64,000 nucleotides of DNA from an uncultured Acidobacteriota bacterium (GTDB lineage: Bacteria > Acidobacteriota > UBA6911). The stretch covers positions 160,001 to 224,000 of the forward strand of contig CAWJKZ010000013.1 of assembly GCA_963843575.1 (NCBI GenBank), given 5' to 3'. The notes beneath the pieces are model-generated. The model searched no databases. It was not told the DNA's origin and saw only the letters and a program-made list of their open reading frames with translations. Positions 1 through 64,000 of the stretch are shown here, piece after piece (within the stretch, counting starts at the first letter, position 1; the number at the start of each line of letters is the position of its first letter). Both the position numbers and the translations under genes were made by a program.

Positions 1-349
1 GTATGCGTCCTCCAACGTGTGCCTCGTGCCGCTGAAGAGGGGCACGGCGCAGGACACGTTCCCCTCCAAGATTTACACGGCCATGGCCGCCGGCCGGGCC
101 GTGGTCGCCGCTGCCGACGCGGAATCCGAAACGACGCACCTTGTCCAATCGGCCGGTTGCGGATGGGCCGTGCCTCCCGACGACCCTGAGGCGCTCGCGG
201 CCGTCCTCCGGGATGCCCGGCTGCGCCCTGCGGAGGCGGACGCCAGAGGCCGGTGTGGACGGGAATACGTTGCCGCCCACAATTCCCGGAACGCCGTTCT
301 CGAGCAGTACGACCGGCTCGTGCGGCGCCTGGCCTCCGGTGAAAGATAG
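1..349 (+). CDS. Glycosyltransferase family 4 (WcaI-like), C-terminal part; start lies upstream of the window
   Basis: FPSKIYTAMAAGRAVV and GWAVPPDDPEALA are typical GT-B/GT4 C-terminal motifs. Confidence 0.8.
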   Translation, partial: YASSNVCLVPLKRGTAQDTFPSKIYTAMAAGRAVVAAADAESETTHLVQSAGCGWAVPPDDPEALAAVLRDARLRPAEADARGRCGREYVAAHNSRNAVLEQYDRLVRRLASGER

Positions 350-443
350 CCCCGGATTGCCGCCAGTCGCCGGTTCGCTATGAAATACCGCCCCGCGGCC
401 TTACACTGGGGGCGAGCGTTAACGAGAATCGCATGGTGACCCA

Positions 444-1904
444 ATGAAAGACGAATTCGATCACGCAGGCGCAGGCGCCGAGGCGGACGTCGACTCGCAA
501 GGCCCCGGTTTGGCGGATGCGGTCCGCTTCCTTTATCGAAAGCGCATCAAACTCGGTGTCTGGTTCATCCTGTTCTTCGCGGGCGGCTCCGTGCTGGCGA
601 TCCGCAGCTACCTGGCTTCGCCGAGACTGGTACAGGGGACCTTGGGCCTGAATTTTCGCGGTATCGAAAAACACGAGTACCCGAGCGGCAAGAAATTCAG
701 CGTCGAAGATCTGCGAGGACCCGATGTGCTGGTTCGAGCCCTGGGGGACGCCGGGTTTTCGGAGGAAGGGATCGACGTCAGGCAATTCGCCGCCCACGTG
801 TACGTGACCCCCCTCGTCCCGTCGGAGATCCTGTCGCGGTGGAAAAAACAGGAGCGAGACGGCGTCCGCCGCGAAGAGTATTTCCCGAACGAGTTCCAGC
901 TGGCGCTCGACGTCGGTAAGGCCACCGATCACCAGCGTATCCGACTGTTCGACGCGCTCGTCGAACGCTACCGCGAGCGCATCAAGTTCGACGTCAACCA
1001 GAAGCCCTCGCTCGGGTTTGTCGCGCTCTGGAACACTTCCTACGAGAAGCTTGCCGAAAAGTACGATTTCTGGGATATTCCCGCCCTTTTCGACGGCACG
1101 TCCCAGGCGCTCGCAACCCAGATCGAGAGCCTCATCGAGGAGTCCCTCGAATTCCACGAGTCGAAATACCAGCTCGCGTTCAGGGATATCGCCCGGGATC
1201 TCGGCACGTGGCAAACCACGCGACTTGAGGCGCTGCAGGCCCTGACCTATCAGGGACGGCTGGTGAAGAACCGCGATCTGCTGGAACGCCGCCTGCAATA
1301 CCAAGTCCATGACCTGGACATCAGGATCCGTCAGAAGTCCGAGGAGGCCAACGAAAACATCCGTCTCATCGGGGTGGTTGACCGTCCGAAGACCCTGCTC
1401 GCGGACCAGCTCGGCAACCGCAACAAGGAAGGCATGCCGGTCCTGGACGTGACCGTGCTCGAACGGCTTCTCAAGAGCGACTACGTGGGCCCCGTGGTGG
1501 AGCGGATCATCAAGCTGCAAACCGAGATGCAGGCGATGAAGGCGACGAAGGAACGGCTCGAGCAGCAGCTGACCTGGCTTCCCAAATCGAGCAACATCAC
1601 CCTGGCGCAGCTCCCGGCCGGGCACAAGGAACTGATCCAGTCCCTGACCTCGGAACTCGACGGGATCATCAAAGGCTACAACAAGGTCCTGGACCAGTAT
1701 GTGACCAGCACCATCACCGGCCTGGTCGTCGTCCAACAGGCGCCTACGATCTCGCGCCTGGGCTATCCAATGATCTACATGCTGCTGGGGGTCGCCGGGG
1801 TGAGCGTCTTAGCTTCCGTCTGTGCCCTGGGTCTCGAACACCTCTTCCAGAGCGCCCTACAAGGCGAAGGGCGGGCCAGGAACGTACCGGGACAGAAGTT
1901 CTGA
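444..1904 (+). CDS. Wzz-like polysaccharide chain-length determinant / co-polymerase
   Basis: N- and C-terminal TM helices flank a long coiled-coil region; adjacent to a glycosyltransferase. Confidence 0.6.
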   Translation: MKDEFDHAGAGAEADVDSQGPGLADAVRFLYRKRIKLGVWFILFFAGGSVLAIRSYLASPRLVQGTLGLNFRGIEKHEYPSGKKFSVEDLRGPDVLVRALGDAGFSEEGIDVRQFAAHVYVTPLVPSEILSRWKKQERDGVRREEYFPNEFQLALDVGKATDHQRIRLFDALVERYRERIKFDVNQKPSLGFVALWNTSYEKLAEKYDFWDIPALFDGTSQALATQIESLIEESLEFHESKYQLAFRDIARDLGTWQTTRLEALQALTYQGRLVKNRDLLERRLQYQVHDLDIRIRQKSEEANENIRLIGVVDRPKTLLADQLGNRNKEGMPVLDVTVLERLLKSDYVGPVVERIIKLQTEMQAMKATKERLEQQLTWLPKSSNITLAQLPAGHKELIQSLTSELDGIIKGYNKVLDQYVTSTITGLVVVQQAPTISRLGYPMIYMLLGVAGVSVLASVCALGLEHLFQSALQGEGRARNVPGQKF

Positions 1905-1945
1905 CCGCAGGGCGTCACCACGAGCAGGGGTGGGTGCCCAGGGCA

Positions 1946-2950
1946 CTACAATTCGCCCCTGCTTCTCATCTCCGAGATGGCTTCGTTCCAACCGGCGCGC
2001 AGGTCGTAGGCGCTGGTGAAACCGAGCTCCCTGCGGATCCGTTCACTGACCACGGGGGCGTTCTCCGCGTACTTGTCGATGGCTGCCTGGGTTACGGGAG
2101 GGCGGAACCCGAGCAGGGCGCCGCCGGCCTCGAGCAGGCCCGCCGCGAGGCGCGCTCCCGCCAGCGGGACCGCGAAACGAGGGGGTGTCCGTCCCAACGC
2201 CCGGCACATGGCGTCGATGATCTGCGCCAGCGCGTGCGTCCTGCCGTCCGAGACGTTGAACACCTTGCCCGGGGCGTCCGAGTGCTCCGCCGCCAGCACC
2301 GCCGCCGCCGCCGCGTCGCGGTCATAGACCAGGCTGCGGACGTTCTCCCCCTTGCCCAGCGGCACGAAACGGTGCCGCGCCAGCGCCTCGGCGAGGCTGC
2401 GGTAATTGCCTTTCATACGTGAGCCGTAGACCGCGGCCAGCCGCAACACCACCCCCAGGGGTTGCCCGTCCGCCCTCCTGGCCTGCAGCACGATCCGTTC
2501 GGCGGCGTGCTTGGTCCTGGCGTAGGCCGTGTCGGGATTGGGCGGCGATTCCTCGGAGGCGGCCTCCCGCAGTCGCGAGCCGTACACAGTTATCGTGCTG
2601 GTGAACACGAACCGGGCGACGCCGGCGCGGAGCGCCTCCTGGACCATGACCTCGGTCCCGGTGGTGTTGACCCGCTCGTACTCGGGCGACTGCTGCTGGT
2701 CCGCGTCGGTGATGTGAAGCCGTGCGGCCAGGTGGAAGACAAGCCTGACTCCGGCCGAGACGGATCGTGCCAGGTCGGGGTCGGTGATATCGCCCACGTG
2801 CGCATCCACGTCCGCGGGAAACAGCCCCGGCGAGGGGCGATCCAGGCAGAGGACGCGAACGCGATACCCGCGCCCGAGCAGGGCGTGAACCAACCGCGGG
2901 CCCACAGCACCCGTCGCACCGGTCACCAGGGCGACCGGATCAGCAGCCAT
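1946..2950 (-). CDS. NAD-dependent epimerase/dehydratase (extended SDR)
   Basis: ALVTGATGAVG Rossmann motif, YARTK catalytic YxxxK, VFHLAA. Confidence 0.88.
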   Translation of the reverse strand: MAADPVALVTGATGAVGPRLVHALLGRGYRVRVLCLDRPSPGLFPADVDAHVGDITDPDLARSVSAGVRLVFHLAARLHITDADQQQSPEYERVNTTGTEVMVQEALRAGVARFVFTSTITVYGSRLREAASEESPPNPDTAYARTKHAAERIVLQARRADGQPLGVVLRLAAVYGSRMKGNYRSLAEALARHRFVPLGKGENVRSLVYDRDAAAAAVLAAEHSDAPGKVFNVSDGRTHALAQIIDAMCRALGRTPPRFAVPLAGARLAAGLLEAGGALLGFRPPVTQAAIDKYAENAPVVSERIRRELGFTSAYDLRAGWNEAISEMRSRGEL

Positions 2951-2961
2951 CGAGTCCGTCC

Positions 2962-2993
2962 AATCTGGAGTGCGGCGCCTGGGCGCCGCTTTC
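2962..2993. repeat. REP-like palindromic unit (GGAGTGCGGCGCCTGGGCGCCGC)
   Basis: Near-identical copy at 41359-41390; internal hairpin GCGGCGCC/GGCGCCGC. Confidence 0.6.
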
Positions 2994-3007
2994 CGAGCAC
3001 CGACAAT

Positions 3008-3075
3008 CAACAACTTGCCACGGAAGGCACTGAAGGACTTGTCGGGATCCGATTCCGCGTTCTTCCGCGTCCCTG
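3008..3075. repeat. Intergenic palindromic repeat (CAACAACxTGCCACGGAA family)
   Basis: Shares its first ~27 nt with 9720-9792. Confidence 0.45.
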
Positions 3076-3141
3076 CTTTTCCCCCGTTCCTCGCATCGAG
3101 AGGCGTGTATGGCGTTTAAGGCGAACCGCCGCACTTCCTGC

Positions 3142-6100
3142 TCAGAGCACTGTCACCGACAGGCCCCGATTATCGATGTCGAGGTCGAAAAACCGGGCCA
3201 GCGCGTTGGGGGGATGCACCGCGAGGTGGCGGCGAACGCGTCCCGCTGCCTCCTCGTCGCGCGCCACCATCAGGAGGAAACCGCCGCCACCGGCTCCCGG
3301 CAGCAGCCGGCCCGTCAGATACCGGTTCAACGGCCTGATCAGCGCCTCGATCCTGGCATTGGTGGAGCCGGGGTCGATCTGTTTCTTGAGTTCCCAGTAT
3401 CTGTCGATGCCACGGCCGAACCCGTCGGCGTCGCCCGAGCCTAGTTCGCTCTCCATGCGTTCGGCGGCACCCTTTAACTGGTGAATGATCTGGATGGTCT
3501 CGGCGTCGCGCGCCAGATATCGTGCGACCACGTTCTGCAGGATGTTCCTGGCCATGCGGGTGTATCCGGTGTAGTAGAGGAGCATCCGGGAACGGAACGA
3601 GCCGCCGGGCGAGAAATCGAACGCGATGCGGTGGATGCTGGGAGTCTGGTCCACTGCGGCCCTGGTGCGTATGAGTTTCACTCCCGGTTCAATGCCGCCG
3701 ATCTGGTCCTGCCATCCTCCCCCCGTGGTCATCATCTGTTCCAGGATGCTGGTCCGGGCGATCAGCGTCTCCCTCGGCAGGGATTCGCCGAGCACCCGCG
3801 CCATGCAGGCGAGCACGGCCGCACCCAGGATTGAGCTGGTACCCAGGCCCGAGCCCTTCGGCAGGGCGGAGAAAAGCGTGATGTCCAGGCCTCCCCCGAG
3901 GCGGTGCAGCCACCTCCGGAGGGGCACCCGGGGATCCCGTGGGCAGATCCCGGCGAGGATCAGCGCCGCCTTCGGGAGAGCGGCCCAGTGGCGCGGATCG
4001 ACGCACTCTTCAGGCGAGGGGGTGGTCAGGATGTCCACCCTTTCTGCCAGATCCAGGCTCGTCAGGGTGATGCGCGGCTTCTCCTGCAGCTTGGCGATGA
4101 CCTGGACCGGGTACTGGCCATTGAGGGTCACCGCCGCGTTCAGCACCGTCCCGCCCATTTCGGTACAGATCGGGGGCGTGTCCGACCATCCTCCCGAAAA
4201 GTCGGTTCGCACAGGACAGGTGACCCACACGACCTGGTCCGGCAGCACCTTGGCCGGGCGGGGCTCATCAGGGATCTGGACATTTCGGGACACGGCCTGT
4301 GCGACGAGCGCGAAGGCGTTCTTCTCCATGGAGCCGCGGCGCATCCCGTGCTGTGACGGGAGCCCCCGGCGGTGCCGGCGCGCGACGAGATGCGCGAACT
4401 CGTAGAGGTGGGCCCGGAGCAGTGAATCTTCGCTGCGGTCGAGCAGCCTGGCGATCTGCGCCTGGACCAGCCCGGCTTCGCGGCCGTCCTTGATCATGCC
4501 TAGCAGCCTGGAAGCCGGGAACCGGGGACCGCCTTCAAACCGGCGCTCCAGAGTGAACAGTTCGGCCACGCGCCGATTCTCCTCCCGCTGATTGCGCATG
4601 CGGTCGTGATCAACCCTTCCCAGCACTTCGTCCATGCAGAGCCGCGGCCGCTTCGCCCAGCGCGCGACCCGGTCCTTTCGCGGCGGGCCGCACATCCAGA
4701 GCGTCGCCTCGAGGACGCCGTCGATCTCCCCGACGCTCCACAACCTCGCGTTCCACAGGGTGCGCCGCGCCGGATCGATGCCTGGCCAGAGGCTGGACTC
4801 CGAGAGTCCCGTGGACCCCAGGAATTCGAGGAGGGGGCGATTGCCGAACGTCCCGCCCTCGCCCGCCGGAGTCTTGAAGTCGTCCGCTATGCCGAAGAGG
4901 ACGACAGCCCAGGAGTCTTGCGGGGCCGGCCGCTTCCTTCCCGCGCGGGTCCTCCGAGCAGTCGCCGCCCGGACCGGCAGGCACACTGCCCCCCATCCTT
5001 CCGGCAGCCTCAAGGCGGTACTGGCCTCGTGCGGCCACCCCACCACCACGTTCGAGCGAGGCAGGTCCACGGCCTGCTCCGTACGCACCGATTCGAGGAG
5101 CACGCCGGGGCCCGCGTTGATCTGCGCTGATTCCAGCACGCTGTTGTAGACGAACGCCCCCTCCACCGAAGCCCGCGCCGCGACGTACGACTGGTCGAAG
5201 TTCGCGAAGCCGTGGGCCCTGGCGGTCCGGTTGAGGGTCCCGACGTTCGAGAGGAGCTCTCGGGTCGTCCCGACGTGGAAGAAATCGCAGAAAGGCAGGA
5301 TGTTTACCTGGAACGGCTGCCGGTGCAACGACCGGTGCAGCGCCACGAGGCGGGTGCGATTCCACCGGGCTCCGCTTCGCGTGCGGGCCAGCGCTGCCCG
5401 CACGTAGGCTTCTTCGTCGAGCGCGGGGACGAAGGCCATCAACCACTGTTCGTAAAGATCCAGCGGGGGACCGACGCCGCGCAGCAAGTCGTCGAGGAGG
5501 CCGCGGGCTATCGACAGCCGGCCGCCCGCCAGCCGCGCGCCCGCAGCCTTGAGCCAGAGCGCCACGCTTTCCGGGTCGAGGCTCAACAACCCGGTGTCGA
5601 CCAGCACTCGCCCGGCTTCGTCGACAGCTCCCCGGGCCAGCGCCGTGGCCTCGTCGGGCTTCTGGAGGAAATCCAGCACACGACCACCCCGGTCGGCCAC
5701 GTAGACTCCGTGCCTGCTGCCGCGTTCGATCGTGCCGGGGTAGGCTACTCCGGTCACGCCCGGCCTGTCGAAACGGACCGCTTCGGGGGCGAATGTCAGC
5801 AGCACGTCCCCCGCCGCAATCAGGACCTGCCCCTGCGCCGGGGCGCTCAGGGAGGCGAGGCCGGAGACGATCAGATCGAAGAGTGCGGCGGGAGCGCCGT
5901 CGGCGGTGGTGCAGGGAAGGGGGAGAAACACCTTGCCCTGGGCGGCATAGCTGCACAGCCGGCGGCTGTCGCCGCCGGAGTGGATGATGAGGATGCGCTG
6001 CTTTTCGAAGAGGCTGCGAATGGAAGGGGCGTCCGGCCGGCGGCGTAACAGGTTCCGGGCGAGGCACAGGAGAACCCAGAGGGTCGACCCGCCGGACCCG

Positions 6101-6249
6101 GCGCGGCGGCCGCGAGGGTCCGGAATGACGAGCACGCGCGCAGGAACGGGGAACGGGTGGCGGCCTCGCCTGGCCTGGATCTGCGCTCGGTATGCGCGCG
6201 CCTGCGCCCGATTGGATGCGGTGACCACCAGCCAGTCGACGTCCGGCAT
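3142..6249 (-). CDS. fkp: Bifunctional L-fucokinase / GDP-L-fucose pyrophosphorylase
   Basis: N-terminal GSGGST...IIHSGGDSRRL..GKVF pyrophosphorylase-like region; C-terminal GHMP kinase with PVRTDFSGGWSDTPP, LPKGSGLGTSS, GGGWQDQIGG and GAGGGGF. Confidence 0.88.
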   Translation of the reverse strand: MPDVDWLVVTASNRAQARAYRAQIQARRGRHPFPVPARVLVIPDPRGRRAGSGGSTLWVLLCLARNLLRRRPDAPSIRSLFEKQRILIIHSGGDSRRLCSYAAQGKVFLPLPCTTADGAPAALFDLIVSGLASLSAPAQGQVLIAAGDVLLTFAPEAVRFDRPGVTGVAYPGTIERGSRHGVYVADRGGRVLDFLQKPDEATALARGAVDEAGRVLVDTGLLSLDPESVALWLKAAGARLAGGRLSIARGLLDDLLRGVGPPLDLYEQWLMAFVPALDEEAYVRAALARTRSGARWNRTRLVALHRSLHRQPFQVNILPFCDFFHVGTTRELLSNVGTLNRTARAHGFANFDQSYVAARASVEGAFVYNSVLESAQINAGPGVLLESVRTEQAVDLPRSNVVVGWPHEASTALRLPEGWGAVCLPVRAATARRTRAGRKRPAPQDSWAVVLFGIADDFKTPAGEGGTFGNRPLLEFLGSTGLSESSLWPGIDPARRTLWNARLWSVGEIDGVLEATLWMCGPPRKDRVARWAKRPRLCMDEVLGRVDHDRMRNQREENRRVAELFTLERRFEGGPRFPASRLLGMIKDGREAGLVQAQIARLLDRSEDSLLRAHLYEFAHLVARRHRRGLPSQHGMRRGSMEKNAFALVAQAVSRNVQIPDEPRPAKVLPDQVVWVTCPVRTDFSGGWSDTPPICTEMGGTVLNAAVTLNGQYPVQVIAKLQEKPRITLTSLDLAERVDILTTPSPEECVDPRHWAALPKAALILAGICPRDPRVPLRRWLHRLGGGLDITLFSALPKGSGLGTSSILGAAVLACMARVLGESLPRETLIARTSILEQMMTTGGGWQDQIGGIEPGVKLIRTRAAVDQTPSIHRIAFDFSPGGSFRSRMLLYYTGYTRMARNILQNVVARYLARDAETIQIIHQLKGAAERMESELGSGDADGFGRGIDRYWELKKQIDPGSTNARIEALIRPLNRYLTGRLLPGAGGGGFLLMVARDEEAAGRVRRHLAVHPPNALARFFDLDIDNRGLSVTVL

Positions 6250-6260
6250 GCGGGCTCCGG

Positions 6261-6821
6261 CTACCAGAGTTTGTAGAACTCCCGCTCGGACAGAACCCCA
6301 TTCCGATCGCGGTCCAGGCGCTTGAACGCGTCGTCGGTGTCCTGCCACTCGCTGCGCGTGATGAGGCGGTCCCTGTTGACGTCCATGTTGGCGAACACCT
6401 CGTTCCACGATCGGGCGTTGGGCGAGCGGTACTCTTCCCGGGTGATCAGGCCGTCCCGGTCGGCGTCGATGTGCGCGAAGGCGCGTTTCGTCCCCTTCCA
6501 CTCGATGGCGGAGATCGTCCCATCCTTGTCCGTGTCCAGTTTCGCGAAGCGTTCGTCGACGGCGGGGTCAACGGGGTACCCGCCGCGCTCCTGACCTTCT
6601 TTCCCGGCCGCCTCGTCGCGTGACAGCATGCCGTCCTTGTTTTCGTCGTTGTTCGCAAAATAGCGGTTCCATTCGTCGCGCGTGATGAAACCGTCGCGGT
6701 CGGCGTCGATGCGGCGGACCAGGTCGGTCGGGTTCAGGTCCGGATCGAGTCGCTGCTGGGCTAATCCGAATGATGCGGAAACGGCCAGGCCGATTCCGAC
6801 AAGCATGGCTCTGAACTTCAT
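6261..6821 (-). CDS. Secreted EF-hand repeat protein (six EF-hand-like loops)
   Basis: Signal peptide; loops DADRDGFITRDE, DENKDGMLSRDE, DTDKDGTISAIE, DADRDGLITREE, DVNRDRLITRSE, DRDRNGVLSERE. Confidence 0.85.
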   Translation of the reverse strand: MKFRAMLVGIGLAVSASFGLAQQRLDPDLNPTDLVRRIDADRDGFITRDEWNRYFANNDENKDGMLSRDEAAGKEGQERGGYPVDPAVDERFAKLDTDKDGTISAIEWKGTKRAFAHIDADRDGLITREEYRSPNARSWNEVFANMDVNRDRLITRSEWQDTDDAFKRLDRDRNGVLSEREFYKLW

Positions 6822-7114
6822 GTTTCCTCCGAATGGTCGAATTCTACCGCAAAGTCGGGTTGATTGACGCGGGGATTTGCTGGGCAGATCCCCGCGTCTG
6901 CCCCTATTTACTTCTGTCCACGCGGTCTTCGGCCGAAAAGTACAGAGTGGGCCGCGGCGGCTCGACGCGACCCGTGGATTTTGTCAGACCGCCCCCGCCG
7001 ACCCCAGAGGGGTAGCCGCGGCCGGTGGTTTTCACGGTCCTGTCATAGTCTGGGAGCACTGTCATTACGCGACGCCGCGACAAGGTAAGAAATCACTCCG
7101 GCTGCTTCGATGGA

Positions 7115-7801
7115 TTGGATCTGGCTGCGGCACTTCGGATCCTGCGCAACGCCGGCCGGCCGGACCCATGCGATTTGGGCGGCAGCTCGGCCGAGGTGCT
7201 GCAGGCCGTCATCGACAGCCTGTGCGATCTTTCGGTGCACGACGGCCTGACGGGGCTGATGAACGCGACCTTCTTCCATGCGGCCCTGATGAGGGAAGTC
7301 GATCGGAGCTCCCGGACCGGCCGGAACTGCGGGCTGCTGGTCCTCGACATAGACCATTTCAAGACGATCAACGACACCCACGGCCACGGGGCAGGGGACA
7401 CGATCCTGCAGCTCTTTGCTGCCCGCATGCGGGAACTCCTTCGAACCATGGACACCGCCGCCCGAATTGGCGGGGAGGAATTTGCGGTGATCCTTCCCGA
7501 GTGCACTCCCGAAGGGGCAGTGCGGGCGGCCACGCGAGTCCACTCCGCCCTGTGTCCGCTCAACCTCCGGATAGGCGCGACGGACGTTTCCATAACGGTG
7601 AGCGCCGGGCTTGTCTGGACCGACGTGCGGGCGGTGCTGGGTCCGGCCTCGCTGCTGGCGCTGGCCGACCAGGAGATGTACCGCGCGAAACGGTCCGGGC
7701 GCTGTCGCCTTTGCCATCCGCCGCTCGGGACGACGCAGGTCAGCCGCGAGGAGAGACTGCTGCTCGCATTCCCTCGCCGGGGAGGGCCCGATGCGGCCTG
7801 A
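7115..7801 (+). CDS. Diguanylate cyclase (GGDEF domain)
   Basis: DGLTGLMN, DIDHFKTINDTHGHGAGD, ARIGGEEF, RxxD I-site (RTMD); start codon uncertain. Confidence 0.88.
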   Translation: MDLAAALRILRNAGRPDPCDLGGSSAEVLQAVIDSLCDLSVHDGLTGLMNATFFHAALMREVDRSSRTGRNCGLLVLDIDHFKTINDTHGHGAGDTILQLFAARMRELLRTMDTAARIGGEEFAVILPECTPEGAVRAATRVHSALCPLNLRIGATDVSITVSAGLVWTDVRAVLGPASLLALADQEMYRAKRSGRCRLCHPPLGTTQVSREERLLLAFPRRGGPDAA

Positions 7802-8567
7802 AGGGGGCGCGCGGCGCTACGCGGTGCTGAGCGGCAAAGGGGGCGTGGGCAAGTCCGTCGTCTCGGCCAACCTTGCGGCCGCCTTTTCGGCTGCCGGCCT
7901 GCGGACACTGGTGATCGACGCCGATCTGGGACTCGCCAGCCTGGACGTGATCCTGGGTATCGACGCGACTGCGACCCTGCACGACGTGCTCCGGGGAACG
8001 CACCGTTTCGAAGAAGTCGTGGTTGCCACGCCCGGGCACTTCGATCTGTTGCCCGCCGGCACCGGGCTGCTCGAGGGCACCGTGCTGACGGCCGACACGT
8101 CAGCGTCGCTGACGACCCTCCTGGATTCGGTGGATCGTCTGTACGACGCTGTCATCTACGATGTGGGCGCCGGCATTGGAGACATGGTCCTGTTCTTTGC
8201 GCAACAGGCGGACCTTGTCCTGGTCGTGGCCAACCCGGAACCCACCTCGGTAATGGACGCCTATGCGACCATCAAGGTCCTCGTGCACGAATACGGCCGC
8301 CGTGAGGTCCACCTGGTGGTGAACCGGGGCGACCCGCGCGACCCGGCCCGCACCGGAGCTACCGTGGCGGCAAACTTGCAGCAGGTAGTGTCGCAGTTCC
8401 TGCGCCAGGACGACGGTCCTCCCGTGCGGGTCGTGCTCGCGGCATCGATCCCTTCCGATCCGGCGCTGGCGCGCTCGGTTGCGGCCCAACGACTCCTGTA
8501 TGCCTCCGATCCCCGCGCACCCTCCATGCGCGCCGTCACACTACTGGCCCAGGCCGTCCGGCCCTGA
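7791..8567 (+). CDS. MinD/FlhG(FleN)-family ATPase
   Basis: SGKGGVGKS deviant Walker A, DADLGLA, PEPTSVMDAYATIK; overlaps the GGDEF stop. Confidence 0.88.
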   Translation: MRPEGGARRYAVLSGKGGVGKSVVSANLAAAFSAAGLRTLVIDADLGLASLDVILGIDATATLHDVLRGTHRFEEVVVATPGHFDLLPAGTGLLEGTVLTADTSASLTTLLDSVDRLYDAVIYDVGAGIGDMVLFFAQQADLVLVVANPEPTSVMDAYATIKVLVHEYGRREVHLVVNRGDPRDPARTGATVAANLQQVVSQFLRQDDGPPVRVVLAASIPSDPALARSVAAQRLLYASDPRAPSMRAVTLLAQAVRP

Positions 8568-8668
8568 GAAACAACACCGCTCGGCAGCCGTTCCCTGGAC
8601 CCTGAAAAAAGTGTGATTCGACCGGCACGGCGATTGTTATAGACTGATCCGAACAGGAGGGCGGCACA

Positions 8669-9688
8669 GTGGACACCACACCCGTTACCGCCTCGGCCGG
8701 AGAGCGCCGAGAAGCACCATCCATCGGCCTGGTTCGAGAGGCGGCGGCTGGGGATGCCGACGCCCTGATCCGGCTGTACGACACGACGGGCGCAGCTGTC
8801 CTGGGGTTCATCCTCAGCCTGCTTTCCACCCGAGACGCCGCCGAGGAGGTGCTGCTTGACACCTACACCGACGCGTGGCGCCAGGCGCCCTCGGTGGATC
8901 CCGGCCGCGGCGATGCCCTCGATTGGCTCAAGACCCTCACACGCGCCCGCGTGATCAAAAAACTGCACTCCGGCGACGCCGGCGTCAGCCCGGTCGGCAA
9001 GGACAGCGCCGATCCGGCTCCGGTGTCTCCACCGGAATACCTCAAAGACCTGCTGCTCGCTCGGCTCGCCCGCGAACCCCAGAATCCTGCGCCAAACCCG
9101 CCCTTCGCGGTCCCGCGTCCGTCCGGACCCGGAGCCGCCGACCCGGGGCGCGCCTGGTCTCCCTGGATTTTGTCGGCTGCCCTGGCCGTGGCGGCCGCCC
9201 TGGTCTTCTTCAACTGGCGCGCGGCCGAGCGGGCGAGCGAAGAACTCTCCAGTCAGGTTGCGGAGACGCTGCGCGACGCCGAGCAGATGCGGGAAAAGCT
9301 GAAGGCTCAAACCGCCAGGACCGACGAACTCGACCAGATCGACGCCCTGCTGCGGAGCCCCGGAGTGCGCATCCTTTCGGTGGAGAGCCTACCTGCCGCA
9401 CCGCATGTTTCCCTGTCGGTGTTCTGGGATGCCCAGGCGGGCAGATGCCTCCTGATGGGCATGCTGCCGGTGCCGCAGGCCGGTAAGCAGTATCAGCTCT
9501 GGCTCGTGACGCCCTCGGGCAAGGCAAGCATCGCGCTGCTCGAGCTCGACACGGCGGGGCGCGTCTTTATGAAGGTCCCTTTCCCTGCGGTCGTCCCCAG
9601 ACCCGCGAGCCTGCAAATCACGCTGGAACCTCGGGGCGGTTCGCCCCAGCCGTCGACTGATACGTATGCGGCCGGCAAGATCGGCTGA
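8669..9688 (+). CDS. ECF sigma region-2 fused to an RskA-type anti-sigma (TM plus extracytoplasmic domain)
   Basis: N-terminal GDADALIRLYD...AAEEVLLDTY..AWRQA..WL is sigma2-like; then PP..LK..LLARL, a TM helix, YQLWLV and ITLEPRGGSPQPS of RskA. Confidence 0.72.
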   Translation: MDTTPVTASAGERREAPSIGLVREAAAGDADALIRLYDTTGAAVLGFILSLLSTRDAAEEVLLDTYTDAWRQAPSVDPGRGDALDWLKTLTRARVIKKLHSGDAGVSPVGKDSADPAPVSPPEYLKDLLLARLAREPQNPAPNPPFAVPRPSGPGAADPGRAWSPWILSAALAVAAALVFFNWRAAERASEELSSQVAETLRDAEQMREKLKAQTARTDELDQIDALLRSPGVRILSVESLPAAPHVSLSVFWDAQAGRCLLMGMLPVPQAGKQYQLWLVTPSGKASIALLELDTAGRVFMKVPFPAVVPRPASLQITLEPRGGSPQPSTDTYAAGKIG

Positions 9689-9719
9689 GTCGGCGTGCGG
9701 CGCCGCTCAAATACAACTG

Positions 9720-9792
9720 CAACAACCTGCCACGGAAAGCACCGAAACCACGGAATTTCAAATGTCAGTCTTCCGTGCCTTCCGTGGCGAGG
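9720..9792. repeat. Intergenic palindromic repeat, possibly a bidirectional terminator between convergent genes
   Basis: GCCACGGAA...CACGGAA versus TTCCGTG..TTCCGTGGC inverted arms. Confidence 0.5.
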
Positions 9793-9825
9793 CTTTTGGA
9801 TTTTCCCCGTTTCCTGCACGAGGGC

Positions 9826-10308
9826 CTACACCCGGTTCAGCTGCCAGATCGCATAGTTGAGCGCCGCCGCGAAAGTGACCCACAGAAGGTAGGGGACGAG
9901 GAGGAATCCCGCCAGAGCGGAGGTGCGCCAGAATGCAACGGTGGTCGCGAGAATTGCGCCCCAGAGTACGACGATTTCCGCAAACGCAGGCCCGGGCGAC
10001 CGGGCGCCGAAGAATATCACTGACCAGAGCACATTCAGGCCCAGCTGAATGAAGAACCACCACAGTGCCCGGGACACGCCCGGAGCATCCGTCTTCCAGA
10101 CCAGCCAGCCGGCCACTGCCATGCACAGATAGAGGACTGACCACACCGGACCGAAGACTCGGGCCGGCGGGTTCCACGCGGGCTTCCTCAGGGTCGGATA
10201 CCAGGAGCCCACCGTAGTGGATGTGGCCAGCGAACCCACACCCGCCGCTGCGAAGCAGACGAAGATGAACAACACCAGCGTGGCCCAGCCGCGCACACCG
10301 CCTGTCAT
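9826..10308 (-). CDS. tspO: TspO/MBR tryptophan-rich sensory protein
   Basis: WYPTLRKPAWNPP..VFGPVWSVLY, QLGLNVLWSVIFFG, LLVPYLLWVTFAAALN. Confidence 0.93.
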   Translation of the reverse strand: MTGGVRGWATLVLFIFVCFAAAGVGSLATSTTVGSWYPTLRKPAWNPPARVFGPVWSVLYLCMAVAGWLVWKTDAPGVSRALWWFFIQLGLNVLWSVIFFGARSPGPAFAEIVVLWGAILATTVAFWRTSALAGFLLVPYLLWVTFAAALNYAIWQLNRV

Positions 10309-10444
10309 ATATGGATCCTCCCGTGGACATAGGAATATTGCACGAGCCCGAAGCCATATGCCAGTGGCCCGCAAACCGCCTTGACTCCCGTGGAGCGTTC
10401 CCGGAAGATGGCGGCAGAACCTTCCCAACCCCACGGAGGCACGA

Positions 10445-11314
<870 letters not shown>

Positions 11315-11535
11315 AGGCTGCGAGTGCTGGGCAGCGAGCCCGGGGCCTGCCGGCTTCCCGCCGGGATTCCAGTTACGAATTTTGATTTCGTAATCCCCGG
11401 GGCGCTGTGCGGCCAAACCCATTTAACATCGGCATTTGGGCGTTGTCCGTGAATGGCTTGACACCCGTTCGCCTTGGGGTGTAAACACATAACCGTCAAG
11501 TGCCGCATTCATACGTTTCTTCCGGAGGTCGAATC

Positions 11536-11982
11536 ATGGCCACCACAGAAGGTACAATTCTCGTCATAGACGACGACTCGGACTTCCGGGCATCGGTGAC
11601 GGTGGTGCTGGAGGCTCAGGGTTACAGGGTGCTGGGCGCCGCAAGCGCCAGGGAGGGGCTGGCGAAGATCGCCGCTGAGAGTCCGGACCTGCTCATTCTC
11701 GATATCATGATGGAACACGACTCAGCGGGGTACGAAGTCAATCAAGCGGTGAAGTTCCGAGACGAGTATCAGCTCGCGCACGACATACCCATCGTAATGG
11801 TTTCATCCATCCCGCTTGACCCTGCCACTCGCTTCGACCGGGCCGCCGAAGTGGGAATGATCACTCCGGATTGCTACATGACGAAGCCGCTCAATTTCAC
11901 GGACTTTGTCGCACAGGTGCGCGACCTGCTGGCACGACGCAACAGGCGGGCAGCCGCCAAGGCTGGAACGTCCGCGTCCTGA
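11536..11982 (+). CDS. Single-domain response regulator
   Basis: ILVIDDD, PDLLILDIMM, YMTKP. Confidence 0.88.
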   Translation: MATTEGTILVIDDDSDFRASVTVVLEAQGYRVLGAASAREGLAKIAAESPDLLILDIMMEHDSAGYEVNQAVKFRDEYQLAHDIPIVMVSSIPLDPATRFDRAAEVGMITPDCYMTKPLNFTDFVAQVRDLLARRNRRAAAKAGTSAS

Positions 11983-12125
11983 AATCGTCGGCCTTCGGCG
12001 AGCTGGTCGGGATTCCCGGCACTGCACTCCCAGGCGGGGCTGGGATCTTCGACCCACTGACCCGCATCGACTCCCCGGGTGCGGGAAGGGGCGGATGTCC
12101 GCCCGGGATGCGTGAGACACCTCAA

Positions 12126-13280
12126 ATGGCCAAACCTGCCCTGGAAAAGCCTGTAATCGTCATAGACGACGACGAGATCATGCGGCTCTCGTGCGAGCAG
12201 ATCCTGCGCAAATGCGGCTACACGGTCGAAACCTTCGGCAACGGTCACGACGGCATCCGGCGTGTCCGCGAGCTGCGCCCGCCCCTGCTGATCGTGGACA
12301 TCAAGATGCCCGAGCTGGACGGGTTCGAGGTCATCGAGATCGTCCGACAGATCGACCGGGACCTGGTCATCGTCGTCATCACGGGTTATGCAACCATCGA
12401 GACTGCCGTCGACGCGATGAAGGCCGGCGCCTACGATTTTCTCCCGAAGCCTTTCACGCCGGGAGAGCTGCGCCTTATCATCGATCGCGGCTTCGAACGC
12501 TGGCGCCTGACTAGGGAGGCGCAACGGCTGCGCGACGAAAAGGAGGCGGTCGAACACAGGTTTGCGACGCTCGTCTCGCACCAGCTCAAATCCCCCCTGG
12601 TGGCCGTCAAGCAATACCTCGACGTCCTGCTGTTCTCGATGAGAGACCAGCTCCCGGACAAGGCGGTGGAATGGATTTCGCGGTCGCAGCTGCGGCTCGC
12701 GGAAATGCTGACCATCATTCACGACTGGTTGGCGCTTGGAAAGATCGAACGGGGAGCCTTGTGCGACAAGACGGCGTCGACCGATCTGGCCGAGGCGGTG
12801 AACGCGGTCATCCGGGAGAACCAGCAGCTGCCGGCGGCTGCCGACATCGCCTTCGAAACGGCGCTCGCCCCGGACATGCCGCCGGTGGCAGGGGACGCTG
12901 TCAGCATCACCATGCTGGTCGCGAACCTGGTGGGAAACGCGGTCAAATACAACCGCCCCGGAGGGAAAGTGGCAGTCCGGAGCCGGTGCGAAGGGGAGCA
13001 TGTGTTGCTCGAGGTGCACGACACCGGGATCGGCATTCCGGAGAGCGCGCTCCCACGCCTGTTCGAGGAGTTTTTCCGAGTCAGGAACGAGGCGACCCAG
13101 GACATACCGGGGACGGGACTGGGGCTCCTGATCTGCAAGAGGATCGCCGACGAACTCGGCGGGTCGATCGAGGTGGCCAGCAAAGAGGGGGAGTGTACAA
13201 CCTTCCTTGTCCGACTGCCGCGGCGGGAAGCGGGCAAACGCCCGTTGGACGGGCGTGGCCAGGAAGGTGAGATGAGATGA
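12126..13280 (+). CDS. Hybrid receiver-histidine kinase
   Basis: N-terminal REC (VIDDD, DIKMP, FLPKP); H-box SHQLKSPL, N-box NLVGNAVKY, DTGIGI, GTGLGL. Confidence 0.9.
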   Translation: MAKPALEKPVIVIDDDEIMRLSCEQILRKCGYTVETFGNGHDGIRRVRELRPPLLIVDIKMPELDGFEVIEIVRQIDRDLVIVVITGYATIETAVDAMKAGAYDFLPKPFTPGELRLIIDRGFERWRLTREAQRLRDEKEAVEHRFATLVSHQLKSPLVAVKQYLDVLLFSMRDQLPDKAVEWISRSQLRLAEMLTIIHDWLALGKIERGALCDKTASTDLAEAVNAVIRENQQLPAAADIAFETALAPDMPPVAGDAVSITMLVANLVGNAVKYNRPGGKVAVRSRCEGEHVLLEVHDTGIGIPESALPRLFEEFFRVRNEATQDIPGTGLGLLICKRIADELGGSIEVASKEGECTTFLVRLPRREAGKRPLDGRGQEGEMR

Positions 13281-13714
13281 GCGACTCGAAGTCGGTGCTG
13301 ATCGTCGACGACGACCGTGACTACGTCACCGCCATTGCCGCCCTGCTCGAAGCGGGCGGATACCGGACCCTCAGCGCAAGCAACGGGCGCGCCGGCTTGG
13401 AGGTAGCCAAAGAGCACCACCCCGACCTGGTCCTGCTCGACGTGATGATGACCGAGAGGACCGAGGGCTTCTCCACCCTGCAGGAGTTCCGCAGGATACC
13501 CGGGCTGACCGACACCCCCGTCATCGTTATCTCCTCGATCTACACCGATCAGCCGATCTTCCAGGTCAGCCCCGAGGCGGGCGGGCTTCCAGCGGACGTT
13601 TTCCTGCCAAAGCCCGTGGACCCGGCGCGCCTCCTGGAGGAAGTGCGGCGCTTGACGGGGGACGACTACCGCAAGTCCAGATACCTCGCAACCGACGGCG
13701 GGAGGAACTCATGA
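13277..13714 (+). CDS. Single-domain response regulator
   Basis: VLIVDDD, PDLVLLDVMM, FLPKP; ATGA overlap with the upstream kinase. Confidence 0.88.
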   Translation: MSDSKSVLIVDDDRDYVTAIAALLEAGGYRTLSASNGRAGLEVAKEHHPDLVLLDVMMTERTEGFSTLQEFRRIPGLTDTPVIVISSIYTDQPIFQVSPEAGGLPADVFLPKPVDPARLLEEVRRLTGDDYRKSRYLATDGGRNS

Positions 13715-13838
13715 AAATCTCGGGAATCTCAGAGCCCCTGGGGTCCCGGAGGTGAGCTCTTTCATACTGCCTCGCAGGCGCGAAGTACTCGAGGCCCCGC
13801 CAAGTCCGGAGCGCCCGGCGCCGGGGTTGTGAGAACCC

Positions 13839-15836
13839 ATGATCAGCCGACTTCGCGACATATCCCTCCGCGCTAAAATCACGGTCAGCTTCGTCCTGAT
13901 CGTTCTGGGCGGGACCTTCGTCTCCACTTCCATCGGCTCCCGGATCATCGCCAACGCGATGCGCAAAGAGGCCCTGAAGCAGGCGAGCCGCGGGCTCGAG
14001 ACCGCCGGGACCGTCTACACGGCGAGGCTCGACGGATTGCGCAAGTCCGTCGTCGCCGCAGCGGCCCAGGAACGGCTGGCCGCCGCGTTCTCCGGCGGGG
14101 ACGGGGAGGCGCTCCAGCAGGTGCTGTCCGACATCGCGCAAGAGAACGACCTCGACTTTCTCACCGTCGTCGCCCCGGGGACGGGTCCGGCAGCGCCCGC
14201 TGCGGATCCTGCCGCCCCGGACTCCCCTGGAGGTTTCCCCTCCCAGGCGATCCTCGATGCGCTCGGGGCCGGCAAAAGCTTCGCCGGAACGGAAGTGCTC
14301 GACCTGAACGCGCTCCGGGCAGCAAACCCGGCTCTGCCCGGGAGGGCTACGGTGACCGCCGATGGTTCGGGACGGTCGACCCGTGCGGGAATGGCCTTGG
14401 TCGCCGCGGCTCCTTTGCGCGTCGCCCGCAGAGCCTACAAGGGCGAGTCCTTTCTCTACGGCGGCATCCTGCTCGACGGCAACCACGAGTTGATCGATCA
14501 AATGGTGCGCCTCATCTACGGCCGTGATCAGGCGTCCGGGAGGGATACCGGCGCGGTCTCGATCTATCTGGGCGACCGGCGCATCTCGACCAATATCGCA
14601 AACGACCCGGCAAGTCGCGCCGTGGGGGTACACGTCTCGCCGGAAGTCGCTCGCGCGGTCCTGCGTGAGGGGGGGCGCTGGTCCGGCAGGGTACTGGAAC
14701 CCGACGGCTGGCATATGGCGGCCTACCAGCCGATCCGCGACCACTCCGGCGGCATCGTCGGCATCCTGGGCGTCGGGCTGCTCGAGGCGCCGTTCCTTGC
14801 CGTGCGGACCGACATGATGCTCACGTTCCTGATCGTGGCGGTGGCCGGCGTGCTCGTCGTTCTAGGTCTGACCTACCTGATCACCCGCAGCATGATCCAC
14901 CCCCTGGAAGAAATGGTCGTCGCCAGCAACCGGATCGCCGCGGGCGATCTCGATCACCGTGTAAACGTCAGGTCACAGGACGAGATCGGTCTGCTCGCCG
15001 GCTCCTTCAACAAGATGCTGGCCAGCATCAAAACCATGAAGCTCGAGCTCGAGGAGTGGGGCCGTACCCTAGAGGAGAAGGTCAGGACCCGGACCGAGGA
15101 ACTCGTCACCGTGCGAACCCAGATGGTGCAGTCCGAAAAACTTGCGTCCTTAGGGCGTCTGGCTGCCGGCGTCGCCCACGAGATCAACAACCCTCTCGGG
15201 GGAATCCTCTCGTTCAGCATGCTTGCGCTGGAAGACTGCCCTGCCGACCACCCGATGCGACAGAACCTGGAAATCATCGTCAAGCAGACCTTGCGTTGCC
15301 GCGAGACGGTGAAGGGGCTGCTCGATTTCGCCCGGCAGTCGAGCACACCCGCCAGTGCCATAGAGGTGAGCGCGGTCGTGGACAAGACGCTCTCCCTGCT
15401 GGAAAACCAGTCTATCTTTCACGACATACGCATCGTAAAGGCGCTGCAACCGGCGCTTCCCAATGTTCTGATCGATGCCGGGCAGTTGCAGCAGGTCGTC
15501 GTCAACATCGTCCTCAACGCGGTCGACGCGATGGAGGAGAGCGGCGTCCTCACGGTCGAAACCCTGAAGTCCGGGCAGACGGAAGAGGTGCTTCTGCGCA
15601 TCAGCGATACCGGGAAAGGCATTGCGGAGGACGTGCTCCCCTTCATATTCGAACCGTTCTTCACCACGAAGAAGGTCGGGCGGGGCACCGGGCTCGGGTT
15701 GTCCATCGTGCACGGGATCGTCACGCGCGCCGGGGGGAAGATCGATGTGGCGACCTCACCCAAGGGCACCGTCTTCACCGTCCGAGTCCCGATCGCGGAC
15801 GAGGAGAAGGGCGCGGGTGCCGGCTCGAGACCCTAG
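13839..15836 (+). CDS. Membrane sensor histidine kinase (Cache-like periplasmic domain, HAMP, NtrB-type kinase)
   Basis: Two TM helices, HAMP (DEIGLLAGSFNKM), GVAHEINNPL, FEPFFTTKKVGRGTGLGL. Confidence 0.9.
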   Translation: MISRLRDISLRAKITVSFVLIVLGGTFVSTSIGSRIIANAMRKEALKQASRGLETAGTVYTARLDGLRKSVVAAAAQERLAAAFSGGDGEALQQVLSDIAQENDLDFLTVVAPGTGPAAPAADPAAPDSPGGFPSQAILDALGAGKSFAGTEVLDLNALRAANPALPGRATVTADGSGRSTRAGMALVAAAPLRVARRAYKGESFLYGGILLDGNHELIDQMVRLIYGRDQASGRDTGAVSIYLGDRRISTNIANDPASRAVGVHVSPEVARAVLREGGRWSGRVLEPDGWHMAAYQPIRDHSGGIVGILGVGLLEAPFLAVRTDMMLTFLIVAVAGVLVVLGLTYLITRSMIHPLEEMVVASNRIAAGDLDHRVNVRSQDEIGLLAGSFNKMLASIKTMKLELEEWGRTLEEKVRTRTEELVTVRTQMVQSEKLASLGRLAAGVAHEINNPLGGILSFSMLALEDCPADHPMRQNLEIIVKQTLRCRETVKGLLDFARQSSTPASAIEVSAVVDKTLSLLENQSIFHDIRIVKALQPALPNVLIDAGQLQQVVVNIVLNAVDAMEESGVLTVETLKSGQTEEVLLRISDTGKGIAEDVLPFIFEPFFTTKKVGRGTGLGLSIVHGIVTRAGGKIDVATSPKGTVFTVRVPIADEEKGAGAGSRP

Positions 15837-16035
15837 TACGCAGTTTCACAATTCTGCTGACGTGTTCTCAGGATTGCCCAGAATAACGCGGCTGTGATTG
15901 GTGTTCATCTGCGGCTGGACCGGTCAAGGAAGACAAGGGCAAAAGCAGAACGCGGATCAACGCGGATGCACGCGGCCTGACACCAAAGCCTCTGTTTTTG
16001 ATCTGCGCGAGTCCGCGTCCATCCGCGTCCGAAAA
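15834..16035. repeat. Degenerate palindromic repeat / MITE-like element
   Basis: CAGAACGCGGAT..CACGCGGCCTG...ATCCGCGTCC resembles 63612-63744; left end TAGTACGCAGTTTCACAA resembles the ends near 23505-23570. Confidence 0.5.
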
Positions 16036-16263
16036 AAACGTCATCTTATTTATTCAATTGACCACTTATCCCGGATGGGCCGCGAACATCGTCGCGGGCG
16101 ACCGGACCCAGCAGCCGGCCGCCTTCCCACTTGACACTTTAGCGCGCCAGTTCATCCCATCGCGCACGCGGCGGGGTGATATGCTTGGCTGGCCGCAGAA
16201 GGCGATTCGGAGCATCGGCGGGTGCCGATGCTCCGCCGAACTCTACATGGAGGACAGCTGACG

Positions 16264-19084
16264 ATGCCCGGGTATGAGCCGCAAGCCATTGAGCTGAAAT
16301 GGCAGCAATTCTGGGAACGGAACAAAACGTTTCGCGCGCTCGAGGATACCAGCCTGCCGAAGCTCTATGTGCTCGACATGTTCCCTTACCCTTCCGGCGA
16401 GGGGCTGCACGTCGGCCACCCCGAAGGGTACACCGCGACCGACATGTACTGCCGGTTTCAGCGGATGCGCGGCTACAACGTCCTGCACCCGATGGGCTAC
16501 GACGCTTTCGGCCTGCCCGCGGAGCAGTACGCCATCCAAACCGGGACGCACCCGAGGATGACCACCGAACGCAACATCGCGAACATACGGCGCCAGATCA
16601 AGCAGCTGGGTTTCAGCTACGACTGGGACCGCGAGCTGGCGACGACCGATGTCGGGTACATGCGGTGGACACAGTGGATCTTCCTGGTGCTGTTCGACAC
16701 CTGGTACGATCCGGACTTCGAGTGGGTGGCGGCCGACGGCAGGCAGCGCCGGGGGAAGGGTCGGCCCATCGCGGAGTTGCCGATCCCGGAGGCCGTTGCC
16801 GCGGCGGGAGCCGAGGCGCGTACGTCGCTACCAGGACTCGTTTCGCCTGGCGTACCAGGCCGAGTCTCCCGTGAACTGGTGCCCCGCACTCGGCACCGTC
16901 CTCGCCGACGAAGAGGTGATCAACGGACGCTCCGAGCGCGGCGACCACCCCGTGCAGCGCATCCCGCTGCGCCAGTGGATGCTGCGCATCACCGCCTACG
17001 CCGACCGGCTCGTCGAAGACCTCGACGAGCTGACGTGGCCGGAGCCGATCAAGGAGATGCAGCGCAACTGGGTCGGGCGCAGCGAGGGGGCGGAGGTGGA
17101 TTTCTACGCCGGCACCGCCGGCGCCGGATACGAGGCGTGGCGTGCGGCGCGAGCCGCAAAAGGATATCCTGGAGCGCGCTGGCGTCGATGCGATCCGCGT
17201 TTACACGACCCGGCCGGACACGCTCTTCGGCGCCACCTACATGGTGCTCGCGCCCGAGCATCCGCTGGTCGACCGGATGACCACCGCCGAACACAAGGGC
17301 GAAGTCGACGCCTACAGGAACCGGGTCGCGACCATGAGCGAAGAGGATCGCATCGCCGGACGCGGCGAGAAGAGCGGCGTCTTCACCGGCGGCTTCGCGA
17401 TCAATCCCGTCACCAACGAAGCAGGTCCCGATCTGGATCGCGGACTACGTCCTGATCAGCTACGGCACCGGCGCCATCATGGCGGTTCCCGGTCACGACC
17501 AGCGCGACTTCGAATTCGCGTCGAAGTTCGGACTGCCCGTCCGGGCCGTGGTCATGCCCCCGAAGAGCTGGCTGGAAGTGCGCCATGCCACCGTCGAGGA
17601 CTTCGGGCGGCGGGTCGGCGAATTGACCGACTCCTTCGTCGACGAGGGCACCGCGATGAACTCCGCGAACCCGCAGGTCTCGCTCGACGGCCTGCCGACC
17701 GCGGAGGCCAAGAAACGCATCACAGCGTGGCTGGTCGCCGCCGGTCTCGGCCGTGGCGCCGTGAAGTACAAGCTGCGCGACTGGCTTTTCAGCCGGCAGC
17801 GCTACTGGGGCGAGCCGATCCCCATCCTGCACGAGCTGGACGCCTCAGGGAAGCCCTCCGGCCTCACCCGGGCCGTCGCCGAATCCGACCTGCCGGTGCT
17901 GCTTCCCGAAATGGAGGATTTCAAGCCGACCGGACGGCCGGGCGGGCCGCTGGAAAAGGCGACCGACTGGATCCGAGTGCACCGCGACGGCCGCGACTAC
18001 CTGCGCGAGACCAACACGATGCCCCAGTGGGCGGGTTCGTGCTGGTACTACCTCCGTTTCTGCGATCCGCGAAACCAGGATGCGGCCTGGGATCCGGCCA
18101 AGGAGCGCTACTGGATGCCGGTCGACCTCTACGTCGGCGGCGCCGAGCATGCCGTCCTGCACCTGCTCTACGCCCGGTTCTGGCACAAGGTGCTCTTCGA
18201 CCGCGGGCACGTCTCGACCGCCGAGCCGTTCCGGCGCCTCATCAACCAGGGGATGATCCTCTCGATCACCTACCGCACCGCCGAAGGACGGGTCGTTCCC
18301 TACACGAAGATCGATTTTACCGACGGCAAGGCGCTCCACGCCGACAACGACGAGGAACTCCAGGGCGTCACCGAGAAAATGTCCAAGTCGCGCGGCAACG
18401 TGATCCCGGTCGATGTCCCGCTCAAGCAGTACGGAGCGGACACGACCCGGCTCTACGAGATGTTCATGGGCCCGCTCGAGGTGACCAAGCCCTGGAGCAT
18501 GCAGGGCGTCGAGGGGATCAGCCGCTTTCTCAACCGGGCCTGGCGACTGATCATCGACGAGGATGCCGACTCGATGGGCTTGAGCCCGCGCATCGTCGAA
18601 CAGCCGGCGACGGAAGAGCAGCTCCGGGTTCTGCACAAGACTATCCGGACCGTCACCGAGGACATCGAAGCGCTGCGCCTGAACACCGCCATCAGCCGGC
18701 TCATGGAGTTCGTCAACTACTTCACTTCCCAGGCGGCCCGACCCCGTGCCTGCATCGAGCCGTTCGTCCTGATGCTCGCGCCTCTGGCCCCCCACATCGC
18801 CGAGGAACTGTGGCAGGCGCTGGGCCATGCCGAGTCGCTCGCATACGCGCCCTGGCCCGTATTCGACGAGCGCTACACCCGGGAGGATACGATTGCGGTT
18901 GCCGGTTCAGATCAACGGGAGGCTCCGCGGCCACGTCACGATGCCCGCATCGGCCGGCAACGAACAAATACGCGAGGCGGCCCTGTCCGACCCGAAGATT
19001 CAGCGGTACATTGAGGGGAGCACGATCCGCAAGGTGATCGTGGTCCCGGGTAAACTGGTCAGCATCGTGATCGGTCAGAAATAA
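16264..19084 (+). CDS. leuS: Leucyl-tRNA synthetase (reading frame broken near 16825, 17170, 17425 and 18895, probably sequencing indels)
   Basis: [14 protein letters not shown] (HIGH), editing-domain [32 protein letters not shown]-terminal [18 protein letters not shown] spread over several frames. Confidence 0.95.
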
Positions 19085-19095
19085 GGGAAGAAGCC

Positions 19096-19715
19096 ATGAA
19101 AATAGCCCGCAGCTTGTCCATTACCGCGCTGGCGCTGGCGGCCGCGGCGACGGCCTGTTCTCGCCGCGAAGAGCCGCAGCCGGCGGCCTCCGACGCGTTG
19201 AAACCCGCAGCAGCGCACGGTACCGCCCAGGTTCCCCCGGCGGCTGCCGAGGCTGGACTCAAGTTCACCACTCCCGACGGTTGGATTGAGGAGGCGCCGA
19301 AGTCGGCGATGCGCAAGGCCCAGTACAGGCTGCCCAAGGTCGGGGAAGACCCGGAAGACGCCGAGTTGGTCGTTTTCTATTTCCAGGGTAGCGGCGGCGG
19401 CGCCCAGGCGAACATCGACCGCTGGATCGGCCAGTTTACCCGGCCCGACGGCAGCCCCATCGGCGACGCGGCCCGAACCAGCAAGCGCGCAGGTCAACGG
19501 CCTTCCCCTGACGACCGTCGACGTCGTCCGGCACCTACCTGGCAGCCAGTGGCCCGATGCTGGCGGAGGTCCAGAAGAAACCAGACTTCCGGATGCTCGG
19601 CGCCGTGGTCGAAGCGGGCAACGGCCCCTGGTTTTTCAAGCTGACGGGTCCGGCGAAGACCGTCGCCAGGTGGCTACCGTCCTTCGACACATTCCTCGGC
19701 AGCATGAAGCAATAG
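19096..19715 (+). CDS. Conserved hypothetical lipoprotein (frameshifts near 19490 and 19527)
   Basis: Lipobox-like AATAC; GGAQANIDRWIGQF; continues in another frame as GPWFFKLTGP..WLPSFDTFLGSMKQ*. Confidence 0.6.
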
Positions 19716-19829
19716 CTCCGGTAACCTGGCGGACCGCTGCGTGTCGGAACGTCCCCGCGGTTTCGCCCGCTCGGTTGCCCTGCGCACCCTATCTTTGAGG
19801 ATAGGGTCAGGGCCGTACACTAAGACGAC

Positions 19830-20820
19830 ATGATCGAAGAAGGGAAACACCGCTACGGCCTGGAGACCCTCGCAGACAGCATACGTTCCGGGCTGGCCGT
19901 GAGCGGCCAGAAGAGACTGCAGTGCAAGTTCCTGTACGACGAGGTCGGCTCCGCGCTCTTCGAAGTCATCAGCGCGCTCCCGGAGTACGGCCTGACCCGT
20001 GCCGGGGAGCGGCTCATGCGGCGGTGCGCGGGCGAGATCGTGCGGCGGCTGCCGCGGCCCGTCATCGTGGCCGAGCTCGGCAGCGGCAGCGGGCGGAACA
20101 CCCGCTGGCTCCTGGAGGAGCTTTCCCGCCGCCAGAGCACCGTGTATTGTCCGATCGAAATCTCGCCCACCGCCTTGAAACAGTGCGAGCTCGAGATGAG
20201 CCGCATCGAGTCGGTCAGCGTCCTCGGCTATGAACAAGAGTACCTGGAGGGGCTCCTGCGCGTCGCCGCCGAACGCCCGGCCGGTGAAAGCCTGCTGGTG
20301 CTGTTTCTCGGCAGTACGATCGGAAACTTCGATCGGGCCGAGAGCCTCGTGTTCCTGCGGCAGGTGCGCGAGACCATGAGGGACGGTGACGCGCTCCTGC
20401 TCGCCGCGGACTTGGTAAAGCCCGACCGGCAGCTGCTGCAGGCCTACGACGACCCAATCGGGGTTACGGCCGCCTTCAACCTCAACCTGCTGGCACGCAT
20501 CAACCGGGAACTCGGCGCCGACTTCGACCTGTGCGCTTTCCGGCACGAGGCGCGCTACAACTGCGTCGAGCGCCGCGTTGAAATGCACCTGCGCTCGAGC
20601 TTCGAACCAGACGGTGAGGATCCCCGGCGCGGAGCTGGAAATCTCCTTTCGCGAGAGCGAGACCATCTGGACGGAGAGCTCGTACAAATACACTCCGGCC
20701 GAGCTGGTCAGCATGGGCGAGAAGGCTGGATTCCGCTGCGACGCCCAGTGGCTCGAGCAGGAGTGGCCCTTCGCTCAAACCCTCTTCTTCACCCGTGCGG
20801 TGTCGGGCCTCGAGGACTGA
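19830..20820 (+). CDS. egtD: L-histidine N-alpha-methyltransferase EgtD (frameshift near 20602)
   Basis: KFLYDEVGSALFEVI..LPEYGLTR, ELGSGSG, FLGSTIGNF, AYDDPIGVTAAFNLN, ETIWTESSYKY. Confidence 0.88.
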
Positions 20821-20851
20821 ATCTCCGGGCGCGGGAAACGCGGGAACCCGA

Positions 20852-21925
20852 TCACGGGCGCGCTTCGAAAACGCGATTGAACGGCGTTTCCGTCGCGCGC
20901 CTGAACCGGGTCAGCCCCGCGTCGGCCGCGACGGCGCGCAACTGCGGCTCGGTCGCGATCGTCCCCAGCGCCGTCTGACCGGAGGCGATGGCGTTGGGCG
21001 TGCAACAGAGCACGGATGCGCCGGCGTAGACGCGTCCCACGGGGTTGAAGTTCCCCTCCACGCTGTCGGAAGCCATCGGTTCCACGATCATGACGCACCC
21101 GCCGGGATTCAGCGTCTCGCGTGCGCGCCGCAACGATCCCGTAGGGTCCCCGAGGTCGTGGAGGCAGTCGAAAAACGCCACCAGGTCGTACCCGGAGCCG
21201 GGGAAGTTGGTCGCACCGGCGATGTCGAACCGGATCCGGTCCGCCACCCCGGCCGAGAACGCCGCCTTCCGGGCGTGCACGATCGACGGGGCATGGTTGT
21301 CGAACCCCCAGAACTGCGAGTTAGGGAAAGCCTGGGCCATGATTATGGTGGACGCCCCGTGCCCGCACCCGACATCCGCGACCCTCGCGCCGGACTGCAG
21401 CTTTTCGCGCACGCCGTTGAGGGCGGGAATCCAGTTGTCGACCAGGTTGGCTGCGTACCCCGGTTTGAAGAACCGCTCGGTCCCTTCGAAGAGGTCCGGA
21501 TGATGCTCACCCCAGAACATCCCCTCCCCGGTCTGGAAAGCCGTGGAGATGCGATCGCTGGCCTTGATCATCGCGGTCACCACCTGAAACCCGCCTCCGA
21601 CGAAAAACGGGCTGTGATCGTCCGCCAGCGCCGCCGCGTGTTCGTGAGGCAGGGAGTACTTCCCGGTGGCCGGATCGTACTCGATGTATCCGCTCGCGGC
21701 CTGGTTGACCAGCCACTCGCGGACGTAACGTTCCGAGGTGCCGGTGCGTGCGGCCAGGTCTACCGAAGTCATCGGCGCGGAGCCCGCCATGGCTTTGTAT
21801 AGCCCCAGCTTGTCGCCGATCACAACCAGCGCGGCGCTCACGGCCGCCCCGAAATCCTCGACCGCTCTTGACAAAAAAGTCTCCAGCTTTACTTGGTTGA
21901 ATGGTTGAGCGACTTGAGTTGCCAT
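20852..21925 (-). CDS. Class I SAM-dependent methyltransferase with N-terminal winged helix (Rv2258c-like)
   Basis: IGDKLGLYKAM, ERYVREWL, VADVGCGHG, FFDCLHDLGDP, ETPFNRVFEARP. Confidence 0.88.
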   Translation of the reverse strand: MATQVAQPFNQVKLETFLSRAVEDFGAAVSAALVVIGDKLGLYKAMAGSAPMTSVDLAARTGTSERYVREWLVNQAASGYIEYDPATGKYSLPHEHAAALADDHSPFFVGGGFQVVTAMIKASDRISTAFQTGEGMFWGEHHPDLFEGTERFFKPGYAANLVDNWIPALNGVREKLQSGARVADVGCGHGASTIIMAQAFPNSQFWGFDNHAPSIVHARKAAFSAGVADRIRFDIAGATNFPGSGYDLVAFFDCLHDLGDPTGSLRRARETLNPGGCVMIVEPMASDSVEGNFNPVGRVYAGASVLCCTPNAIASGQTALGTIATEPQLRAVAADAGLTRFRRATETPFNRVFEARP

Positions 21926-22272
21926 GGATCCTTCCTTTCGATCACCCTGCGTCACCGCTGCATCGCTCCAGCCAGGCGGCGGGAACAAGGCTGCAAGTTG
22001 GTTTTGCTGCCGAGACACCGTTGTGGCCGGTGCCGCGACACGAGCGGTGGCTTGGACGTCCACCCGAGTTGGCATAATTGTAGCAATCCGGGAGACCCGC
22101 GTCCAAGCTCGGTGAGACCGCCGGGGCAATCTGGGGTGCGGCGCCCTGGCGCGGCCCTTTCGCTTGCGTCCTATGGCCGGAATGCTCGGAGCCTGGGCGT
22201 CATACCGAGTCAAAGTGCGGCGGCGCAGAGCCGCTGCGCTCCGTCAGGGGACCTTTGGGCTACAATGCTGTC

Positions 22273-23244
22273 ATGCAACTGATCAGCTGCGACTGGGGGA
22301 CCTCGACGTTTCGCATACGCCTGCTGCGTGGGGAGGCGGCGCCCGCGCTCGTGGCCGAACGCAGCAGTGCTGCCGGCGTCGTCGTTTTTGCGCACGGGGC
22401 GGAGGCAGAGTACCGGTCATTCCTGTCGCGCGAGATCTCGGCGCTGTTTGCGGGCGCCCACCTCCCGGCTGAGCCCGCGCCCGTGCTGCTCTCGGGCATG
22501 ATCACCTCGTCGCTGGGCTGGAAGCAGCCCCCCTATGCGGAGTTGCCGTTCCCGCTGGACGGTTCCGCCGCCGTGATCGAGCGCGACCGGCTGGAGACCC
22601 CATACGGGGGCCACGATCTGGTGTTCGTGTCGGGGGTCAAGGGGAGCGAAGAGGTGATGCGGGGAGAAGAGTGCGAGTTGGTCGGAGTCTATGCGCACCC
22701 GGAGGCCGCCCGGTTCGCAGGGTCGTCGGTAGCCCTCCTCCCCGGCACACACAGCAAGGTGCTTGAGATAAACTCGGCGCAGCTCACCCGGTTTCGGACC
22801 TTCCTCACCGGCGAACTGTTCGACGTGCTCTGCCGCCATTCCATCCTGAGGCACTCGGTTGCCGGCGTCGACGCGGACGCGGAACCCGGCCCCTCCTTCG
22901 AAGAGGGGATCGAACGGGTGGCCCGGCGCGGGCTGCTGGGTTCGCTCTTTTCGGTGCGCGCCCGGCAACTGCTGGACGGCGTCGCACCCGCGGCGAGCCA
23001 CGCCTACCTCAGCGGGCTAGTGATCGGCGACGAGCTGACGACGCTGTTGCGGTTGTATCCCCCCGACGTCCCGCTGCTCATGTGCGGCAACGCGCGGCTT
23101 GCCCGACTTTACCGGCGGGGGCTCCTGGCGCTAGGCGAGGGCGCGCGCGCCCACGTTCTCCCCGAGGACGTGACGGGCCTGGCCGCCGGGCTGGGGCACT
23201 GGCGCCTTTGGGGATACTTGATCGGTCGCATGGCTTCGGGCTAA
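22273..23244 (+). CDS. dgoK: 2-dehydro-3-deoxygalactonokinase
   Basis: CDWGTSTFR, SGMITSSLGW, VMRGEE, LPGTHSK, TFLTGELF, LFSVRA, YLSGLVIGDE. Confidence 0.88.
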   Translation: MQLISCDWGTSTFRIRLLRGEAAPALVAERSSAAGVVVFAHGAEAEYRSFLSREISALFAGAHLPAEPAPVLLSGMITSSLGWKQPPYAELPFPLDGSAAVIERDRLETPYGGHDLVFVSGVKGSEEVMRGEECELVGVYAHPEAARFAGSSVALLPGTHSKVLEINSAQLTRFRTFLTGELFDVLCRHSILRHSVAGVDADAEPGPSFEEGIERVARRGLLGSLFSVRARQLLDGVAPAASHAYLSGLVIGDELTTLLRLYPPDVPLLMCGNARLARLYRRGLLALGEGARAHVLPEDVTGLAAGLGHWRLWGYLIGRMASG

Positions 23245-23361
23245 TACCAAGATCGCGGCGCGGTCGTCAGGTCCGGCCCCGGGTCGACTGCCTCGACTGC
23301 TGGTTCGAAGAAGGCGACCACGGCCGCCAAGTTAAGGGCTCGCGCAAGCATAACGTATTTG

Positions 23362-23504
23362 TCAGAACGCGGATGCGCGCGGATCCCCACGGATCGACCT
23401 GGCGACAGGCCGCGGTCGATCCGCGTGAATCCGTTGGATCCGCGGAATCTGCGTTCTGTTTTGGCTTTTGCTTTTCATCGCCCGTGTTGTTCTGCGTCCT
23501 GAAA
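23362..23504. repeat. ~140 bp dispersed palindromic repeat, copy A
   Basis: Aligns almost end to end with the reverse complement of 63612-63744. Confidence 0.8.
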
Positions 23505-23535
23505 AATACGTCCGCGTACTTATGAGACTGTGCAC

Positions 23536-23908
23536 TAAGTACCCCATTTCGCAAGTCCGCTAACATATTCTTGGGATGGAGCTGGTCACCGGTTGACAAC
23601 AGCAGAACGCGGATCTGTCGCGGATTTTACGGATTCACGCGGATCGGCCGCGCCCGGCATCCCTCCCCGAGGGCCGGCGCTTCGCGCCGATGCATCAAAG
23701 CCCGGCTCCCGCAGGAAAGCGCGCGGTTGAAAGGATGCTGCTTCGATTCAAGGTCCCCGTTTTCCTGCGGGAGCCGGGCTTTGATGCGTGCCAAAGGCAG
23801 CCCTCGGGGAGGAATGCCGGGCGCGGCCTGCCACCAGGTAGAAATCCGCGTGCATCCGCGCAAATCTGCGTACTGGAAACGTTAGCGTATTTCCGGAGCA
23901 CGAGTACC
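23536..23908. repeat. Nested long inverted-repeat (MITE-like) element
   Basis: Perfect 27-bp IR 23692-23718/23761-23787, 29-bp IR with one mismatch 23646-23674/23800-23828, and looser outer arms. Confidence 0.75.
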
Positions 23909-23954
23909 AAGGGTTCGCGCAAGCAGGTGGACCGAGGCCATGACCTGCGGTCGC

Positions 23955-25212
23955 TCAGGCGCGGGCGCGCCTGTCCATTTCCCGTATCTTCAGGACGAGC
24001 AGGACAATCAGCGCGGCAATGATCACTACGGAAACCGCCAGCCCCTTGCGTCTGTAGCTGAGTTCGCCCAGCGCGTTCCAGCCGCTGGACTCCGATGCCG
24101 CGGCGATCTTGTCTCCCTCGGCCAGCACTTTAACGAGCGCGGCGGGGTCGAACCGGTGGATCTCCACGCGGGCCCGTATCAGGTGATCCCGTCCCTCCGC
24201 CAGATCGTACAGCGGCCGGCTGACTTCCATCCCGGCGCGTTCCGCCCGTTTGAGCACTCCCTCCGCCGAACTCAGGTGGTTCCGCAGCCGGACGATTCCC
24301 TCCTTCATCTCGACGGCGGCCTTGTGTCCCGGGGTGCCGCTCTCGTGGCAGGTGGCGCAGGTTGCCGGTTCCTGTCCTCCGAGCATGTCGTCCGACGTGG
24401 CGGTGACAGCATGGTGCTCGTGACATGTCGAGCAGGCGAGCAGTTGCTGGTCGGCGAAGGCTTTCTTGTGAGGACTCGCCCCGAACAGGTCCCACTGGCT
24501 GACGTGGCACTGCCCGCAGACGTTGGCGACCGTGTCGACGCCGGGGGGGGCTGCCCCGTGGTTGCCGTGACAGTCGTTGCAGGTCGGGGCCGACATGTCG
24601 CGCTTCCTGATCAAGGCCTCGCCGTGGACACTCTTGATGTACTGCTCCATCTGGTTGGTGGGGATGCCATAGCTCGACATCCGCTTCGGGTCGGCGTGGC
24701 ACCGGCCACAGGTTGCCGCCACGTTCGTAGCGTACACGGGGCTGGTAGGGTTGGCCACGGCCTTCACGCCGTGGGCGCCGTGGCAGTCGATGCAAGTCGC
24801 CACGTTCGGATCCCCCGCCACATACTTCTTTCCGTGCACGCTCGTGAGGTATTCCGTGTATTGGTCGACCCGCGGCTGCGGGTTGTAGCGGCGCATGACC
24901 TCGGGCTTGCTGTGGCACGAGGCGCACAGCGCCGCAATCTGCCTGCGCTGCGGCCGGCCGATGAAACCCTTCGCCCGGCTCATCGAATCCTCGGCGCTTC
25001 CGGTCTCGATCCCCACGGTGGGGTCGCCCCCGTGGCAATTGTTGCAGGACAGCACCTTTCTGAAAGTGGATGTCCTGGACCGACAGGCGGACCGGGTCCT
25101 GCATTTCGGCGTTCAGATCGCGGTGGCACCTGACACAGGTGCTCTCTGCAACGCTCGCACCCTGCTGAACCGGAGCAACCCCGACCAGCAATACGAGAAC
25201 GACTTGCCACAT
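23955..25212 (-). CDS. Membrane-anchored nonaheme c-type cytochrome (frameshift near 25056)
   Basis: Signal peptide; CVRCH, CNNCH, CASCH, CIDCH, CGRCH, CNDCH, CGQCH, CSTCH, CATCH; coiled coil and C-terminal TM. Confidence 0.85.
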
Positions 25213-25223
25213 GGGAATGAGTC

Positions 25224-26294
25224 CTATGTCAGATACGCGAGCGCCGAGAGCGCCACGATGTAGACAAGGGCGGCCAACCCCGCGACCGCAAGCAGGTTCG
25301 CGCGGCCTGGTTCGCGCCTGGGCGCCGCGACAAATGGCGTTATGATCAGGAGCAGCCCGAGCACCCCGAAAAACAGGATGCCCAGCACCTCACCGTCCAC
25401 TCCCAAAATCTTGCCGGGAATGTATTTGAGCGTCTGAAACATGAAGACGAAATACCACTCGGGCTTAATGCCGGCCGGGGCCGGGGCGAAGGGGTCGGCC
25501 TTTTCCCCGAGTTCCCAGGGAAAGATGGCAGCGAGAGACGCCAGCACGGCGATGGCGGCGAGCCAGCCGACCAGGTCGCGCATCAGGAAGTCGGGAACGA
25601 ACTTCATCCGGGGTACGCTCTTTTCGTCGACCGAAGAGGGCGTGCTCATGCCGTGCTTCTGCACCAGGTAGACATGCAAGGCGAGGACGACCGTCGTGAG
25701 AGCCGGCAGTATGGCCACGTGGAAGCCGAAAAACCGCGTCAGGGTGGCTCCGGTTACCTCGTCTCCGCCGCGCAGAAAGCGCAGCAGGAAAGGTCCCGCC
25801 ACCGGCACGACACCCGCGATGTCGGTCCCGACCTTCGTCGCAAAAAAGGCCAGTTTGTTCCAGGGCAGGAGATAGCCGCTGAACCCGAAACCCAGGGCCA
25901 GAAACAGCAGCAGGGCGCCCGAGACCCAGGTCAGCTCGCGCGGACGCCGAAAGGCCCTCAGGAAGAGCGTGCTGAACATGTGGACGAAGGCGGCGGCGAT
26001 CATCAGGTTGGCCGACCAGCTGTGCACGGAACGGATCAGCCAGCCGAATTGAACCTCGGTCATGATGAACTGCACGCTCTCGAACGCCGCCTCCGCACTC
26101 GGGCGGTAGTAGAGGAGCAGCAGGATTCCCGTACCCACCTGGACGCAGAACAGGAACAGCGTCATGCCGCCGAAGTAATACCAGAGCGAGTGGCGATGCC
26201 GGGGCACTTCCTTGTGCTCGATGAGTTCCCGGGCGACGCGCCATCCGAGGCGTTCTTCCAGCCAGTCTCCCAGGCGCGGTGCGCTGGAGTTCAC
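25224..26294 (-). CDS. qcrB: Cytochrome b of a Rieske/cytb complex
   Basis: [47 protein letters not shown]. Confidence 0.92.
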
Positions 26295-26297
26295 GTC

Positions 26298-26741
26298 TTA
26301 TCCTCGCGAAACGATGATTTCCTGCCCGCGCACGTTGACTTGGAACTGCTCGAGCGGACGCGGCGGCGGTCCTGAAACGTTTTTCCCGCTGAGGTCATAA
26401 CGACCGTTGTGACAGGCGCACCAGATCATTTTTTCGTCGGCGCGGAACTGGACCGTGCAGTCGAGATGGGTGCACGTCGCGCTGAAGGCCCGGTACTCCC
26501 CGTCCGCCGTTTGAACGAGGATGCCTGGCTTGCTGCCGAACTTGAATATGCGGCCCTCGTTGGGTTTGAGATCGGTCGTCTTTGCGGCGACCACCGAATT
26601 CGCGCTCGACTCCACGACCCGCGGAGGGATCATGAAGCGGACGACCGGGTAGAGGATTGCACCGAGCGTTGCGACTGTTCCCGTCCCCAGAAGATAGTTC
26701 AATATCGAACGACGGCCAGGCGTAGGATTGGGAAGCGTCAT
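26298..26741 (-). CDS. qcrA: Rieske 2Fe-2S subunit
   Basis: Tat-like [11 protein letters not shown] anchor; CTHLDC and CACHNG boxes; SGPPPRPL. Confidence 0.92.
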
Positions 26742-27184
26742 ATCGGAACCCGCATGCAAAGCACCATGGATTCGCTTCGTTTCGCCACTTTAGGGGCAAA
26801 GGGGTCGAAGGGTCAAGAGGCAAAGGACGTCGTCAGGCACCCGCCTCGTGTCCTGGGAGTTGTCCATACACCCACCGTGCGCCTTTTAACCCAATCCGGC
26901 GTCCGAGCGGAGACCATCGACGGCCGCTTTGGTCAGTCGACTTTCGGCGCAGGCCACCGGGAGAGAGTAGCAGTAGCCCTCAGCCGAGAAGATATTTATA
27001 ATTCACCCCCTGACAAATCGCGAGCGCCGGCAGTGTCGAAACACTGCCGAATAGCCAAAAGCTTAATCGATTGTGCTATATGCCCCAACCTGGCCGACTG
27101 GGGAGAAATTCACCGTTAGCTGTTGAATAGTGCAACATGCAATTCTACTGAACTTTACGTCGATTCGGAGCCGGGTGGCTGCGA

Positions 27185-27201
27185 GCGGTGACGAAATTGC
27201 T
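27185..27201 (+). promoter_or_regulatory. Possible sigma54 (-24/-12) promoter for the mtr-like operon
   Basis: GG(27187-88)-N10-GC(27199-200) with TTGCT; -24 context (CGGTGA) deviates from TGGCAC. Confidence 0.3.
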
Positions 27202-27278
27202 TTTTATCCACCGAACTTCCCATTGGTTTTTGCAGTTGAACAAGCCGCTGCCCAGGCGGCCACGGAGGGCACGACATT

Positions 27279-29324
27279 ATGACTATGAGGGCGAAGAGAC
27301 CGACGGCGGTTCTTCTCTTTCTTTCTTTTTTCTCGATGGCGGCGCTAGGAATTGCCGCGTTTGTGAATGACTCGGAGAAGGTTTACAGTGCCATGGAGAA
27401 GGCCTTTTATCTCTCTCCTGAGGATGGTATCTGGATCCGCCCGGGTGTGAATCTAGCGATCCAGAACATCACGATACCGGCAGACCGCAAGCCGGTGGTT
27501 ACGTTCAGGATCACCGACGACAAGGGGCAGGGGTTGGATCGGACGGGTACGCTCACTCCCGGCACCGTCACGACCAGCTGGGTTTTCGCCTACATCCCGG
27601 AGAATGCCACGCAATACGTCGCCTACACGGTCCGAGCCCAGAAGAGCCCGATCACGAACGTGACGGAAATTCAGGCGTCGAGCGACCAGAACGGCAAGTA
27701 CGCCAGCCTGGGCGACGGGACCTACACCTACACATTCGGCACGACGCTCCCGGCCGCGTACGACACGACCGCGACCCACACGCTGGGCGTCTACTCGGTG
27801 CGTGACCTGCGCGAGTTCGGCCTGAGCCGCTACATCACCAACGTGCTGAACACCTTTGTGCCGGACGGCCGCGCGGTCACGAAGACCCGCGACGTCGTGC
27901 GCACCGCGGCCTGCAACCAGTGCCACGACCCGCTCGGGCTTCACGGCGGTTCGCGCCAGGACGTGCTGCTCTGCAACCTCTGCCACACGCCGCAATCAAA
28001 GGATCCTGACACGGGCAACACCGTCGACATGAAGGTGATGACGCACAAGATCCACATGGGCGCGGACCTGCCCAGCGTGCAGGCCGGGCAGCACTACCAG
28101 ATCATCGGCAACCAGCAGAGCGTCAACGATTACTCCGACGTCGTCTTCCCGCAGGACATTCGCAATTGCACGACCTGCCACAAGGACACGACCCAGGTCA
28201 ACAACTGGCTGCTCAACCCGACCCGGGACACCTGCGGCTCCTGCCACGACAACATCGACTGGACGAGCGGCAAGAACCACGTGGCCGGCCCCCAGCCTGA
28301 CGACCGCTACTGCGCCAATTGCCACTGGCCGGAGAGCGACTACGAGTACGACGCGACCATCGCGGGCGCTCACGTCCCACCCTACAAGTCGAAGCAGCTG
28401 TTCAACCCCAAGTTTGAAATGCTCGAAGTGACCAACACGGCTGCGGGCCAGTCCCCGACCGTCAAGTTCAAGGTCACGGATAAGACCGGCAAGGCAATTG
28501 CCCCCGCCATCATGGGCGGGACCTCGGGCCGCCTGTCACTGACCCTTGCAGGCCCGACCTCTGATTACCGCTGGTACCTGACCGAGGCGGCTAACACCGC
28601 GGAGTACGCCGACGGCGTGGCCACCTACACCTTCAAAGGAGTGATCCCGGCGACGGCCACGGGCACCTACGCCGTGGAGGCGGAGGGCTATCTTAACGCC
28701 ACTCTCAATCCCGGTACCGAGAAGCAGTTGAGCTACCGCGACGCATTTGATAACGTTGTAAAGCCGTTCGCGGTGACCGGAACGCTGGAAAACCGGCGCA
28801 CTGTGGTCGATCTGGCGAAGTGCAACAAGTGCCACGACAAACTGCAGCTGCACGGCAACAACCGGAACCAAATCGAAGCGTGCGTGGTTTGCCACAACCC
28901 GGCGACCACCGACGCGGCCCGCAGGCCCGCGGCAGCCCTCCCCGCGGAAGCGATCGACATGAAGATCATGATTCACAAGATCCACACGGGGGCGGAGCTG
29001 GCGAACGATTACACCGTCTACGGCTTCGGCAACACCGCAATCAACTTCAACGAAGTCGGTTACCCGGGCGACCGCCGCAATTGTCTCGGCTGTCACGTCG
29101 GGACTTCCTACCAGGTGCCCCTTGCTGCCTCGGTCACCTCGTCCACGACGCCGCGCAGCTTCTGGGATCCCATGAAGCCCACGTCGGCGGCGTGCCTGGG
29201 GTGCCACGACTCTGTGGACGCGGCCGCGCATGCGTTCGTCAACACGGCGACGTTCGGAGAGGCCTGCTCGGTCTGCCATAAGGAAGGTGCGGACGCTGCG
29301 GTGACAAAGGTCCACGCCCGATAG
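27279..29324 (+). CDS. mtrC: MtrC/OmcA-family decaheme c-type cytochrome
   Basis: Ten CxxCH motifs in two blocks of five, each preceded by a beta-rich domain; repeated MKxMxHKIHxG and FPQDIRNC/YPGDRRNC. Confidence 0.85.
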   Translation: MTMRAKRPTAVLLFLSFFSMAALGIAAFVNDSEKVYSAMEKAFYLSPEDGIWIRPGVNLAIQNITIPADRKPVVTFRITDDKGQGLDRTGTLTPGTVTTSWVFAYIPENATQYVAYTVRAQKSPITNVTEIQASSDQNGKYASLGDGTYTYTFGTTLPAAYDTTATHTLGVYSVRDLREFGLSRYITNVLNTFVPDGRAVTKTRDVVRTAACNQCHDPLGLHGGSRQDVLLCNLCHTPQSKDPDTGNTVDMKVMTHKIHMGADLPSVQAGQHYQIIGNQQSVNDYSDVVFPQDIRNCTTCHKDTTQVNNWLLNPTRDTCGSCHDNIDWTSGKNHVAGPQPDDRYCANCHWPESDYEYDATIAGAHVPPYKSKQLFNPKFEMLEVTNTAAGQSPTVKFKVTDKTGKAIAPAIMGGTSGRLSLTLAGPTSDYRWYLTEAANTAEYADGVATYTFKGVIPATATGTYAVEAEGYLNATLNPGTEKQLSYRDAFDNVVKPFAVTGTLENRRTVVDLAKCNKCHDKLQLHGNNRNQIEACVVCHNPATTDAARRPAAALPAEAIDMKIMIHKIHTGAELANDYTVYGFGNTAINFNEVGYPGDRRNCLGCHVGTSYQVPLAASVTSSTTPRSFWDPMKPTSAACLGCHDSVDAAAHAFVNTATFGEACSVCHKEGADAAVTKVHAR

Positions 29325-29330
29325 GTTCTT

Positions 29331-30260
29331 ATGTTCACAAAACGTGTTCTGCAGATCACGCTTTTGTTTTCCACCCTGTTCGTCCTGGCGGGGATTCTGA
29401 CCGGCGCGCAAGCGCCGGCGCAGAATCCCCCCCAGGGGGCCGCCCCGGCGACCGGGAGCGTCAATAACGAGGACTGTGCCGTTTGCCACGAGGACGTCGC
29501 GAAGGCATTCGACAAGAACCCCCACGCGGTGCTCGAAAAAAGCCCGAAGTTCAGCATGAAGAACTCGTGCGAATCGTGCCACGGCCCCGGGGAAGCCCAC
29601 GCGAGCAACGACGGCGACCGCACCAAGATCATCACGTTTCGGGATCAAGCCAAAAAGCTCTACAACGAGCAGTGCCTGACCTGCCACCGGAAGCACCCCG
29701 AGGTGAACGGTTTCGCGGGGAGCGCGCACTCGAAGTTCGGGCTTTCCTGCACCGATTGCCACCGCGTCCACCGCCCGGCCCCGACGACTCGCCTGCTGCA
29801 GCAGCCGGTTAACAACCTGTGCTTCAGCTGCCACGTGCAGAGCCGCACCGATTTCTCGAAGCCCTTCCATCACCGGGTGCGCGAAAACTCGATGCGTTGC
29901 ACCGATTGTCATCAGCCCCACAGCGGCATCGATTCGCGTCAGGTCCGGACCACCAGCTTCGGCGACTCTCCCTGCTTCAAGTGCCACACCGACAAGGAGG
30001 GCCCGTTCGTATTCGAGCACGCTCCGGTCGTGATACGCGATTGCCAGGCCTGCCATCAGCCCCACGGGTCGAACAACTCCAAGATGCTCGTGCGCGCCAC
30101 GGTGCGGGCGGTTTGCCTCGAATGTCACACGACCAGCAACGGTGTCCTTGGGGCCTCTCCGCCGGCATTCCACGACATCCGCAGCCCCCGGTTCCAGAAT
30201 TGCACTACCTGTCACGTGAAGATTCACGGCTCAAACGCCGACGTGAAATTCCTCAGGTGA
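29331..30260 (+). CDS. mtrA: MtrA/DmsE-family periplasmic decaheme cytochrome c
   Basis: Ten CxxCH motifs; GPFVFEHAPV, CHQPHGS, CTTCHVKIHGSN C-terminus. Confidence 0.9.
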   Translation: MFTKRVLQITLLFSTLFVLAGILTGAQAPAQNPPQGAAPATGSVNNEDCAVCHEDVAKAFDKNPHAVLEKSPKFSMKNSCESCHGPGEAHASNDGDRTKIITFRDQAKKLYNEQCLTCHRKHPEVNGFAGSAHSKFGLSCTDCHRVHRPAPTTRLLQQPVNNLCFSCHVQSRTDFSKPFHHRVRENSMRCTDCHQPHSGIDSRQVRTTSFGDSPCFKCHTDKEGPFVFEHAPVVIRDCQACHQPHGSNNSKMLVRATVRAVCLECHTTSNGVLGASPPAFHDIRSPRFQNCTTCHVKIHGSNADVKFLR

Positions 30261-30283
30261 GGACACAGGAGCTAACAACCGTG

Positions 30284-32440
30284 ATGCGCATGGCCCGCCA
30301 ACATATGTCGCCTGCTGCCCGACCCTCGTATTTGACCGCCGCGGCGCTCATGATGCTGCTGGCTGTCGTTGCGGCGCCCCTGTCAGGACAGTCCCCCCCG
30401 CCGCAGGAACAGAAGCAGGAGCCTCCGAAGGAGTCCGCCAAGGAGCAGTTCCGTGCGGACAGGGAGGGGCAGATCCTGGCCCCGACCCAGACCCCCTCCA
30501 TTCCATCCGATGAAGGCTTCACCCTTGGCGCCTACCAGGGTCATGCCGACGTCGAACTCGGATATCGCTGGCGTTCGGACGTCTCGGGTAACACCGATGT
30601 CTACCGGAGCATGGTCAACCTCGGGAGCGGCCCGAAACTGCTTCGGTCGAACTTCTCGTTGCGCTCCAACTACGGTGCCGGTACCCTGTTCGACCGGTTG
30701 GACGTTTCCGCAAACAGCTGGGGCGGCGACCCGTACAACACCCTCCGCATCAGCTTCGGCCTTTCGGACAAGTACGAATTTCGCGCGAACTACCGCAACC
30801 TGAACTACTACAACTATCTGCCGCAGTATGCCAACCCGCTGCTGCTCACCCGCGGCATCGCCTTCGGGCAGCACAGCCTGAATGTCACCAACCGCACGAG
30901 CGACTTCGAATTGAAGCTGTTCCCCAACAGCAGGGTCCGCCCCTTCGTGGGCTATTCGCGCAGTTCCGGCTTCGGCCCCGGCTTCACCACCGCGGAGTTC
31001 ACGGGGAACGAATTCCTGGTGGAAACGAACTGGCGCTACTCGTCGGACGACTATCGGGGCGGCGTCGAAATCTCGCTCCCCAAGACCGTCTTGACAGTCG
31101 AGCAGGGCTATAGGACCCTGCGCAACGACACCGGCGTCGATTCCGGCCCGAACAACGGCAACAACCCCAATGCGAGGTTCCTCGGAAACCCGGTCTTCCT
31201 GACCTCGCTCGACCGCGGCTACCACGACCGCACTACCCTGCCGTTTACCAAACTGGTAGCGAAATTCACCCCTTTCCGGTCGCTGAAGGTCACCGGCCGG
31301 TACATCTACTCCATGGCCGACCTCGACTCCAGTTACGGCGAGGTCACGTCGGGAGCGTTCGCCAACCTCGCGGAACGGCTGGTTTACCGGGCTGGTCTGG
31401 ACAACTTCGACACCCACGCCAAGCGGCCGGACCACAACGGCAGCTTCCTGGTCGAATTCTCACCCTTCAGCAGGCTGACCCTTCTCGACCAGTTCGAGAG
31501 CCGCAACAATCACACGAGCGGGTCCGCCCTGCTGGCGTCGATCTTCTACGGCTCACGCTCGTTGGCCGGACCCGGTCCGACGAGCGATGCCACGATCACC
31601 GACCTCGCCCGCTCGTACCTCGCGTTCAACCGGCTGAGCAACCTTGCCGAGGCCGAGTTCGACCTCCGGTGGGGCTTTGCCGTCCGCGGCGGCTACCGGT
31701 ATACCAATGCGGATGCCACGGTGGGCGACGCGGAGGGGAGTGACCTCATCGAAGGGGAAAGTTCCTCATACTCGCAAAACACGGGCATCGTCGGGGTGAC
31801 CTACCGGAAAGCCCGCTGGCTCCGCCTTGGTTTCGATTACGAGAAGAACGACACGAACGGCACGCTTACCCGGACCGATCTCCTGAATTTCGATCGTCTC
31901 CGGTTCGACTGGCGCGTCGGCTCCTGGCATCACTTCAGCACCAGCGGAAGGATCTGGGGTCTGCGCAACAGCAACGACCAGAGCGACATCGATCTCCAAT
32001 CCCACAACCGCAACTACAGTTTGGAACTCAACTACGACCCGACCGAACGCTACCATCTCAGCCTGGACTACTCCCGCTCCAGCATTCTCTCCGATATCTC
32101 GATCCTGCTCCCGCAGACGCTTCGGCTCGACCGGTCCCTCTTCGACGAAAAGAGCCACGGCCTGGGCGGCAGCATGGGGGTCGGCTTGTACCGCGGGACG
32201 CGCGTCGATTTCGGCTACCGGGGGATTTTCAACAGCGGCACCGCGCCGCTGGCGTACCACCAGCCTTTCGCGGAGCTGACGGTGCCCCTGCAGCACCGGC
32301 TGGCGTTCAAGACTTACTGGCAGTACTTCGGATACAACGAGAAGTCACCCTTCGGCGGGACCACGATCGACCGGGGTCCGCGTGGGTTCCAGGATTTTCA
32401 CACGCACCTGGTGACATTCTCGATCGCCTACCTGTATTAG
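30284..32440 (+). CDS. mtrB: Outer-membrane beta-barrel porin, MtrB/PioB-like (start uncertain, 30281-30305)
   Basis: Signal peptide, alternating aromatic beta strands, C-terminal aromatic residue, position after the MtrA-like gene. Confidence 0.7.
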   Translation: MRMARQHMSPAARPSYLTAAALMMLLAVVAAPLSGQSPPPQEQKQEPPKESAKEQFRADREGQILAPTQTPSIPSDEGFTLGAYQGHADVELGYRWRSDVSGNTDVYRSMVNLGSGPKLLRSNFSLRSNYGAGTLFDRLDVSANSWGGDPYNTLRISFGLSDKYEFRANYRNLNYYNYLPQYANPLLLTRGIAFGQHSLNVTNRTSDFELKLFPNSRVRPFVGYSRSSGFGPGFTTAEFTGNEFLVETNWRYSSDDYRGGVEISLPKTVLTVEQGYRTLRNDTGVDSGPNNGNNPNARFLGNPVFLTSLDRGYHDRTTLPFTKLVAKFTPFRSLKVTGRYIYSMADLDSSYGEVTSGAFANLAERLVYRAGLDNFDTHAKRPDHNGSFLVEFSPFSRLTLLDQFESRNNHTSGSALLASIFYGSRSLAGPGPTSDATITDLARSYLAFNRLSNLAEAEFDLRWGFAVRGGYRYTNADATVGDAEGSDLIEGESSSYSQNTGIVGVTYRKARWLRLGFDYEKNDTNGTLTRTDLLNFDRLRFDWRVGSWHHFSTSGRIWGLRNSNDQSDIDLQSHNRNYSLELNYDPTERYHLSLDYSRSSILSDISILLPQTLRLDRSLFDEKSHGLGGSMGVGLYRGTRVDFGYRGIFNSGTAPLAYHQPFAELTVPLQHRLAFKTYWQYFGYNEKSPFGGTTIDRGPRGFQDFHTHLVTFSIAYLY

Positions 32441-32501
32441 GGCCAATTAGAGCACAAAGCATCACGAAAACGTTACGGCGCCGCGATTCCCCACCACAAT
32501 A

Positions 32502-32664
32502 CATGTGGGTCCGGGCTTCAGCCCGGACGTCTCTTGATCTGACCTAATGTGGCGACGGGCCACGTTATAGCGACCGCAAACAGCGTCCGGGCTGAAGCCC
32601 GGACCCACATGAATTGTGTTTGGGTCGGGCGCCAACCCTTGGACAGCCTCTTCAAGCCCGGACG
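32502..32664. repeat. REP doublet (REPIN/BIME-like), copy A
   Basis: Perfect 28-bp IR CATGTGGGTCCGGGCTTCAGCCCGGACG (32502-32529/32584-32611); second copy with the same spacer at 47761-47914. Confidence 0.8.
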
Positions 32665-32734
32665 CAGTTTGCAGTCGCTATGCTGGGGAGCTGGAGCTCA
32701 ATGAGCTCTTGCTCCTGAATCGGACGCCCCCCCC

Positions 32735-32774
32735 AAAAAAATCAGCGCCCTTCCTCCGGGAAGAAGAAGGGCGC
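32735..32774 (-). terminator. Rho-independent terminator of sRNA copy 1
   Basis: Minus strand GCGCCCTTCTTC-TTCCCG-GAGGAAGGGCGC-TGATTTTTTT. Confidence 0.7.
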
Positions 32775-32864
32775 CGCTCGGGTGTAGGTGGGTATTAAGG
32801 GTGGAAAGGAGGTTGTATGTCGGAACGATTCTCCTTCTTTGGGTTGTACTTTGCTCTATCCGAC
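32735..32864 (-). ncRNA. Putative small RNA, copy 1
   Basis: Paralogous to 33060-33162; CU-rich core AACCUCCUUUCCACCCUUAAUACCCACCUACACCC; ends in a 12-bp GC hairpin plus U-tract; sigma54 site upstream. Confidence 0.65.
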
Positions 32865-32873
32865 ATTAGTGGA

Positions 32874-32889
32874 AGCACACTTTGCGCCA
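32874..32889 (-). promoter_or_regulatory. sigma54 promoter of sRNA copy 1
   Basis: Minus strand TGGCGCAAAGTGTGCT = GG-N10-GC, 11 nt before the conserved TCGGATAGAGCAAAG start. Confidence 0.65.
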
Positions 32890-33059
32890 TCGGCTTCGCC
32901 TGCTGCCGAATTGTGCCATAATCGTTTTCTGCTAAATCACTTACGAAAGAACACGTCGGTTGGGATGCAGCGGAAGTACAGCAGAATTTGGGTTTACTCA
33001 CCCGATGAGCGGGTTATTTGGCACAAATTTGGCCTGATGCCGCGCCTGCATGTCCCGAC

Positions 33060-33162
33060 AAAAAATCAGCGCCCCTCCTCCGGGAAGAGGAGGGGCGCCG
33101 CTCGGGTGTAGGTGGGTATAAGGGTGGAAAGGAGGTTTATAACTCCTTTGCTCTATCCGAGA
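33060..33162 (-). ncRNA. Putative small RNA, copy 2
   Basis: Same 5' end, CU-rich core and terminator as copy 1, with a compensatory C-G/U-A change in the terminator stem. Confidence 0.65.
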
Positions 33163-33171
33163 TTATCTATT

Positions 33172-33188
33172 AGCAAGCCCTCATGCCA
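33172..33188 (-). promoter_or_regulatory. sigma54-like promoter of sRNA copy 2
   Basis: Minus strand TGGCATGAGGGCTTGCT; near-consensus boxes but GG-N11-GC spacing (possible homopolymer error). Confidence 0.5.
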
Positions 33189-33448
33189 GTTTGAATGGGC
33201 TGGTTGGTATTCCTGTAAAGTTGGCAACAGCAAATCTTACCGCTGTATTTCGCCGCAGCCTCAAATCGGCGCTCGGTCTTTTTCGGGTGATCTGAGCCAA
33301 CAACGGTGGTAAAACACCCACTCACACGTTCTAAGTGCGCGGTTCCGCTTGAATGCCATTCTCGTGCCTGGCAGCGGGGTCGTGTAAACCTTTCGGTTGC
33401 TTCAATGTATCGGGGCGGCATGATAACCTATTACGGTGGCCGACATAT

Positions 33449-34330
33449 ATGAAGCGTGACACGGAGCAGTACAGTAGTGGTGTGCGGAGGGTTCTCGTCA
33501 TTACCCTTGCGCTGAACCTCGCTGTCGTGGCAGGGAAGCTGTTCGCCGGCATCCTGGCCGGTTCCCTGAGCGTGGTCAGCGACGCGCTGCACTCCTCGGC
33601 GGATTCGCTGAACAACATCGTCGGGATCTTTATAATCCGGGTCGCGAGCACGGCCCCCGACAAGGAGCATCCTTACGGCCACCACAAGTACGAGACGCTG
33701 GGAGCCTTCGGAATCGCGTGGTTCCTCCTTGTGACCGCCTTCCAGGTGGGTCAAGGCGCGGTCAAGCGGCTGCTGGGTTGGACACAGTCGGACGTCGAGG
33801 TCACCTCGCTGACGCTCGGAATTATGGTGGCAACACTTCTTGTGAACTTTTTCGTGTGGTTTTACGAGCGCCGGCGTGCGCGTGAGCTCGACAGCGCATT
33901 CCTGATGGCCGACTCGCAGCACACCCTGAGCGATATCGGGGTAAGCACGTCGATCCTGATCGGTCTGCTGCTGCTGCGCTTCGGGATCATCGACTTGGAC
34001 GCCGTGCTGGCCCTTGCGGTCGCCGGCATCATCACGTTCGCAGCCTACCAGATATTCGCGAGCACCATCCCCGTCCTGGTGGATCGGGCGCCGGTGGCGC
34101 CGGAGTTCGTCGCCGAAATCGTCCGCTCGACCCCGGGGGTGGAGTCCGTGCACGGTATCATGTCGCGCGGGGTGCCCGGCATGACCTTCATTTCCATGCA
34201 CCTGGTGGTGACTCCGCTGAGCACGCCCGAAGCCCACGCCATCACCGAGGATGTGGAGCGCAGGCTGGCGGAAAAGGTCGGTCCTTGCGAGGTGACGATC
34301 CACATCGAACCCGATGACAGGAGTTCCTAA
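33449..34330 (+). CDS. Cation diffusion facilitator (FieF-like) transporter
   Basis: SDALHSSAD, PDKEHPYGHHKYE, ADSQHTLSD, C-terminal VTIHIEP. Confidence 0.92.
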   Translation: MKRDTEQYSSGVRRVLVITLALNLAVVAGKLFAGILAGSLSVVSDALHSSADSLNNIVGIFIIRVASTAPDKEHPYGHHKYETLGAFGIAWFLLVTAFQVGQGAVKRLLGWTQSDVEVTSLTLGIMVATLLVNFFVWFYERRRARELDSAFLMADSQHTLSDIGVSTSILIGLLLLRFGIIDLDAVLALAVAGIITFAAYQIFASTIPVLVDRAPVAPEFVAEIVRSTPGVESVHGIMSRGVPGMTFISMHLVVTPLSTPEAHAITEDVERRLAEKVGPCEVTIHIEPDDRSS

Positions 34331-34382
34331 CGGGGCCGGCGGCGGGGCAGATCCCATCGTTGACGGCCGGCGTGAACCTTCC

Positions 34383-36484
34383 ATGATGAACCCGGGCAAG
34401 CCGAAACCAGACCTCCTGCGTGCGGACTCGATCGAGTTTGCGGACGTGTTCAATGCCGATCCCGTATCGGGCCGCATCACGCTCGGGAACGACCGCTACG
34501 TGATGTTCGATGCGGAGGCTGTCGGCAAGATGCGCCGGGAGCTGATCGACAATCTCGGGTGGGAGGTTGCGCGCGGCATCCTCGAGCGTGTGGGTTACCA
34601 GTCCGGACGAAACGACGCCCGTCAACTGGGGGCGCGCTACAGTTGGCCGTCCGATGAGGAGTGGCTCCGGGCCGGGCCTCGCCTGCATTTCCTGGAAGGG
34701 ATGGTCAAGGTTCGGGTGCGCGAACTGGACTTCGCACGCGGGGAACGCCGGTTTCGCATGAAGGGCGACTGGATCGAGTCCTACGAAGCCGAGCAGCACC
34801 TGAAGCAATACGGCGTCGGGTCCAGACCGGTCTGCTGGTCGCTCGAGGGCTACGCCACAGGGTATGCGAGCGAGTTTTTCGGCGAGGACATCGTCTGCTT
34901 CGAGGTCAGCTGCCGGGGCAAGGGCGACCCGGTTTGCAGCTTCGAGCTGCGGCCCTCCCGGGAGTGGGGCGGGGCCGCGCTCCCGATGCAGGAGATGCTG
35001 GCGGCGGTGCGCTTCACCGAGAGGTTCGATCGCTGTCTGCGCTCCATCAGTGAAATGGGGTGCGAGCTCGAACAGAGCTCCCTCGACGCGATTGTCACCA
35101 CCGACGCCAGGGGGATGATCACCTCGTGCAGCCAGGGAGGAAGCGAGCTCCTCGGCCTGCTGCCGGGAGAGGCGGTCGGGAGGCCGGTAAGCGCATTCTA
35201 CGCCAGGGGGCGCGCGGAGGCGGCGCGCCTCATGGAGCGCCTCCGACGCGAGGGCCGCATCCGCTACTATCTCACCGATATCATCACGGCCGGCGGCCGC
35301 AAAACCCCGATCGCCCTGGCGGCGTCGGCGATCAAGAACGCGCTCGGCCACGTCGTCGGTACTATCGGGGTGGCCCACAACCTCACCGAGATCCGGCGGC
35401 TCGAGGATGAGCTCGCCGCCAAGAACAGGTTCATGGCCAATATCCTGCAGGATTCGGCCGACGCGATCATCACGATGGACCCGGACGGCACCATCACGTC
35501 CTGGAACCGCGGCGCGGAATCCATCTTCGGCTATCCCGCCGACGAGGTGCTGGGCCGGTCCATCGAGGTCATCGTTCCCGCCGATCTACTGCGCGGCCAA
35601 CGAACTGGAACGGATCGCGCAGCGCGTCAGGAGCTCACGGGCGCGGTCCGCAACTACCAGACCGAGCGCATGACGAAGGACGGCCGGCGGCTCCAGGTGA
35701 TTTTCACCCGCACGGCGATCCGCGACGAAACCGGGCGCGTCGTCGGCAGTTCCGCGGTCCTGAAGGACGTCACCACGTTCCGGAACCTGGAACGGCAGCT
35801 TGCCGACGCCGAGCACCTGGCGACCCTGGGAGAGCTCTCGGCCGGGCTGGCGCACGAGATCAAGAACCCGCTCGCCGGCATCAAGGGCGCGATCGATGTC
35901 ATCCGCGACTCGCTCCCTGTCAACCGACCTGCACCGGGACGTGCTCGGGGACGTGTTGCACGAGGTGAACCGGATCGACAGGATCGTGCGGGACCTGCTG
36001 AACTATGCCAAGCCGAAGCCCCCCTCGCTCAACGCCATCGCGCTCCCGGAGGTGGCGCAGAGGCTGGTCGCCATGGCGCGCAAGTCCCCGAAGACCGAAG
36101 GCGTCTCGATCCGAGCTCGAGCAGTCCGGGGACATCCCCGGTTTCACGGGGGACGAAACGCAGCTCGAACAGGTGCTGCTGAACCTTCTGCTGAACGCCC
36201 AGAGCGCCGTCTCCCCCGGGGGCCACATCCTCGTCCGGCTGGCGTTCGAACCCGAGGAGCTGACGATCCGGATGGAGGTGGCGGACGACGGGCCGGGCAT
36301 ACCGGACGAGATCCGGAAACGCATCTTCCAGCCGTTTTTTACGACCCGGACGGAGGGGACCGGGTTGGGGCTGGCAACTTGCCTCAAAAACGTGCAGTAT
36401 CATGGCGGGACCATCAACGTGTTCAGTGCGCAGGGTCAGGGGACGCGGTTTGTCGTCACCTTGCCGCTGCTTTGTCGCTTTTAG
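34383..36484 (+). CDS. XylR-N/V4R-PAS-PAS sensor histidine kinase (frameshifts near 35590-35625, 35920 and 36115)
   Basis: GPRLHFLEG..SYEAEQH..PVCW.LEGYATGY..E..C..KGDPVC.F (XylR/V4R); two PAS domains; GLAHEIKNPL; QVLLNLLLNA; GTGLGL. Confidence 0.85.
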
Positions 36485-36496
36485 GCGATCTGACGC

Positions 36497-37884
36497 ATGC
36501 CCAAGGAAACGATACTCGTAGTCGACGATGAACGCCTCGTGCGCTGGTCGCTCCAGCAGAAGCTCGAGCAGTGGGGCTATCACGTCAGCCTCGCCGAGGA
36601 TGGCGCCACGGCGCTGGGCCGCGTCCAGCTCGACAATCCGGACCTGATCACCCTCGACGTGAAGCTTCCCGGATATGACCGGGATCGAGGTCCTGTCGGA
36701 GCTGCGCAACCGCAACGTGCACGTGCCCGTGATCGTGATCACGGCCTTCGGCGTGGTCGACGACGCCGTGCGCAGCCTCAAGCTCGGCGCCTACGATTTC
36801 ATCGAGAAGCCGATCAACTTCGAGAAGCTGGAGAATTCCGTCCGCAACGCCCTGGAAACGCGCCGGCTGCGCACCGAGGTCGCGCGCACGCACGAAATCC
36901 AGCGCAGCGAGTTCAGCGTCGACCGGATCATCGGCGTCTCCGACCACATCCGGGAGGTCCGCGAACTGATCAAGAAGATCGCCGGCAGCGAGGCTTCGAC
37001 CATCCTGATCCAGGGGGAGAGCGGGACCGGCAAGGACCTCGTCGCCCACGCCATCCACTACGAGTCGACGCGCCGCGACCGCCCCTTTTTCGCCATCAAC
37101 TGCGCCGCCATCCCCGAAAACCTGATGGAGTCCGAGCTGTTCGGCCACGAAAAGGGAGCCTTCACCGACGCCCGCTCCCAGAAAAAGGGGATGTTCGAAA
37201 TGGCCGACGGCGGCACCCTGTTCCTGGACGAGGTCAGCGAAATGACCCTCGGGATGCAGGCGAAGCTGCTGCGGGTCCTCGAAGGGCAGTCCTTCCGGCG
37301 CGTCGGCGGCGTCAAGAACATCAACGTCGATGTGCGCGTGATCGTCGCCTCCAACCGCAATCTCGAGGATGCCGTGCGGACCTCGAGGTTCCGGCAGGAC
37401 CTCTATTTCCGGCTCGCCATCATCCCCGCTGACCCTGCACCCGCTGCGGGAACACAAGGACGACATCCCGGCGCTGCTCGAGCACTTCATCCAATACTAC
37501 AACCAGAAATTCCGGAAGAGCATCCAGGGGCTCACGAAAGACGCCGAGGAACTGCTCCTGAACTACGACTGGCCCGGCAACATCCGCGAGCTCAAGAACG
37601 CCATCGAGAGGGTCATGATCCTGGCGGACGGAAACCGGGTGGCTTCGAAATACCTGCCGATCCGGATCTCCGAGGGGGGAGTGCTCCCCGTGCCGATGGG
37701 AGACGGGCAGGGCAACGGCGGCATCCAGCTGCCGGCCGGCGGCACTTCGCTCTACGACGTCGAACGCGAACTCATCCGCCAGGCGCTGGAACAATCCCGG
37801 GGCAACAAGACCACCGCAGCCCGTCTCCTCCGCATCACCCGCGACACCTTGCGCTACAAGGTGAAAAAGTACAACCTGGACTGA
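36497..37884 (+). CDS. NtrC-family sigma54-dependent response regulator (frameshifts near 36672 and 37425)
   Basis: REC domain; [50 protein letters not shown], Fis-type HTH. Confidence 0.92.
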
Positions 37885-37898
37885 ATCCGGCAACGACT

Positions 37899-40800
37899 AT
37901 GAAAAACCACCGCCCGCCTCTGCGCGTCGCCGTCGCAATCCTGCTGTCCGCCGCGGCTGTCCTGTCCACGCTCTACCTGGGCCGCGTCGGCGCTTCCCCG
38001 GCGCCTCAAGCGGCCCCGGACAAGACCGCAGCCGAAGCGGCCCGCAGGCGGGCCGTCGGAGACGGTCCTGCGTCTCAACAATCTCGGCATCGCCGAGTTG
38101 GAGCAGTTTCACTTCACGCAGGCAGCCTCCTATTTCGAGAAGGCGCGGGCCCAGGCGCCGCACCTGGTGCCCCTCGCCGTAAACCTGGCCATCGCTCTCT
38201 TCTACGACCGGAAGAACGACGAGGCCGAAGCGCATCCTGAAAGGCGTCGTGGCGACAGACCCGAAGCAGCGGGAAGCTCACTACGTGCTCGGGTTGTTGC
38301 ACCGCTCAACGGGAAGCAACGAGGAAGCGCTGGCTGACATGAAGGCGGCGCTCGCGCTCGATCCGCAGGATCCGGCCACACTTTACTTCGCCGGGGCTCT
38401 GAACTCGGCCCAGCACAACTGGGAGCCTGCCGTCCGCTACCTGCGTGACGCCTTGGCGCGCGAACCATTCAACGTATCCATCTACTATGCGCTGGCGACC
38501 GCGCTCGTGCAAAAGGGGGATACTCCGCAGGCCGAGAAGGTGATGGCCCAGTTTCAGGAGCTCAAGTCGCGCGGCACCGGGACGAGTTATGGCAACCAGT
38601 ACCTGGAGCAGGGGCGCTATGCGCAGGCCATTCAAATCCCGGGCCCGGGCGGGCCGTTCGGCCTGCCCGGCGCCCGCCCCCGCTTTACCGACCTATCCGC
38701 CGCCGGCGGGTTGACCTTTGTCCATGCGGGTCCCCGCGAGGCACCGCTCTTCGACGGCGCAGGCCGTCCGGACACCGCGGTGCCCGCCGCATTTGGTTCC
38801 GGTCTCGCCTTCCTGGACTACGACGGCGACGGTCGGCCGGACCTCTTCCTCGCCAATGTTTCGGGCCCCGGGGTCCTCTATCGAAACAAGGAGGGTGGCA
38901 CGTTCGAAGCCGTGGCCGCGTCGGGCATCGGCTTCGAGGGGACTGCCATGGGGGTCGCGGCGGGCGACTACGACAACGACGGGTTTCCTGATCTATTCAT
39001 CGCCGGAGTCGATGGGAGCGCGCTCTACCACAACGAGGGGAAGGGGACTTTCAGCGACAAGACGTCGCTCCTTTCCCAGGCCCTCAACGGGTCCTGGGCG
39101 ACGAGCCCGGCGTTCATCGACCTCGATCACGATGGCGACCTCGACCTGTTCATCACTTGTGCCGCCAAACCGGGGCGACCCGCCGCCCGCAACCTGTTGT
39201 ACAGGAACAACGGGGACGGCACGTTTGCCGAATCGGGCGAAGCCGCCGGCACGGCCGCTTCGGGTTTTGCGGCCTCGGCGGTCTACATGGACTACAACGG
39301 TTCCCGCGACATCGACGTGATCGTGCTCGGTGCGCCTCGGTGGAACCTGTACTCGAACAAGCGGGACGGCAGCTTCGCCGACTCGACCGTGGCCGCCGGC
39401 GTTCCGCCTTCCGATGGGTCGCTCGGGGCAGCCGCCGGCGACCTGGACGGCGACGGCCGGATCGATCTGTGCAGCGTGGGGGCCGGCCGTCCGGGAGTCG
39501 CCCGGATCCTATGGAATCAAGGGTCGGCCTACAAGATCCAGGAAGTGCCGCTCCCCTCGAAGGCGCAGCTGTGGAACGTGCGGGCACTGGATTACGACAA
39601 CGACGGCGACCTCGACCTCCTGCTGGCGGGCGACGAACTCCGCCTCCTCGAGAACGACGGCCGCAGGAGCTTTCAGGACGTGACCTCCGCGGTCGGGCTC
39701 GACCGGATCCAGGCTTCAGGGGCGCGCGCCCTCGCCGTGGCCGACTACGACCGGGACGGCGACCCCGATGTCGTCGTCAGCCGGTGCGGCCGGCCGGCCG
39801 TCCTGCTGCGAAACGACGGCGGCAACCGCAACCGCTTTTTCCGGCTCTCCCTGCGGGGCAAGGCGGACAACTACTTCGGCGTGGGAGCGAAAGTCGAGTG
39901 GGCCGCCGGCGGCCTGTGGCAGCACAGGGAACCGGACGGGGACGCGGGTTACATGAGCCAGAGCTCGGGCGAGATGCTGCTCGGACTGGGCAGGTTCGCC
40001 GCACCCGACTACGTCCGGGTTTTGTGGCCTACGGGGGTGCTGCAGTCGGAGATACCCGCCAAGGATGCCGGCAAACTGGTGCTGACCGAACTCGACCGCA
40101 AAGGCACCTCGTGCCCGATTCTATATGCCTGGAACGGAAGCGCCTACGAGTTCGTGACCGATTTCCTCGGCGGCAGCGGCATGGGTTACCTGCAGTCGCC
40201 CGGCAATTACGGCATTCCGGATACGGACGAATACGTCAAGATAACGGGAGCACAACTCCGTCCGCAGGGGGACCGGCTTTCCCTCAAAATGGCAAATCAG
40301 CTCGAAGAAGTCATGCTCTTCGACTCGGTGCGCCTGCTGGCGGTCGATCACGCCGCCCACACCGAAATATTCCCGAACGAACGCCTCATGGCCGCGCCGC
40401 CGTTTCCCGGCCACCGTATCTACACGGCGACTTCGCCCCGGCCCGTCGCGTCGGCCCTGGACGGCAGCGGTGCATCCTGGCAGCACGCGCTGGCAGCCGT
40501 CGACCGGGATTATGTCCGTGGCTTCCGGTTGCTCCCGTTCAAAGGGTATGCCGAGGAGCACACGCTCGAGCTCGGGCTCGGGGACCTTCGCGGGAGCAGC
40601 CGCACCGTGTTGCTCATGGACGGCTGGATCGATTACGCAAACTCCAGCTCCAACTTCTCCGCCGCGCAGGCCGGCGTCAAACTGGTCCCCCCCTATCTGC
40701 AGGTGTGGGATTCCGGTGGCTGGCGCACCGTTATGCACGACATGGGGTTTCCGGCGGGATTGCCCAAAACAATGATCGTCGACCTGTCGGGGAAACTCCC

Positions 40801-41359
40801 GGCCGCCGCACCCGACACGAGGATCCGGGTCGTGACGAGCATGCGGATCTACTGGGACCGTATCCGGATCGAGACGGCTCCGCAGGATGCGCGGCTCACC
40901 GCGACGACCCTGATGCCGCAGGGTGCGCACACTGCGTGGATCGGGTACCCCAGGGAGTGGAGCCCGGACGGGAAGGCGCCGTTCTACTACGACTACTCCC
41001 GGCGCGAGGCCATGGCGCCCTGGAAGCTCCACGCGGGTAACTACACCCCGCTCGGCGGCGTGCGGGAGCTTCTTGACAGCGTGGATGACCGTTACGTCAT
41101 CCTGGCTCACGGGGAGCAGATCACCGCCGAATTCCCGACTGCGCCGCTCCCTGCGCTCCCAGAAGGCTGGGTGCGCGACTGGCTGCTCTATGTCGACGGC
41201 TTTGGCAAGGACATGGACCTGCACTCCCAGTATCCCGATACGGTCGGCCCGCTGCCCAGGCACCGCGATCTCCCGTACCGGGATCCCTCATGGCGCCTCC
41301 CGTCCGATCCCGCTTGGGAGGCTTTCCGGCGCACCTTTCTGACGAGGGCGGGCTGGTGA
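37899..41359 (+). CDS. Secreted TPR + FG-GAP repeat + ASPIC/UnbV (CRTAC1-like) protein (frameshifts near 38050 and 38232)
   Basis: Signal peptide, TPR helices, many DYDxDGDxD repeats, [31 protein letters not shown]. Confidence 0.82.
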
Positions 41360-41472
41360 ATCTGGAGTGCGGAGCCTGGGCGCCGCTTTCGTTTTGCGTC
41401 CAACGGCCGAAACGTGCGGCGCCTTGGCGCCGGGATACCGCATTTGGCGGCGTCGAGCGGCCACACTCCAGA
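41359..41472. repeat. REP-like doublet (TCTGGAGTG...CACTCCAGA)
   Basis: Left unit near-identical to 2962-2993; terminal IR. Confidence 0.6.
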
Positions 41473-41589
41473 ATCCCAGGCAACGGTGAGGCGTGCGCTG
41501 TATAGCGACCGCGGTAAACGTCGGGGCTTGAAGGCACTCCGGTCTCCGCCGGGATTGCTCTCGGGAACCCAAGGTGCGAGAATGCCGGG

Positions 41590-43194
41590 GTGACGCCACC
41601 CTATTCCAACGCACCGCGAGCCCTGATCGCCGACGACCAGCCGGAGGTCCTCGAAGCGCTGCGCCTGCTGCTGAAGGGCGAGGGGTTCCAGCCGTTTACC
41701 GTGACCTCCCCCGACGCGGTCGTGCAGCAGCTCATGTCGCAGCACTTCGATGTGCTCCTGATGGATCTGAACTATGCGCGCGACACGACCTCGGGGCAGG
41801 AGGGTCTCGACCTGCTCAGCCGGGTCCAGGAGATCGACGGCACGCTCCCGGTGATCGTGATGACCGGCTGGGGCAGCGTAGACGTCGCCGTCGAAGCGAT
41901 GCGCCGCGGTGTGCGCGATTTCGTGCAGAAACCCTGGGAGAACTCCCGGCTGATCGCGCTGCTGCGCACCCACACGGAACAGGGCCAGGTGCTCCGTAAG
42001 GGGCGACGGCTGGCCGCGGCCCGCAAGGCGTTGAACCGCGAGCTGATGTCCTGCGATGACGCCCACGCGCTGGTGCGGGCCGTGGCGCTGCGCCTGCGGG
42101 AGATCTTCGGCAGCCGCGCCGTGACGGTCTTCACACGCGCGCCCATGGATCAGGCGTTCTGGGCGACTGCGCAGGTCGGCCTGTCCGACGAAATCCTCGG
42201 CAAGCTCAAGTTCGAGCAGGAGTGCCGGCTGGTGCAGCACCTGGTCTCGCCCGTAAAGCCCTTCAGCATGAATCTGCCCGAAGCGGAGCTCGCCAGGCTG
42301 CGACGGGTGCAGGCGCACATTGTCTCGCCCGTCAGAATAAAAGGGGAACTGGCCGCCTTCATCGGCTTGGGCGACCGGCAGTCCGATGAACAGTACGATG
42401 CCGAGGACTTCAAGTTCCTCGCGGGGGTGGGCGATGACACCGGTGCGGGAATCGAGAGCCTGCGGCTGAAGGGCAAGGAGCGGGAATACGAAGAGGCGCG
42501 CGAGATCCAGCACGGTCTCTTGCCCAAGTCGATCCCCCAGATTGCCGGCCACGAGATTTCCGGGGCCTGGCAGCCGGCCAGCATGGTGGGGGGGGATTAT
42601 TTCGATGCGCTGAGATTCCCGTCCAGCAAGGTCGCGCTCTGCATCGCGGACGTGGTTGGGAAAGGAATGCCCGCGGCGCTACTCATGTCGAACCTGCAGG
42701 CTGCCGTGAAGGCCTTCGCGTCCGAAACGACCCCCCCGAGAGAGCTGTGTGCGAAGGTCAACCGGGTCATCAGCAGCAACATCGCCGCCAACAAGTTCAT
42801 CACCTTCTTCTACTGCGTCTACGACGCGACCGAGGAACGGCTGTCCTTCACCAACGCCGGGCACAACGCTCCGGTCCTGCTGCACGCCGACGGTTCATAC
42901 GTCCGGCTGCAGGAAGGAGGCTCCGTGCTGGGGGTGTTCCGCGACTGGAACTACGAGCAGGCCGAAGCGCGTTTCGCCGCGGGGGACCGGATCATCCTGT
43001 TCACGGACGGGGTCACGGAGGTTGCCAACGCCGACGGCGAGGAATTCGGCGAGGACCGCCTGATCGACCTGCTGCGCGGCGGCGTTCGCCTCGGCGCCGG
43101 GGAGCTCCAGCGCAAAGTCATGGAGTCGATCGCGGATTACAGCGGCGGCGAATTTCAGGACGACGCCACGCTCCTGGTGATGTCGCGCGGCTGA
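41590..43194 (+). CDS. Receiver + GAF-like + SpoIIE/PP2C phosphatase (RsbU-like)
   Basis: REC (ADDQ, MDLNY); EAREIQHGLLP, VGGDYFD, ADVVGKGMPAALLM, NAGHN, LFTDGVTE, QDDATL. Confidence 0.9.
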   Translation: MTPPYSNAPRALIADDQPEVLEALRLLLKGEGFQPFTVTSPDAVVQQLMSQHFDVLLMDLNYARDTTSGQEGLDLLSRVQEIDGTLPVIVMTGWGSVDVAVEAMRRGVRDFVQKPWENSRLIALLRTHTEQGQVLRKGRRLAAARKALNRELMSCDDAHALVRAVALRLREIFGSRAVTVFTRAPMDQAFWATAQVGLSDEILGKLKFEQECRLVQHLVSPVKPFSMNLPEAELARLRRVQAHIVSPVRIKGELAAFIGLGDRQSDEQYDAEDFKFLAGVGDDTGAGIESLRLKGKEREYEEAREIQHGLLPKSIPQIAGHEISGAWQPASMVGGDYFDALRFPSSKVALCIADVVGKGMPAALLMSNLQAAVKAFASETTPPRELCAKVNRVISSNIAANKFITFFYCVYDATEERLSFTNAGHNAPVLLHADGSYVRLQEGGSVLGVFRDWNYEQAEARFAAGDRIILFTDGVTEVANADGEEFGEDRLIDLLRGGVRLGAGELQRKVMESIADYSGGEFQDDATLLVMSRG

Positions 43195-43221
43195 AGCACG
43201 AGTCCTGCGGGCACCCTGCGG

Positions 43222-44661
43222 CTACTTGGCCGGGACGAGCTTCATCCGCTTGCCCTCGCGGTCGTACCAGTCTGCGATGTTCTTCAACGCCGCCGAGTTT
43301 TCGGCGACGCTGCGCTCGGCGTTGTACCCCCACTTGTGGTCGGACATGCTGTCGAGCAATTCGCTCGCCTGCTGCCTCGCAAAGCCGGCCTCGTCGTCCT
43401 TGAGCACCTTTATCAGGGTCGAGAATCCTTCGGTATCCCCCAGCATGAGTTGCGCCCTGGCGATGGCGAGTTTGAGGAATGAGTCGTAGACGTTCACCCC
43501 CGCAGTGCGCAACGCCGGGATCGCCTTTGGATCCTTCTGTTGCGTCAGCGCGGCCACCGCGGCCTCCACCACCTGGTCGGACTTCGAACTGTTCACGACG
43601 CTGCCCAGTGAGGGGACAACCCGCGGGTCCTTCACCACGGCCAGGTGGCGGATCGCATCCAGCTGGTGTGCCTCGTCGTCGCCTTTGAGCTCCCCCAGGA
43701 GCATGTCGACCGGGCTTTGACTGATCGACGCCGTCACCGGCGCCGATTTCCTGAAATAGGCGAGGCCCGAAAGGAACGCCACGGCGAAAACGGCCATGGC
43801 CGCGACGTTCGCCAGCGCCCTGAGCCGTGCCGGGGCGTGCTGGACGTAGTACGCCACGCTCGAACCGATCAGGAATATCGCCAGCATGACGACAATGGCC
43901 GGACCGGTCGGGTAGTCCGCGTAGAACGACCAGACGATCCCGCCTGTGCTGGCGAGAATGGCCACGGCCCACCCGAAGAGCAGACGGCCGCGGATCGTGT
44001 CAGACCACATTTGCGCTATGACGGCGGGCACCACCAGGTACGAGAAGACGAGCAGCACCCCCACTATCGCCACCGACTTGGTGATGACCACCCCGAAGGA
44101 CATGTAGAACAGGACGTCCCAGAACCGGATGCGCATACCGGACGCCTCGGCTCGCTCCGGGTCGAGCGATATGGCCAGGAATTTCTTACGGAAGATCACG
44201 TGGAAGAGCCCGATCGCCCCGTAGCCGATGGCCATCTCGACCACCTCCGACATCGGCACCAGCAAAACGTCGCCGACCAGCATGTGTTTGAGCTCCTCGC
44301 CCCCGGTCGCCGATTTCGACAGAATGAGGATCGCCGCCGCAGAAGCGGCGGCGTAGATGATCCCGATGAACGCCTCCTGGGGAACCCGCTCCCGCCGCAT
44401 GCGCGCGACCGCAAACGCCCCCGCACCGACGAAGGTGAAAGCCAGCGAAAAGAGGGAGATCCTGAACGAATCGCCGTTGGGGTCATACCCGAGGGTCAGG
44501 GCGTAGGTGGCGCCGAGCGCGGCGATCTGCGCCAGCGCGAGGTCCACGAAAATCACCTTCCGGGCGATCACGTGGATCCCGAGATAGACGTGGTTGATCG
44601 ACAGGACGAGGCAGGCGAGGAACGGTATCAGCATCCAGCGCAGTTCGAGCAGTTGTGGCAT
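43222..44661 (-). CDS. Metal ABC permease (ZnuB/ABC-3) fused to C-terminal HEAT-like repeats
   Basis: HVYLGIHVIARKVIFVDLALAQIAALG, PQEAFIGIIY, VGVLLVFSYLVVPA; helical repeats after an extra TM. Confidence 0.82.
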   Translation of the reverse strand: MPQLLELRWMLIPFLACLVLSINHVYLGIHVIARKVIFVDLALAQIAALGATYALTLGYDPNGDSFRISLFSLAFTFVGAGAFAVARMRRERVPQEAFIGIIYAAASAAAILILSKSATGGEELKHMLVGDVLLVPMSEVVEMAIGYGAIGLFHVIFRKKFLAISLDPERAEASGMRIRFWDVLFYMSFGVVITKSVAIVGVLLVFSYLVVPAVIAQMWSDTIRGRLLFGWAVAILASTGGIVWSFYADYPTGPAIVVMLAIFLIGSSVAYYVQHAPARLRALANVAAMAVFAVAFLSGLAYFRKSAPVTASISQSPVDMLLGELKGDDEAHQLDAIRHLAVVKDPRVVPSLGSVVNSSKSDQVVEAAVAALTQQKDPKAIPALRTAGVNVYDSFLKLAIARAQLMLGDTEGFSTLIKVLKDDEAGFARQQASELLDSMSDHKWGYNAERSVAENSAALKNIADWYDREGKRMKLVPAK

Positions 44662-44697
44662 GGCGTTCTCCAGCAGCCGTGCGGGTGTGCCGGCCCG

Positions 44698-45762
44698 TCA
44701 GGGATTCTTTTTCACTGCGGCCGTCAGCTCGCGGATCAGGTGGTCGATCAGGTCGAAGTAAGTCTTGACCGCAGGATCCCCCCCGACCTGGTTGGGGAGT
44801 ATCACAACGGTGGAGCCGGTCTGACGCGCGATGTTGTTGGGCATGGCCGGGTCGTAGAAATTGTCCACCAGGATGAGGGGAACCTGCTCCGCCTTGATCT
44901 TCTCGGTAACCTGCCGCAGGTGTTGCGGGCCCGGCGGAATGCCGGGGCGCTCCTCGATGGTTCCCATCAGCTGGATGCCGAAAACGCGGGCGAAGTAGAC
45001 CCAGACCTTGTGAAACTCGAACGCCTTCGCACCCCGGAGCGGCTCCGCGGCCTTCAGCCACCCGCCGGCTCTGGAAGCGAGCGTCCGTCCTCCGAAACTG
45101 TTACCGTCGAGGAACTGGAAGAGCTGCCCGCTCCAGGTGAGCCGCGTGAGTTTCTGGATCCCGATCAGCTTCAGGAGTTCCGGGCCAAACAGCGCCTCGT
45201 CGATCCGCCGGGAGAAGTCCTTTCTGCGCTCCTCGTAATAGTCCGTCCCCGCGGGATCCGCAGCCTTCAGGGCGTCGCAGATATTGTCCGCCTCGACCTT
45301 CGCCAGCAGCGGGTCCAGCCAGACATGGGGATTTCCCTGCGGGTGGATGTCGCCGAGTTCGCGCGTGAGGACGGCGGGGATCTCAAGGGCCGCGACCCCC
45401 TTGCTGGCAACCACTCGACCGGGGTTGCCGCGGAAGATCCGGTTGTTTCCCGATCCGTTGGCCACCTCGTCGGCCCACAGTTCCAGGGAGAGGCCGTTCT
45501 CGATGAACAGGTCTGCCTCGCGGGTCCTTCTCATCAGCACGGGTGTCGGGGTGACGAAGTGCGGGTCCTGATCACCCTTGGCGAGCGCGGTCGCTGTGAC
45601 CCTGTCCCCACCGATTTCCTCGGCAAGCGACTTCAGGGTCGGGAGCGTGCAGATCACATTGAGTTTCTTGGACTGCGCGGCTGCGAACTCCGGGAGGGGC
45701 AGGAGAGCAGCTACGCCGGCGACCAGCAATGCCGCCATTTTCCGGGTCAGGTTCGGATTCAT
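44698..45762 (-). CDS. Metal ABC substrate-binding protein (ZnuA/TroA cluster A-I)
   Basis: GDQDPHFV, NGLSLELW, GDIHPQGNPHVWLDP, IEERPGIPPGPQHL. Confidence 0.9.
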   Translation of the reverse strand: MNPNLTRKMAALLVAGVAALLPLPEFAAAQSKKLNVICTLPTLKSLAEEIGGDRVTATALAKGDQDPHFVTPTPVLMRRTREADLFIENGLSLELWADEVANGSGNNRIFRGNPGRVVASKGVAALEIPAVLTRELGDIHPQGNPHVWLDPLLAKVEADNICDALKAADPAGTDYYEERRKDFSRRIDEALFGPELLKLIGIQKLTRLTWSGQLFQFLDGNSFGGRTLASRAGGWLKAAEPLRGAKAFEFHKVWVYFARVFGIQLMGTIEERPGIPPGPQHLRQVTEKIKAEQVPLILVDNFYDPAMPNNIARQTGSTVVILPNQVGGDPAVKTYFDLIDHLIRELTAAVKKNP

Positions 45763-45843
45763 TCGTGGTTCCTCTCTGGCGTGATGCCGGGCTGGGGCGG
45801 GACCGCGGCCCGGGGATGGAATCGGGCGCTCGTCTCAACGCCG

Positions 45844-47190
45844 TCACCTGTTTACCCAGTAGGGTTCAGGCGGGTGGGCCCCGAATATCCAGTTCAGCTC
45901 CGCATAGAAGGAGTTGCGCTTGTTTTCCGTAAAGAGGTCGCTCCAGCGATGTTCGTAGTTTAACCGGAACCGGAGGAATTCGCTGAAATAGTACGAAAGA
46001 TACGGGGTGATGCCGCGGCGCTGCAGCCCGGGGTTGTACAGCACGTCGGTCCGGTCCCAGCGCAGACCGGCATAGGTGCGTCGGTCAAATTGCCACTGCC
46101 CGTAAACCGTGTAGCCGAGCGGCCGCCCTGACCCCGGAGCGATCCCGTCGAGGGCGCGCGCCACGTCCGGGGTTTCCGCGGCCTCGGGGTACGCCCGCCG
46201 GGTGAACATGAACTCCGTGCCCAACAGGAATGAATGCCACTCCCCCCGGCGCAACGGCTTCCAGCGGTAGGTCATGTCGAACCCGTGCAGGTCCCCCTGC
46301 CGGGACGCGCCGGAACCGGGATGGTAGTACGACGACCATCCCAGCTCCAGGTTGTGCGAGTCCCTGAAGGTGCGAAACCACCGCAGATGACCGAGGTAGG
46401 AGTTCCGGGCGGCGATATCGGGCGACAGTGCGATCTCGCCGCCGCCGAGGATTTCGAACGTGAGATCGACGCTCGCCTTTTCGTCCCAAGGTGTCGGGAT
46501 GTAGAAGTTCGCCGAGGCGCCGTTCTGCGCAAAGCCCTCCGGGCCGAGGAATTCCTGGACAGGCAGAGGGCGCAACGTCTGGGGCAGGTCGTGAGTGTGC
46601 AGGATGTTGATTTTCCCGAACGCCGGGCGAAACCTGCCGACCTTCAGGCGGAGGCCCAGCGGGGTGCGGTCGACAAACGGGAACTTCTTGATGTTTACGT
46701 AACCTTCCTCGATGCCCACGTTGAACTTTCCGCTGGCTTCCTGCTCCAGGGCCGTTATCAGCACGGCGTCCGCGTATGGGTCGACCGGCACCCGCATGTC
46801 GATCTCCGCCTCGCGGAGCGTGAACCTGTTGTCCGCCCGGCCCCCCTCCTCGTTGAACACTTTCTGGTCGTCGACTCGGGCGACGAAATTACCCACCGCC
46901 GCAATCGCAGGATTGAGCGCGCCGGGACTGGTCTGAACCACGGCGGGAGCGGTCTGGGTCGTCACGCCCGACGGCTCCGGCTCGGCCGAGGCCCTGAGCA
47001 TCTGGACCTGGAGCTGCTCAACCTGCGCCTCGAGCTCCTTGATCCGCTTCTCGTAGTCGGCCCGCAACGCGTCGATCTGGGCCCGGATGGCCTGCAGCGC
47101 CGCCGCATCGCTGCCCGAAGGATTCTGCGCTGCCGCCGTGACAGGCAAAAGCAGAAGTGCGACTAAAACCGTGATTCTCGTGGGACGCAT
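45844..47190 (-). CDS. Outer-membrane porin-like protein associated with metal uptake
   Basis: Signal peptide, coiled coil, LREAEI..PVDPY, GKINILHTHDLP, SEFLRFRLNY, C-terminal FGAHPPEPY. Confidence 0.7.
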   Translation of the reverse strand: MRPTRITVLVALLLLPVTAAAQNPSGSDAAALQAIRAQIDALRADYEKRIKELEAQVEQLQVQMLRASAEPEPSGVTTQTAPAVVQTSPGALNPAIAAVGNFVARVDDQKVFNEEGGRADNRFTLREAEIDMRVPVDPYADAVLITALEQEASGKFNVGIEEGYVNIKKFPFVDRTPLGLRLKVGRFRPAFGKINILHTHDLPQTLRPLPVQEFLGPEGFAQNGASANFYIPTPWDEKASVDLTFEILGGGEIALSPDIAARNSYLGHLRWFRTFRDSHNLELGWSSYYHPGSGASRQGDLHGFDMTYRWKPLRRGEWHSFLLGTEFMFTRRAYPEAAETPDVARALDGIAPGSGRPLGYTVYGQWQFDRRTYAGLRWDRTDVLYNPGLQRRGITPYLSYYFSEFLRFRLNYEHRWSDLFTENKRNSFYAELNWIFGAHPPEPYWVNR

Positions 47191-47337
47191 CGGGAGCCTC
47201 CACGCATCAACTGATGTCAACTGGACTTTGGGCAAGTGCACCATTGCAGGGCAGCGCGCTTAGTTAAGAACACTGTGCTTCGACGGGGAGAACGTGAGGC
47301 GACCGCCCGGCGTTCCGGATAACTCGGAAACGACCGT

Positions 47338-47715
47338 TTAGAAGGAGAATGCGGGAGGTCCGCGGTTCACCGCGGCTGCGGGCTCGATGCTGAGGAGAAG
47401 TTTGACTCGCCGAAGCTGGAGCGGAACCGAGTCGCTGCGGTCGCACCAGAAACGCTGCACGGGAACTATGGTCTGGCCCAGCAGCTTGTTAAAGAAGCAG
47501 GCGTTGCAAGGGGGGTACTCCGTGCCGCCGCAGCGCTCGACGTGCGGCCGGCACGGCCCGTCCGGATCCTCCCGACGGACGAACTGCCGCTGCGCGGAAA
47601 ACGTCAGGTGATTCTGAATCAGATCGACCGACGATCCGACCAGACCCGTTATCAGTGCCACGAAAACCAATGCCGTGCGGAACCACCCGATGTTCCGCGA
47701 ATGCCTCAGCAGCAT
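47338..47715 (-). CDS. DUF2946-like small exported protein (CxxC, C-terminal RGPP)
   Basis: N-terminal hydrophobic segment, His/Cys residues, CNAC, ends NRGPPAFSF; upstream of metal uptake genes. Confidence 0.65.
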   Translation of the reverse strand: MLLRHSRNIGWFRTALVFVALITGLVGSSVDLIQNHLTFSAQRQFVRREDPDGPCRPHVERCGGTEYPPCNACFFNKLLGQTIVPVQRFWCDRSDSVPLQLRRVKLLLSIEPAAAVNRGPPAFSF

Positions 47716-47760
47716 GTGGAAAAGTTATCCCGATCCCAGCCGACTGTCAACGTGGTGGGC

Positions 47761-47914
47761 CAAGTGGGTCCAGTCTTCAGCCCGGACGCCTCTTGATCTG
47801 ATCTATGTGGCGACGGGCGCACGTTATAGCGACGTCCGGGCTGAAGCCCGGACCCACTTGTATCTTGTTTGGATCGGGCAGATCAACCGTTGGACAGCCT
47901 CTTCAGCCCGGACG
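47761..47914. repeat. REP doublet (REPIN/BIME-like), copy B
   Basis: Same REP arms and spacer (TCTTGATCTGA..ATGTGGCGACGGG..CACGTTATAGCGAC) as 32502-32664. Confidence 0.8.
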
Positions 47915-48027
47915 GCGAGGCTTCCCAACCGGGAGGGCCCGCCCACTTGCATTGAAGAACCGCTCCGGTCTAAGCTGTGCGTCGGAATCTACGGCGTCAA
48001 CCTGCAGTACCACCTGGGGAACGGTCG

Positions 48028-49116
48028 ATGAAAAAGATACTGCTGCTGGGCGCCGGGACGATCGGCTCCCTCATCTCCACGTTGATGGCGCAATCGGGCG
48101 ATTACTCCGTCTGTCTCGCCGACAGCAATCCCGAAGCCGTCGCACGCTGGGGCCGGGAACCCCGCTACCCGGCACTTCAGGTTTTCGAGATGGATGCGAC
48201 CGACCGCGCAGCCCTGAGGCGCTTCGTCACCGACCAGGGGATCGACGCAATCATTTCCGCACTCCCTTATTTCTGCAACCCTGCGGTGGCGGAAGTGGCG
48301 CGCGAGACAGGCAGGCACTACTTCGATCTCACGGAAGATGTCGAAGTCACCCGCTCGATCCTCCGGATCAGCCAAGGTTCGCCGAAGGCCTTCGTCCCGC
48401 AGTGCGGGCTGGCCCCTGGATTCATCAGCATCGTGGCCCACGAGTACATGACGCACTTCGAGACACTCGACACGGTGAAGCTGCGGGTCGGTGCCCTTCC
48501 CGTTCACCCGAGCAACGCCCTGAAGTACTCGCTCACCTGGTCCACCAACGGTCTCATCAACGAGTACGGGAACGTGTGTTACGGCGTGGAGAACGGCGAA
48601 GAAGTCGCCCTGATGCCTCTCGAGGGCTATGAGACCATCGAGGTCGACGGGCTGCTGTACGAGGCCTTCAACACCTCGGGCGGGCTCGGAACGCTGGCCG
48701 ATACGTACAACGGCCGCGTCCGCACGCTGAACTACAAAACCATGCGCTATCCCGGGCACTGCGAGAAGATCCAGTTTCTCATGCAGGACCTCAAACTCAA
48801 CCAGGACCGCGAGACGTTGCGCCGGATCCTCGAAAATGCGATACCCAAGACCCTGCAGGATGTGGTCGTGATTTTTGTCTCCGTCACCGGGAAGCAGAAA
48901 GGCACCCTTTTCGAGGAGAACTACCTGAAGAAGGCGTACCCGCAGGAGATTGCCGGAAGGCCCTGGTCGGCCATACAGGTCACGACGGCGGCGGGTGTGT
49001 GCGCGGTCGCGGACTTGGTGCTGCAGAATGAATCGGCCTATCAAGGTTTCGTCACCCAGGAGTCTTTCGGTTTCCCCGCATTCCTGGAGAATCGGTTCGG
49101 CGGATACTACCGATAG
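48028..49116 (+). CDS. Saccharopine dehydrogenase / lysine 6-dehydrogenase family protein
   Basis: [60 protein letters not shown]. Confidence 0.87.
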
Positions 49117-49153
49117 TTGCGGTCGGGCGGTTCTTCCCCGTGCGCGAGGGGTC

Positions 49154-50507
49154 ATGGAAAGTAACGGCTTGAGCAGGAGAGAGTTCGTGAGGGCGACGGC
49201 CGCGGCCGGCATGTCGACCGCGTTGTCTGCACGCAGGGTCTCGGGGGCGAACGACCGGATACGCGTCGGGTTCGTGGGGCTGGGCAACCGGGGCGATCAG
49301 GTGCTGGACGCGTTCCTGGTCCACAAGGACTGCCAGGTGGTGGCCGTCTGCGACATCTGTCCCCCTTACCTGGACTTCGCCGCGACGAAGATCGGCGGCA
49401 GTCCCGCGCGGTTCTCCGACTACCGCAAATTGCTCGACGCCAAGGACGTCGATGCGGTCGCCATCTGCACGCCGGACCACTGGCACGCGCTGCAGATGAT
49501 TCAGGCCTGCCAGGCCGGAAAGGACGTGTACGTCGAAAAGCCGCTCTCCCTCTGCGTGGAAGAAGGACGCCAGATGGTGGGTGCCGCGCGGAAGTACAAC
49601 CGGGTCACACAGGTCGGAATCCACCGGAGGTCGGCGCCGTTCTGCCAGGAGGCCGCCGCGGTCGTGCGCTCCGGCGCCCTCGGGCGCATCACGGTCGCGC
49701 GCTGTTTCCACATCCAGAACGAGTGGCCGAAGGGAATCGGGAATCCGCCCGACGGCCGGCCGCCCGAAGGTTTCGATTGGGACGCGTGGCTCGGCCCCGC
49801 GCCGATGCGTCCATACAACAAGAACCGCACCTTTTACCGGTTCCGCTGGTTTTACGATTACTCCGGCGGGCAGGTCACCAACTTCGGCGTGCACTATATC
49901 GACATGATCCACTCCGCCCTGGGAGTCGATGCGCCGCTCGCGGTCACCGCGATGGGCGCCAAACTGGCGCTGGACGACAATCGCGACATACCCGACACCC
50001 TGGAAGTCCTCTGGACGTACCCCGGAGGTACCCTTGTCACCTTCTCGCAGTTCAACGCCAGCGCTCCCCCGGCGGGTCTGCGGGACGGTGAGATCGAGTT
50101 CCGCGGCACCAAAGGCACCCTCTACCTGCGGGGCGACGGCTACGAAGTCGTGCCCGACAGCCTCACACCCAATGAATTTCCCGCGCGCATGCCGACAGAC
50201 CGCGCCCTCGAGCGCGGTTACCGCACCGGGTCACGCGCCGGTGATCGAGCCGCGCGCATCCCAGGGCAAGGCCGATACTGCCTACCATGCGCGGGATTTT
50301 CTGGACTGCGTGCGAAGCCGGGGGCTGTGCAACTGCGACATTGAGACGGGTCACCGATCGACGTCCGCCACCCTGATCGCCAATATCGCCCACAAAACCA
50401 GGTCGTATCTCGAATGGGACCGGGAGCAGGAGCTGTTCAAGAACAATCCGGGGGCCAACAAACACCTCCGCTATGAGTACCGCCGGCCGTACGAGTTCCC
50501 GGCCTGA
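49154..50507 (+). CDS. Tat-exported Gfo/Idh/MocA oxidoreductase (frameshift near 50230)
   Basis: SRREFV signal, [46 protein letters not shown] end. Confidence 0.88.
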
Positions 50508-50539
50508 TCGCAGCCTGACCCTGCTGCATGAGGTCTGAA

Positions 50540-51457
50540 ATGTCCATCACCCGCAGAGGATTCCTTGCGGGGGCTTGCGCGCTCCCCGCCGCCGTCACCG
50601 CTACCGTCCCTCTATCCGCCCGCGCCGCCAAACCGCGGCCGATATGTCTTTTTTCCAAACACCTGCCGGACTTGAACTGGGCGGACCTGGCGCGGTATAC
50701 GCGGGAGGCTGGTTTTGACGGGATCGACCTGACGGTACGCAAGGCGGGGCATGTACTGCCGGAACGCGCCGCGGAAGACCTGCCCAAGGCGGTCACAACC
50801 ATCCGGGACGGGGGAATGGACATCCCCATGATCACCACGGATGCCCTGTCCGAGACGCCGGTCGCCCGCGTGCTCTTCTTGACGGCCGGGAACCTTGCCA
50901 TCCCATTTCTCAAACCCGGATACTACTTCTACAAGTTCGTCGACATCCGCCGCGAGCTCGACGAGGTCGCGGTCCAGTTCGGCGAACTCGCGCAACTCGG
51001 GGCGCGGCACGGGATCCAGGTGGGATTTCACAATCACGCCGGCTATGTGGGCGCCCCCGTCTGGGACGTGGCGCAGTTCATGGACAAGCTCGACGCGCGT
51101 TGGGCCGGCTACTACTTCGATCCGTGCCACGCCGTCGCCGAGGGCGGGGAAGCGGGCTGGAAAATCGCCACGACCCTGGCAGCGCCGCGCATCAAGATGA
51201 TCGCCATCAAGGACTTCTACTGGGAAAAGAGCGCGACCAAGGGGTGGCAGGCGCGCATGTGCCCGCTGGGCCAGGGAATGGTTCCTTGGGTCGAGTTCTT
51301 CAAAATCGTGGCCAAGGCGGGATTCCGTGGACCCGTTTCGCTCCACCTCGAATACGACATCCCGGGGGCGACCGCCGCGGCGCGCCGGGACAACACTCTT
51401 GCGGCCGCCCGGCGCGATCTCGAGTTCCTGCGGGCGCGTCTCAACGAGGCCGGTTAG
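50540..51457 (+). CDS. Tat-exported sugar phosphate isomerase/epimerase (xylose-isomerase-like TIM barrel)
   Basis: TRRGFL signal, [34 protein letters not shown]. Confidence 0.85.
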
Positions 51458-51531
51458 ACGTTGGGAAGCTCCGGGGTGAGTTTGGGATTGATCTGGTCCC
51501 ACCGGATTTGAATTCAGGAGGATCCGCCGAA

Positions 51532-52998
51532 ATGCGCCGTGCCGTCGAAACCCCATCTCCCTCGCGTCGCGCATTCCTGCGCGCCACTGCCGCCGCCCCG
51601 CTGACGGCACTGACGGGTTGCGCGGTGCTCACCAGGAAATACCGTCCGACCGACATCCGGGTCGAGGACGTCACCACGAGTTACGAAGAATTCCTGTACC
51701 GGGCCCCGTACCGCTTTGGCGGGCGCGCCGTCGACCGCGCTACCATCCTGAACGTCGTGTGCAGCGTGCGCACGCTCGACGGCCGGGTAGCCACGGGTTT
51801 CGGGTCGATGCCGCTCGGCAACGTGTGGTCCTTCCCGTCCAAGGTGATGTCCTACGACACCACCCTGGACGCGATGAAAGCGCTAGCCGACCGCATCGGC
51901 CGGATCGTGAAGGACTACCAATCGCCCGGACACCCGCTGGAGCTGAACGCCCACCTCGAACCTCTGTTCCTCAAGGCGGCCACGGAAGTCTCCGCCGAAC
52001 GGAAACTGGCCTCTCCCATTCCTGTCCTGTGCACGATGGTCACCGCCAGCCCGTTCGACGCGGCGATTCATGACGCGTTCGGCAAGGCGCACGGCTTGAG
52101 CTGTTACGCGACCTACGGTGCTGATTTCGTAAAGAGGGACCTCTCCGCTTTCCTCGGCCCCGATTTCAGGGGTGAGTATCCCGACCGATACGTCCTGCGG
52201 AATCCCGAGCCGCGCATTCCAATTTTCCACTCCGTCGGGGCGGGCGACCCGATCACGCCCGCAGACGTCTCCAAGCCCCTGGCCGACGGGTATCCCGAAA
52301 CGCTCGGGGAGTGGATCGAGTTCAACGGAGTGCGCCGGATCAAAATCAAGCTCGACGGCGAAGATCTTCGCGGGGACCTCGACCGGGTAGTCCGGATCGA
52401 CAGGACCGCCGAGGAGGTTCAGGGCCGGCGCGCCGTGCGGGAGTGGTTTTACTCGCTCGACTTCAACGAGAATTGCCCCAACGTCGAGTTCCTGCTGGAA
52501 TTCCTGAGGCGCCTCAAGGAGCAGGCGCCCGCCGGGTTTGAGCGGATCCTCTACATCGAGCAACCGACCGCCCGCGACCTGAAGGCGCATCGCTCCAACA
52601 CCATGCACCAGGCTGCCCGTCTGCGACCCGTGGTCATCGACGAGTCGCTGACCGACATGGAGTCGTTGCTGCTGGCCCGGGAGATGGGCTATACCGGGAT
52701 CGCCCTGAAGGCGTGCAAGGGGCAGAGCCAGGCGGTGCTGATGGCCGCCGCCGGCCGCAAGTACGGCATGTTCCTTTGCGTGCAAGACCTGACCTGCCCG
52801 GGCGCCGCTTTCATCCACTCCGCCGGGATCGCCGCTCACGTCCGCGGAGTCAGCGGGATCGAGGCCAATGCGCGCCAGTACGTTCCGGCCGCCAACCGGC
52901 TCTGGGAGCTGAAATTTCCCGGGATATTCGTCATCAAGGATGGCACCATCGAAACCGGCACCCTTACTGGTGCCGGATTGGGCGCCGTGGACGTCTGA
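51532..52998 (+). CDS. Tat-exported enolase-superfamily (mandelate racemase-like) protein
   Basis: SRRAFL signal with LTGC lipobox-like motif; [32 protein letters not shown]. Confidence 0.78.
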
Positions 52999-53165
52999 CC
53001 CGAAGCCTACAAATTCCGCCGGGCGGCGGCAGGCGCGCACACCCGCACAACGCTCGCCGCGTGCGGTGCCTCGACCTGAACCATGTGCGAGGCGCAACCG
53101 GAGTTGACGACTCTCAGCGGTTCGAGTCTTGGAGGTGAACCGTAGAGTTCACCCCGGAGGGAACG

Positions 53166-54908
53166 ATGTCTGCAAACCACCTCATCCCGGCCCTGCTCAT
53201 CTGCGGAGCGCTCTCCATCGGCTCGCCCGGGTCCGCCGGCCCGCCCGCCGCCGACCTTGTGCTGCGCAACGGGACCATCGCGACCGTCGACGAGAAGCGC
53301 CCGGTCGCCCAGGCTATTGCAGTGCGGGGGGGGGTGATCGCCGTCGTCGGCAGCGACCGCGAGATCATGCCTTACATTGGGGGCGCCACCCGTGTCATCG
53401 ACCTGCACGGCAGTTTCGCCATCCCCGGCTTCATCGAAAGCCACGCCCACCTCGCAGGCATCGGCCAGTCGAAGATGCAGCTGGATCTGATGGCCGCACG
53501 GTCCTGGGACGAAATCGTCGCCCTGGTGCGCGCCGAGGTGCGGAAAACCTCACCGGGCCAATGGATACTCGGCCGGGGATGGCACCAGGAAAAGTGGACG
53601 ACTCGTCCATCGCCCAACATCGAAGGTTTTCCCTTGCACGAAACCCTGTCCGGGGTGTCGCCGAACAACCCCGTGCTCCTCACTCACGCCAGTGGACACG
53701 CCACGTATGCGAACGCAAAGGCGATGGAACTGGCCGGGATCACGACGGCCACACCGGATCCTCCGGGAGGAGACATCGTGCGCGATCGCGCCGGCAACGC
53801 GATAGGAGTCTTCCGGGAAACCGCCTCCAGCCTGCTGCACCGGGCCTACAGCGCCGCGCTGGCCCGGAGGACACCCGGACAGATCCGGGCAGACGAGCGC
53901 CGGCAGATCGAACTCGCGATCCGCGAATGTCTGTCCAAGGGGATAACCACCTTTCACGACGCCGGCGCCTCGTTCAAAACAGTCGATCTCTACAGGGAGC
54001 TTGCCGACGAAGGGAAGCTCGGGCTGCGCCTGTACGTGATGCTGAGCGAGGACAACGCCGCGCTGGCGCGCGGGCTCGATCGTTACCGCACGATCGGATA
54101 CGGAGGCGGCCACCTGACCGTGCGCGCCATCAAACGGCTGATGGACGGGGCCCTGGGCTCGCGTGGAGCCTGGCTGCTCGAGCCCTACAGCGATCTGCCC
54201 GGGAGCAGCGGATTGAACACGACGCCCGTGCAGCAGATCGCGGAGACGGCGGATCTGGCCGTCCGGCACGGGTACCAGCTCTGCGTCCACGCCATCGGTG
54301 ACCGGGCTAACCGGGAGACGCTCGGGATATTCGAAAATGTCGTGCGAAGCCACCCCGGGAGCGACCTGCGCTGGCGGATTGAGCACGCGCAGCACCTGAG
54401 CGCCGCGGATGCCCTGCGCTTTGGCGCGCTCGGCGTGATAGCCGCGATGCAGGGCGTGCATTGCACCTCCGACGCGCCGTACGTGCTGGCGCGACTCGGC
54501 GCAGCCAGGGCCGAGGAAGGGGCCTACGTGTGGCAAAAGGTCCTGAGATCCGGCGGGATCGTCTGCAACGGCACCGATGCGCCCGTCGAAGACGTGAGCC
54601 CTGTTGCGTCCTACTACGCGAGCGTGTCCCGAAAACTCAAGGATGGCTCCCTTTTCTACCCGGACCAGAGGATGAGCCGCGCCGAAGCGCTGCGATCCTA
54701 CACCCTGAACGGGGCGTTTGCGGCGTTCGAAGAGGCATCCAAGGGATCGCTCACCCCCGGCAAGCTGGCAGACATCACGGTCCTCTCCCAGGACATGCTG
54801 TCGGTTGCCGAAGAAGAGATCCCGAAGACGCAAGTGATCTGCACCATCGTGGGAGGGGAAGTGCTTTACAGTCAAAACCGGGAGTCGCGAAGCGGAGGCC
54901 GGAAGTGA
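53166..54908 (+). CDS. Amidohydrolase family 3 (YtcJ-like), exported
   Basis: PGFIESHAHL, HASGHA, DGALGSRGA, HAIGDRAN, RIEHAQH, GTDAPVE, GSLTPGKLAD. Confidence 0.9.
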   Translation: MSANHLIPALLICGALSIGSPGSAGPPAADLVLRNGTIATVDEKRPVAQAIAVRGGVIAVVGSDREIMPYIGGATRVIDLHGSFAIPGFIESHAHLAGIGQSKMQLDLMAARSWDEIVALVRAEVRKTSPGQWILGRGWHQEKWTTRPSPNIEGFPLHETLSGVSPNNPVLLTHASGHATYANAKAMELAGITTATPDPPGGDIVRDRAGNAIGVFRETASSLLHRAYSAALARRTPGQIRADERRQIELAIRECLSKGITTFHDAGASFKTVDLYRELADEGKLGLRLYVMLSEDNAALARGLDRYRTIGYGGGHLTVRAIKRLMDGALGSRGAWLLEPYSDLPGSSGLNTTPVQQIAETADLAVRHGYQLCVHAIGDRANRETLGIFENVVRSHPGSDLRWRIEHAQHLSAADALRFGALGVIAAMQGVHCTSDAPYVLARLGAARAEEGAYVWQKVLRSGGIVCNGTDAPVEDVSPVASYYASVSRKLKDGSLFYPDQRMSRAEALRSYTLNGAFAAFEEASKGSLTPGKLADITVLSQDMLSVAEEEIPKTQVICTIVGGEVLYSQNRESRSGGRK

Positions 54909-54984
54909 AATCCCGGGAGACAGAGAAGCCGGATGTGACGGCTTCCTGTTTCTGGCTTCCTGCTTCTGCATCTGGGAGCGCCCC

Positions 54985-56169
54985 ATGCAGGATCTAACGA
55001 GCAAGGAACGGATGGCACGGGCTATGTGGCTCGAAGAGCCCGACCGCGTTCCCGTCATGTGTCAGCTCTCGCTGGGACATTACTTCCTGAACACGTCCAT
55101 GCCAGAGGTGGAAATCTGGCACTCGACCGAGGCGTTCGGCGAAGCGCTCATTGAGCTTCAGCGCCGCTATGCGTTCGACGGCATCCTCGTCAACCTGCCC
55201 GGTCGGGACCCCGACTGGCGTTCGTACGTAGAGAAGATCGAGCAGAGGGGCAGCGCGAAGGTCATCAGCTGGAAGAGTGGCTGGTACACGGTCTGCCCGC
55301 CCGACGACAACCCGCACGCCTATCGTCCGGACGGGCAAGCCAATGTGGTCGCCTTCGACGCCCTGGACCCGGAGAAACTCTTCTATATCGAGCCGCACGA
55401 TCCCAAGGGCCCCGTATACCCGTCCTGCTGGGGGTTTGCCGAGGACCCCGCCCGACTGGACGATTTCTTTCCGCCGTGGCAATTCGACACGATCGACTAT
55501 GTCGTCGACCGAGTCGGGACCCGGGTGTCGGTGCACGGCGAAGTCTTCTCGCCCTTTACCCAGATGTTGGAACTGATCGGCTATTCCCACGCCTTGATGG
55601 CCCTCGTGGAGAACCCGGAAAGGTTCGAGTCCTGCCTGGATGCGCTGACCGCCGGGACCATCGCTCTGGCGCGCGGCCAGGCTGACCACGGCGTGGATGC
55701 AATTCTGATTTCGTCGGCCTTCGCGGGAGCGGGATTCATCTCTCCGGCGCACTATCGACAGTTCGTGCTGCCCTATGAAAAGCGGGTCGTCGAGGGGGTG
55801 AAAGCCTCCCACGAGATTCCCGTCTACACCCACACCTGCGGGAAGATCGGGGACCGGCTCGAACTGATCCAGCGTACGGGGACCAACGGCATCGACACGC
55901 TCGACCCGCCCCCGCTCGGTGATGTCGAGCTGTCCGAGGCCAAAAAGCGCGTCGGGGACAGGCTTTTCTTGAAGGGGAACCTGAATCCCATCGAGACACT
56001 GCTGCACGGGAACCGGGAAGCTGTGGGGCGCGAGGCCGTCCGCTGCATCGACTCAGCCTCGGAGCATGGCGGCTACATCCTCAGTTCCGCCTGCTCCGTC
56101 CCCCCCCACACCCCCCCGTCAAATCTGGAGGTCTTGTCGGAAATTGCGGACCTGTTCGGTCGATATTAG
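54985..56169 (+). CDS. Uroporphyrinogen decarboxylase-family (MtaA/CmuA-like) protein
   Basis: TSKERM..PDRVPV, ISPAHYRQFVLPY, YTHTCG, LKGNLNP, YILSSACSVP. Confidence 0.82.
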   Translation: MQDLTSKERMARAMWLEEPDRVPVMCQLSLGHYFLNTSMPEVEIWHSTEAFGEALIELQRRYAFDGILVNLPGRDPDWRSYVEKIEQRGSAKVISWKSGWYTVCPPDDNPHAYRPDGQANVVAFDALDPEKLFYIEPHDPKGPVYPSCWGFAEDPARLDDFFPPWQFDTIDYVVDRVGTRVSVHGEVFSPFTQMLELIGYSHALMALVENPERFESCLDALTAGTIALARGQADHGVDAILISSAFAGAGFISPAHYRQFVLPYEKRVVEGVKASHEIPVYTHTCGKIGDRLELIQRTGTNGIDTLDPPPLGDVELSEAKKRVGDRLFLKGNLNPIETLLHGNREAVGREAVRCIDSASEHGGYILSSACSVPPHTPPSNLEVLSEIADLFGRY

Positions 56170-56390
56170 GGACGGACCAAGGTAAATATATTTATATAAA
56201 TAAGATACGTGGATTTTGGACCGAAAAACAGGGCTTATTCCCATTTTTGGCCCAGTTTTTCAAAACAAGCCGCGCGTGCATTGGCCATGCGCTTGAGCTC
56301 CTTATTTCGAAAAAAAGGGAATAAGGCGGAATTCTGAGGTCAATTTTGGCTCAAATTATACCAAAACAAATACTTATTCTGGTCCGTCCC
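56169..56390. mobile_element. AT-rich MITE-like element between convergent stop codons
   Basis: Terminal IR GGGACGGACCA/TGGTCCGTCCC with looser extension; strongly AT-rich interior; no ORF. Confidence 0.55.
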
Positions 56391-56392
56391 CA

Positions 56393-57259
56393 CTAATACA
56401 GCGGGCGGGTTTTGGGGTCGTAGCCTGCTTTGCCGAGCGACTTGAGCAGCGGGCGGGCTCCGTTTGACATCATCCCGAGTTCGCTGCCGGCCTGAAAGAA
56501 CAGAAACCCCTCCTCGATGAACCGCTGGATTTGCTCGGGGGTGCCGGCGGGGCGTCCCAGCGGGACGTTGTGTTTCCTGGCTGCAGCCACTATCTTCGCG
56601 ATCGCCTGCTGGACGGCGGGCACATCCTGTCTCCCCTCGTAACCGAGCGAGAACGAGAGGTCGTTTGTCCCGATGAACAGGACGTCTATGCCGGGGACGG
56701 CTGCGATCTCATCGATGCGTTCCACGGCCTGCGCCTGCTCGACGATGACGATCACCATGGCGTTGCGGTTGGCGAACTTCGTGTACCCTTCGGGTGCCGG
56801 CCAGCGGAAGCTGGCCAGCCCAGGGGCGGACCCGCGCAGCCCTTCCGGGGGGTACTTGCAGGCGGCAACGGCCTGGCGCGCCAGCTCGGGGGTAGCGGTG
56901 AAGGGGAACATGACCCCCATGCTGCCCTGGTCCAGGACGCGCTTGGCGGTCCAGAGCTCGTTTACGGGCACCCGCGCAAACGGCATCGCCTTCAACCCGC
57001 GCGTTGCCAGCACCATGTTGCGAAGCGTCTCGAGGGTGATGGGACTGTGCTCCATCTCGATCCAGAGGAAATCGAATCCCAGGTTTGCCGCCTGAGCGGC
57101 AATCTCCGGGCTCGCGACCGTGATGGTCATGCCGATGACGGGCTTGCCCTCGCGCAGGAGCTTTTTAACGGGATTCTCCCACTCCGGCTGATCCTGGGCT
57201 ACGGCCAGTCCGAGCGAGACGAGCAAGGCGCAACCGAGCGCGCGCAATGGAGGTTTCAT
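56393..57259 (-). CDS. HpcH/HpaI aldolase family protein with signal peptide
   Basis: GFDFLWIEMEHS, KRVLDQG, KYPPEGLRG, DVLFIGTNDLS; N-terminal LLVSLGLAVAQ. Confidence 0.87.
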   Translation of the reverse strand: MKPPLRALGCALLVSLGLAVAQDQPEWENPVKKLLREGKPVIGMTITVASPEIAAQAANLGFDFLWIEMEHSPITLETLRNMVLATRGLKAMPFARVPVNELWTAKRVLDQGSMGVMFPFTATPELARQAVAACKYPPEGLRGSAPGLASFRWPAPEGYTKFANRNAMVIVIVEQAQAVERIDEIAAVPGIDVLFIGTNDLSFSLGYEGRQDVPAVQQAIAKIVAAARKHNVPLGRPAGTPEQIQRFIEEGFLFFQAGSELGMMSNGARPLLKSLGKAGYDPKTRPLY

Positions 57260-57314
57260 GGGTGATCTCCTCGGGAACGGGCGAAGCATACTCAAAGAAT
57301 GGGAGACGGTGGCC

Positions 57315-57884
57315 TCACTCCTCCTCATCCGGTTCGAGGTCCTCCTCCTCCGCCACGTCTAGCGGCTCCTCCTCCAGTTCGAGTTCCTTGGAGCCGAGAC
57401 CCTCTTCGTCGTACGTGTCCTCGAAGCCGAACACGCGTCCCCGCCGGCGCTCGCGGATAGGCCCTTTCTTCCTCTCGTCGTTCATCGACTGCCGATTCGC
57501 TTGGCGGCGGCTGCGTCCCGGTTTGGCGTCGGGGCCGAACGTCCGGGCCCTGGGTTCAAACGGCGGCGGTCCGCCAAAACTCGGCCGAGCCATCGGGCCG
57601 TGGTGACCGCCCGGGCTCGGGCGCGATCCACCCCCCTCTCTCGGCCGTGCTTCGTTGACGGCAACCGCACGGCCGCGCAGGCTCTGGTTGTTGAGGCGGC
57701 GGACCGCCTCGTCGGCCGCGCTGCGCTCCTCGAATTCGACGAATGCAAACCCGCGCCGCTTGCCGGTTTCGCGGTCCACCGGGATGAATGCGTGAGCGAG
57801 AGGTCCGACCGGTGCAAAGAAAGCCTTCAACTCATCTTCGGTCACATCGTACGGAAGGTTACCGACAAACAAACGAACGGGCAT
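57315..57884 (-). CDS. RRM RNA-binding protein, paralog 1
   Basis: RNP2 LFVGNL, RNP1 RGFAFVEF, VNEARPRE, basic/Gly-Pro linker, acidic tail. Confidence 0.92.
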   Translation of the reverse strand: MPVRLFVGNLPYDVTEDELKAFFAPVGPLAHAFIPVDRETGKRRGFAFVEFEERSAADEAVRRLNNQSLRGRAVAVNEARPREGGGSRPSPGGHHGPMARPSFGGPPPFEPRARTFGPDAKPGRSRRQANRQSMNDERKKGPIRERRRGRVFGFEDTYDEEGLGSKELELEEEPLDVAEEEDLEPDEEE

Positions 57885-58020
57885 TCTCACCCCTTTGTCA
57901 TTATGGAAAATCACCGGACACCCCGGAGCTAAAACCTCCGGTGAGACCGTTTTATGCGATGTTTTGCCGCCGTTTGTCCACAAGTTTTTATCGGACGCGC
58001 GCGCGCAGCGCCGTGCCCGG

Positions 58021-58446
58021 TTAAAGCAGCCTGGCGTCCAGCACGATGTCGACGCCCGCCAGCGCCCTGGAGACGGGGCAGGTCTTCTTGGCTGCTTCCG
58101 CCTGCTCGTGGAATGCAGCGGGATCGAGCCCCGGGACCTCGGCTTCGGTGTGAAGTTCGATGCGGCTTATCTTGAACCCCTCGGGGGACTTCTCGAGGCG
58201 CACGGCGGCCCTTGTCTGCACGCGCTTGGGGGAGTATCCGGCCTGACCGAGGCCCGCGGTCAAGGCCATCGAAAAACAGCCTGCGTGGGCTGCGCCTATC
58301 AACTCTTCCGGGTTCGTCCCGGTTCCGTCCTCGAAGCGCGACGAGAACGAATACGCCCCTTCGTAGGCGCCGCTCCCCAGACGCATCCGGCCCTTTCCCG
58401 ACTTGAGGTCTCCTTCCCACACCGCACTCGCTGAACGTAGTGGCAT
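58021..58446 (-). CDS. osmC: OsmC peroxiredoxin
   Basis: AVWEGDLKSGKG, GTNPEELIGAAHAGCFSMAL, AKKTCPVSRAL. Confidence 0.95.
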   Translation of the reverse strand: MPLRSASAVWEGDLKSGKGRMRLGSGAYEGAYSFSSRFEDGTGTNPEELIGAAHAGCFSMALTAGLGQAGYSPKRVQTRAAVRLEKSPEGFKISRIELHTEAEVPGLDPAAFHEQAEAAKKTCPVSRALAGVDIVLDARLL

Positions 58447-58615
58447 TTCCCCACCTCCCGGTTAATGCGATCAGTTGTCGCGCGACCGGGCGCACCTGAC
58501 CCGGCCCCGACAAGCGCAGTTCGCAACACCGAACTCGGTGTCGTGTTGAAGAGCCGGAGATCGATCCCGGCCCCCGAACGTTTACCGCGCGGTGCGAAAC
58601 TGCGGACGTCAGCCG

Positions 58616-59233
58616 CTATTCCTGGTGCTCATCCCCGACATCCCGGGGCTCGATTTCCATGTCGGATTCCGCTTCGATCTCGAGGATACCGTCGTCGTTG
58701 TCCTTAAAATCGAAATCTTCTTCGGAATCCTCGTCGACACGGCCGCGGAGGAACATTTTCTTGCCCCACTCGGACTTGTGGGGTTTGGTCTGGGGACGCC
58801 GCTTGCGGTCGGGTTTCGCAGGGGGGCCGAAGTTGCGGCTGCGGCGTTTCTGCGGTGCGAGCTCGTCGAGGGCCGCAGGAGCGTGCGAGCCTCCTCCCGG
58901 GCGGAACGCGGGCCTCCCCGGGGTGGACGACGACGGCATGGGCCGCGAGTATCCGTTGCCCCGGGGGGGCGCCGGACCCCGACTCTCCCGCTCGCGGGCC
59001 TCTTTGACGGCGATTGGTCGACCCTTGAACGACTGTTGGTTCAAGCGCTGGATCGCGTCGTCGGCCTCGCCTTGACTACCCAACTCTATAAAGGCGAACC
59101 CGCGCTGCTTCCCGGTTTCCCGATCGACGGGAAGGAAGACCCGCGAAAGCCGCCCTACAGGTGCAAAAAACTCCCTTAATTCGTTTTCGGTTACGTCGTA
59201 GGGGAGATTCCCCACGAAGAGACGTACGGACAT
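58616..59233 (-). CDS. RRM RNA-binding protein, paralog 2
   Basis: LFVGNL, RGFAFIEL, VKEARERE, acidic tail. Confidence 0.92.
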   Translation of the reverse strand: MSVRLFVGNLPYDVTENELREFFAPVGRLSRVFLPVDRETGKQRGFAFIELGSQGEADDAIQRLNQQSFKGRPIAVKEARERESRGPAPPRGNGYSRPMPSSSTPGRPAFRPGGGSHAPAALDELAPQKRRSRNFGPPAKPDRKRRPQTKPHKSEWGKKMFLRGRVDEDSEEDFDFKDNDDGILEIEAESDMEIEPRDVGDEHQE

Positions 59234-59456
59234 TCGAAGTTTAACCTCGTTTTCGTTGCTGATGCTGGCGTGATGAGAAGAAGCGGGGAGCAGTCCAAAA
59301 CTCAGCGTTCCTGTTGCGGGGAAATGAGATGCGCGTCGACCCGCGCTTCTTCACGAGTCATGGCTAAAATGTTACTCAAAACCCGGAGTTTTTCAATCCC
59401 CATCGCATCCGTCGGATGCCGAGGCCCCGGCGGCGCTCGCCGTGGGACTGGCGTGC

Positions 59457-59699
59457 TCACGCAAGACCCCCGTCGGGCGCCGCGGCGCCTGAAAGCCCCC
59501 TCGGGTGGCCCCATCTGTGACCGCATCTCAGACAATGCCATCGGGGATCGTTCCCGGTCGGTTCGCTGCCGCGGGTGACGGACAATCCAGGGTCAGCGCC
59601 GATCGTGCTCCCGGCCCCGGAAGGGGGACCATCGACGATCCGCGCCACCCGGGGGAAGCCGCATCGGGGGCACCGGTGCGGCCGACCGCCGACGCTCAT
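59457..59699 (-). CDS. Small zinc-ribbon-like protein
   Basis: MSVGGRPHRCPRCG...PRWHCLRCGHRW has two CxxC pairs; ATG overlaps the upstream TGA (ATGA). Confidence 0.55.
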   Translation of the reverse strand: MSVGGRPHRCPRCGFPRVARIVDGPPSGAGSTIGADPGLSVTRGSEPTGNDPRWHCLRCGHRWGHPRGLSGAAAPDGGLA

Positions 59700-59947
59700 T
59701 GACCCTTCGACTTCAGGGCGCTGTCGTTGTCCCGTATGAATGCCTGGATCTGCTCCGACAATCCGAGGAGCCGCAGCCATTGCTCCTTGTAGAGCGTTAC
59801 AGGGAAGCGCCCCAGCCCGTACACGGAAAGGCCCCCTTTTTCGCTCACCTTCAGGGTAAGCCCGCGCGCGGGCTGCTTACGGGGTGTTGCGGCCTGGTCC
59901 TCGGCCGGCGTGGTTGGTGCGTCGTTGGCGTTCTGTTCCTCTTCCAT
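59696..59947 (-). CDS. Small conserved hypothetical protein
   Basis: LKVSEKGGLSVYGLGRFPVTLYKEQWLRLL is a compact motif I recognise from a widespread small-protein family. Confidence 0.72.
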   Translation of the reverse strand: MEEEQNANDAPTTPAEDQAATPRKQPARGLTLKVSEKGGLSVYGLGRFPVTLYKEQWLRLLGLSEQIQAFIRDNDSALKSKGQ

Positions 59948-60106
59948 TTCTTGGCTCGTTCCCTTCGGCAGAAGAATTCAAGTAGTTGCGGACAACGTTA
60001 TATCAATGTGTGTCGCCAGGTTCCAGTCCGCATATTGCGCATTGTCGGGCTCATGCCCGGGAAAGAGCGCCGAAGTTCGGCGGCAAAGGCAGGCCGCCAG
60101 GGGGAT

Positions 60107-60733
60107 TCAGCCGGACGATTCCGTGCGGCTTCTGCCCGTCGTGCCCCGTGTGCGGGCGACCTGGAATCCGACCCGGACCAGCAGCAGGGCCGTCAGAATG
60201 ACCGCGTAGATCGCAGGTTCCCGGATGTCGGCCTTCTGTTTCCACCAGAAGTGCACGACCGCCGCCGTCCCGCTGAGGTAGACGAGCCGGTGCAGCGTCT
60301 GCCATTTCCTCCCGAGTCTCCGGATCGCGCCCCGGGTTGAGGTGGCGGCGAGCGGAACCATGGACAGGAACGCAAGCGTCCCGACCGTGATGAACGGCCG
60401 CTTCGCGACGTCTTTGAGCATGTCCCCCAAGTCGAAGAACTTGTCGAGCCAGACGTAAGTAACAAGGTGCAGCGAGCCGTAGAAGAAGGCGAACAGGCCG
60501 GACAGGCGCCGGAACTTCGTCGGCCAGGACAGCCCCGTGATCCGGCGCAGCGGGGTGATCGCCAGCGTGACCATCAGCAGGACAAGCGTGGTCTTCCCGG
60601 TGGAGAGGGTGACGTACTCGATCGGGTTCGCCCCGAGTCCGCCATAGAAACCCTTGTAGCCGAGCCGGCCCAAGGGTGCGAGGCAGGCGATCCAGGCCAC
60701 GGTCTTCAGCACCACCAGCTGGGGCCTCTTCAC
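60107..60733 (-). CDS. msrQ: Protein-methionine-sulfoxide reductase heme-binding subunit
   Basis: LGANPIE, TLAITPLRR, RRLSGLFAFFYGSLH, KRPFITVG, WQTLHRLVY, VHFWW. Confidence 0.93.
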   Translation of the reverse strand: MKRPQLVVLKTVAWIACLAPLGRLGYKGFYGGLGANPIEYVTLSTGKTTLVLLMVTLAITPLRRITGLSWPTKFRRLSGLFAFFYGSLHLVTYVWLDKFFDLGDMLKDVAKRPFITVGTLAFLSMVPLAATSTRGAIRRLGRKWQTLHRLVYLSGTAAVVHFWWKQKADIREPAIYAVILTALLLVRVGFQVARTRGTTGRSRTESSG

Positions 60734-60734
60734 G

Positions 60735-61688
60735 TCAGAAGTTCTTCCTGAGATCCAGCCCAGAGTACAGCGAAGCCACCTGGTCGGCATAGCCGTTGAA
60801 CATCAGGGTGCTGCGTTTGAAGAATTCCCCGATTCGCCTCTCTTTTGCCTGGCTCCAACGCGGGTGATCGACCTCCGGGTTGACGTTGGAGTAGAAGCCG
60901 TATTCGCTCGGCGCCGAGAGATTCCATGTCGTCGGCGGCTGGTTGCGCACGAAGTGGATCTTCACGATGGATTTGATGCTCTTGAAACCGTATTTCCACG
61001 GAACGACGAGGCGGATCGGCGCCCCGTTCTGGTTGGGGAGGACCTCTCCGTAAAGGCCGACCGAGAGCAGGGTGAGCGGGTGCATCGCCTCGTCCATCCG
61101 AAGACCCTCCACGTAGGGCCACTGAAGCACGGACCGGCGCTGCCCGGGCATCCGGCTCATGTCCAGGAGCGTCTCGAAGGCGACATACCGGGCCTTGGAC
61201 GTCGGTTCGACGCTCCGGATCAGCGAGTTGAGCGGGATCCCGATCCACGGGATGACCATCGACCAGCCCTCGACGCAGCGCATGCGATAGACACGCTCCT
61301 CGAGCGACGGGTGCGTCTTGAGGATGCGATCGACGTCGTACTTGCCGGGCTTTGCCACTTCTCCTTCGATCGACACAGTCCACGGGCTCGGTTTGAGGGT
61401 GCCGGCGTATCGGGCGGGATCTTCCTTTTCGGTGCCGAATTCGTAGAAATTGTTGTAGCCGGTGACGTCCTTGAGCGGAGTGAGTTGCTCACCGCGGGTG
61501 CTGAGAGGGCTCTGCACGTACTGCAACCTCGTCGCCCCGCGCGCGGCCTCTTCGAAACCTGCCAGGGCGCGCACCGAGAACGCCGCCCCGGCGGCGACCG
61601 CCCCGGCCAGGAACTTGCGGCGGTTCAGGTAGACCTCACGCGGAGTGATTTCGGAAGACTTGAACGGATCGCGACTCTTGAAAATCAT
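60735..61688 (-). CDS. msrP: Protein-methionine-sulfoxide reductase catalytic (Mo) subunit
   Basis: [12 protein letters not shown] Tat signal, [43 protein letters not shown]. Confidence 0.96.
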
Positions 61689-61774
61689 TTTCCCCCCCAC
61701 CCTCTCCTGGAAGTATAGGATTCCAGGCGGGGAGGCTCAAGTGGGCGGCTTCGGCTCGCGATCGGGACGGCGGG

Positions 61775-62569
61775 TCAGAATTGGGACTTGATGACGCTCT
61801 GCAAACCCGTCAGCAGTTCGTCGACCTTGGTGATTTCTTCCTCGGTGGCCAGCTCCCTGGACTTCATCAGCACGGCCACGGCTGTGTCGAGTTCGCCCAT
61901 CATGGCGTCCACCAGCCCGAGGTTGAAAAAGAGGTTCGAGCAGCCGGGTTCGATCTCGGAGGCGATTTCGTAATGCAGGCGCGCCAGCCGCAGGTCGCCC
62001 GATTCGAAATAGAGATTCGCCAGGTTGAAGTGGGCCTCGAAGTGCCTCGGATCGTACTGCAGCGAACGGGTGAAGCAGTTGAAGGCACCCGGTATTTTGC
62101 CGGTCTCGAATTCCAGGATCCCCAGGTTGCAGTATGCGTCGGCGACGGAGTCATCCTCGGCGATCGCCTTGGCGTAGAACTCGACGGCGCGGCGGTCACC
62201 GCGTTCGTGCAGCAGCAGCGCCTCTTCGAACGCGGTCAGCCGCAGGGGCAGCTGGATCAGAAGCCCCGGAGGTTCCGGGAAGAGGTTGAGCTGGCCGCGC
62301 AGTTCCGACTCGATCTGCTTCAACCCGAGACCGCGCCCTCGGAGTTCGCGCACGCGGCGCAGCTGGGTCAGGGAGCGAAAGTCGTAGCGGGTTTCGCCGT
62401 CGCCGGTCGGTGGAGCGGTGGGAATCAGGCCGCTACGTGTCCAGCGTCGTATGTAGTGTTCGCTGAGACCGAACTGCCGGCTAAGATCTCGAACCGTATA
62501 GGCGGACTGGACACGCTGGAATCCGATCCTGGATCCCGGTTCCGACGGGAACCGAATTACGTTGCCCAT
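61775..62569 (-). CDS. MerR-type HTH + TPR protein
   Basis: YTVRDLSRQFGLSEHYIRRW..GLI, GQLNLF, TPR repeats (AYCNLG, AHFNLA, FFNLG). Confidence 0.8.
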   Translation of the reverse strand: MGNVIRFPSEPGSRIGFQRVQSAYTVRDLSRQFGLSEHYIRRWTRSGLIPTAPPTGDGETRYDFRSLTQLRRVRELRGRGLGLKQIESELRGQLNLFPEPPGLLIQLPLRLTAFEEALLLHERGDRRAVEFYAKAIAEDDSVADAYCNLGILEFETGKIPGAFNCFTRSLQYDPRHFEAHFNLANLYFESGDLRLARLHYEIASEIEPGCSNLFFNLGLVDAMMGELDTAVAVLMKSRELATEEEITKVDELLTGLQSVIKSQF

Positions 62570-62600
62570 AGTGCCCTCGAACTTCGGTCAGAGACAGAAC

Positions 62601-63491
62601 TCATCCGCGTTTGCGCACCTTGGCCGGCTTGGCGGAGGGCTTGCGCACCTCCCCATCACCCGCCAGCACTTCCTGCTTCCCGCCCTTCCCGGTCGCCTTC
62701 ACCATCGGCTGCCGCCTTGACCGGGCGCGGTCGAGGCTCTCCTTGAGCGCCGTCATTATGTCGGCGACGGGACGGGTTTCTTCCGCCGGAGTCACGACCT
62801 CGCGTCCCTGGATCTTGGCTTCGATGATCTCCCGCAGGGCCTCGTTGTAGCGATCACGGATGTCGATGCTCCCCAGCGAGATCGACATCGTCTCCACCAG
62901 GTGAAGCGCCAGCTTCAGCTGTTCCGGCTCGGCCGCCGGCAGCTGGTCGAGCTGGGGGACCTCGTTGATGTCGCGCACTTCCCGCGGGTAGCGCAATCTG
63001 TAGAGGACCAGGCCCTTCTCGTAAGGAGCGATGACGACAGCGTCCTCACGCTCACGCAGCACGACCTTGCCGACTCCCACTCTCCCGCTCTGCCGCATGG
63101 CCTCACACAGCAGCGCATACGCCTTGGACGCCACGGCGCTGTCGGGCCCGGCGAAGTAAGGGGCCTCGTAGAGCGTGGGGTGAATCTCGGCGGCGTCGAC
63201 GAATCCCTCGATCTCAATGATCCTGGTGCTCTCCAGCCGAACCTTGTCAAAATCCGCCGGCTCCAGGACGACATACTGATCGGGTTCGTACTGATAGCCT
63301 TTCACGATGTCCTGCGTGGTTACCGGCTGGTTGCATTTCTTGCAGCGCTTGTCGTAGCCGACCGGGCCGTTGCAGTTCCTGTGCAGCTGGTTGAATCGGA
63401 CCGTCTCCGCCTGATCGATCGCACTATAGACTCGGATCGGGATTGTCACCAGCGAAAACCGGATGTGTCCCTTCCAGATGGACCTCATCAT
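62601..63491 (-). CDS. ku: Non-homologous end joining protein Ku
   Basis: RSIWKGHIRFSLVTIPI, FNQLH, IVKGYQY, IEIEGFV, YPREVR, DIMTALKESL, basic tail. Confidence 0.94.
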   Translation of the reverse strand: MMRSIWKGHIRFSLVTIPIRVYSAIDQAETVRFNQLHRNCNGPVGYDKRCKKCNQPVTTQDIVKGYQYEPDQYVVLEPADFDKVRLESTRIIEIEGFVDAAEIHPTLYEAPYFAGPDSAVASKAYALLCEAMRQSGRVGVGKVVLREREDAVVIAPYEKGLVLYRLRYPREVRDINEVPQLDQLPAAEPEQLKLALHLVETMSISLGSIDIRDRYNEALREIIEAKIQGREVVTPAEETRPVADIMTALKESLDRARSRRQPMVKATGKGGKQEVLAGDGEVRKPSAKPAKVRKRG

Positions 63492-63611
63492 TGTCAACAC
63501 CTCATCGGTTGGATAGAACCAGAAAGCGATGAGGAAGTATAGCCAAGTTCCTTGCCGCCCACCAGTACCGGGCAGGCCGTCGGTCGCGGGGGAGCTTGAA
63601 ACGGCCCGATA

Positions 63612-63744
63612 TTTCAGGACGCAGAACAGACACGGGCAATGCAAGACAAAGGCCAAAACAGAACGCAGATTCCGCGGATGCAACGGATCCACGCGGCCTG
63701 TCGCCAAGTCGATCGGTGGGGATCCGCGTGCATCCGCGTCCTGA
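63612..63744. repeat. ~135 bp dispersed palindromic repeat, copy B (inverted relative to 23362-23504)
   Basis: Reverse complement matches copy A, e.g. ATCCGCGGAATCTGCGTTCTGTTTTGGC and TTCTGCGTCCTGAAA. Confidence 0.8.
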
Positions 63745-63881
63745 GAAAACTACCAGGCTCACCAGAACGACCTCAAGGCCCTGGCCGGATCCTTCCGGCC
63801 CCACTGAGAAAAACCGCTGTTGCCGCGGGGCGGCGGTTGCGACTATCCTCGTAAGCAGCATTCCCATTCAGGAGACCGCAA

Positions 63882-64000
63882 ATGACAAACCGCATTGGAC
63901 GTCGCCGATTTCTCGCATCCGTTACCGCCGGCGCAGCGGCGGCATCGACCTGGTCGGCCCGCAGCTACGCCGCCGTTTACCGCGCCAACGAACGCCTCCG
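63882..64000 (+). CDS. Tat-exported protein, probably Gfo/Idh/MocA oxidoreductase; N-terminus only, truncated by the window
   Basis: SD AGGAG; MTNRIGRRRFLASVTAGAAAASTWSARSYAAVYRANERL. Confidence 0.65.
   Translation, partial: MTNRIGRRRFLASVTAGAAAASTWSARSYAAVYRANERL

What the first reader, a model, noticed from the sequence alone, without database searches (positions are those of the whole stretch)
23955..32440. Rieske/cytb/nonaheme complex divergently paired with an MtrCAB-type conduit
Seen: qcrA-qcrB-nonaheme (minus) and decaheme-decaheme-porin (plus) share a ~540 bp intergenic region, giving 29 CxxCH motifs in total. Known: Shewanella feeds MtrCAB from quinol through CymA, and no CymA/NapC is in this window. 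Inference: a quinol-to-surface wire in which a Q-cycle-capable bc complex replaces CymA, conserving more energy during metal or humic reduction, or running in reverse for electron uptake.
Basis: partly seen in the sequence, partly recalled or inferred. Interest (0 to 1): 0.75.

Follow-up and report, generated by a model that had tools for sequence, protein, structure and literature searches.

The report
Rieske/cytochrome b complex beside acidobacterial MtrCAB
An uncultured soil Acidobacteriota genome places a Rieske/cytochrome b complex with a nine-heme subunit back to back with an MtrCAB-type outer-membrane electron conduit, which makes it a candidate for the unknown link between the quinone pool and MtrCAB in this phylum.

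Summary
Six genes sit at 23955-32440. On the minus strand are a Rieske protein, a 7-helix b6-type cytochrome b and a membrane-anchored nine-heme cytochrome. On the plus strand are mtrC, mtrA and an MtrB-like 26-strand porin. They are separated by about 520-540 bp and carry 29 CxxCH motifs. The nine-heme gene has a 1-base frameshift, probably a long-read error, because an essential tRNA synthetase gene and a regulator gene in the window are also split.

The porin gets no Pfam hit itself. However, 10 of 30 relatives hit MtrB_PioB, its model's best PDB match is MtrB (6R2Q_B), and MtrA is modelled inside it.

In 80 related Acidobacteriota mtrCAB loci, mtrC-A-B order is nearly universal. The Rieske/cyt b/nine-heme operon lies within 10 kb in only 5, in three different arrangements. 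ImcH-like cytochromes neighbour 25 loci and b561 plus 11-heme pairs neighbour 8. This suggests interchangeable quinol modules.

The nine-heme family appears more widespread than this adjacency. The two operons appear to use different promoter types, and no expression or redox data exist.

Verdict: a new variant of a known kind. The coupling is plausible but unproven.

The parts
23955..25212 (-). Nine-heme c-type cytochrome with a signal peptide and a C-terminal membrane helix. It is the third subunit of the Rieske/cyt b complex. The reading frame is broken by a 1-base shift near 25056-25060.
   Evidence: There are 8 CxxCH motifs in 23955-25055 and 1 in 25056-25212. The alignment to the intact L004 ortholog shows the shift. 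A hydrophobic segment lies at residues 339-357 of the C-terminal part. In the family alignment, nine CxxCH motifs, 8 further His and Met106/Met328 are invariant.
25224..26294 (-). Cytochrome b. It is b6-like at the N-terminus and subunit-IV-like at the C-terminus, fused, with 7 predicted helices.
   Evidence: Pfam: Cytochrome_B 3.6e-52 and Cytochrom_B_C 4.1e-07. NCBIfam: cytochrome b6 231 bits and ExtP 208 bits, both below their cutoffs. Best PDB match is cytochrome b6, 6rqf_I, at 5.1e-59, with the four His ligands aligned and Tyr in place of the Cys at the aligned position (that this Cys binds heme cn is recalled). Seven hydrophobic segments are found.
26298..26759 (-). Rieske 2Fe-2S subunit with an N-terminal RR-containing anchor.
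   Evidence: Pfam: Rieske 4.1e-14 and TM_PetC 1.2e-09. The CTHLDC and CACH boxes and the GRRSIL motif are visible in the translation.
26787..26816 (-). Sigma-70-like promoter match upstream of the Rieske gene (inferred).
   Evidence: TTGACC-18-TAAAGT, 9 of 12 matches. The stretch is conserved between the window and L001. This is a consensus match only.
27121..27137 (.). Conserved palindrome TGTTG-N7-CAACA. It is a possible binding site for the enhancer-binding regulator (inferred).
   Evidence: Both arms are invariant in the window, L001 and L004.
27187..27201 (+). Sigma-54-like -24/-12 element (GG-N8-TTGCT), 78-92 bp upstream of mtrC.
   Evidence: It aligns in the window, L001 and L004. It is found 86-89 bp upstream of mtrC in 4 of 4 clade loci (L001-L004), against 8 of 67 other loci and 173 of 3440 background windows. 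The stricter consensus search found nothing here.
27279..29324 (+). MtrC/OmcA-family decaheme cytochrome, with a signal peptide and no lipobox cysteine.
   Evidence: TIGR03507 521 bits against cutoff 209. Pfam Mtrc-MtrF_II-IV_dom 5.5e-52. PDB matches include MtrF, OmcA, UndA and MtrC. No Cys precedes the first heme motif.
29331..30260 (+). MtrA/DmsE-family periplasmic decaheme cytochrome.
   Evidence: TIGR03508 245 bits against cutoff 192. Best PDB match is 6r2q_A at 1.5e-37.
30281..32440 (+). MtrB-like 26-strand outer-membrane barrel.
   Evidence: It gets no Pfam hit itself. Ten of 30 family members hit PF11854, best 6.8e-09. The AF2 model has pLDDT 78.8 and 26 long strands. Its best PDB match is 6r2q_B. 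In the complex model with MtrA, ipSAE is 0.90 against 0.00 for the best control.
34314..38240 (+). Sensor kinase (XylR_N/V4R/PAS/HisKA) and a sigma-54-dependent response regulator. The regulator is split by a frameshift. They are the probable regulators of mtrCAB (inferred from synteny).
   Evidence: Pfam domains. The same kinase and regulator families lie downstream of mtrB in L001, L003 and L004.

Best explanation
The six genes encode two machines that most likely work in series.

The first is a Rieske/cytochrome b6-type quinol oxidoreductase. Its cytochrome c1/f subunit is replaced by a membrane-anchored nine-heme cytochrome.

The second is a complete MtrCAB conduit. Decaheme MtrA is threaded through a 26-strand MtrB-like barrel, and decaheme MtrC sits on the cell surface.

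Proposed path: menaquinol is oxidised at the Qo site. One electron goes Rieske, then the nine-heme chain, then MtrA, then MtrC, then extracellular Fe(III), Mn(IV) or humic acceptors. The other electron recycles through the b hemes. The nine-heme subunit would stand in for both CymA and a soluble periplasmic shuttle.

Shown: the identity of each part, the catalytic motifs, the MtrB-like fold, and recurrence of the neighbourhood.

Inferred: that the two operons exchange electrons, the direction of flow, the quinone type, and any extra energy conservation.

In this family of Acidobacteriota mtrCAB loci the inner-membrane partner looks modular. It can be ImcH-like, a b561 plus 11-heme pair, or this Rieske/cyt b complex.
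For: - Part identities.
- Porin: fold match to MtrB (6r2q_B, E 1.4e-15, TM 0.58/0.63) and 26 strands.
- MtrA modelled inside the porin: score 0.90, best of 3 controls 0.00. The mark was reached by 116 of 157 solved complexes and 2 of 215 mismatched pairs. The runs agree in at least 92% of contacts, and the partner's pLDDT is at least 80. My own alignments were used, so the counts hold only roughly. A like complex (6R2Q) is solved, so the pass may reflect memory.
- The Rieske/cyt b/nine-heme operon lies within 10 kb of mtrCAB in 5 of 80 loci. It is divergent upstream in L001 and L004, downstream on the same strand in L016, and downstream convergent in L065 and L069.
- On the MtrC tree (69 rows) the trait needs at least 3 changes.
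- Eight of 23 nine-heme homologs on contigs of 14 kb or more share the contig length and source labels of a porin homolog (a heuristic).
- No multiheme or NapC-type protein other than these three lies in the window. None of the 5 loci with the Rieske operon has the ImcH-like gene.
- Candidate quinol modules of any type neighbour mtrCAB in 34 of 80 loci: ImcH-like in 25, b561 in 8, NrfD in 4, Rieske/cyt b in 5.
- Baker et al. 2022 (PMC8805035, passages seen) found no inner-membrane quinone oxidoreductase near Acidobacteriia mtrCAB in their 5 genomes, so the role is open.
- Geobacter extHIJKLMNOPQS couples a porin-like protein and multiheme cytochromes with a Rieske protein and a cytochrome b (PMC5877670, passages seen).
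Against: - 75 of 80 loci lack the complex within 10 kb.
- L002, inside the window's own 5-member clade, has mtrCAB with about 6.9 kb of upstream flank and no Rieske operon there. A nine-heme homolog seems to lie elsewhere on its contig.
- The nine-heme family is large. More than 100 clusters have at least 60% identity. Atlas look-alike clusters are auto-named 'quinol-cytochrome-c reductase cytochrome c subunit', and others come from other phyla. It may therefore be a general complex III.
- The promoters look different: sigma-54-like for mtrCAB and sigma-70-like for the Rieske operon.
- The nine-heme gene is frameshifted in this assembly.
- From general knowledge, not tested here: Rieske clusters are usually much more positive than MtrA/MtrC hemes, so forward transfer could be uphill.
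- There are no expression, redox or genetic data.
Confidence: 0.45

Rival explanations
1. The Rieske/cyt b/nine-heme complex is the lineage's general-purpose complex III. It would feed oxidases or other periplasmic reductases. It lies near mtrCAB only loosely, and MtrCAB is fed by another quinol dehydrogenase encoded elsewhere in the genome.
For: The nine-heme family is abundant. Atlas look-alike clusters are auto-named as a quinol-cytochrome-c reductase subunit, and others come from other phyla. 75 of 80 mtrCAB loci lack the complex nearby. L002 appears to keep it on the same contig but away from mtrCAB. The promoter types differ. ImcH-like genes are the commoner neighbour, in 25 of 80 loci.
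Against: There are three different arrangements of the same pairing and at least 3 changes on the MtrC tree. My rough estimate is that a single operon placed at random in a genome assumed to be about 5-6 Mb falls within 10 kb of mtrCAB in about 0.3 of 80 genomes. The genome size is assumed, not measured. A nine-heme subunit with 8 invariant extra histidines looks like a low-potential wire rather than a c1-type donor to oxidases (inference).
Confidence: 0.3
2. The pair runs in reverse. MtrCAB takes electrons from Fe(II), reduced humics or a cathode, and the Rieske/cyt b complex pushes them uphill into the quinone pool using proton-motive force.
For: Reverse use of bc1 or ACIII complexes is proposed for electron-uptake bacteria (bioRxiv 10.1101/2022.05.06.490989, passages seen). 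I also recall it for Acidithiobacillus, with no call to support that. A positive Rieske potential suits this direction (general knowledge). Cytochrome bd oxidase genes adjoin mtrCAB in 9 of 80 related loci.
Against: A surface MtrC is present. As I recall, with no call to support it, Fe(II)-oxidiser MtoAB/PioAB clusters usually lack one. No carbon-fixation or oxidase genes lie in the window. There is no evidence of autotrophy.
Confidence: 0.15
3. The frameshift is real, and the nine-heme gene, and hence the complex, is inactivated in this organism.
For: There is a 1-base frame break near 25056-25060 relative to the intact L004 ortholog.
Against: An essential leucyl-tRNA synthetase is split over two or more ORFs, and the sigma-54 regulator is split as well. 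The nearest relative, L001, also shows fragmented hits. This pattern fits indel errors of a long-read assembly. Both halves keep intact motifs.
Confidence: 0.05

Closest known systems
Shewanella MtrCAB with CymA (structure 6R2Q)
   Same: The gene order is mtrC-mtrA-mtrB. MtrC and MtrA pass their NCBIfam cutoffs. The porin's best fold match is MtrB. MtrA is modelled inside the barrel.
   Different: The porin sequence is too diverged for PF11854. MtrC has no lipobox cysteine, and only 5 of 70 relatives have a lipobox-like motif. No CymA/NapC is present, and a Rieske/cyt b complex is the neighbour instead.
Group 5 Acidobacteriia MtrCAB of Baker et al. 2022 (PMC8805035)
   Same: Same phylum and same mtrCAB type. 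Their tetraheme cytochrome downstream of mtrB matches the 4-heme class-I cytochrome that I find in 15 of 80 loci.
   Different: They saw no inner-membrane quinone oxidoreductase near mtrCAB in 5 genomes. Here 34 of 80 loci have one, and the window's clade has the Rieske type. The window lacks the tetraheme gene.
Geobacter sulfurreducens extHIJKLMNOPQS cluster (PMC5877670)
   Same: One cluster combines an outer-membrane porin-like protein, several multiheme cytochromes, a Rieske protein (ExtO), a cytochrome b (ExtP) and ExtQ. The window's cytochrome b scores 208 bits on the ExtP model and weakly on ExtQ. L065 and L069 add a 5-heme ExtKL-like cytochrome.
   Different: The ExtP score is below the cutoff of 290. 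The b and subunit-IV parts are fused here. The conduit is MtrCAB, not ExtI. The cytochrome has 9 hemes, not 10 or 12.
Cytochrome b6f / bc complexes
   Same: Rieske boxes, four b-heme histidines and a PEWY motif are present. A b6-like N-terminus scores 5.1e-59 against spinach b6.
   Different: There is no Cys at the aligned position in b6, where a Tyr sits instead; that this Cys binds heme cn is recalled. The b6 and subunit IV parts are fused. A 9-heme subunit with a helical stalk and a C-terminal anchor replaces cytochrome f/c1. That subunit has no significant PDB fold match.
Geobacter ImcH and CbcL inner-membrane quinol oxidases
   Same: The proposed role is the same: linking the quinol pool to outer-membrane conduits. 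ImcH-like proteins (N-terminal helices, one CX3CH and five CX2CH, 25 of 25 members) and b561 plus 11-heme pairs occupy equivalent positions in related loci. This matches the architecture described in PMC6295460.
   Different: They are unrelated protein families. Those proteins have no Rieske cluster and cannot run a Q cycle.

Membership tests
MtrCAB outer-membrane conduit | OmcA/MtrC-family decaheme cytochrome | tested here: met
   TIGR03507 521 bits against cutoff 209, with 10 CxxCH motifs.
MtrCAB outer-membrane conduit | MtrA/DmsE-family periplasmic decaheme cytochrome | tested here: met
   TIGR03508 245 bits against cutoff 192. PDB 6r2q_A at 1.5e-37.
MtrCAB outer-membrane conduit | MtrB/PioB porin by sequence model (PF11854) | tested here: not met
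   No Pfam hit even at E<=10. Ten of 30 family members do hit PF11854, best 6.8e-09. A profile search of PDB sequences found nothing.
MtrCAB outer-membrane conduit | 26-strand barrel that sheathes MtrA | tested here: met
   The AF2 model has 26 long strands. Its best PDB fold match is 6r2q_B, TM 0.58/0.63. The complex model scores 0.90 against 0.00 for the controls, and may reflect memory of 6R2Q.
MtrCAB outer-membrane conduit | Lipoprotein anchor on MtrC (as in Shewanella; recalled) | tested here: not met
   No Cys precedes the first heme motif. A lipobox-like motif occurs in 5 of 70 relatives.
Rieske/cytochrome b (bc1/b6f-type) complex | Rieske cluster-binding boxes CxH...CxxH | tested here: met
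   Pfam Rieske 4.1e-14. CTHLDC and CACH are in the translation.
Rieske/cytochrome b (bc1/b6f-type) complex | Four His ligands of hemes bL/bH and a PEWY Qo motif | tested here: met
   The histidines align with those of spinach b6. PEWY is in the translation. The assignment of roles to these residues is recalled.
Rieske/cytochrome b (bc1/b6f-type) complex | Mono- or di-heme cytochrome c1/f subunit | tested here: not met
   The third gene encodes a 9-heme cytochrome with a C-terminal anchor.
Rieske/cytochrome b (bc1/b6f-type) complex | Q-cycle turnover and proton translocation | not testable with these tools
   This needs biochemistry.
Geobacter Ext (ExtO/ExtP/ExtQ) module | ExtP equivalog score | tested here: not met
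   NF040969 208 bits against cutoff 290. ExtQ 16.6 bits against cutoff 150.
CymA/NapC/NirT quinol dehydrogenase | A tetraheme NapC/NirT protein in the locus | tested here: not met
   No such ORF is in the 64-kb window.

The most novel reading that the evidence does not exclude
The Rieske/cyt b/nine-heme complex is a dedicated, Q-cycle-driven quinol:MtrA oxidoreductase. Its anchored nine-heme subunit reaches across the periplasm to MtrA without a soluble shuttle. This would give these Acidobacteriota a higher proton yield per electron during mineral or humic respiration than CymA-type pathways. It would be one of several interchangeable inner-membrane modules plugged into the same conduit.
Probability: 0.2. 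Interest if true: 0.8.

Novelty: new variant of a known kind. Interest (0 to 1): 0.55.

Why it matters
Acidobacteriota are among the most abundant soil and peat bacteria, and their mtrCAB clusters suggest a role in iron and humic cycling. The one broad survey I read (PMC8805035) could not name the inner-membrane link for this phylum.

A Rieske/cyt b entry point would change the expected energy yield and the redox window of extracellular respiration. The modular picture (ImcH-like, b561 plus multiheme, or Rieske/cyt b) gives concrete candidates to test in metatranscriptomes and heterologous hosts.

My searches found no paper describing this pairing: 'mtrCAB' + 'Rieske' + 'Acidobacteria' gave 0 papers, and 'Rieske' + 'MtrCAB' gave 3 papers, none on it by title or abstract. 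The library covers open-access papers only.

Tried and rejected
- Direct Pfam and NCBIfam scans of the porin found nothing.
- A profile of 30 porins against PDB sequences gave only a chance-level hit at E=1.
- A search for the strict sigma-54 consensus with up to 2 mismatches found 16 matches in the window against 23.8 expected, and none in the intergenic region. The looser GG-N8-TTGCW element was found by alignment instead.
- Rfam found no family at gathering score in the whole window.
- The fold search of the nine-heme model (pLDDT 85.2) found no match at E<=0.001. The best matches were octaheme hydroxylamine oxidoreductases at E about 0.01 and TM up to 0.40. I do not rely on this.
- Mutual exclusion of the Rieske operon and the ImcH-like gene (0 loci in common, with 5 and 25 of 80) is not significant by my hypergeometric estimate, p about 0.14.
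I could therefore not run the reverse survey, starting from the nine-heme gene or from cytochrome b.
- I did not read the supplementary files of the papers.


Full report
**What is there.** The window is GC-rich, about 0.58-0.69 per 2-kb window. Between 23955 and 32440 it holds six genes in two divergent operons.

On the minus strand:
- A Rieske protein. Pfam gives Rieske 4.1e-14 and the PetC-type anchor 1.2e-09. An RR-containing N-terminus and both cluster boxes are visible in the translation.
- A 356-aa cytochrome b whose N-terminal part is b6-like and whose C-terminal part is subunit-IV-like.
- A multiheme cytochrome.

NCBIfam places the cytochrome b nearest to cytochrome b6 (231 bits, cutoff 325) and to ExtP of Geobacter (208 bits, cutoff 290), so it passes neither model. 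Against solved structures the best match is spinach cytochrome b6 (6rqf_I, 5.1e-59). In that alignment the four heme-ligand histidines are kept, and a Tyr sits where b6 has a Cys at the aligned position. That this Cys attaches heme cn is recalled. A hydropathy scan gives seven helices.

On the plus strand:
- An MtrC/OmcA decaheme (TIGR03507, 521 bits, cutoff 209).
- An MtrA/DmsE decaheme (TIGR03508, 245 bits, cutoff 192).
- A 719-aa outer-membrane protein.

**The nine-heme gene.** The ORF at 23955-25055 has 8 CxxCH motifs. The ninth motif and the signal peptide lie in another frame at 25056-25212. The L004 ortholog is an uninterrupted 414-aa protein with 9 motifs, and aligning it places a 1-base shift near 25056-25060 in the window.

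I read this as an assembly error, for three reasons. Leucyl-tRNA synthetase is split across at least two ORFs. The sigma-54 response regulator is split within its receiver domain. The sensor kinase ORF ends inside HisKA with no ATPase domain. The nearest relative, L001, a MAG with long contigs, also shows fragmented hits.

The protein ends in a hydrophobic helix. Its AF2 model (pLDDT 85.2) has three long C-terminal helices. Across 28 family members, the nine CxxCH motifs, eight further histidines and two methionines are invariant. That is consistent with mostly bis-His hemes, which is an inference.

**Is the porin MtrB-like?**
- It has no Pfam or NCBIfam hit, even at E<=10.
- A database search found 297 relatives, mostly unnamed metagenome proteins, a few labelled Acidobacteria.
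- Ten of 30 aligned relatives hit PF11854 MtrB_PioB, best 6.8e-09.
- The AF2 model (pLDDT 78.8) has 26 long strands.
- Its best PDB match is MtrB of the Mtr complex (6r2q_B): E 1.4e-15, TM 0.58/0.63. The following hits are TonB-dependent receptors with TM about 0.35-0.43.
- A complex model of the porin (76-719) with MtrA (36-309) supports binding. The score is 0.90, and the best of 3 controls is 0.00. The mark was reached by 116 of 157 solved complexes and 2 of 215 mismatched pairs. The runs agree in at least 92% of contacts, and the partner's pLDDT is at least 80. My own alignments were used, so the counts hold only roughly. Because 6R2Q is solved, the pass shows likeness and not proof.

**Survey.** One scan of species-representative genomes with the porin alignment returned 80 loci. 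All are MAGs, nearly all labelled Acidobacteriota (many Bryobacterales), and two are labelled Acidimicrobiia.

A tblastn search with the window's proteins shows mtrC-mtrA-mtrB upstream of, and in order with, the porin in almost every locus that is long enough.

The Rieske, cytochrome b and nine-heme genes are within the fetched flanks in 5 of 80 loci:
- L001 and L004: divergent upstream, as in the window.
- L016: downstream on the same strand.
- L065 and L069: downstream and convergent, followed by a 5-heme ExtKL-like cytochrome and next to an NrfD cluster.

I called ORFs in all loci and clustered them. Representatives were annotated by Pfam and NCBIfam. Counts are:

| Neighbour of mtrCAB | Loci (of 80) |
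|---|---|
| ~480-aa protein with N-terminal helices, one CX3CH and five CX2CH | 25 |
| b561/FdnI-like cytochrome b next to an 11-heme cytochrome | 8 |
| NrfD | 4 |
| Cytochrome bd oxidase | 9 |
| Class-I 4-heme cytochrome downstream of mtrB | 15 |
| Any of the four quinol-type modules, counting the Rieske/cytochrome b operon (5 loci) | 34 |

- The ~480-aa family has that architecture in all 25 of 25 members. It hits NapC/NirT at 1.4e-07 and NrfH at 5.7e-13, below cutoff.
- This is the architecture that Zhong and Shi describe for ImcH homologs (PMC6295460, passages seen). I did not test it against an ImcH sequence.
- Among the 48 loci with at least 5 kb on both sides, 25 have one of the four quinol-type modules.

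**Phylogeny.** I built an MtrC tree of 69 rows. Twelve of the 81 loci (80 plus the window) were left out because they have no full 10-heme MtrC ORF, L065 among them.

The tree puts the window with L001, L002, L003 and L004 in a clade with 100% support. The Rieske operon is present in 3 of these 5. L002 lacks it despite about 6.9 kb of upstream flank. L003 has only 884 bp upstream and cannot be judged. Over the tree the trait needs at least 3 changes.

**Indirect evidence from the protein database.** The nine-heme family is large, with more than 100 clusters at 60% identity or more to the L004 protein. Six of these contigs are 14-64 kb. One is the 173,155-bp contig of L002.

This is a heuristic match and not a coordinate. 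The tool that could have given accessions was switched off.

Atlas look-alike clusters, most commonly from Acidobacteriota, are auto-named 'quinol-cytochrome-c reductase, cytochrome c subunit'. Further look-alike clusters are commonest in Ignavibacteriota, Nitrospinota, Verrucomicrobiota and others. The complex type is therefore probably wider than the mtrCAB association.

**Regulation.** The gap holds three candidate elements:
- A GG-N8-TTGCT element at 27187-27201. It aligns in the window, L001 and L004. It is found 86-89 bp upstream of mtrC in 4 of 4 clade loci, against 8 of 67 other loci and 5% of background windows.
- A palindrome at 27121-27137 with conserved arms.
- A sigma-70-like match at 26816-26787 on the minus strand before the Rieske gene.

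A sensor kinase with XylR_N/V4R/PAS domains and a sigma-54 activator lie downstream of mtrB in the window, L001, L003 and L004.

I infer sigma-54 control of mtrCAB. I have no evidence that the Rieske operon shares it.

**Interpretation.** The hardware for quinol oxidation with a Q cycle and for trans-outer-membrane transfer is present and adjacent. No other candidate quinol dehydrogenase is in the window. Related loci carry other quinol modules in equivalent positions.

This supports, but does not show, a wire running quinol, Rieske/b, nine-heme, MtrA, MtrC. Points against it:
- The pairing is rare (5 of 80).
- It is absent next to mtrCAB in L002.
- The nine-heme family has a wide distribution.
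- The promoter types differ.
- From general knowledge, there is a likely potential mismatch between a Rieske centre and Mtr hemes.

Reverse operation for electron uptake is a live alternative. Precedents are proposed for bc1 and ACIII complexes.

**Comparison with the literature.**
- Baker et al. 2022 found mtrCAB in 5 Acidobacteriia genomes (their Group 5). They stated that these encode no putative inner-membrane quinone oxidoreductase near mtrCAB.
- Zhong and Shi 2018 reported that no mtrAB was adjacent to imcH.
- Jahan et al. 2018 described the Geobacter ext cluster, which joins a porin-like protein, multiheme cytochromes, a Rieske protein and a cytochrome b.
- My searches for this specific pairing found nothing.

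I therefore rate it a new variant of a known kind.

Noticed in passing
window 16222-19037; 34314-36531; 36497-38240: Several genes look split by frameshifts. Leucyl-tRNA synthetase runs over two or more ORFs. The sensor kinase ends inside HisKA with no ATPase domain. The sigma-54 regulator is split within its receiver domain. This fits indel errors of a long-read assembly.
   Followed up: partly
window 32441-33352: The 0.9-kb non-coding stretch after mtrB is repeat-rich. It holds two copies of an 82-nt unit (32736-32817 and 33060-33141, 84% alike), each with a GC-rich hairpin followed by a T-run on the minus strand. It also holds two long inverted repeats (32489-32529/32584-32624 and 32567-32593/32655-32681). 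There is no Rfam match.
   Followed up: partly
L005, L006, L010, L013, L015, L020 and 19 other loci: An ImcH-like cytochrome (N-terminal helices, one CX3CH, five CX2CH) neighbours mtrCAB in 25 of 80 loci. It often sits with a 9- or 11-heme cytochrome and sometimes with a b561-type cytochrome b. A 2018 survey reported that no mtrAB was adjacent to imcH.
   Followed up: partly
L017, L018, L019, L023, L024, L055, L057, L074, L078: Cytochrome bd oxidase genes lie just downstream of mtrCAB in 9 of 80 loci, with an OsmC-like gene in 8 of them (all but L017). This hints at a link to oxygen or oxidative stress.
   Followed up: no
L005 and L080: Two bins labelled Acidimicrobiia (Actinomycetota) carry the acidobacterial-type mtrCAB with an outer-membrane porin. 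On the MtrC tree they sit among Acidobacteriota rows, so mis-binning seems likely.
   Followed up: no
L021, L024, L066: Extra copies occur: a second MtrB-MtrA-MtrC set in L021, two mtrC genes in L024, and an inverted mtrC after mtrB in L066. The 2022 survey saw no mtrC duplications in its Acidobacteriia group.
   Followed up: no
window 34314-36182: The sensor kinase downstream of mtrCAB starts with XylR_N and V4R domains, which Pfam describes from activators of aromatic catabolism. It might sense an aromatic or quinone-like signal, which is speculation.
   Followed up: no
window 60110-61700; 62604-63707; 19830-20978: Other genes in the window: a pair with a ferric-reductase-like membrane domain and a molybdopterin oxidoreductase domain (MsrQ/MsrP-like by recall), a Ku protein, and a histidine-specific methyltransferase.
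   Followed up: no

Follow-up and report, generated by a model that had tools for sequence, protein, structure and literature searches.

Tandem small RNA genes with sigma-54-type promoters beside mtrCAB in an uncultured Acidobacteriota lineage

Small RNA (sRNA) genes whose sigma-54 promoters answer to a two-component activator, either neighbouring or dedicated, are known from Pseudomonas (CrcZ with CbrB, NrsZ with NtrC) and from enterobacteria (GlmY with GlrR); CrcZ serves as a protein sponge via A-rich motifs. In Vibrio, the Qrr sRNAs are multiple siblings of ~100 nt, each with a sigma-54 promoter, a conserved single-stranded region and an intrinsic terminator, and their NtrC-family activator LuxO is encoded divergently from an sRNA gene. 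The Firmicute sRNA RsaE/RoxS, transcribed from a sigma-70-type promoter, pairs a C-rich unpaired seed with G-rich Shine-Dalgarno (SD) sequences, is induced by a redox-sensing two-component system and has been linked to changes in respiration. A study of the alphaproteobacterial sRNAs ar14/NfeR1 and CcsR ('CCUCCUCCC') describes ultraconserved, unpaired anti-SD motifs by which several mRNAs are silenced at the ribosome-binding site, and presents NfeR1 as Hfq-independent and not sigma-54-driven (PMC10746234).

Here we describe two tandem members of a new sRNA family of this already known kind, found in a 64,000-nt stretch (the window) of an uncultured soil Acidobacteriota genome. Rfam 15 gave no match at gathering score anywhere in the window, the models for Qrr, CrcZ, ar14, CcsR1 and ErsA included, and the best sub-threshold score was Pseudomon-1/ErsA at 16.4 of 50 bits. 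Also among the best sub-threshold matches were ar14 (14.6 of 58.8 bits) and CcsR1 (13.7 of 65.3), scores so far below gathering that the window sRNA is not a member of either family; moreover, their motif occupies three hairpin loops, whereas our RNA has a single long unpaired tract and, besides it, a copy that is partly masked. The single-stranded region and terminator recall Qrr, but no Qrr match to the sRNA appeared even at E values up to 10, the phylum differs, the seed here is C-rich and anti-SD, and Hfq was not found in the window genome (88% complete). The A-rich motifs of CrcZ are absent, and RsaE/RoxS, which differs in fold and phylum, likewise gave no Rfam match. The neighbouring activator scored below every NCBIfam equivalog cut-off, including those for LuxO (383 of 800 bits), GlrR (317 of 763), NtrC (416 of 559), AtoC (460 of 714) and ZraR (408 of 760); by these scores it belongs to the NtrC family but to no named equivalog. 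We found no description of this RNA in the article texts searched, and no described case of an Acidobacteriota regulatory RNA in our literature searches. The claim that the family was undescribed is supported.

Two sibling RNAs and their relatives

The original prediction named two minus-strand paralogs, each with a promoter, a 5' hairpin, a CU-rich core and a terminator, and all four features were present in both copies:

32735..32861, minus strand: sRNA-B, the long form (127 nt), with 5' GGAUAGAGC, AAGGAG:CUCCUU hairpin, C/U-rich single-stranded core and terminator; covariance model score 155.6 bits
32735..32776, minus strand: intrinsic terminator of sRNA-B (stem 32743-32776, U tract 32735-32742)
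33059..33158, minus strand: sRNA-A, the short form (100 nt), with 5' end, core and terminator as in sRNA-B; covariance model score 104.6 bits

Both copies begin with GGAUAGAGCAAAG, and their shared part is an 82-nt direct repeat, gap-free, 84% identical and offset by 324 nt. As predicted, similarity stops at the promoter on one side and at the terminator on the other, and the core is nearly invariant, differing between copies by a single A. Although sRNA-A has 27 nt fewer in its 5' part, it re-creates the AAGGAG:CUCCUU pairing, closing an 8-nt loop rather than the 20-nt loop of sRNA-B; this pairing, too, had been foreseen and is present in the minimum-free-energy fold of each copy (-35.6 kcal/mol, z -3.33, for sRNA-B; -40.9 kcal/mol, z -5.51, for sRNA-A). 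None of 200 shuffles folded as stably as the real copies. Each terminator stem has 12 perfect pairs (15 counting G-U) followed by a T run, with the C-G/U-A change and G-U wobble originally noted. We found no conserved open reading frame, in line with the claim that the copies share none: homologs carry 1-nt indels in the core, and no start codon follows AAGGAG. By sequence, then, the sRNA is an independent transcription unit, with its own promoter, an intrinsic terminator and no ORF. The 6.68-Mb genome holds only these two copies, so the element is not a dispersed repeat.

A covariance model across related genomes, which the original prediction had proposed, recovered the family, with a covarying terminator and a conserved promoter. 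Within one uncultured Acidobacteriota family, 20 of 51 genomes carried the sRNA (an order-level search covered the identical 51 genomes); none of 86 genomes from other families of the same class did. In metagenomes, the model recovered 70 full copies on 59 contigs; short-plus-long tandem siblings recurred on 12 of these contigs and in other genomes, bearing out the reading of the two RNAs as siblings. Homologs of sRNA-B were 88-97% identical in 6 genera, and synteny held across 7. Among 61 distinct sequences, compensatory changes affected 8 of the 15 terminator stem pairs, and the whole structure was 97.3% paired, compared with 50-62% when partners were slid. The 5' hairpin was retained at loop sizes of 8-28 nt with one compensatory variant (GAGGAG:CUCCUC); since the AAGGAG:CUCCUU helix is almost invariant, covariation speaks neither for nor against it. 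The core, CCUCCUUUCCACCCUUAAUACCCACCUACACCC, is invariant, G-poor and single-stranded, and holds three CACC(C) motifs. It opens with ACCUCCUUUC, identical over 10 nt to the 16S rRNA 3' tail (the genome's 16S 3' end reads GAUCACCUCCUUUCU).

Metatranscriptome contigs weakly hint at discrete transcripts. Assembled contigs from four of four RNA libraries, with strand not readable, covered the sRNA-B core; one corresponds to 32736-32857 and stops 4 nt short of the predicted 5' end. Another, X1 at a depth of about 3, spans sRNA-B from its terminator and reaches 130 nt past the promoter on the upstream side, so it reflects either DNA carry-over or a longer transcript. Zero coverage outside 32730-32992 in four runs is uninformative, as the flanks are not conserved among relatives.

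Promoters, enhancer dyads and neighbouring operons

The sRNA genes were said to lie between an mtr conduit and a sigma-54 two-component system, and Pfam and synteny confirmed these neighbours:

27072..27201, plus strand: mtrC upstream region by pattern match, with dyad TGTGCTATATGCCCCA (27072-27087) and, 114 nt on, sigma-54-like CGGTGACGAAATTGCT (27186-27201)
27279-29324, plus strand: mtrC (Pfam)
29331-30260, plus strand: mtrA-like decahaem cytochrome (Pfam)
about 30281-32440, plus strand: mtrB-like porin, assigned from position and length alone; Pfam gave no match
32874..32889, minus strand: sRNA-B promoter TGGCGCAAAGTGTGCT, sigma-54 type, GG-N10-GC (TGGCGC-N5-GTGC, 8 of 10 consensus positions)
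32989..33025, minus strand: sRNA-B enhancer (UAS) predicted from the family-wide dyad, with dyads TGTGCCAAATAACCCG (-136) and CGGGTGAGTAAACCCA (-115)
33172..33188, minus strand: sRNA-A promoter TGGCATGAGGGCTTGCT, sigma-54-like, with a non-canonical 6-nt spacer
33284..33320, minus strand: enhancer-like dyads upstream of sRNA-A, TGGGTGTTTTACCACC and TGGCTCAGATCACCCG, degenerate relative to TGGGT-N6-ACCCA
33353..34330, plus strand: cation diffusion facilitator (CDF; metal efflux), first gene of the divergent operon (Pfam Cation_efflux, ZT_dimer; NCBIfam CDF superfamily)
34314..36484, plus strand: sensor histidine kinase, XylR_N-V4R-PAS-PAS-HisKA... (Pfam), its frame broken in the HisKA/ATPase part
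36497..38240, plus strand: NtrC-family sigma-54 activator, receiver plus AAA+, its frame broken at about 36666 and 37424

We took a sigma-54 site to be GG at -24 and GC at -12 with exactly 10 nt between, near TGGCAC-N5-TTGC and 11-13 nt before the start. The predicted -24/-12 motifs were located before the identical start of both copies, 10 and 11 nt before TCGGATAGAGCAAAG. A doubt about GG versus GGG in the sRNA-A promoter proved apt: the spacer is 1 nt too long, though what has been added is a C preceding TTGC and no further G. The sister genome (G001) carries an ortholog of this promoter, TGGCACGAGGGTTGC, with the canonical 5-nt spacer. The sRNA-A promoter also overlaps a weak sigma-70-like CTGGCA-16-GATAAT, and its enhancer-like dyads lie in an intergenic region common to the CDF gene.

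Across homologs the -24/-12 site was kept, as the original prediction called for: in 19 of 23 genomic copies a GG-N10-GC site matching the consensus at 7 or more of 10 positions preceded GGAUAGAG by 12-15 nt (the other 4 being without a canonical sigma-54 promoter), and 53 of 70 metagenomic copies had the motif, with at least 8 of 10 positions, at a fixed distance. Of 65 unique upstream regions, 57 had a TGGGT-N6-ACCCA dyad (at most 2 mismatches), compared with an average of 5.2 (maximum 12) over 200 shuffles; the dyad clusters at -115 or -103, with a second one ~21 nt farther upstream. A strict dyad-plus-promoter pattern matched the sRNA promoter and nothing else in G017 and G043, with zero control matches. 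In G000, a regulon search with a strict dyad plus promoter returned two unrelated matches and missed the window's own degenerate sites.

The PAS kinase and activator operon is adjacent to and divergent from the sRNA gene at 14 of 16 loci, and an activator ortholog (at least 66% identity; paralogs at most 47%) was found in 18 of the 20 sRNA-bearing genomes. In G005 the ortholog is missing and the sRNA promoter is of TTGACA type instead. Eleven genomes carry the ortholog without the sRNA (8 of these 11 loci rechecked with filters off). The window genome encodes rpoN. We are highly confident that sRNA-A and sRNA-B belong to a genuine gene family dependent on sigma-54 and its activator.

The conduit genes (27279..32440) run convergently with the sRNAs. 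At mtrC, a dyad (-116 to -110) plus sigma-54-like promoter occurred at 13 of 15 loci, where 1000 shuffles gave a mean of 0.37 dyads (maximum 3), and the ORF downstream was MtrC in seven of seven cases checked. Because this arrangement resembles that of the sRNA, a common activator probably serves both, and by promoter architecture the sRNA and mtrCAB are probably under its joint control.

The module may be decaying in the window genome itself, given the mis-spaced sRNA-A promoter and the frameshifted kinase and activator. Relative to G001, the kinase has five uncompensated +1 insertions (35590, 35636, 35642, 35918 and 36113) and kinase and activator together have seven, with Pfam domains split across frames, whereas 5.2 kb of mtrCAB, likewise 87% identical, has none. 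Intact orthologs exist (a 697-aa kinase in G001, a 461-aa activator in relatives), the activator being unbroken in 18 other genomes with the sRNA, and the window genome has no second activator ortholog, the next best match being 45% identical. These findings, with the 6-nt spacer, raise the possibility that here the sRNAs are relics, uninduced or induced only via other promoters or activators. Against this, both sRNA sequences are intact, a 95.6%-identical contig occurs in one RNA library, and the changes are only single-base insertions in a metagenome-assembled genome, where local assembly or polishing error is possible. The insertions are either decay or assembly error, and we consider relic status a serious possibility, if the lesser one.

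Mode of action and competing explanations

In the mechanism that we propose, transcription would begin at the -24/-12 promoter, activated by the divergently encoded NtrC-type response regulator from phased TGGGT-N6-ACCCA dyads ~115 and 136 nt upstream, and would stop at the strong intrinsic terminator. The same activator would probably drive mtrCAB, with the sRNA co-produced with the outer-membrane electron conduit. The kinase may sense a metal or redox cue, a guess from its PAS/V4R domains and the CDF neighbour. As to action, the original prediction offered a ribosome-binding-site block or a protein sponge, and this is the part that we infer: the core would base-pair with the G-rich SD regions of a number of mRNAs and so keep ribosomes from loading, and the AAGGAG:CUCCUU hairpin would partly mask the strongest anti-SD segment. 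We give anti-SD pairing an even chance.

The target search returned no enrichment. Core duplexes of -18 kcal/mol or below numbered 867 among 5110 predicted translation-initiation regions, compared with 1201 +/- 254 for the 14 shuffled cores that served as control, so that the real core did worse than shuffles; contiguous complementarity of at least 13 nt occurred 6 times against 2.6 +/- 2.7. Covering a single genome with crude gene calls, this is a weak test. The initiation regions of mtrC, mtrA, mtrB, the kinase, the activator and the CDF gene showed no consistent pairing across up to 13 loci. One genus has an mtrC region with GGGUG...GGAGGU, which is not conserved in the window. The top candidate target was rejected. 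It is a 139-aa protein (C25:218371) with 13 nt of unbroken complementarity, and then GGAGG, in its initiation region; of nine homologs found, the eight whose start region was read all lack the site, that of the sister genome included. A 20-nt near-complement at C19:194698 lies within a tandem repeat by a tRNA-like 3' half and was judged chance, and an 8-mer-seed duplex scan of the whole GC-rich genome yielded only long gapped G-rich artefacts.

We also entertain a more speculative and rather unlikely idea, that sigma-54 induces the RNA as a decoy for the 16S rRNA 3' tail, with ACCUCCUUUC as anti-SD gated by the SD-mimic hairpin and co-switched with the Mtr conduit by one metal- or redox-sensing two-component system. 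If so, it would globally re-tune translation of strong-SD mRNAs in the shift to extracellular electron transfer or, alternatively, dock on the 30S subunit via AAGGAG, and would not be confined to a few specific targets.

Titration of a protein, with the GGA elements (5' GGAUAGAG and AAGGAG) or the CACCC repeats sequestering CsrA or a C-rich-RNA binder, would fit a genome that encodes CsrA, the near-invariance of GGAUAGAG and AAGGAG in long-form copies, the three core CACC(C) motifs and the lack of signal in the mRNA target search. There are just 2-3 GGA motifs, however, and known CsrA sponges have many more; short forms with a different 5' end retain only one, and the invariance sits in the G-poor core, not at GGA sites. 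We think titration improbable. Less probable still is action in cis, in which mtrB read-through would carry a perfect complement of the sRNA and the RNA would target the conduit mRNA at its 3' end. At 9 of 16 loci the sRNA and mtrB converge, and the sRNA is found in 14 of 16 MtrC-bearing genomes. Lacking a T run on the plus strand, the sRNA terminator would not halt read-through there. Yet six sRNA-bearing genomes have no MtrC match, mtrC lies on a different contig in G004 and G005, three loci have a proC-SpoIIE flank, and REP-like hairpins separate mtrB from the sRNA in the window; the core is invariant across such contexts, favouring trans partners. That the element is no RNA gene at all, and instead a dispersed REP or mobile repeat or a small protein gene, we dismiss: REP-like palindromes do adjoin it (32489-32681), but that palindrome has 307 copies genome-wide against 2, and the synteny across genera, the conserved promoter and terminator, the core indels and the missing start codon contradict this reading.

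Significance for Acidobacteriota

The explanation that we favour overall, with reasonable though limited confidence, is that these are tandem, lineage-restricted non-coding sRNA genes with a sigma-54 circuit and anti-SD action. The predicted circuit is unusually complete, comprising sensor kinase, sigma-54 activator, enhancer, promoter, RNA and terminator. Acidobacteriota are dominant in soils and peat, and their members are mostly uncultured; the sRNA offers a marker RNA detectable in soil, sediment and paddy metatranscriptomes. The circuit is tied physically, and probably regulatorily, to mtrCAB-type extracellular electron transfer genes, and a recent preprint reports active transcription of genes of this type in peat Acidobacteriota (10.64898/2026.05.27.727921). 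The common promoter architecture provides a testable handle on how Acidobacteriota turn on extracellular respiration.

Two sibling RNA genes and their fold

The minus strand of 32735-33188 carries two paralogous units, which confirms the tandem small RNAs of the original prediction. They sit between an Mtr-type conduit (mtrCAB) on one side and a kinase/activator pair on the other, as had been proposed for an mtr conduit and a sigma-54 two-component system.

Features of the locus (dyad: at the sRNA promoters, the putative TGGGT-N6-ACCCA enhancer)
27072-27201: sigma-54-like mtrC promoter with upstream dyad, conserved
27279-29324, plus strand: mtrC, upstream in window coordinates
29331-30260, plus strand: mtrA-like decahaem cytochrome gene
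ORF of ~720 aa after the mtrA-like gene, plus strand: putative mtrB-like porin, by position; no Pfam hit
32861-32735, minus strand: sRNA-B, 127 nt, beginning GGAUAGAG at 32861, U tract ending at 32735
Minus strand, window sequence: copy B dyads, CGGGTGAGTAAACCCA at -115 and TGTGCCAAATAACCCG at -136
33158-33059, minus strand: sRNA-A, 100 nt, paralogue of sRNA-B
33353-34330, divergent from sRNA-A: CDF metal-efflux gene
After the CDF gene, divergent from sRNA-A: histidine kinase, XylR_N-V4R-PAS-PAS
Downstream of the kinase: NtrC-family sigma-54 activator, receiver-AAA+-HTH_8, 461 aa in intact orthologues

Both RNAs share a 5' GGAUAGAGCAAAG, the CU-rich core AACCUCCUUUCCACCCUU(A)AUACCCACCUACACCCGAGC, which differs between them by one extra A, and a 3' G+C-rich terminator hairpin followed by U's; they are the only two copies in the window's own genome (G000). 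Despite lacking 27 nt of the 5' part of sRNA-B, sRNA-A re-forms the predicted AAGGAG:CUCCUU helix with an 8-nt loop. Both folds beat all 200 shuffles (z = -3.33 for sRNA-B and -5.51 for sRNA-A).

Across 61 distinct sRNA sequences, standard pairs made up 97.3% of pair cells, dropping to 50-62% when partners were slid by 1-3 columns, and compensatory changes were found at 8 of 15 terminator pairs. The AAGGAG:CUCCUU helix was unvarying save for one GAGGAG:CUCCUC variant and was maintained with loops of 8 to 28 nt, while CUCCUUUCCAC and CCCACCUACACCCGAG were unchanged in every copy. Single-nucleotide indels within the core, together with the lack of a start codon downstream of AAGGAG, exclude a conserved ORF, as anticipated. 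A cluster of REP-like palindromes (32489-32681; GTCCGGGCTTCAGCCCGGAC plus nested inverted repeats) separates sRNA-B from the stop codon of mtrB; its 20-nt palindrome has 307 copies genome-wide (one mismatch allowed) versus two for the sRNA.

Distribution and novelty

Homologues of 88-97% identity were recovered by BLAST from 12 of 41 relatives; the 24 relatives within the family accounted for 11 of these and the 16 outside it for none. All 16 matching public genome stretches belong to Acidobacteriota, Acidobacteria or Terriglobia metagenome-assembled genomes. A covariance model built from 21 sRNA copies, a check that the original prediction had proposed, placed 24 copies in 20 of the 51 family genomes and 7 of 11 genera; the order contains the same 51 genomes. 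With strict filters and top candidates per genome, the model did not find the sRNA in 86 genomes from 21 other families of the class. Pattern scanning of metagenome contigs yielded 59 stretches, of which 12 contain a pair of copies, and 70 full copies from these stretches were aligned by the covariance model.

In line with the proposed novelty, the whole window gave no Rfam match at gathering thresholds; the best sub-threshold matches (E up to 10), ErsA, ar14 and CcsR1, reached 14-16 bits versus cut-offs of 50-65. No description of the sRNA was found in the literature searched. We conclude that this sRNA family, confined to a single uncultured family of Acidobacteriota, is genuine and previously undescribed; its kind, sigma-54/activator-dependent sibling sRNAs with an anti-Shine-Dalgarno seed, is already known.

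Core, candidate mechanism and RNA-library coverage

The 16S rRNA of G000 ends in GAUCACCUCCUUUCU, and the sRNA segment ACCUCCUUUC is identical to this 3' tail over 10 nt, part of which is repeated by CCCACCU. Contig C24 of G000 carries two full 16S rRNA genes on the same strand, ~5.6 kb apart (344647-351832). Pairing of the sRNA core with G-rich Shine-Dalgarno regions would be the most economical mechanism. Such pairing is established for the ar14/NfeR1 'CCUCCUCCC' sRNAs (PMC10746234).

Core duplex energies were no better than those of shuffled cores over 5110 crude initiation regions of one GC-rich genome; nor were long contiguous core matches enriched in one GC-rich genome with crude gene calls, and initiation regions of neighbouring genes gave no consistent pairing with the core. 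The best candidate target was rejected because its site is not conserved. Since these tests are weak (one GC-rich genome, crude gene calls), they lower confidence in the mechanism and do not refute it. The alternative that the RNA acts as a protein sponge stays alive, because G000 encodes CsrA and Hfq was not found there.

Two further matches were observed. An MsrP/YedY-like oxidoreductase gene with a TAT signal (window 60735-61688, minus strand) has the longest contiguous core match of 5110 genes (14 nt with G-U) in its initiation region GAGGGTGGGGGGGA, which includes a G7 homopolymer. On contig C19 of G000, positions 194698-194717 complement the core at 18 of 20 nt within a GGGTGTCGGT tandem repeat, adjoining a tRNA-like 3' half (…GGTTCGAGTCC…CCA) and an opposite-strand 442-aa ORF; this region may be an integration-site remnant.

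Part of the stretch was present, at small shares throughout, in 20 public runs, of which 14, spanning 12 studies, are recorded as RNA. Contig sets of four RNA libraries, each from a different study, were compared with the window, and all four covered the sRNA-B core. Word depth in one soil run was 37-79 for short core contigs versus ~3.5 for those that extend beyond the terminator. Contig X3 covers 32736-32857, stopping 4 nt short of the predicted 5' end; it extends 39 nt beyond the terminator, and low-depth contig X1 (32767-32992, 95.6% identical) passes upstream of the promoter, both of which count against a discrete transcript. These contigs give neither strand nor RNA ends, and their coverage hints at abundant sRNA-B RNA rather than proving it.

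Promoters, activator and the Mtr conduit

The predicted -24/-12 promoters proved conserved among homologues: among the 23 genomic copies with upstream sequence, 19 have GG-N10-GC near TGGCAC-N5-TTGC, 12-15 nt upstream of GGAUAGAG, and 53 of 70 metagenomic copies match at least 8 of 10 sigma-54 consensus positions. Sequence flanking the sRNA and promoter has otherwise diverged among loci. One exception is the window's copy A, which has a 6-nt spacer. Other exceptions are G005, a related genome with a TTGACA-type promoter, and loci L016 and L027 of relatives G063 and G046, where TTGAAA-N17-AATAAT ~55 nt farther upstream replaces the sigma-54 motif and an additional conserved 5' hairpin, then a U-rich stretch, precedes GGAUAGAG; this arrangement suggests a longer or attenuated transcript.

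Of 65 unique upstream regions, 57 contain the dyad (≤2 mismatches), versus a mean of 5.2 and maximum of 12 after shuffling. Its start clusters at -115 or -103 from the first T of the promoter, with a second, weaker site ~21 nt upstream of the first. In G017 and G043 a strict dyad-plus-promoter pattern had the sRNA promoter as its sole match, and controls gave 0 hits; the pattern had no match in G001, G007 and G004, where the sites are slightly degenerate. G000 contains rpoN. Near 35033 on its contig C17, TGGCAAGCGAGTTGCA, preceded by a TGAGTCAAATGACCCA dyad at a distance of 145 nt, is possibly a further sigma-54/enhancer promoter.

Pfam annotation covered 98 flanking ORFs at 15 loci besides the window. 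The PAS kinase gene adjoins the sRNA divergently in 14 of 16 loci, window counted; G005 lacks the kinase and one further locus is truncated by a contig end. Activator orthologues (66-100% identity) are separated by a clean gap from paralogues (≤47%) and occur in at least 29 of the 51 genomes of the family, among them 18 of 20 sRNA-bearing genomes; the other two are G005, with its non-sigma-54 sRNA promoter, and G011, which is fragmented. Two observations speak against strict coupling: the orthologue occurs without the sRNA in 11 genomes, 8 of whose activator loci were checked with search filters off and had none, and G046 and G063 keep the activator with sigma-70-like sRNA promoters. Because it scores below every NCBIfam equivalog cut-off (top scorers AtoC, NtrC and ZraR), the activator is an NtrC-family member without a name.

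Seven uncompensated single-base insertions distinguish the region of the kinase and activator genes (34314-38240) from the sister genome G001, to which it is 87% identical; the insertions split the receiver, HisKA and AAA+/HTH parts across reading frames. The 5.2-kb mtrCAB, equally identical to G001, has compensated or in-frame indels only, and the copy A promoter has a one-base insertion like those of the kinase/activator region. Either these genes are pseudogenes in a decaying module or the assembly has a local problem.

Lying on the plus strand, mtrCAB is convergent with the sRNAs. A conserved xGG-N5-AAATTGC ~85 nt upstream of the mtrC start codon has correct sigma-54 spacing, a strong -12 and a weak -24 element, and a TG(T/G)GN-N6-ACCCA dyad begins 110-116 nt upstream of it in 13 of 15 loci (1000 shuffles: mean 0.37, maximum 3). 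The ORF downstream of this promoter type was MtrC in 7 of 7 metagenome and G007 loci examined, and five chance promoter-pattern matches elsewhere had no dyad at the matching position. Within 27072-27201, a conserved TTCAACTGATGAAATTTACATCA-like block between dyad and promoter may represent a bending site of the IHF type.

Of the 51 family genomes, 16 have MtrC; 14 of these also have the sRNA, and six sRNA-bearing genomes gave no MtrC hit; since one genus supplies 9 genomes, these counts are confounded by relatedness. From the shared promoter architecture we infer that a single activator would drive both mtrCAB and the sRNA, which is probably co-regulated with the Mtr-type electron conduit.

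Follow-up and report, generated by a model that had tools for sequence, protein, structure and literature searches.

A pair of small RNA genes of a new family, with probable Qrr/LuxO-like wiring, beside an NtrC-type two-component system in Acidobacteriota

Within a 64-kb window of the genome of an uncultured Acidobacteriota bacterium (G000), which is the whole stretch of DNA analyzed here, a preliminary description had placed two tandem small RNA (sRNA) genes. This raises the question whether they are real and independent genes, what drives them and on what their RNAs act. The sRNA pair is real and belongs to a new family with Qrr/LuxO-like wiring. With moderate confidence, the two copies, A and B, are read as sibling trans-acting sRNAs, specific to one bacterial family and driven by an NtrC-type regulator and sigma-54, which probably base-pair with mRNAs. 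Acidobacteriota are among the most abundant soil phyla, and no characterized regulatory RNA of this phylum was found in literature searches. The features of the locus are given in Table 1.

Table 1. Features of the sRNA locus and its neighborhood (positions in the window).
Feature	Position	Strand	Basis and remarks
mtrC, mtrA, putative mtrB porin	27279-29324, 29331-30260, ~30270-32440	+	Pfam MtrC/MtrF, multihaem domains
sRNA copy B, long form	32735..32861	-	GGAUAG to U-tract end, ~127 nt; model R1 154 bits, E 2.9e-34
Intrinsic terminator of B	32743..32776	-	Terminator scan; 15-pair stem, 4-nt loop, then T7 32741-32735
Sigma-54-type -24/-12 promoter of B, TGGCGCAAAGTGTGCT	32874..32889	-	Pattern match; TGGCGC-N5-GTGCT, canonical GG-N10-GC
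Putative upstream activator site of B, AACCCGCTCATCGGGTGAGTAAACCCA	32989..33015	-	Palindrome GGGT-N6-ACCC
sRNA copy A, short form	33060..33158	-	~99 nt; model R1 102 bits, E 2.7e-21
Intrinsic terminator of A	33067..33100	-	Terminator scan; 15 pairs, 11 G-C, then T6 33065-33060
Promoter of A, TGGCATGAGGGCTTGCT	33172..33188	-	TGGCAT-GAGGGC-TTGCT, GG-N11-GC, extra base 33177
Putative upstream activator site of A, TGGGTGTTTTACCACCGTTGTTGGCTCAGATCACCCG	33284..33320	-	Two imperfect sites ~21 nt apart
Cation-diffusion-facilitator (CDF) efflux protein, between sRNAs and kinase	33353..34330	+	Pfam Cation_efflux, ZT_dimer
Sensor histidine kinase	34314..36490	+	Pfam XylR_N, V4R, PAS, HisKA; frame broken after ~residue 534
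NtrC-family response regulator	36497..38240	+	Pfam REC, sigma-54 AAA+; frame broken near 36666

Two paralogous units on the minus strand

Both units have a -24/-12 motif, the 5' end GGAUAGAGCAAAG, an AAGGAG:CUCCUU hairpin, a C/U-rich core and a 15-bp terminator followed by a U-tract, and they are the only two copies in this genome. Their lengths agree with the ~130 and ~100 nt predicted before, as do their starts; copy B possibly starts 1-3 nt further upstream, near 32863. From AACCTCC to the U-tract, a stretch previously called nearly invariant, A and B indeed differ by one 1-nt indel (TTAATA/TTATA) and three terminator-stem substitutions. Copy A is devoid of a 27-nt stretch between GCAAAG and GAG, its hairpin loop measures 8 nt and its fold energy is -44.2 kcal/mol (z -5.5). 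Short-copy orthologues of A were found in genome G001 and in the metagenome locus L153, and copy B shares 80-97% identity with its counterparts in 17 further genomes. Pairwise alignment of A and B fails beyond promoter and terminator, as had been described.

Distribution and novelty of the family

The covariance model R1, based on related genomes, delineates a conserved family: the sRNA was detected in 20 of the 51 genomes of one Acidobacteriota family, the host's own, covering 7 of 11 genera, and in none of 86 genomes from the rest of the class. The order of the host holds only this family, one of uncultured soil and sediment Acidobacteriota. Searching 185,579 species genomes for an exact 24-mer of the core gave 17 stretches, each from a MAG titled Acidobacteriota, Acidobacteria or Terriglobia; metagenomes contributed another 58 stretches. 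Tandem pairs were seen in G000, G001 and G007 and in 10 of these 58 stretches. Across genera the sRNA is 80-97% identical, with lower values for the neighboring proteins (MtrC 45-94%, kinase 57-87%). Conservation spans GGAUAG to the U-tract, beyond which no alignment is possible on either side.

At the gathering threshold, Rfam 15 (Qrr, CrcZ, CcsR1, ar14, Pseudomon-1/ErsA and Acido-1 included) gave no match in the window. When 32400-33500 was searched at E ≤ 10, only noise was obtained, the best scores on the sRNAs being 16.4, 14.6 (ar14) and 13.7 bits (CcsR1) against cut-offs of 50, 58.8 and 65.3. No description was found in the literature either, and the family can still be called undescribed; R1 could seed an Rfam entry.

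REP-like hairpin repeats adjoin at 32500-32720, which would fit an origin of the conserved block from mobile or repetitive DNA of the REP or MITE type. However, these repeats lie outside the block, terminal repeats were not seen, and there are one or two copies per genome, always in the same syntenic place by the kinase-regulator operon. Such an origin is most improbable.

RNA structure and functional strand

Minimum-free-energy folding of copy A and its homologues predicts pairing of AAGGAG with CUCCUU, as does the consensus fold. The 5' hairpin had been described as variable, which applies to the stretch between its arms only; the arms themselves are invariant. Since 6 of its 7 pairs never vary in the family alignment, covariation neither supports nor refutes this hairpin. 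A minimal variant, L125, is wholly without the AAGGAG arm. The sRNA further contains a nearly invariant C/U-rich stretch of ~45 nt, AACCUCCUUUCCACCCUUAAUACCCACCUACACCCGAGC, whose 5' part, CCUCCUU, matches an anti-Shine-Dalgarno (anti-SD) element in sequence. The sRNA is thus predicted to sequester its anti-SD in its own AAGGAG:CUCCUU hairpin, and the C/U-rich stretch downstream of CCUCCUU is predicted to be single-stranded.

For the terminators, stem, T6-T7 tract and compensatory differences between A and B were confirmed, but the stem has 15 pairs with a 4-nt loop instead of the 12 bp given before. Within the family the terminator stem covaries, with double-sided changes at four of its 15 pairs (11 cells compared with a shuffled mean of 4.2; 0 of 500 shuffles reach this value). 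Fold z-scores of the sRNAs range from -2.9 to -6.6. A U-tract follows the hairpin on the minus strand only.

The conserved core contains 1-nt indels, a sign of non-coding sequence, and no ATG, GTG or TTG is present in the sRNA consensus. The plus strand could be the functional one: opposite the sRNA it would have a strong Shine-Dalgarno sequence, GGAAAGGAGG, followed by an ATG that opens a short ORF (MSERFSF...), and the long copies do read AAGGAGG-N5-ATG TCG GAA CGA TTC. This ATG, however, is missing in short copies (G000_A, G001_A) and in the G061/G073 type, G028 differs in frame and peptide, and the ORF comprises 10 codons in genus g10 and is longer in genus g1. As U-tract, conserved promoter and upstream site are all oriented along the minus strand, a plus-strand gene is hardly credible.

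Promoters and upstream activator sites

Sigma-54 promoters were defined by GG and GC elements spaced by precisely one helical turn, GG-N10-GC (consensus TGGCAC-N5-TTGC), ~12 nt upstream of the start. The motifs end 10 nt (B) and 11 nt (A) before TCGGATAGAGCAAAG. Of the two -24/-12 motifs claimed before, that of copy B is canonical, with its GC 13 nt ahead of GGATAG (family range 12-15 nt), whereas the spacer of copy A is one base too long in the assembly (N11) and hence non-canonical. This insertion is also visible in the alignment to G001, and both G001 and L153 read TGGCAY-GAGGG-TTGC with an N10 spacer at this position. The promoter of A overlaps a sigma-70-like CTGGCA-16-GATAAT.

The window alone is little proof, as it has two strict -24/-12 matches at an expectation of 0.83. 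Across genomes and metagenomes, however, 51 of 74 distinct copies have TGGYRY-N5-KTGC at the fixed distance (background: 13 of 3999 windows), and the relaxed GG-N10-GC is found in the same place in a further 10. The promoter motif is therefore present in 61 of the 74 copies and absent in 13, and this recurrence is beyond chance. The view that these are siblings with sigma-54-type promoters, whose homologues hold a -24/-12 site, is borne out by the 51 strict matches. The genome encodes rpoN (DNA-binding domain, 199.7 bits).

Further upstream, at -180..-90, a palindrome GGG[TG]-N5-7-[AC]CCC was present in 14 of 20 sigma-54-type copies compared with 0 of 3 copies without -24/-12, and half-sites averaged 2.70 per window compared with 0.40 and 1.00 in the flanking windows. 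The two-site layout of copy A recurs in other genera ahead of sigma-54-type copies, with TGGGTGAAATCCCATTTTAGATGGGTTTTGTCACCCA in G017 as one example. In the pairs of G000, G001 and G007, every copy has its own promoter and GGGT/ACCC half-sites, with the full palindrome in 3 of the 6. These pairs thereby show the features of a Qrr-like circuit, namely at least two paralogues with a common seed, each separately promoted.

Transcript data

The core was present in RNA-library contigs of all four runs examined (four studies), where DNA carry-over is possible; these data consist of contigs rather than reads and offer no usable ends, strand or level. Twenty sequencing runs held small shares of the sampled words (0.04-0.15). 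Several contigs exceed the predicted ends: record 1 of contig X1 extends 130 nt upstream of the predicted sRNA start, X3 and record 3 of X4 continue beyond the terminator, and record 5 of X4 reaches 255 nt further upstream in a relative. Such contigs would be expected if the conserved block were no independent sRNA but a piece of a longer transcript, having arisen, for instance, by read-through from neighboring genes or by processing of a 3' or 5' region. Apart from the contigs being uninformative on transcript ends and possibly derived from DNA, this reading is opposed by conservation that is bounded by GGAUAG and the U-tract with unalignable flanks, by the constant spacing of the promoter motif in 61 of the 74 copies, and by the convergent orientation of the next downstream gene. 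It is considered quite unlikely.

Two-component system and mtr genes

The locus was correctly placed between an mtr conduit and a sigma-54 two-component system, and the arrangement is conserved in relatives. The intact kinase orthologue of G025 has the domains PAS-PAS-HisKA-HATPase_c, and its intact regulator orthologue adds HTH_8 (REC-AAA+-HTH_8). The nearest NCBIfam models of the regulator are AtoC, NtrC and ZraR, each under its cut-off. Regulator orthologues (≥ 81% identity; paralogues ≤ 55%) were found in 18 of the 20 sRNA-bearing genomes, and in 17 of the 18 genomes holding both, sRNA and PAS kinase/NtrC-type operon lie within ~3 kb on the same contig. Based on promoter type, common upstream element and this conserved adjacency, sRNA transcription appears to be driven by the regulator. 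The adjacent NtrC-family regulator is presumed to be the activator of both sRNA promoters, so that one regulator would serve both sibling copies. Eleven further genomes hold a regulator orthologue and no sRNA, therefore the regulator must have other targets. In these 11 genomes, R1 gave no match to a divergent sRNA at E ≤ 10, and neither a promoter nor an upstream site could be discerned ahead of the kinase gene. A regulon scan of the own genome returned six sites combining a -24/-12-like motif with GGGT-N6-8-ACCC within 200 nt, compared with ~8 expected by chance; one of the six is sRNA B.

In the host genome, both reading frames of the operon are interrupted. All tblastn matches of the kinase to orthologues end at residue 534, and relative to G001 single-base insertions are found at 35918 and 36113 in the kinase and at 36666 in the regulator, whose ORF pieces are offset by 178 nt here compared with 177 nt in 11 of 11 other loci. 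Either assembly error or local decay is possible. If the module were decaying in this genome, promoter A would be disabled, kinase and regulator would be pseudogenes, and the RNAs would be silent or otherwise promoted. Besides the three frame-breaking insertions, with a consistent frame in the 11 other loci, the GG-N11-GC spacing seen here only (N10 in G001 and L153) and the sigma-70-like motif overlapping promoter A point in this direction. Single-base indels between G000 and G001 are, however, scattered over the whole 11-kb stretch (78 gap positions in a 5.7-kb block), and the genome is 88% complete in a 27-contig assembly, which is compatible with assembly indel errors. Since promoter and upstream site of copy B are intact as well, decay is judged rather unlikely, with a small but real chance. 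In the preferred reading, that of functional siblings, the sequence reveals a complete regulatory module that leads from the sensor kinase through the NtrC-type activator, the upstream site and the sigma-54 promoter to the sRNA. This module is shared by seven genera or more and is also encountered in metagenomes.

The mtr genes are convergent with sRNA B and adjoin the sRNA in 9 of 12 loci. The mtr orthologues of G025 exceed the NCBIfam cut-offs for OmcA/MtrC and DmsE decahaem proteins. Of the 15 MtrC-bearing genomes of the family, 14 contain the sRNA. With the Mtr conduit beside the sRNA in most carriers, post-transcriptional control may be linked to metal respiration. The CDF gene was found at the same place in only 2 of 12 relatives' loci examined with tblastn (L040, L048).

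Proposed mode of action

Each copy is proposed to be a self-contained gene in which an upstream activator site and a sigma-54 -24/-12 promoter precede an RNA of 100-130 nt with its intrinsic terminator. The PAS histidine kinase, encoded divergently, would phosphorylate its NtrC-type partner, which would bind the upstream activator site, i.e., two GGGT-N6-ACCC-like sites ~105-150 nt upstream, and drive sigma-54 RNA polymerase at the sRNA promoters. The sRNA most likely acts by base-pairing via its C/U-rich stretch, with the anti-SD masked by the invariant AAGGAG. Candidate pairing stretches are UCCACCCUUAAUACCCACCUACACCC and CCUCCUU. Invariance of an unstructured stretch at the sequence level is a hallmark of multi-target base-pairing sRNAs, e.g., of the Qrr core. 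From the sequence we infer anti-Shine-Dalgarno pairing as the mode of action: by binding to G-rich translation-initiation regions, the sRNA would reduce the translation of several mRNAs, and siblings with a common seed may act additively in the fashion of Qrr.

A further-reaching reading is speculative and has a modest chance at best. According to it, the sRNA would be phylum-specific and carry the ribosomal anti-SD masked by an SD decoy; freed upon a redox or metal signal of the kinase, it would compete with ribosomes for mRNAs with strong SD sequences, and in some lineages the siblings would be wired to both sigma-54 and sigma-70. If true, this would put an adjustable global brake on translation, in connection with the neighboring Mtr (extracellular electron-transfer) genes, and differently wired siblings would let the RNA pool integrate several inputs.

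No conserved mRNA target of the sRNA was found over all target searches. With short-word BLAST in the own genome, the reverse complement of core and 5' part yielded at most 13 contiguous nt, a length expected by chance. RNAduplex, applied to 45,473 candidate start sites and filtered by GC3 to 3,017, gave no outlier, owing to the many G-rich sites of similar score in this 64%-GC genome. The start regions of mtrC, mtrA, CDF, kinase and regulator show no extended pairing with the sRNA, and in the 12 syntenic loci, 9-mers complementary to it were either no more frequent than expected by chance or located on the wrong strand. The best single-genome candidate, C25:218371, pairs over 19 nt across the SD (-30.9 kcal/mol, rank 499 of 45,473) and was rejected: only 10 of 51 genomes have this gene, and even the sister species G001 does not conserve the site.

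The sRNA could instead be a protein decoy, titrating, e.g., CsrA via GGAUAG and AAGGAG, or another binder of C-rich RNA. The host genome encodes CsrA, the nearly invariant GGAUAG and AAGGAG are spaced by 10-25 nt, and the target searches gave no conserved mRNA. Hfq was not found in the own genome, which, at 88% completeness, is not evidence of absence. Known CsrA sponges, however, carry many GGA loops. Here, two GGA are conserved, AAGGAG being in a predicted stem, the minimal variant L125 has no AAGGAG arm, and conservation is strongest in the GGA-free C/U-rich stretch. We therefore assign a low probability to the decoy and prefer base-pairing with mRNAs.

Comparison with known sRNA systems

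The closest parallel in wiring is Qrr1-5 with LuxO/sigma-54 in Vibrio. There, too, siblings of ~100 nt each have a sigma-54 promoter and a terminator, share a long invariant unstructured stretch and depend on an NtrC-type activator, which for the present sRNAs is a probable one; at qrr1-luxO, one sRNA gene is divergent from the adjacent regulator gene. Unlike Qrr, the family described here belongs to another phylum, has no similarity to it in sequence or structure (no Rfam match at gathering threshold or E ≤ 10), Hfq was not found in the 88%-complete host genome, and its core carries an anti-SD sequence masked by an SD-like arm.

CrcZ of Pseudomonas is a protein sponge acting via repeated CA-rich motifs; such repeats are not evident here, there is no Rfam match and the RNA is shorter. 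The sigma-54-dependent sRNA genes of CrcZ/CrcY-CbrB and NrsZ-NtrC in Pseudomonas lie directly beside the activating two-component system (cf. PMC8871633, PMC6296734). The sRNA genes of this study are likewise located beside a sigma-54 two-component system that is presumed to activate them.

The Pxr sRNA of Myxococcus, which is developmental, is reportedly encoded beside the gene of an NtrC-like activator and duplicated in tandem in some relatives; its sequence is unrelated, its phylum differs and Rfam gave no match here. The 'cuckoo' RNAs of Alphaproteobacteria (CcsR1-4, alpha-r14) resemble the present family as tandem siblings with a C/U-rich anti-SD-like motif, but CcsR1 and ar14 score far below their cut-offs (see above). 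Their motif, CCUCCUCCC, lies in hairpin loops, in contrast to CCUCCUUUCC here, which spans a stem and the single strand after it, and their promoters are RpoHI/HII-dependent and thus of another class.

Promoter turnover within the family

Four promoter arrangements occur within the family: sigma-54, two sigma-70-like types and the minimal form. G005 (99% complete) has no regulator orthologue, and its sRNA has a TTGACA-type promoter instead. Promoter turnover in a single RNA family is a natural experiment on the rewiring of sRNA genes.

Two tandem sRNA units

Two units (A and B), about 300 nt apart, were read on the minus strand between 33188 and 32735 of the window. The preliminary description of their promoters, 5' ends, hairpin arms, cores and terminators was accurate, since the units are as read there, A and B do not align beyond the promoter and terminator limits, and no third copy was found in the window's own genome. 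The 5' hairpin had been called variable; its AAGGAG:CUCCUU arms are invariant, and variation is confined to the stretch between them.

Features of the two sRNA units in the window
Feature	Sequence or structure	Position	Strand
Unit A promoter	TGGCATGAGGGCTTGCT	33188-33172	minus
Unit A 5' end	TCGGATAGAGCAAAG, identical to unit B		minus
Unit A hairpin arms	AAGGAG/CCUCCUU, only 8 nt between		minus
Unit A core	unit B core minus one base		minus
Unit A terminator	15-pair hairpin plus T6 run	33100-33067 (hairpin)	minus
Unit B promoter	TGGCGCAAAGTGTGCT	32889-32874	minus
Unit B 5' end	TCGGATAGAGCAAAG, 10 nt past promoter		minus
Unit B hairpin arms	AAGGAG, then CCUCCUU 22 nt further		minus
Unit B core	UCCACCCUUAAUACCCACCUACACCCGAGC		minus
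Unit B terminator	15-pair hairpin plus T7 run	32776-32743 (hairpin); T7 ending 32735	minus

Directly after the U-tract of copy B lies a G8 run (32727-32734, minus strand), an error-prone homopolymer. REP-like hairpin repeats (GTCCGGGCTTCAGCCCGGAC and variants) occupy 32500-32720, with the mtrB end on one side and sRNA B on the other, and caused spurious microRNA-family matches in a permissive Rfam scan.

Distribution and novelty

A BLAST-type search of relatives gave matches in 18 of 61 genomes including the window's own, at 80-97% identity (17/36 genomes of the same family, 0/24 of other families). A covariance model, R1, was built from 21 distinct copies (alignment A2) and matched 20 of 51 family genomes, in 7 of 11 genera; the order consists of this one family only. 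At class level, 20 of 137 genomes matched, all within the family, and thus none of the 86 genomes elsewhere in the class. An exact 24-mer taken from the core was present in 17 stretches among 185,579 species, one genome each, all titled Acidobacteriota, Acidobacteria or Terriglobia MAGs, and in 58 metagenome stretches. Judged by sequence comparison, the sRNA pair is a conserved gene and not a chance pairing.

Rfam 15 gave no match at the gathering threshold across the whole window, and at E<=10 over 32400-33500 the scores were noise far below threshold, in agreement with the earlier claim of an undescribed family. Neither a description of this sRNA nor a characterised sRNA of Acidobacteriota was found in the titles and abstract openings returned by a full-text literature search. 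The sRNA is a new RNA family of an already known kind: Qrr/LuxO, CrcZ/CbrB and NrsZ/NtrC have the same wiring, with a sigma-54 sRNA gene beside an NtrC-type activator and siblings sharing a seed, whereas the covariance-model test placed the sRNA outside the Qrr, CrcZ, NrsZ and CcsR/ar14 families. Its features are an unusual, apparently self-masked anti-Shine-Dalgarno (anti-SD) sequence and a promoter class that has been replaced in some lineages.

Strand, coding potential and structure

We infer a non-coding RNA with transcription from the minus strand. The consensus RNA contains no ATG, GTG or TTG, single-base indels distinguish homologues within the most conserved stretch (e.g. CCCUAAUA, CCCUUAAUA, CCCUUAAAUA, CCCUUAUA), and a U-tract follows the hairpin 3' on the minus strand only. 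A short plus-strand ORF with a strong SD and ATG in the long copies was rejected; the peptide is not conserved, and the short copies lack the ATG, as does the type found in relatives G061 and G073.

The consensus fold comprises two helices. Of the 15 terminator pairs, 4 vary on both sides. Such changes fill 11 cells, whereas the shuffled mean was 4.2 and none of 500 shuffles attained 11. Sliding the partners lowers the paired cells from 99% to 49-63%. In the 5' hairpin (AAGGAG:CUCCUU), 6 of 7 pairs never vary, so covariation speaks neither for nor against it. Of 74 copies, 73 have the AAGGAG arm. The sole exception is a minimal variant on a metagenome contig (L125) with a sigma-54 promoter 16 nt before CCUCCUU, in which the anti-SD would be unmasked. 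Single-sequence folds gave z-scores of -2.9 to -6.6, and the ~30 nt between hairpin and terminator are predicted to be unpaired in both consensus and single-sequence folds.

Promoters

Promoters were compared in 74 distinct copies with ≥115 nt upstream, from genomes and metagenomes. A conserved -24/-12 site had been expected in homologues, and the strict motif (TGG[CT][AG][CT]-N5-[TG]TGC) was present in 51 copies; 10 further copies show GG-N10-GC and TTGC in that position. Since the relaxed motif is common in the background of the same loci (917/3999 windows, strict motif 13/3999), only position counts for these 10. The GC element lies 12-15 nt, usually 14, before the conserved GGAUAG, consistent with transcription beginning at GG or slightly upstream. 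The window's own genome encodes rpoN.

Neither form was found in 13 copies. One of these is copy A of the window: the -24/-12 promoter claimed for both copies stands for B, but in A the spacer is one base too long (N6; GG-N11-GC). The others are a TTGACA-N17 type (G005, L106; by eye also L117, which was not among the 74), a TTGAAA-N17-AATAAT type carrying an extra hairpin at the 5' end (G061, G073, L114, L126), TTGACA-N17 short siblings from tandem pairs in metagenomes (L099, L109, L135, L148, L149), and one copy of ambiguous type (L146). As the exceptions form recognisable groups, promoters have turned over within the family, sigma-54 being the majority state. In L099, L109, L148 and L149 the short sibling has a sigma-70-type TTGACA-N17 promoter and a different 5' end, the long sibling GG-N10-GC; the two siblings here appear to depend on different sigma factors. 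The extra hairpin (GGCAYYGTTTC...GAAACGRTGCC) lies ~45 nt before GGAUAG in L077 (G061), L079 (G073), L114 and L126, and the G061 variant is placed between proC and the kinase gene.

The neighbouring two-component operon

The adjoining operon encodes, by domain search, a PAS histidine kinase, with additional XylR_N and V4R domains in the window's genus, and a REC/sigma-54-AAA+/HTH_8 response regulator. The nearest NCBIfam models were AtoS/AtoC, NtrC and ZraR, all under equivalog cut-offs. Regulator orthologues (≥81% identity over the AAA+ part; paralogues ≤55%) were found in 29 of 51 family genomes and in 18 of the 20 with the sRNA, 17 of these 18 having the regulator on the sRNA's contig, within ~3 kb and divergent from it. 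The two sRNA genomes lacking it are G011 (fragmented, 86% complete) and G005 (99% complete), whose sRNA promoter is of the TTGACA type.

An element shared by sigma-54-type copies lies at about -150 to -105 (e.g. TGGGTGAAATCCCATTTTAGATGGGTTTTGTCACCCA in G017). The palindrome GGG[TG]-N5-7-[AC]CCC occurs there in 14 of 20 such copies and in 0 of 3 without the -24/-12 motif; GGGT/ACCC half-sites average 2.70 there versus 0.40 and 1.00 in flanking windows. In the tandem pairs of the window's genome, its sister species (G001) and G007, all six copies have their own upstream half-sites and three the full palindrome.

We infer, with good motivation but short of demonstration, that the adjacent regulator drives the sRNA promoters. 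A one-to-one link is counted against by 11 genomes that encode the regulator and lack the sRNA, and a crude search of the genome for promoter and palindrome together returned sites no more numerous than chance. R1 had no match near the regulator in these 11 genomes. There (L066-L076), proC lies immediately ahead of the kinase gene, with both genes in one orientation, and neither a sigma-54 promoter nor the upstream palindrome is visible.

The window was compared with G001 and 10 further loci for indels. Single-base insertions at 35918 and 36113 break the kinase frame and one at 36666 the regulator frame, relative to G001 and all other orthologous loci; another, at 33177, lengthens the promoter A spacer. 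Kinase and regulator (34314-38240) may be pseudogenes or contain long-read assembly indels. Many other single-base indels separate the window from G001, and the window's genome is 88% complete; decay is no more likely an explanation than assembly error.

Mode of action

Across genera whose neighbouring proteins are far more diverged, about 60 nt keep their sequence, and folding predicts much of this stretch to lack structure. Such a sequence-conserved unstructured stretch is seen in sRNAs that base-pair with several targets (e.g. the Qrr core), whereas in protein-binding RNAs it tends to be the shape that is conserved. We favour base-pairing to translation-initiation regions rich in G, since the stretch begins with CCUCCUU, the anti-SD sequence; the 16S 3' end is absent from this assembly. 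A role as decoy is a minor rival, kept because Hfq was not found in the window's genome and CsrA is encoded there.

Target searches of this 64%-GC genome yielded no outstanding target, and neighbouring genes lack extended complementarity to the sRNA. The best candidate (C25:218371) was rejected, as its 19-nt complementarity is not conserved. This gene, for a 139-aa acidic protein, is preceded by GG-N10-GC in three genomes (L084, L085, L088).

Public RNA libraries

Twenty public runs contained small shares of the stretch. The conserved core was present, at 90-100% identity, in contigs from all four RNA-library runs examined (four studies). One contig reaches 130 nt upstream of the predicted B start, two run past the terminator and one extends upstream in a relative; the records, being such contigs, therefore show no discrete ends and no strand, and carried-over DNA may contribute.

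Association with the Mtr genes

On the other flank of the sRNA, mtrC and mtrA were found in 9 of 12 fetched loci. MtrC is encoded in 15 of 51 family genomes, 14 of which have the sRNA; the six sRNA carriers without MtrC are five of genus g2 and the fragmented G011. The association is strong and not obligatory, the counts being over related, non-independent genomes.

A conserved GG-N10-GC ending GAAAATTGCTT lies at ~27187-27200, ~80 nt upstream of mtrC, and recurs in L040-L043, L046, L047 and L049; in genus g10 it is preceded by the palindrome TGATGAAATTTACATCA. These motifs suggest that sigma-54 may also drive mtrCAB, through an operator of another, possibly Fur-box-like, kind.
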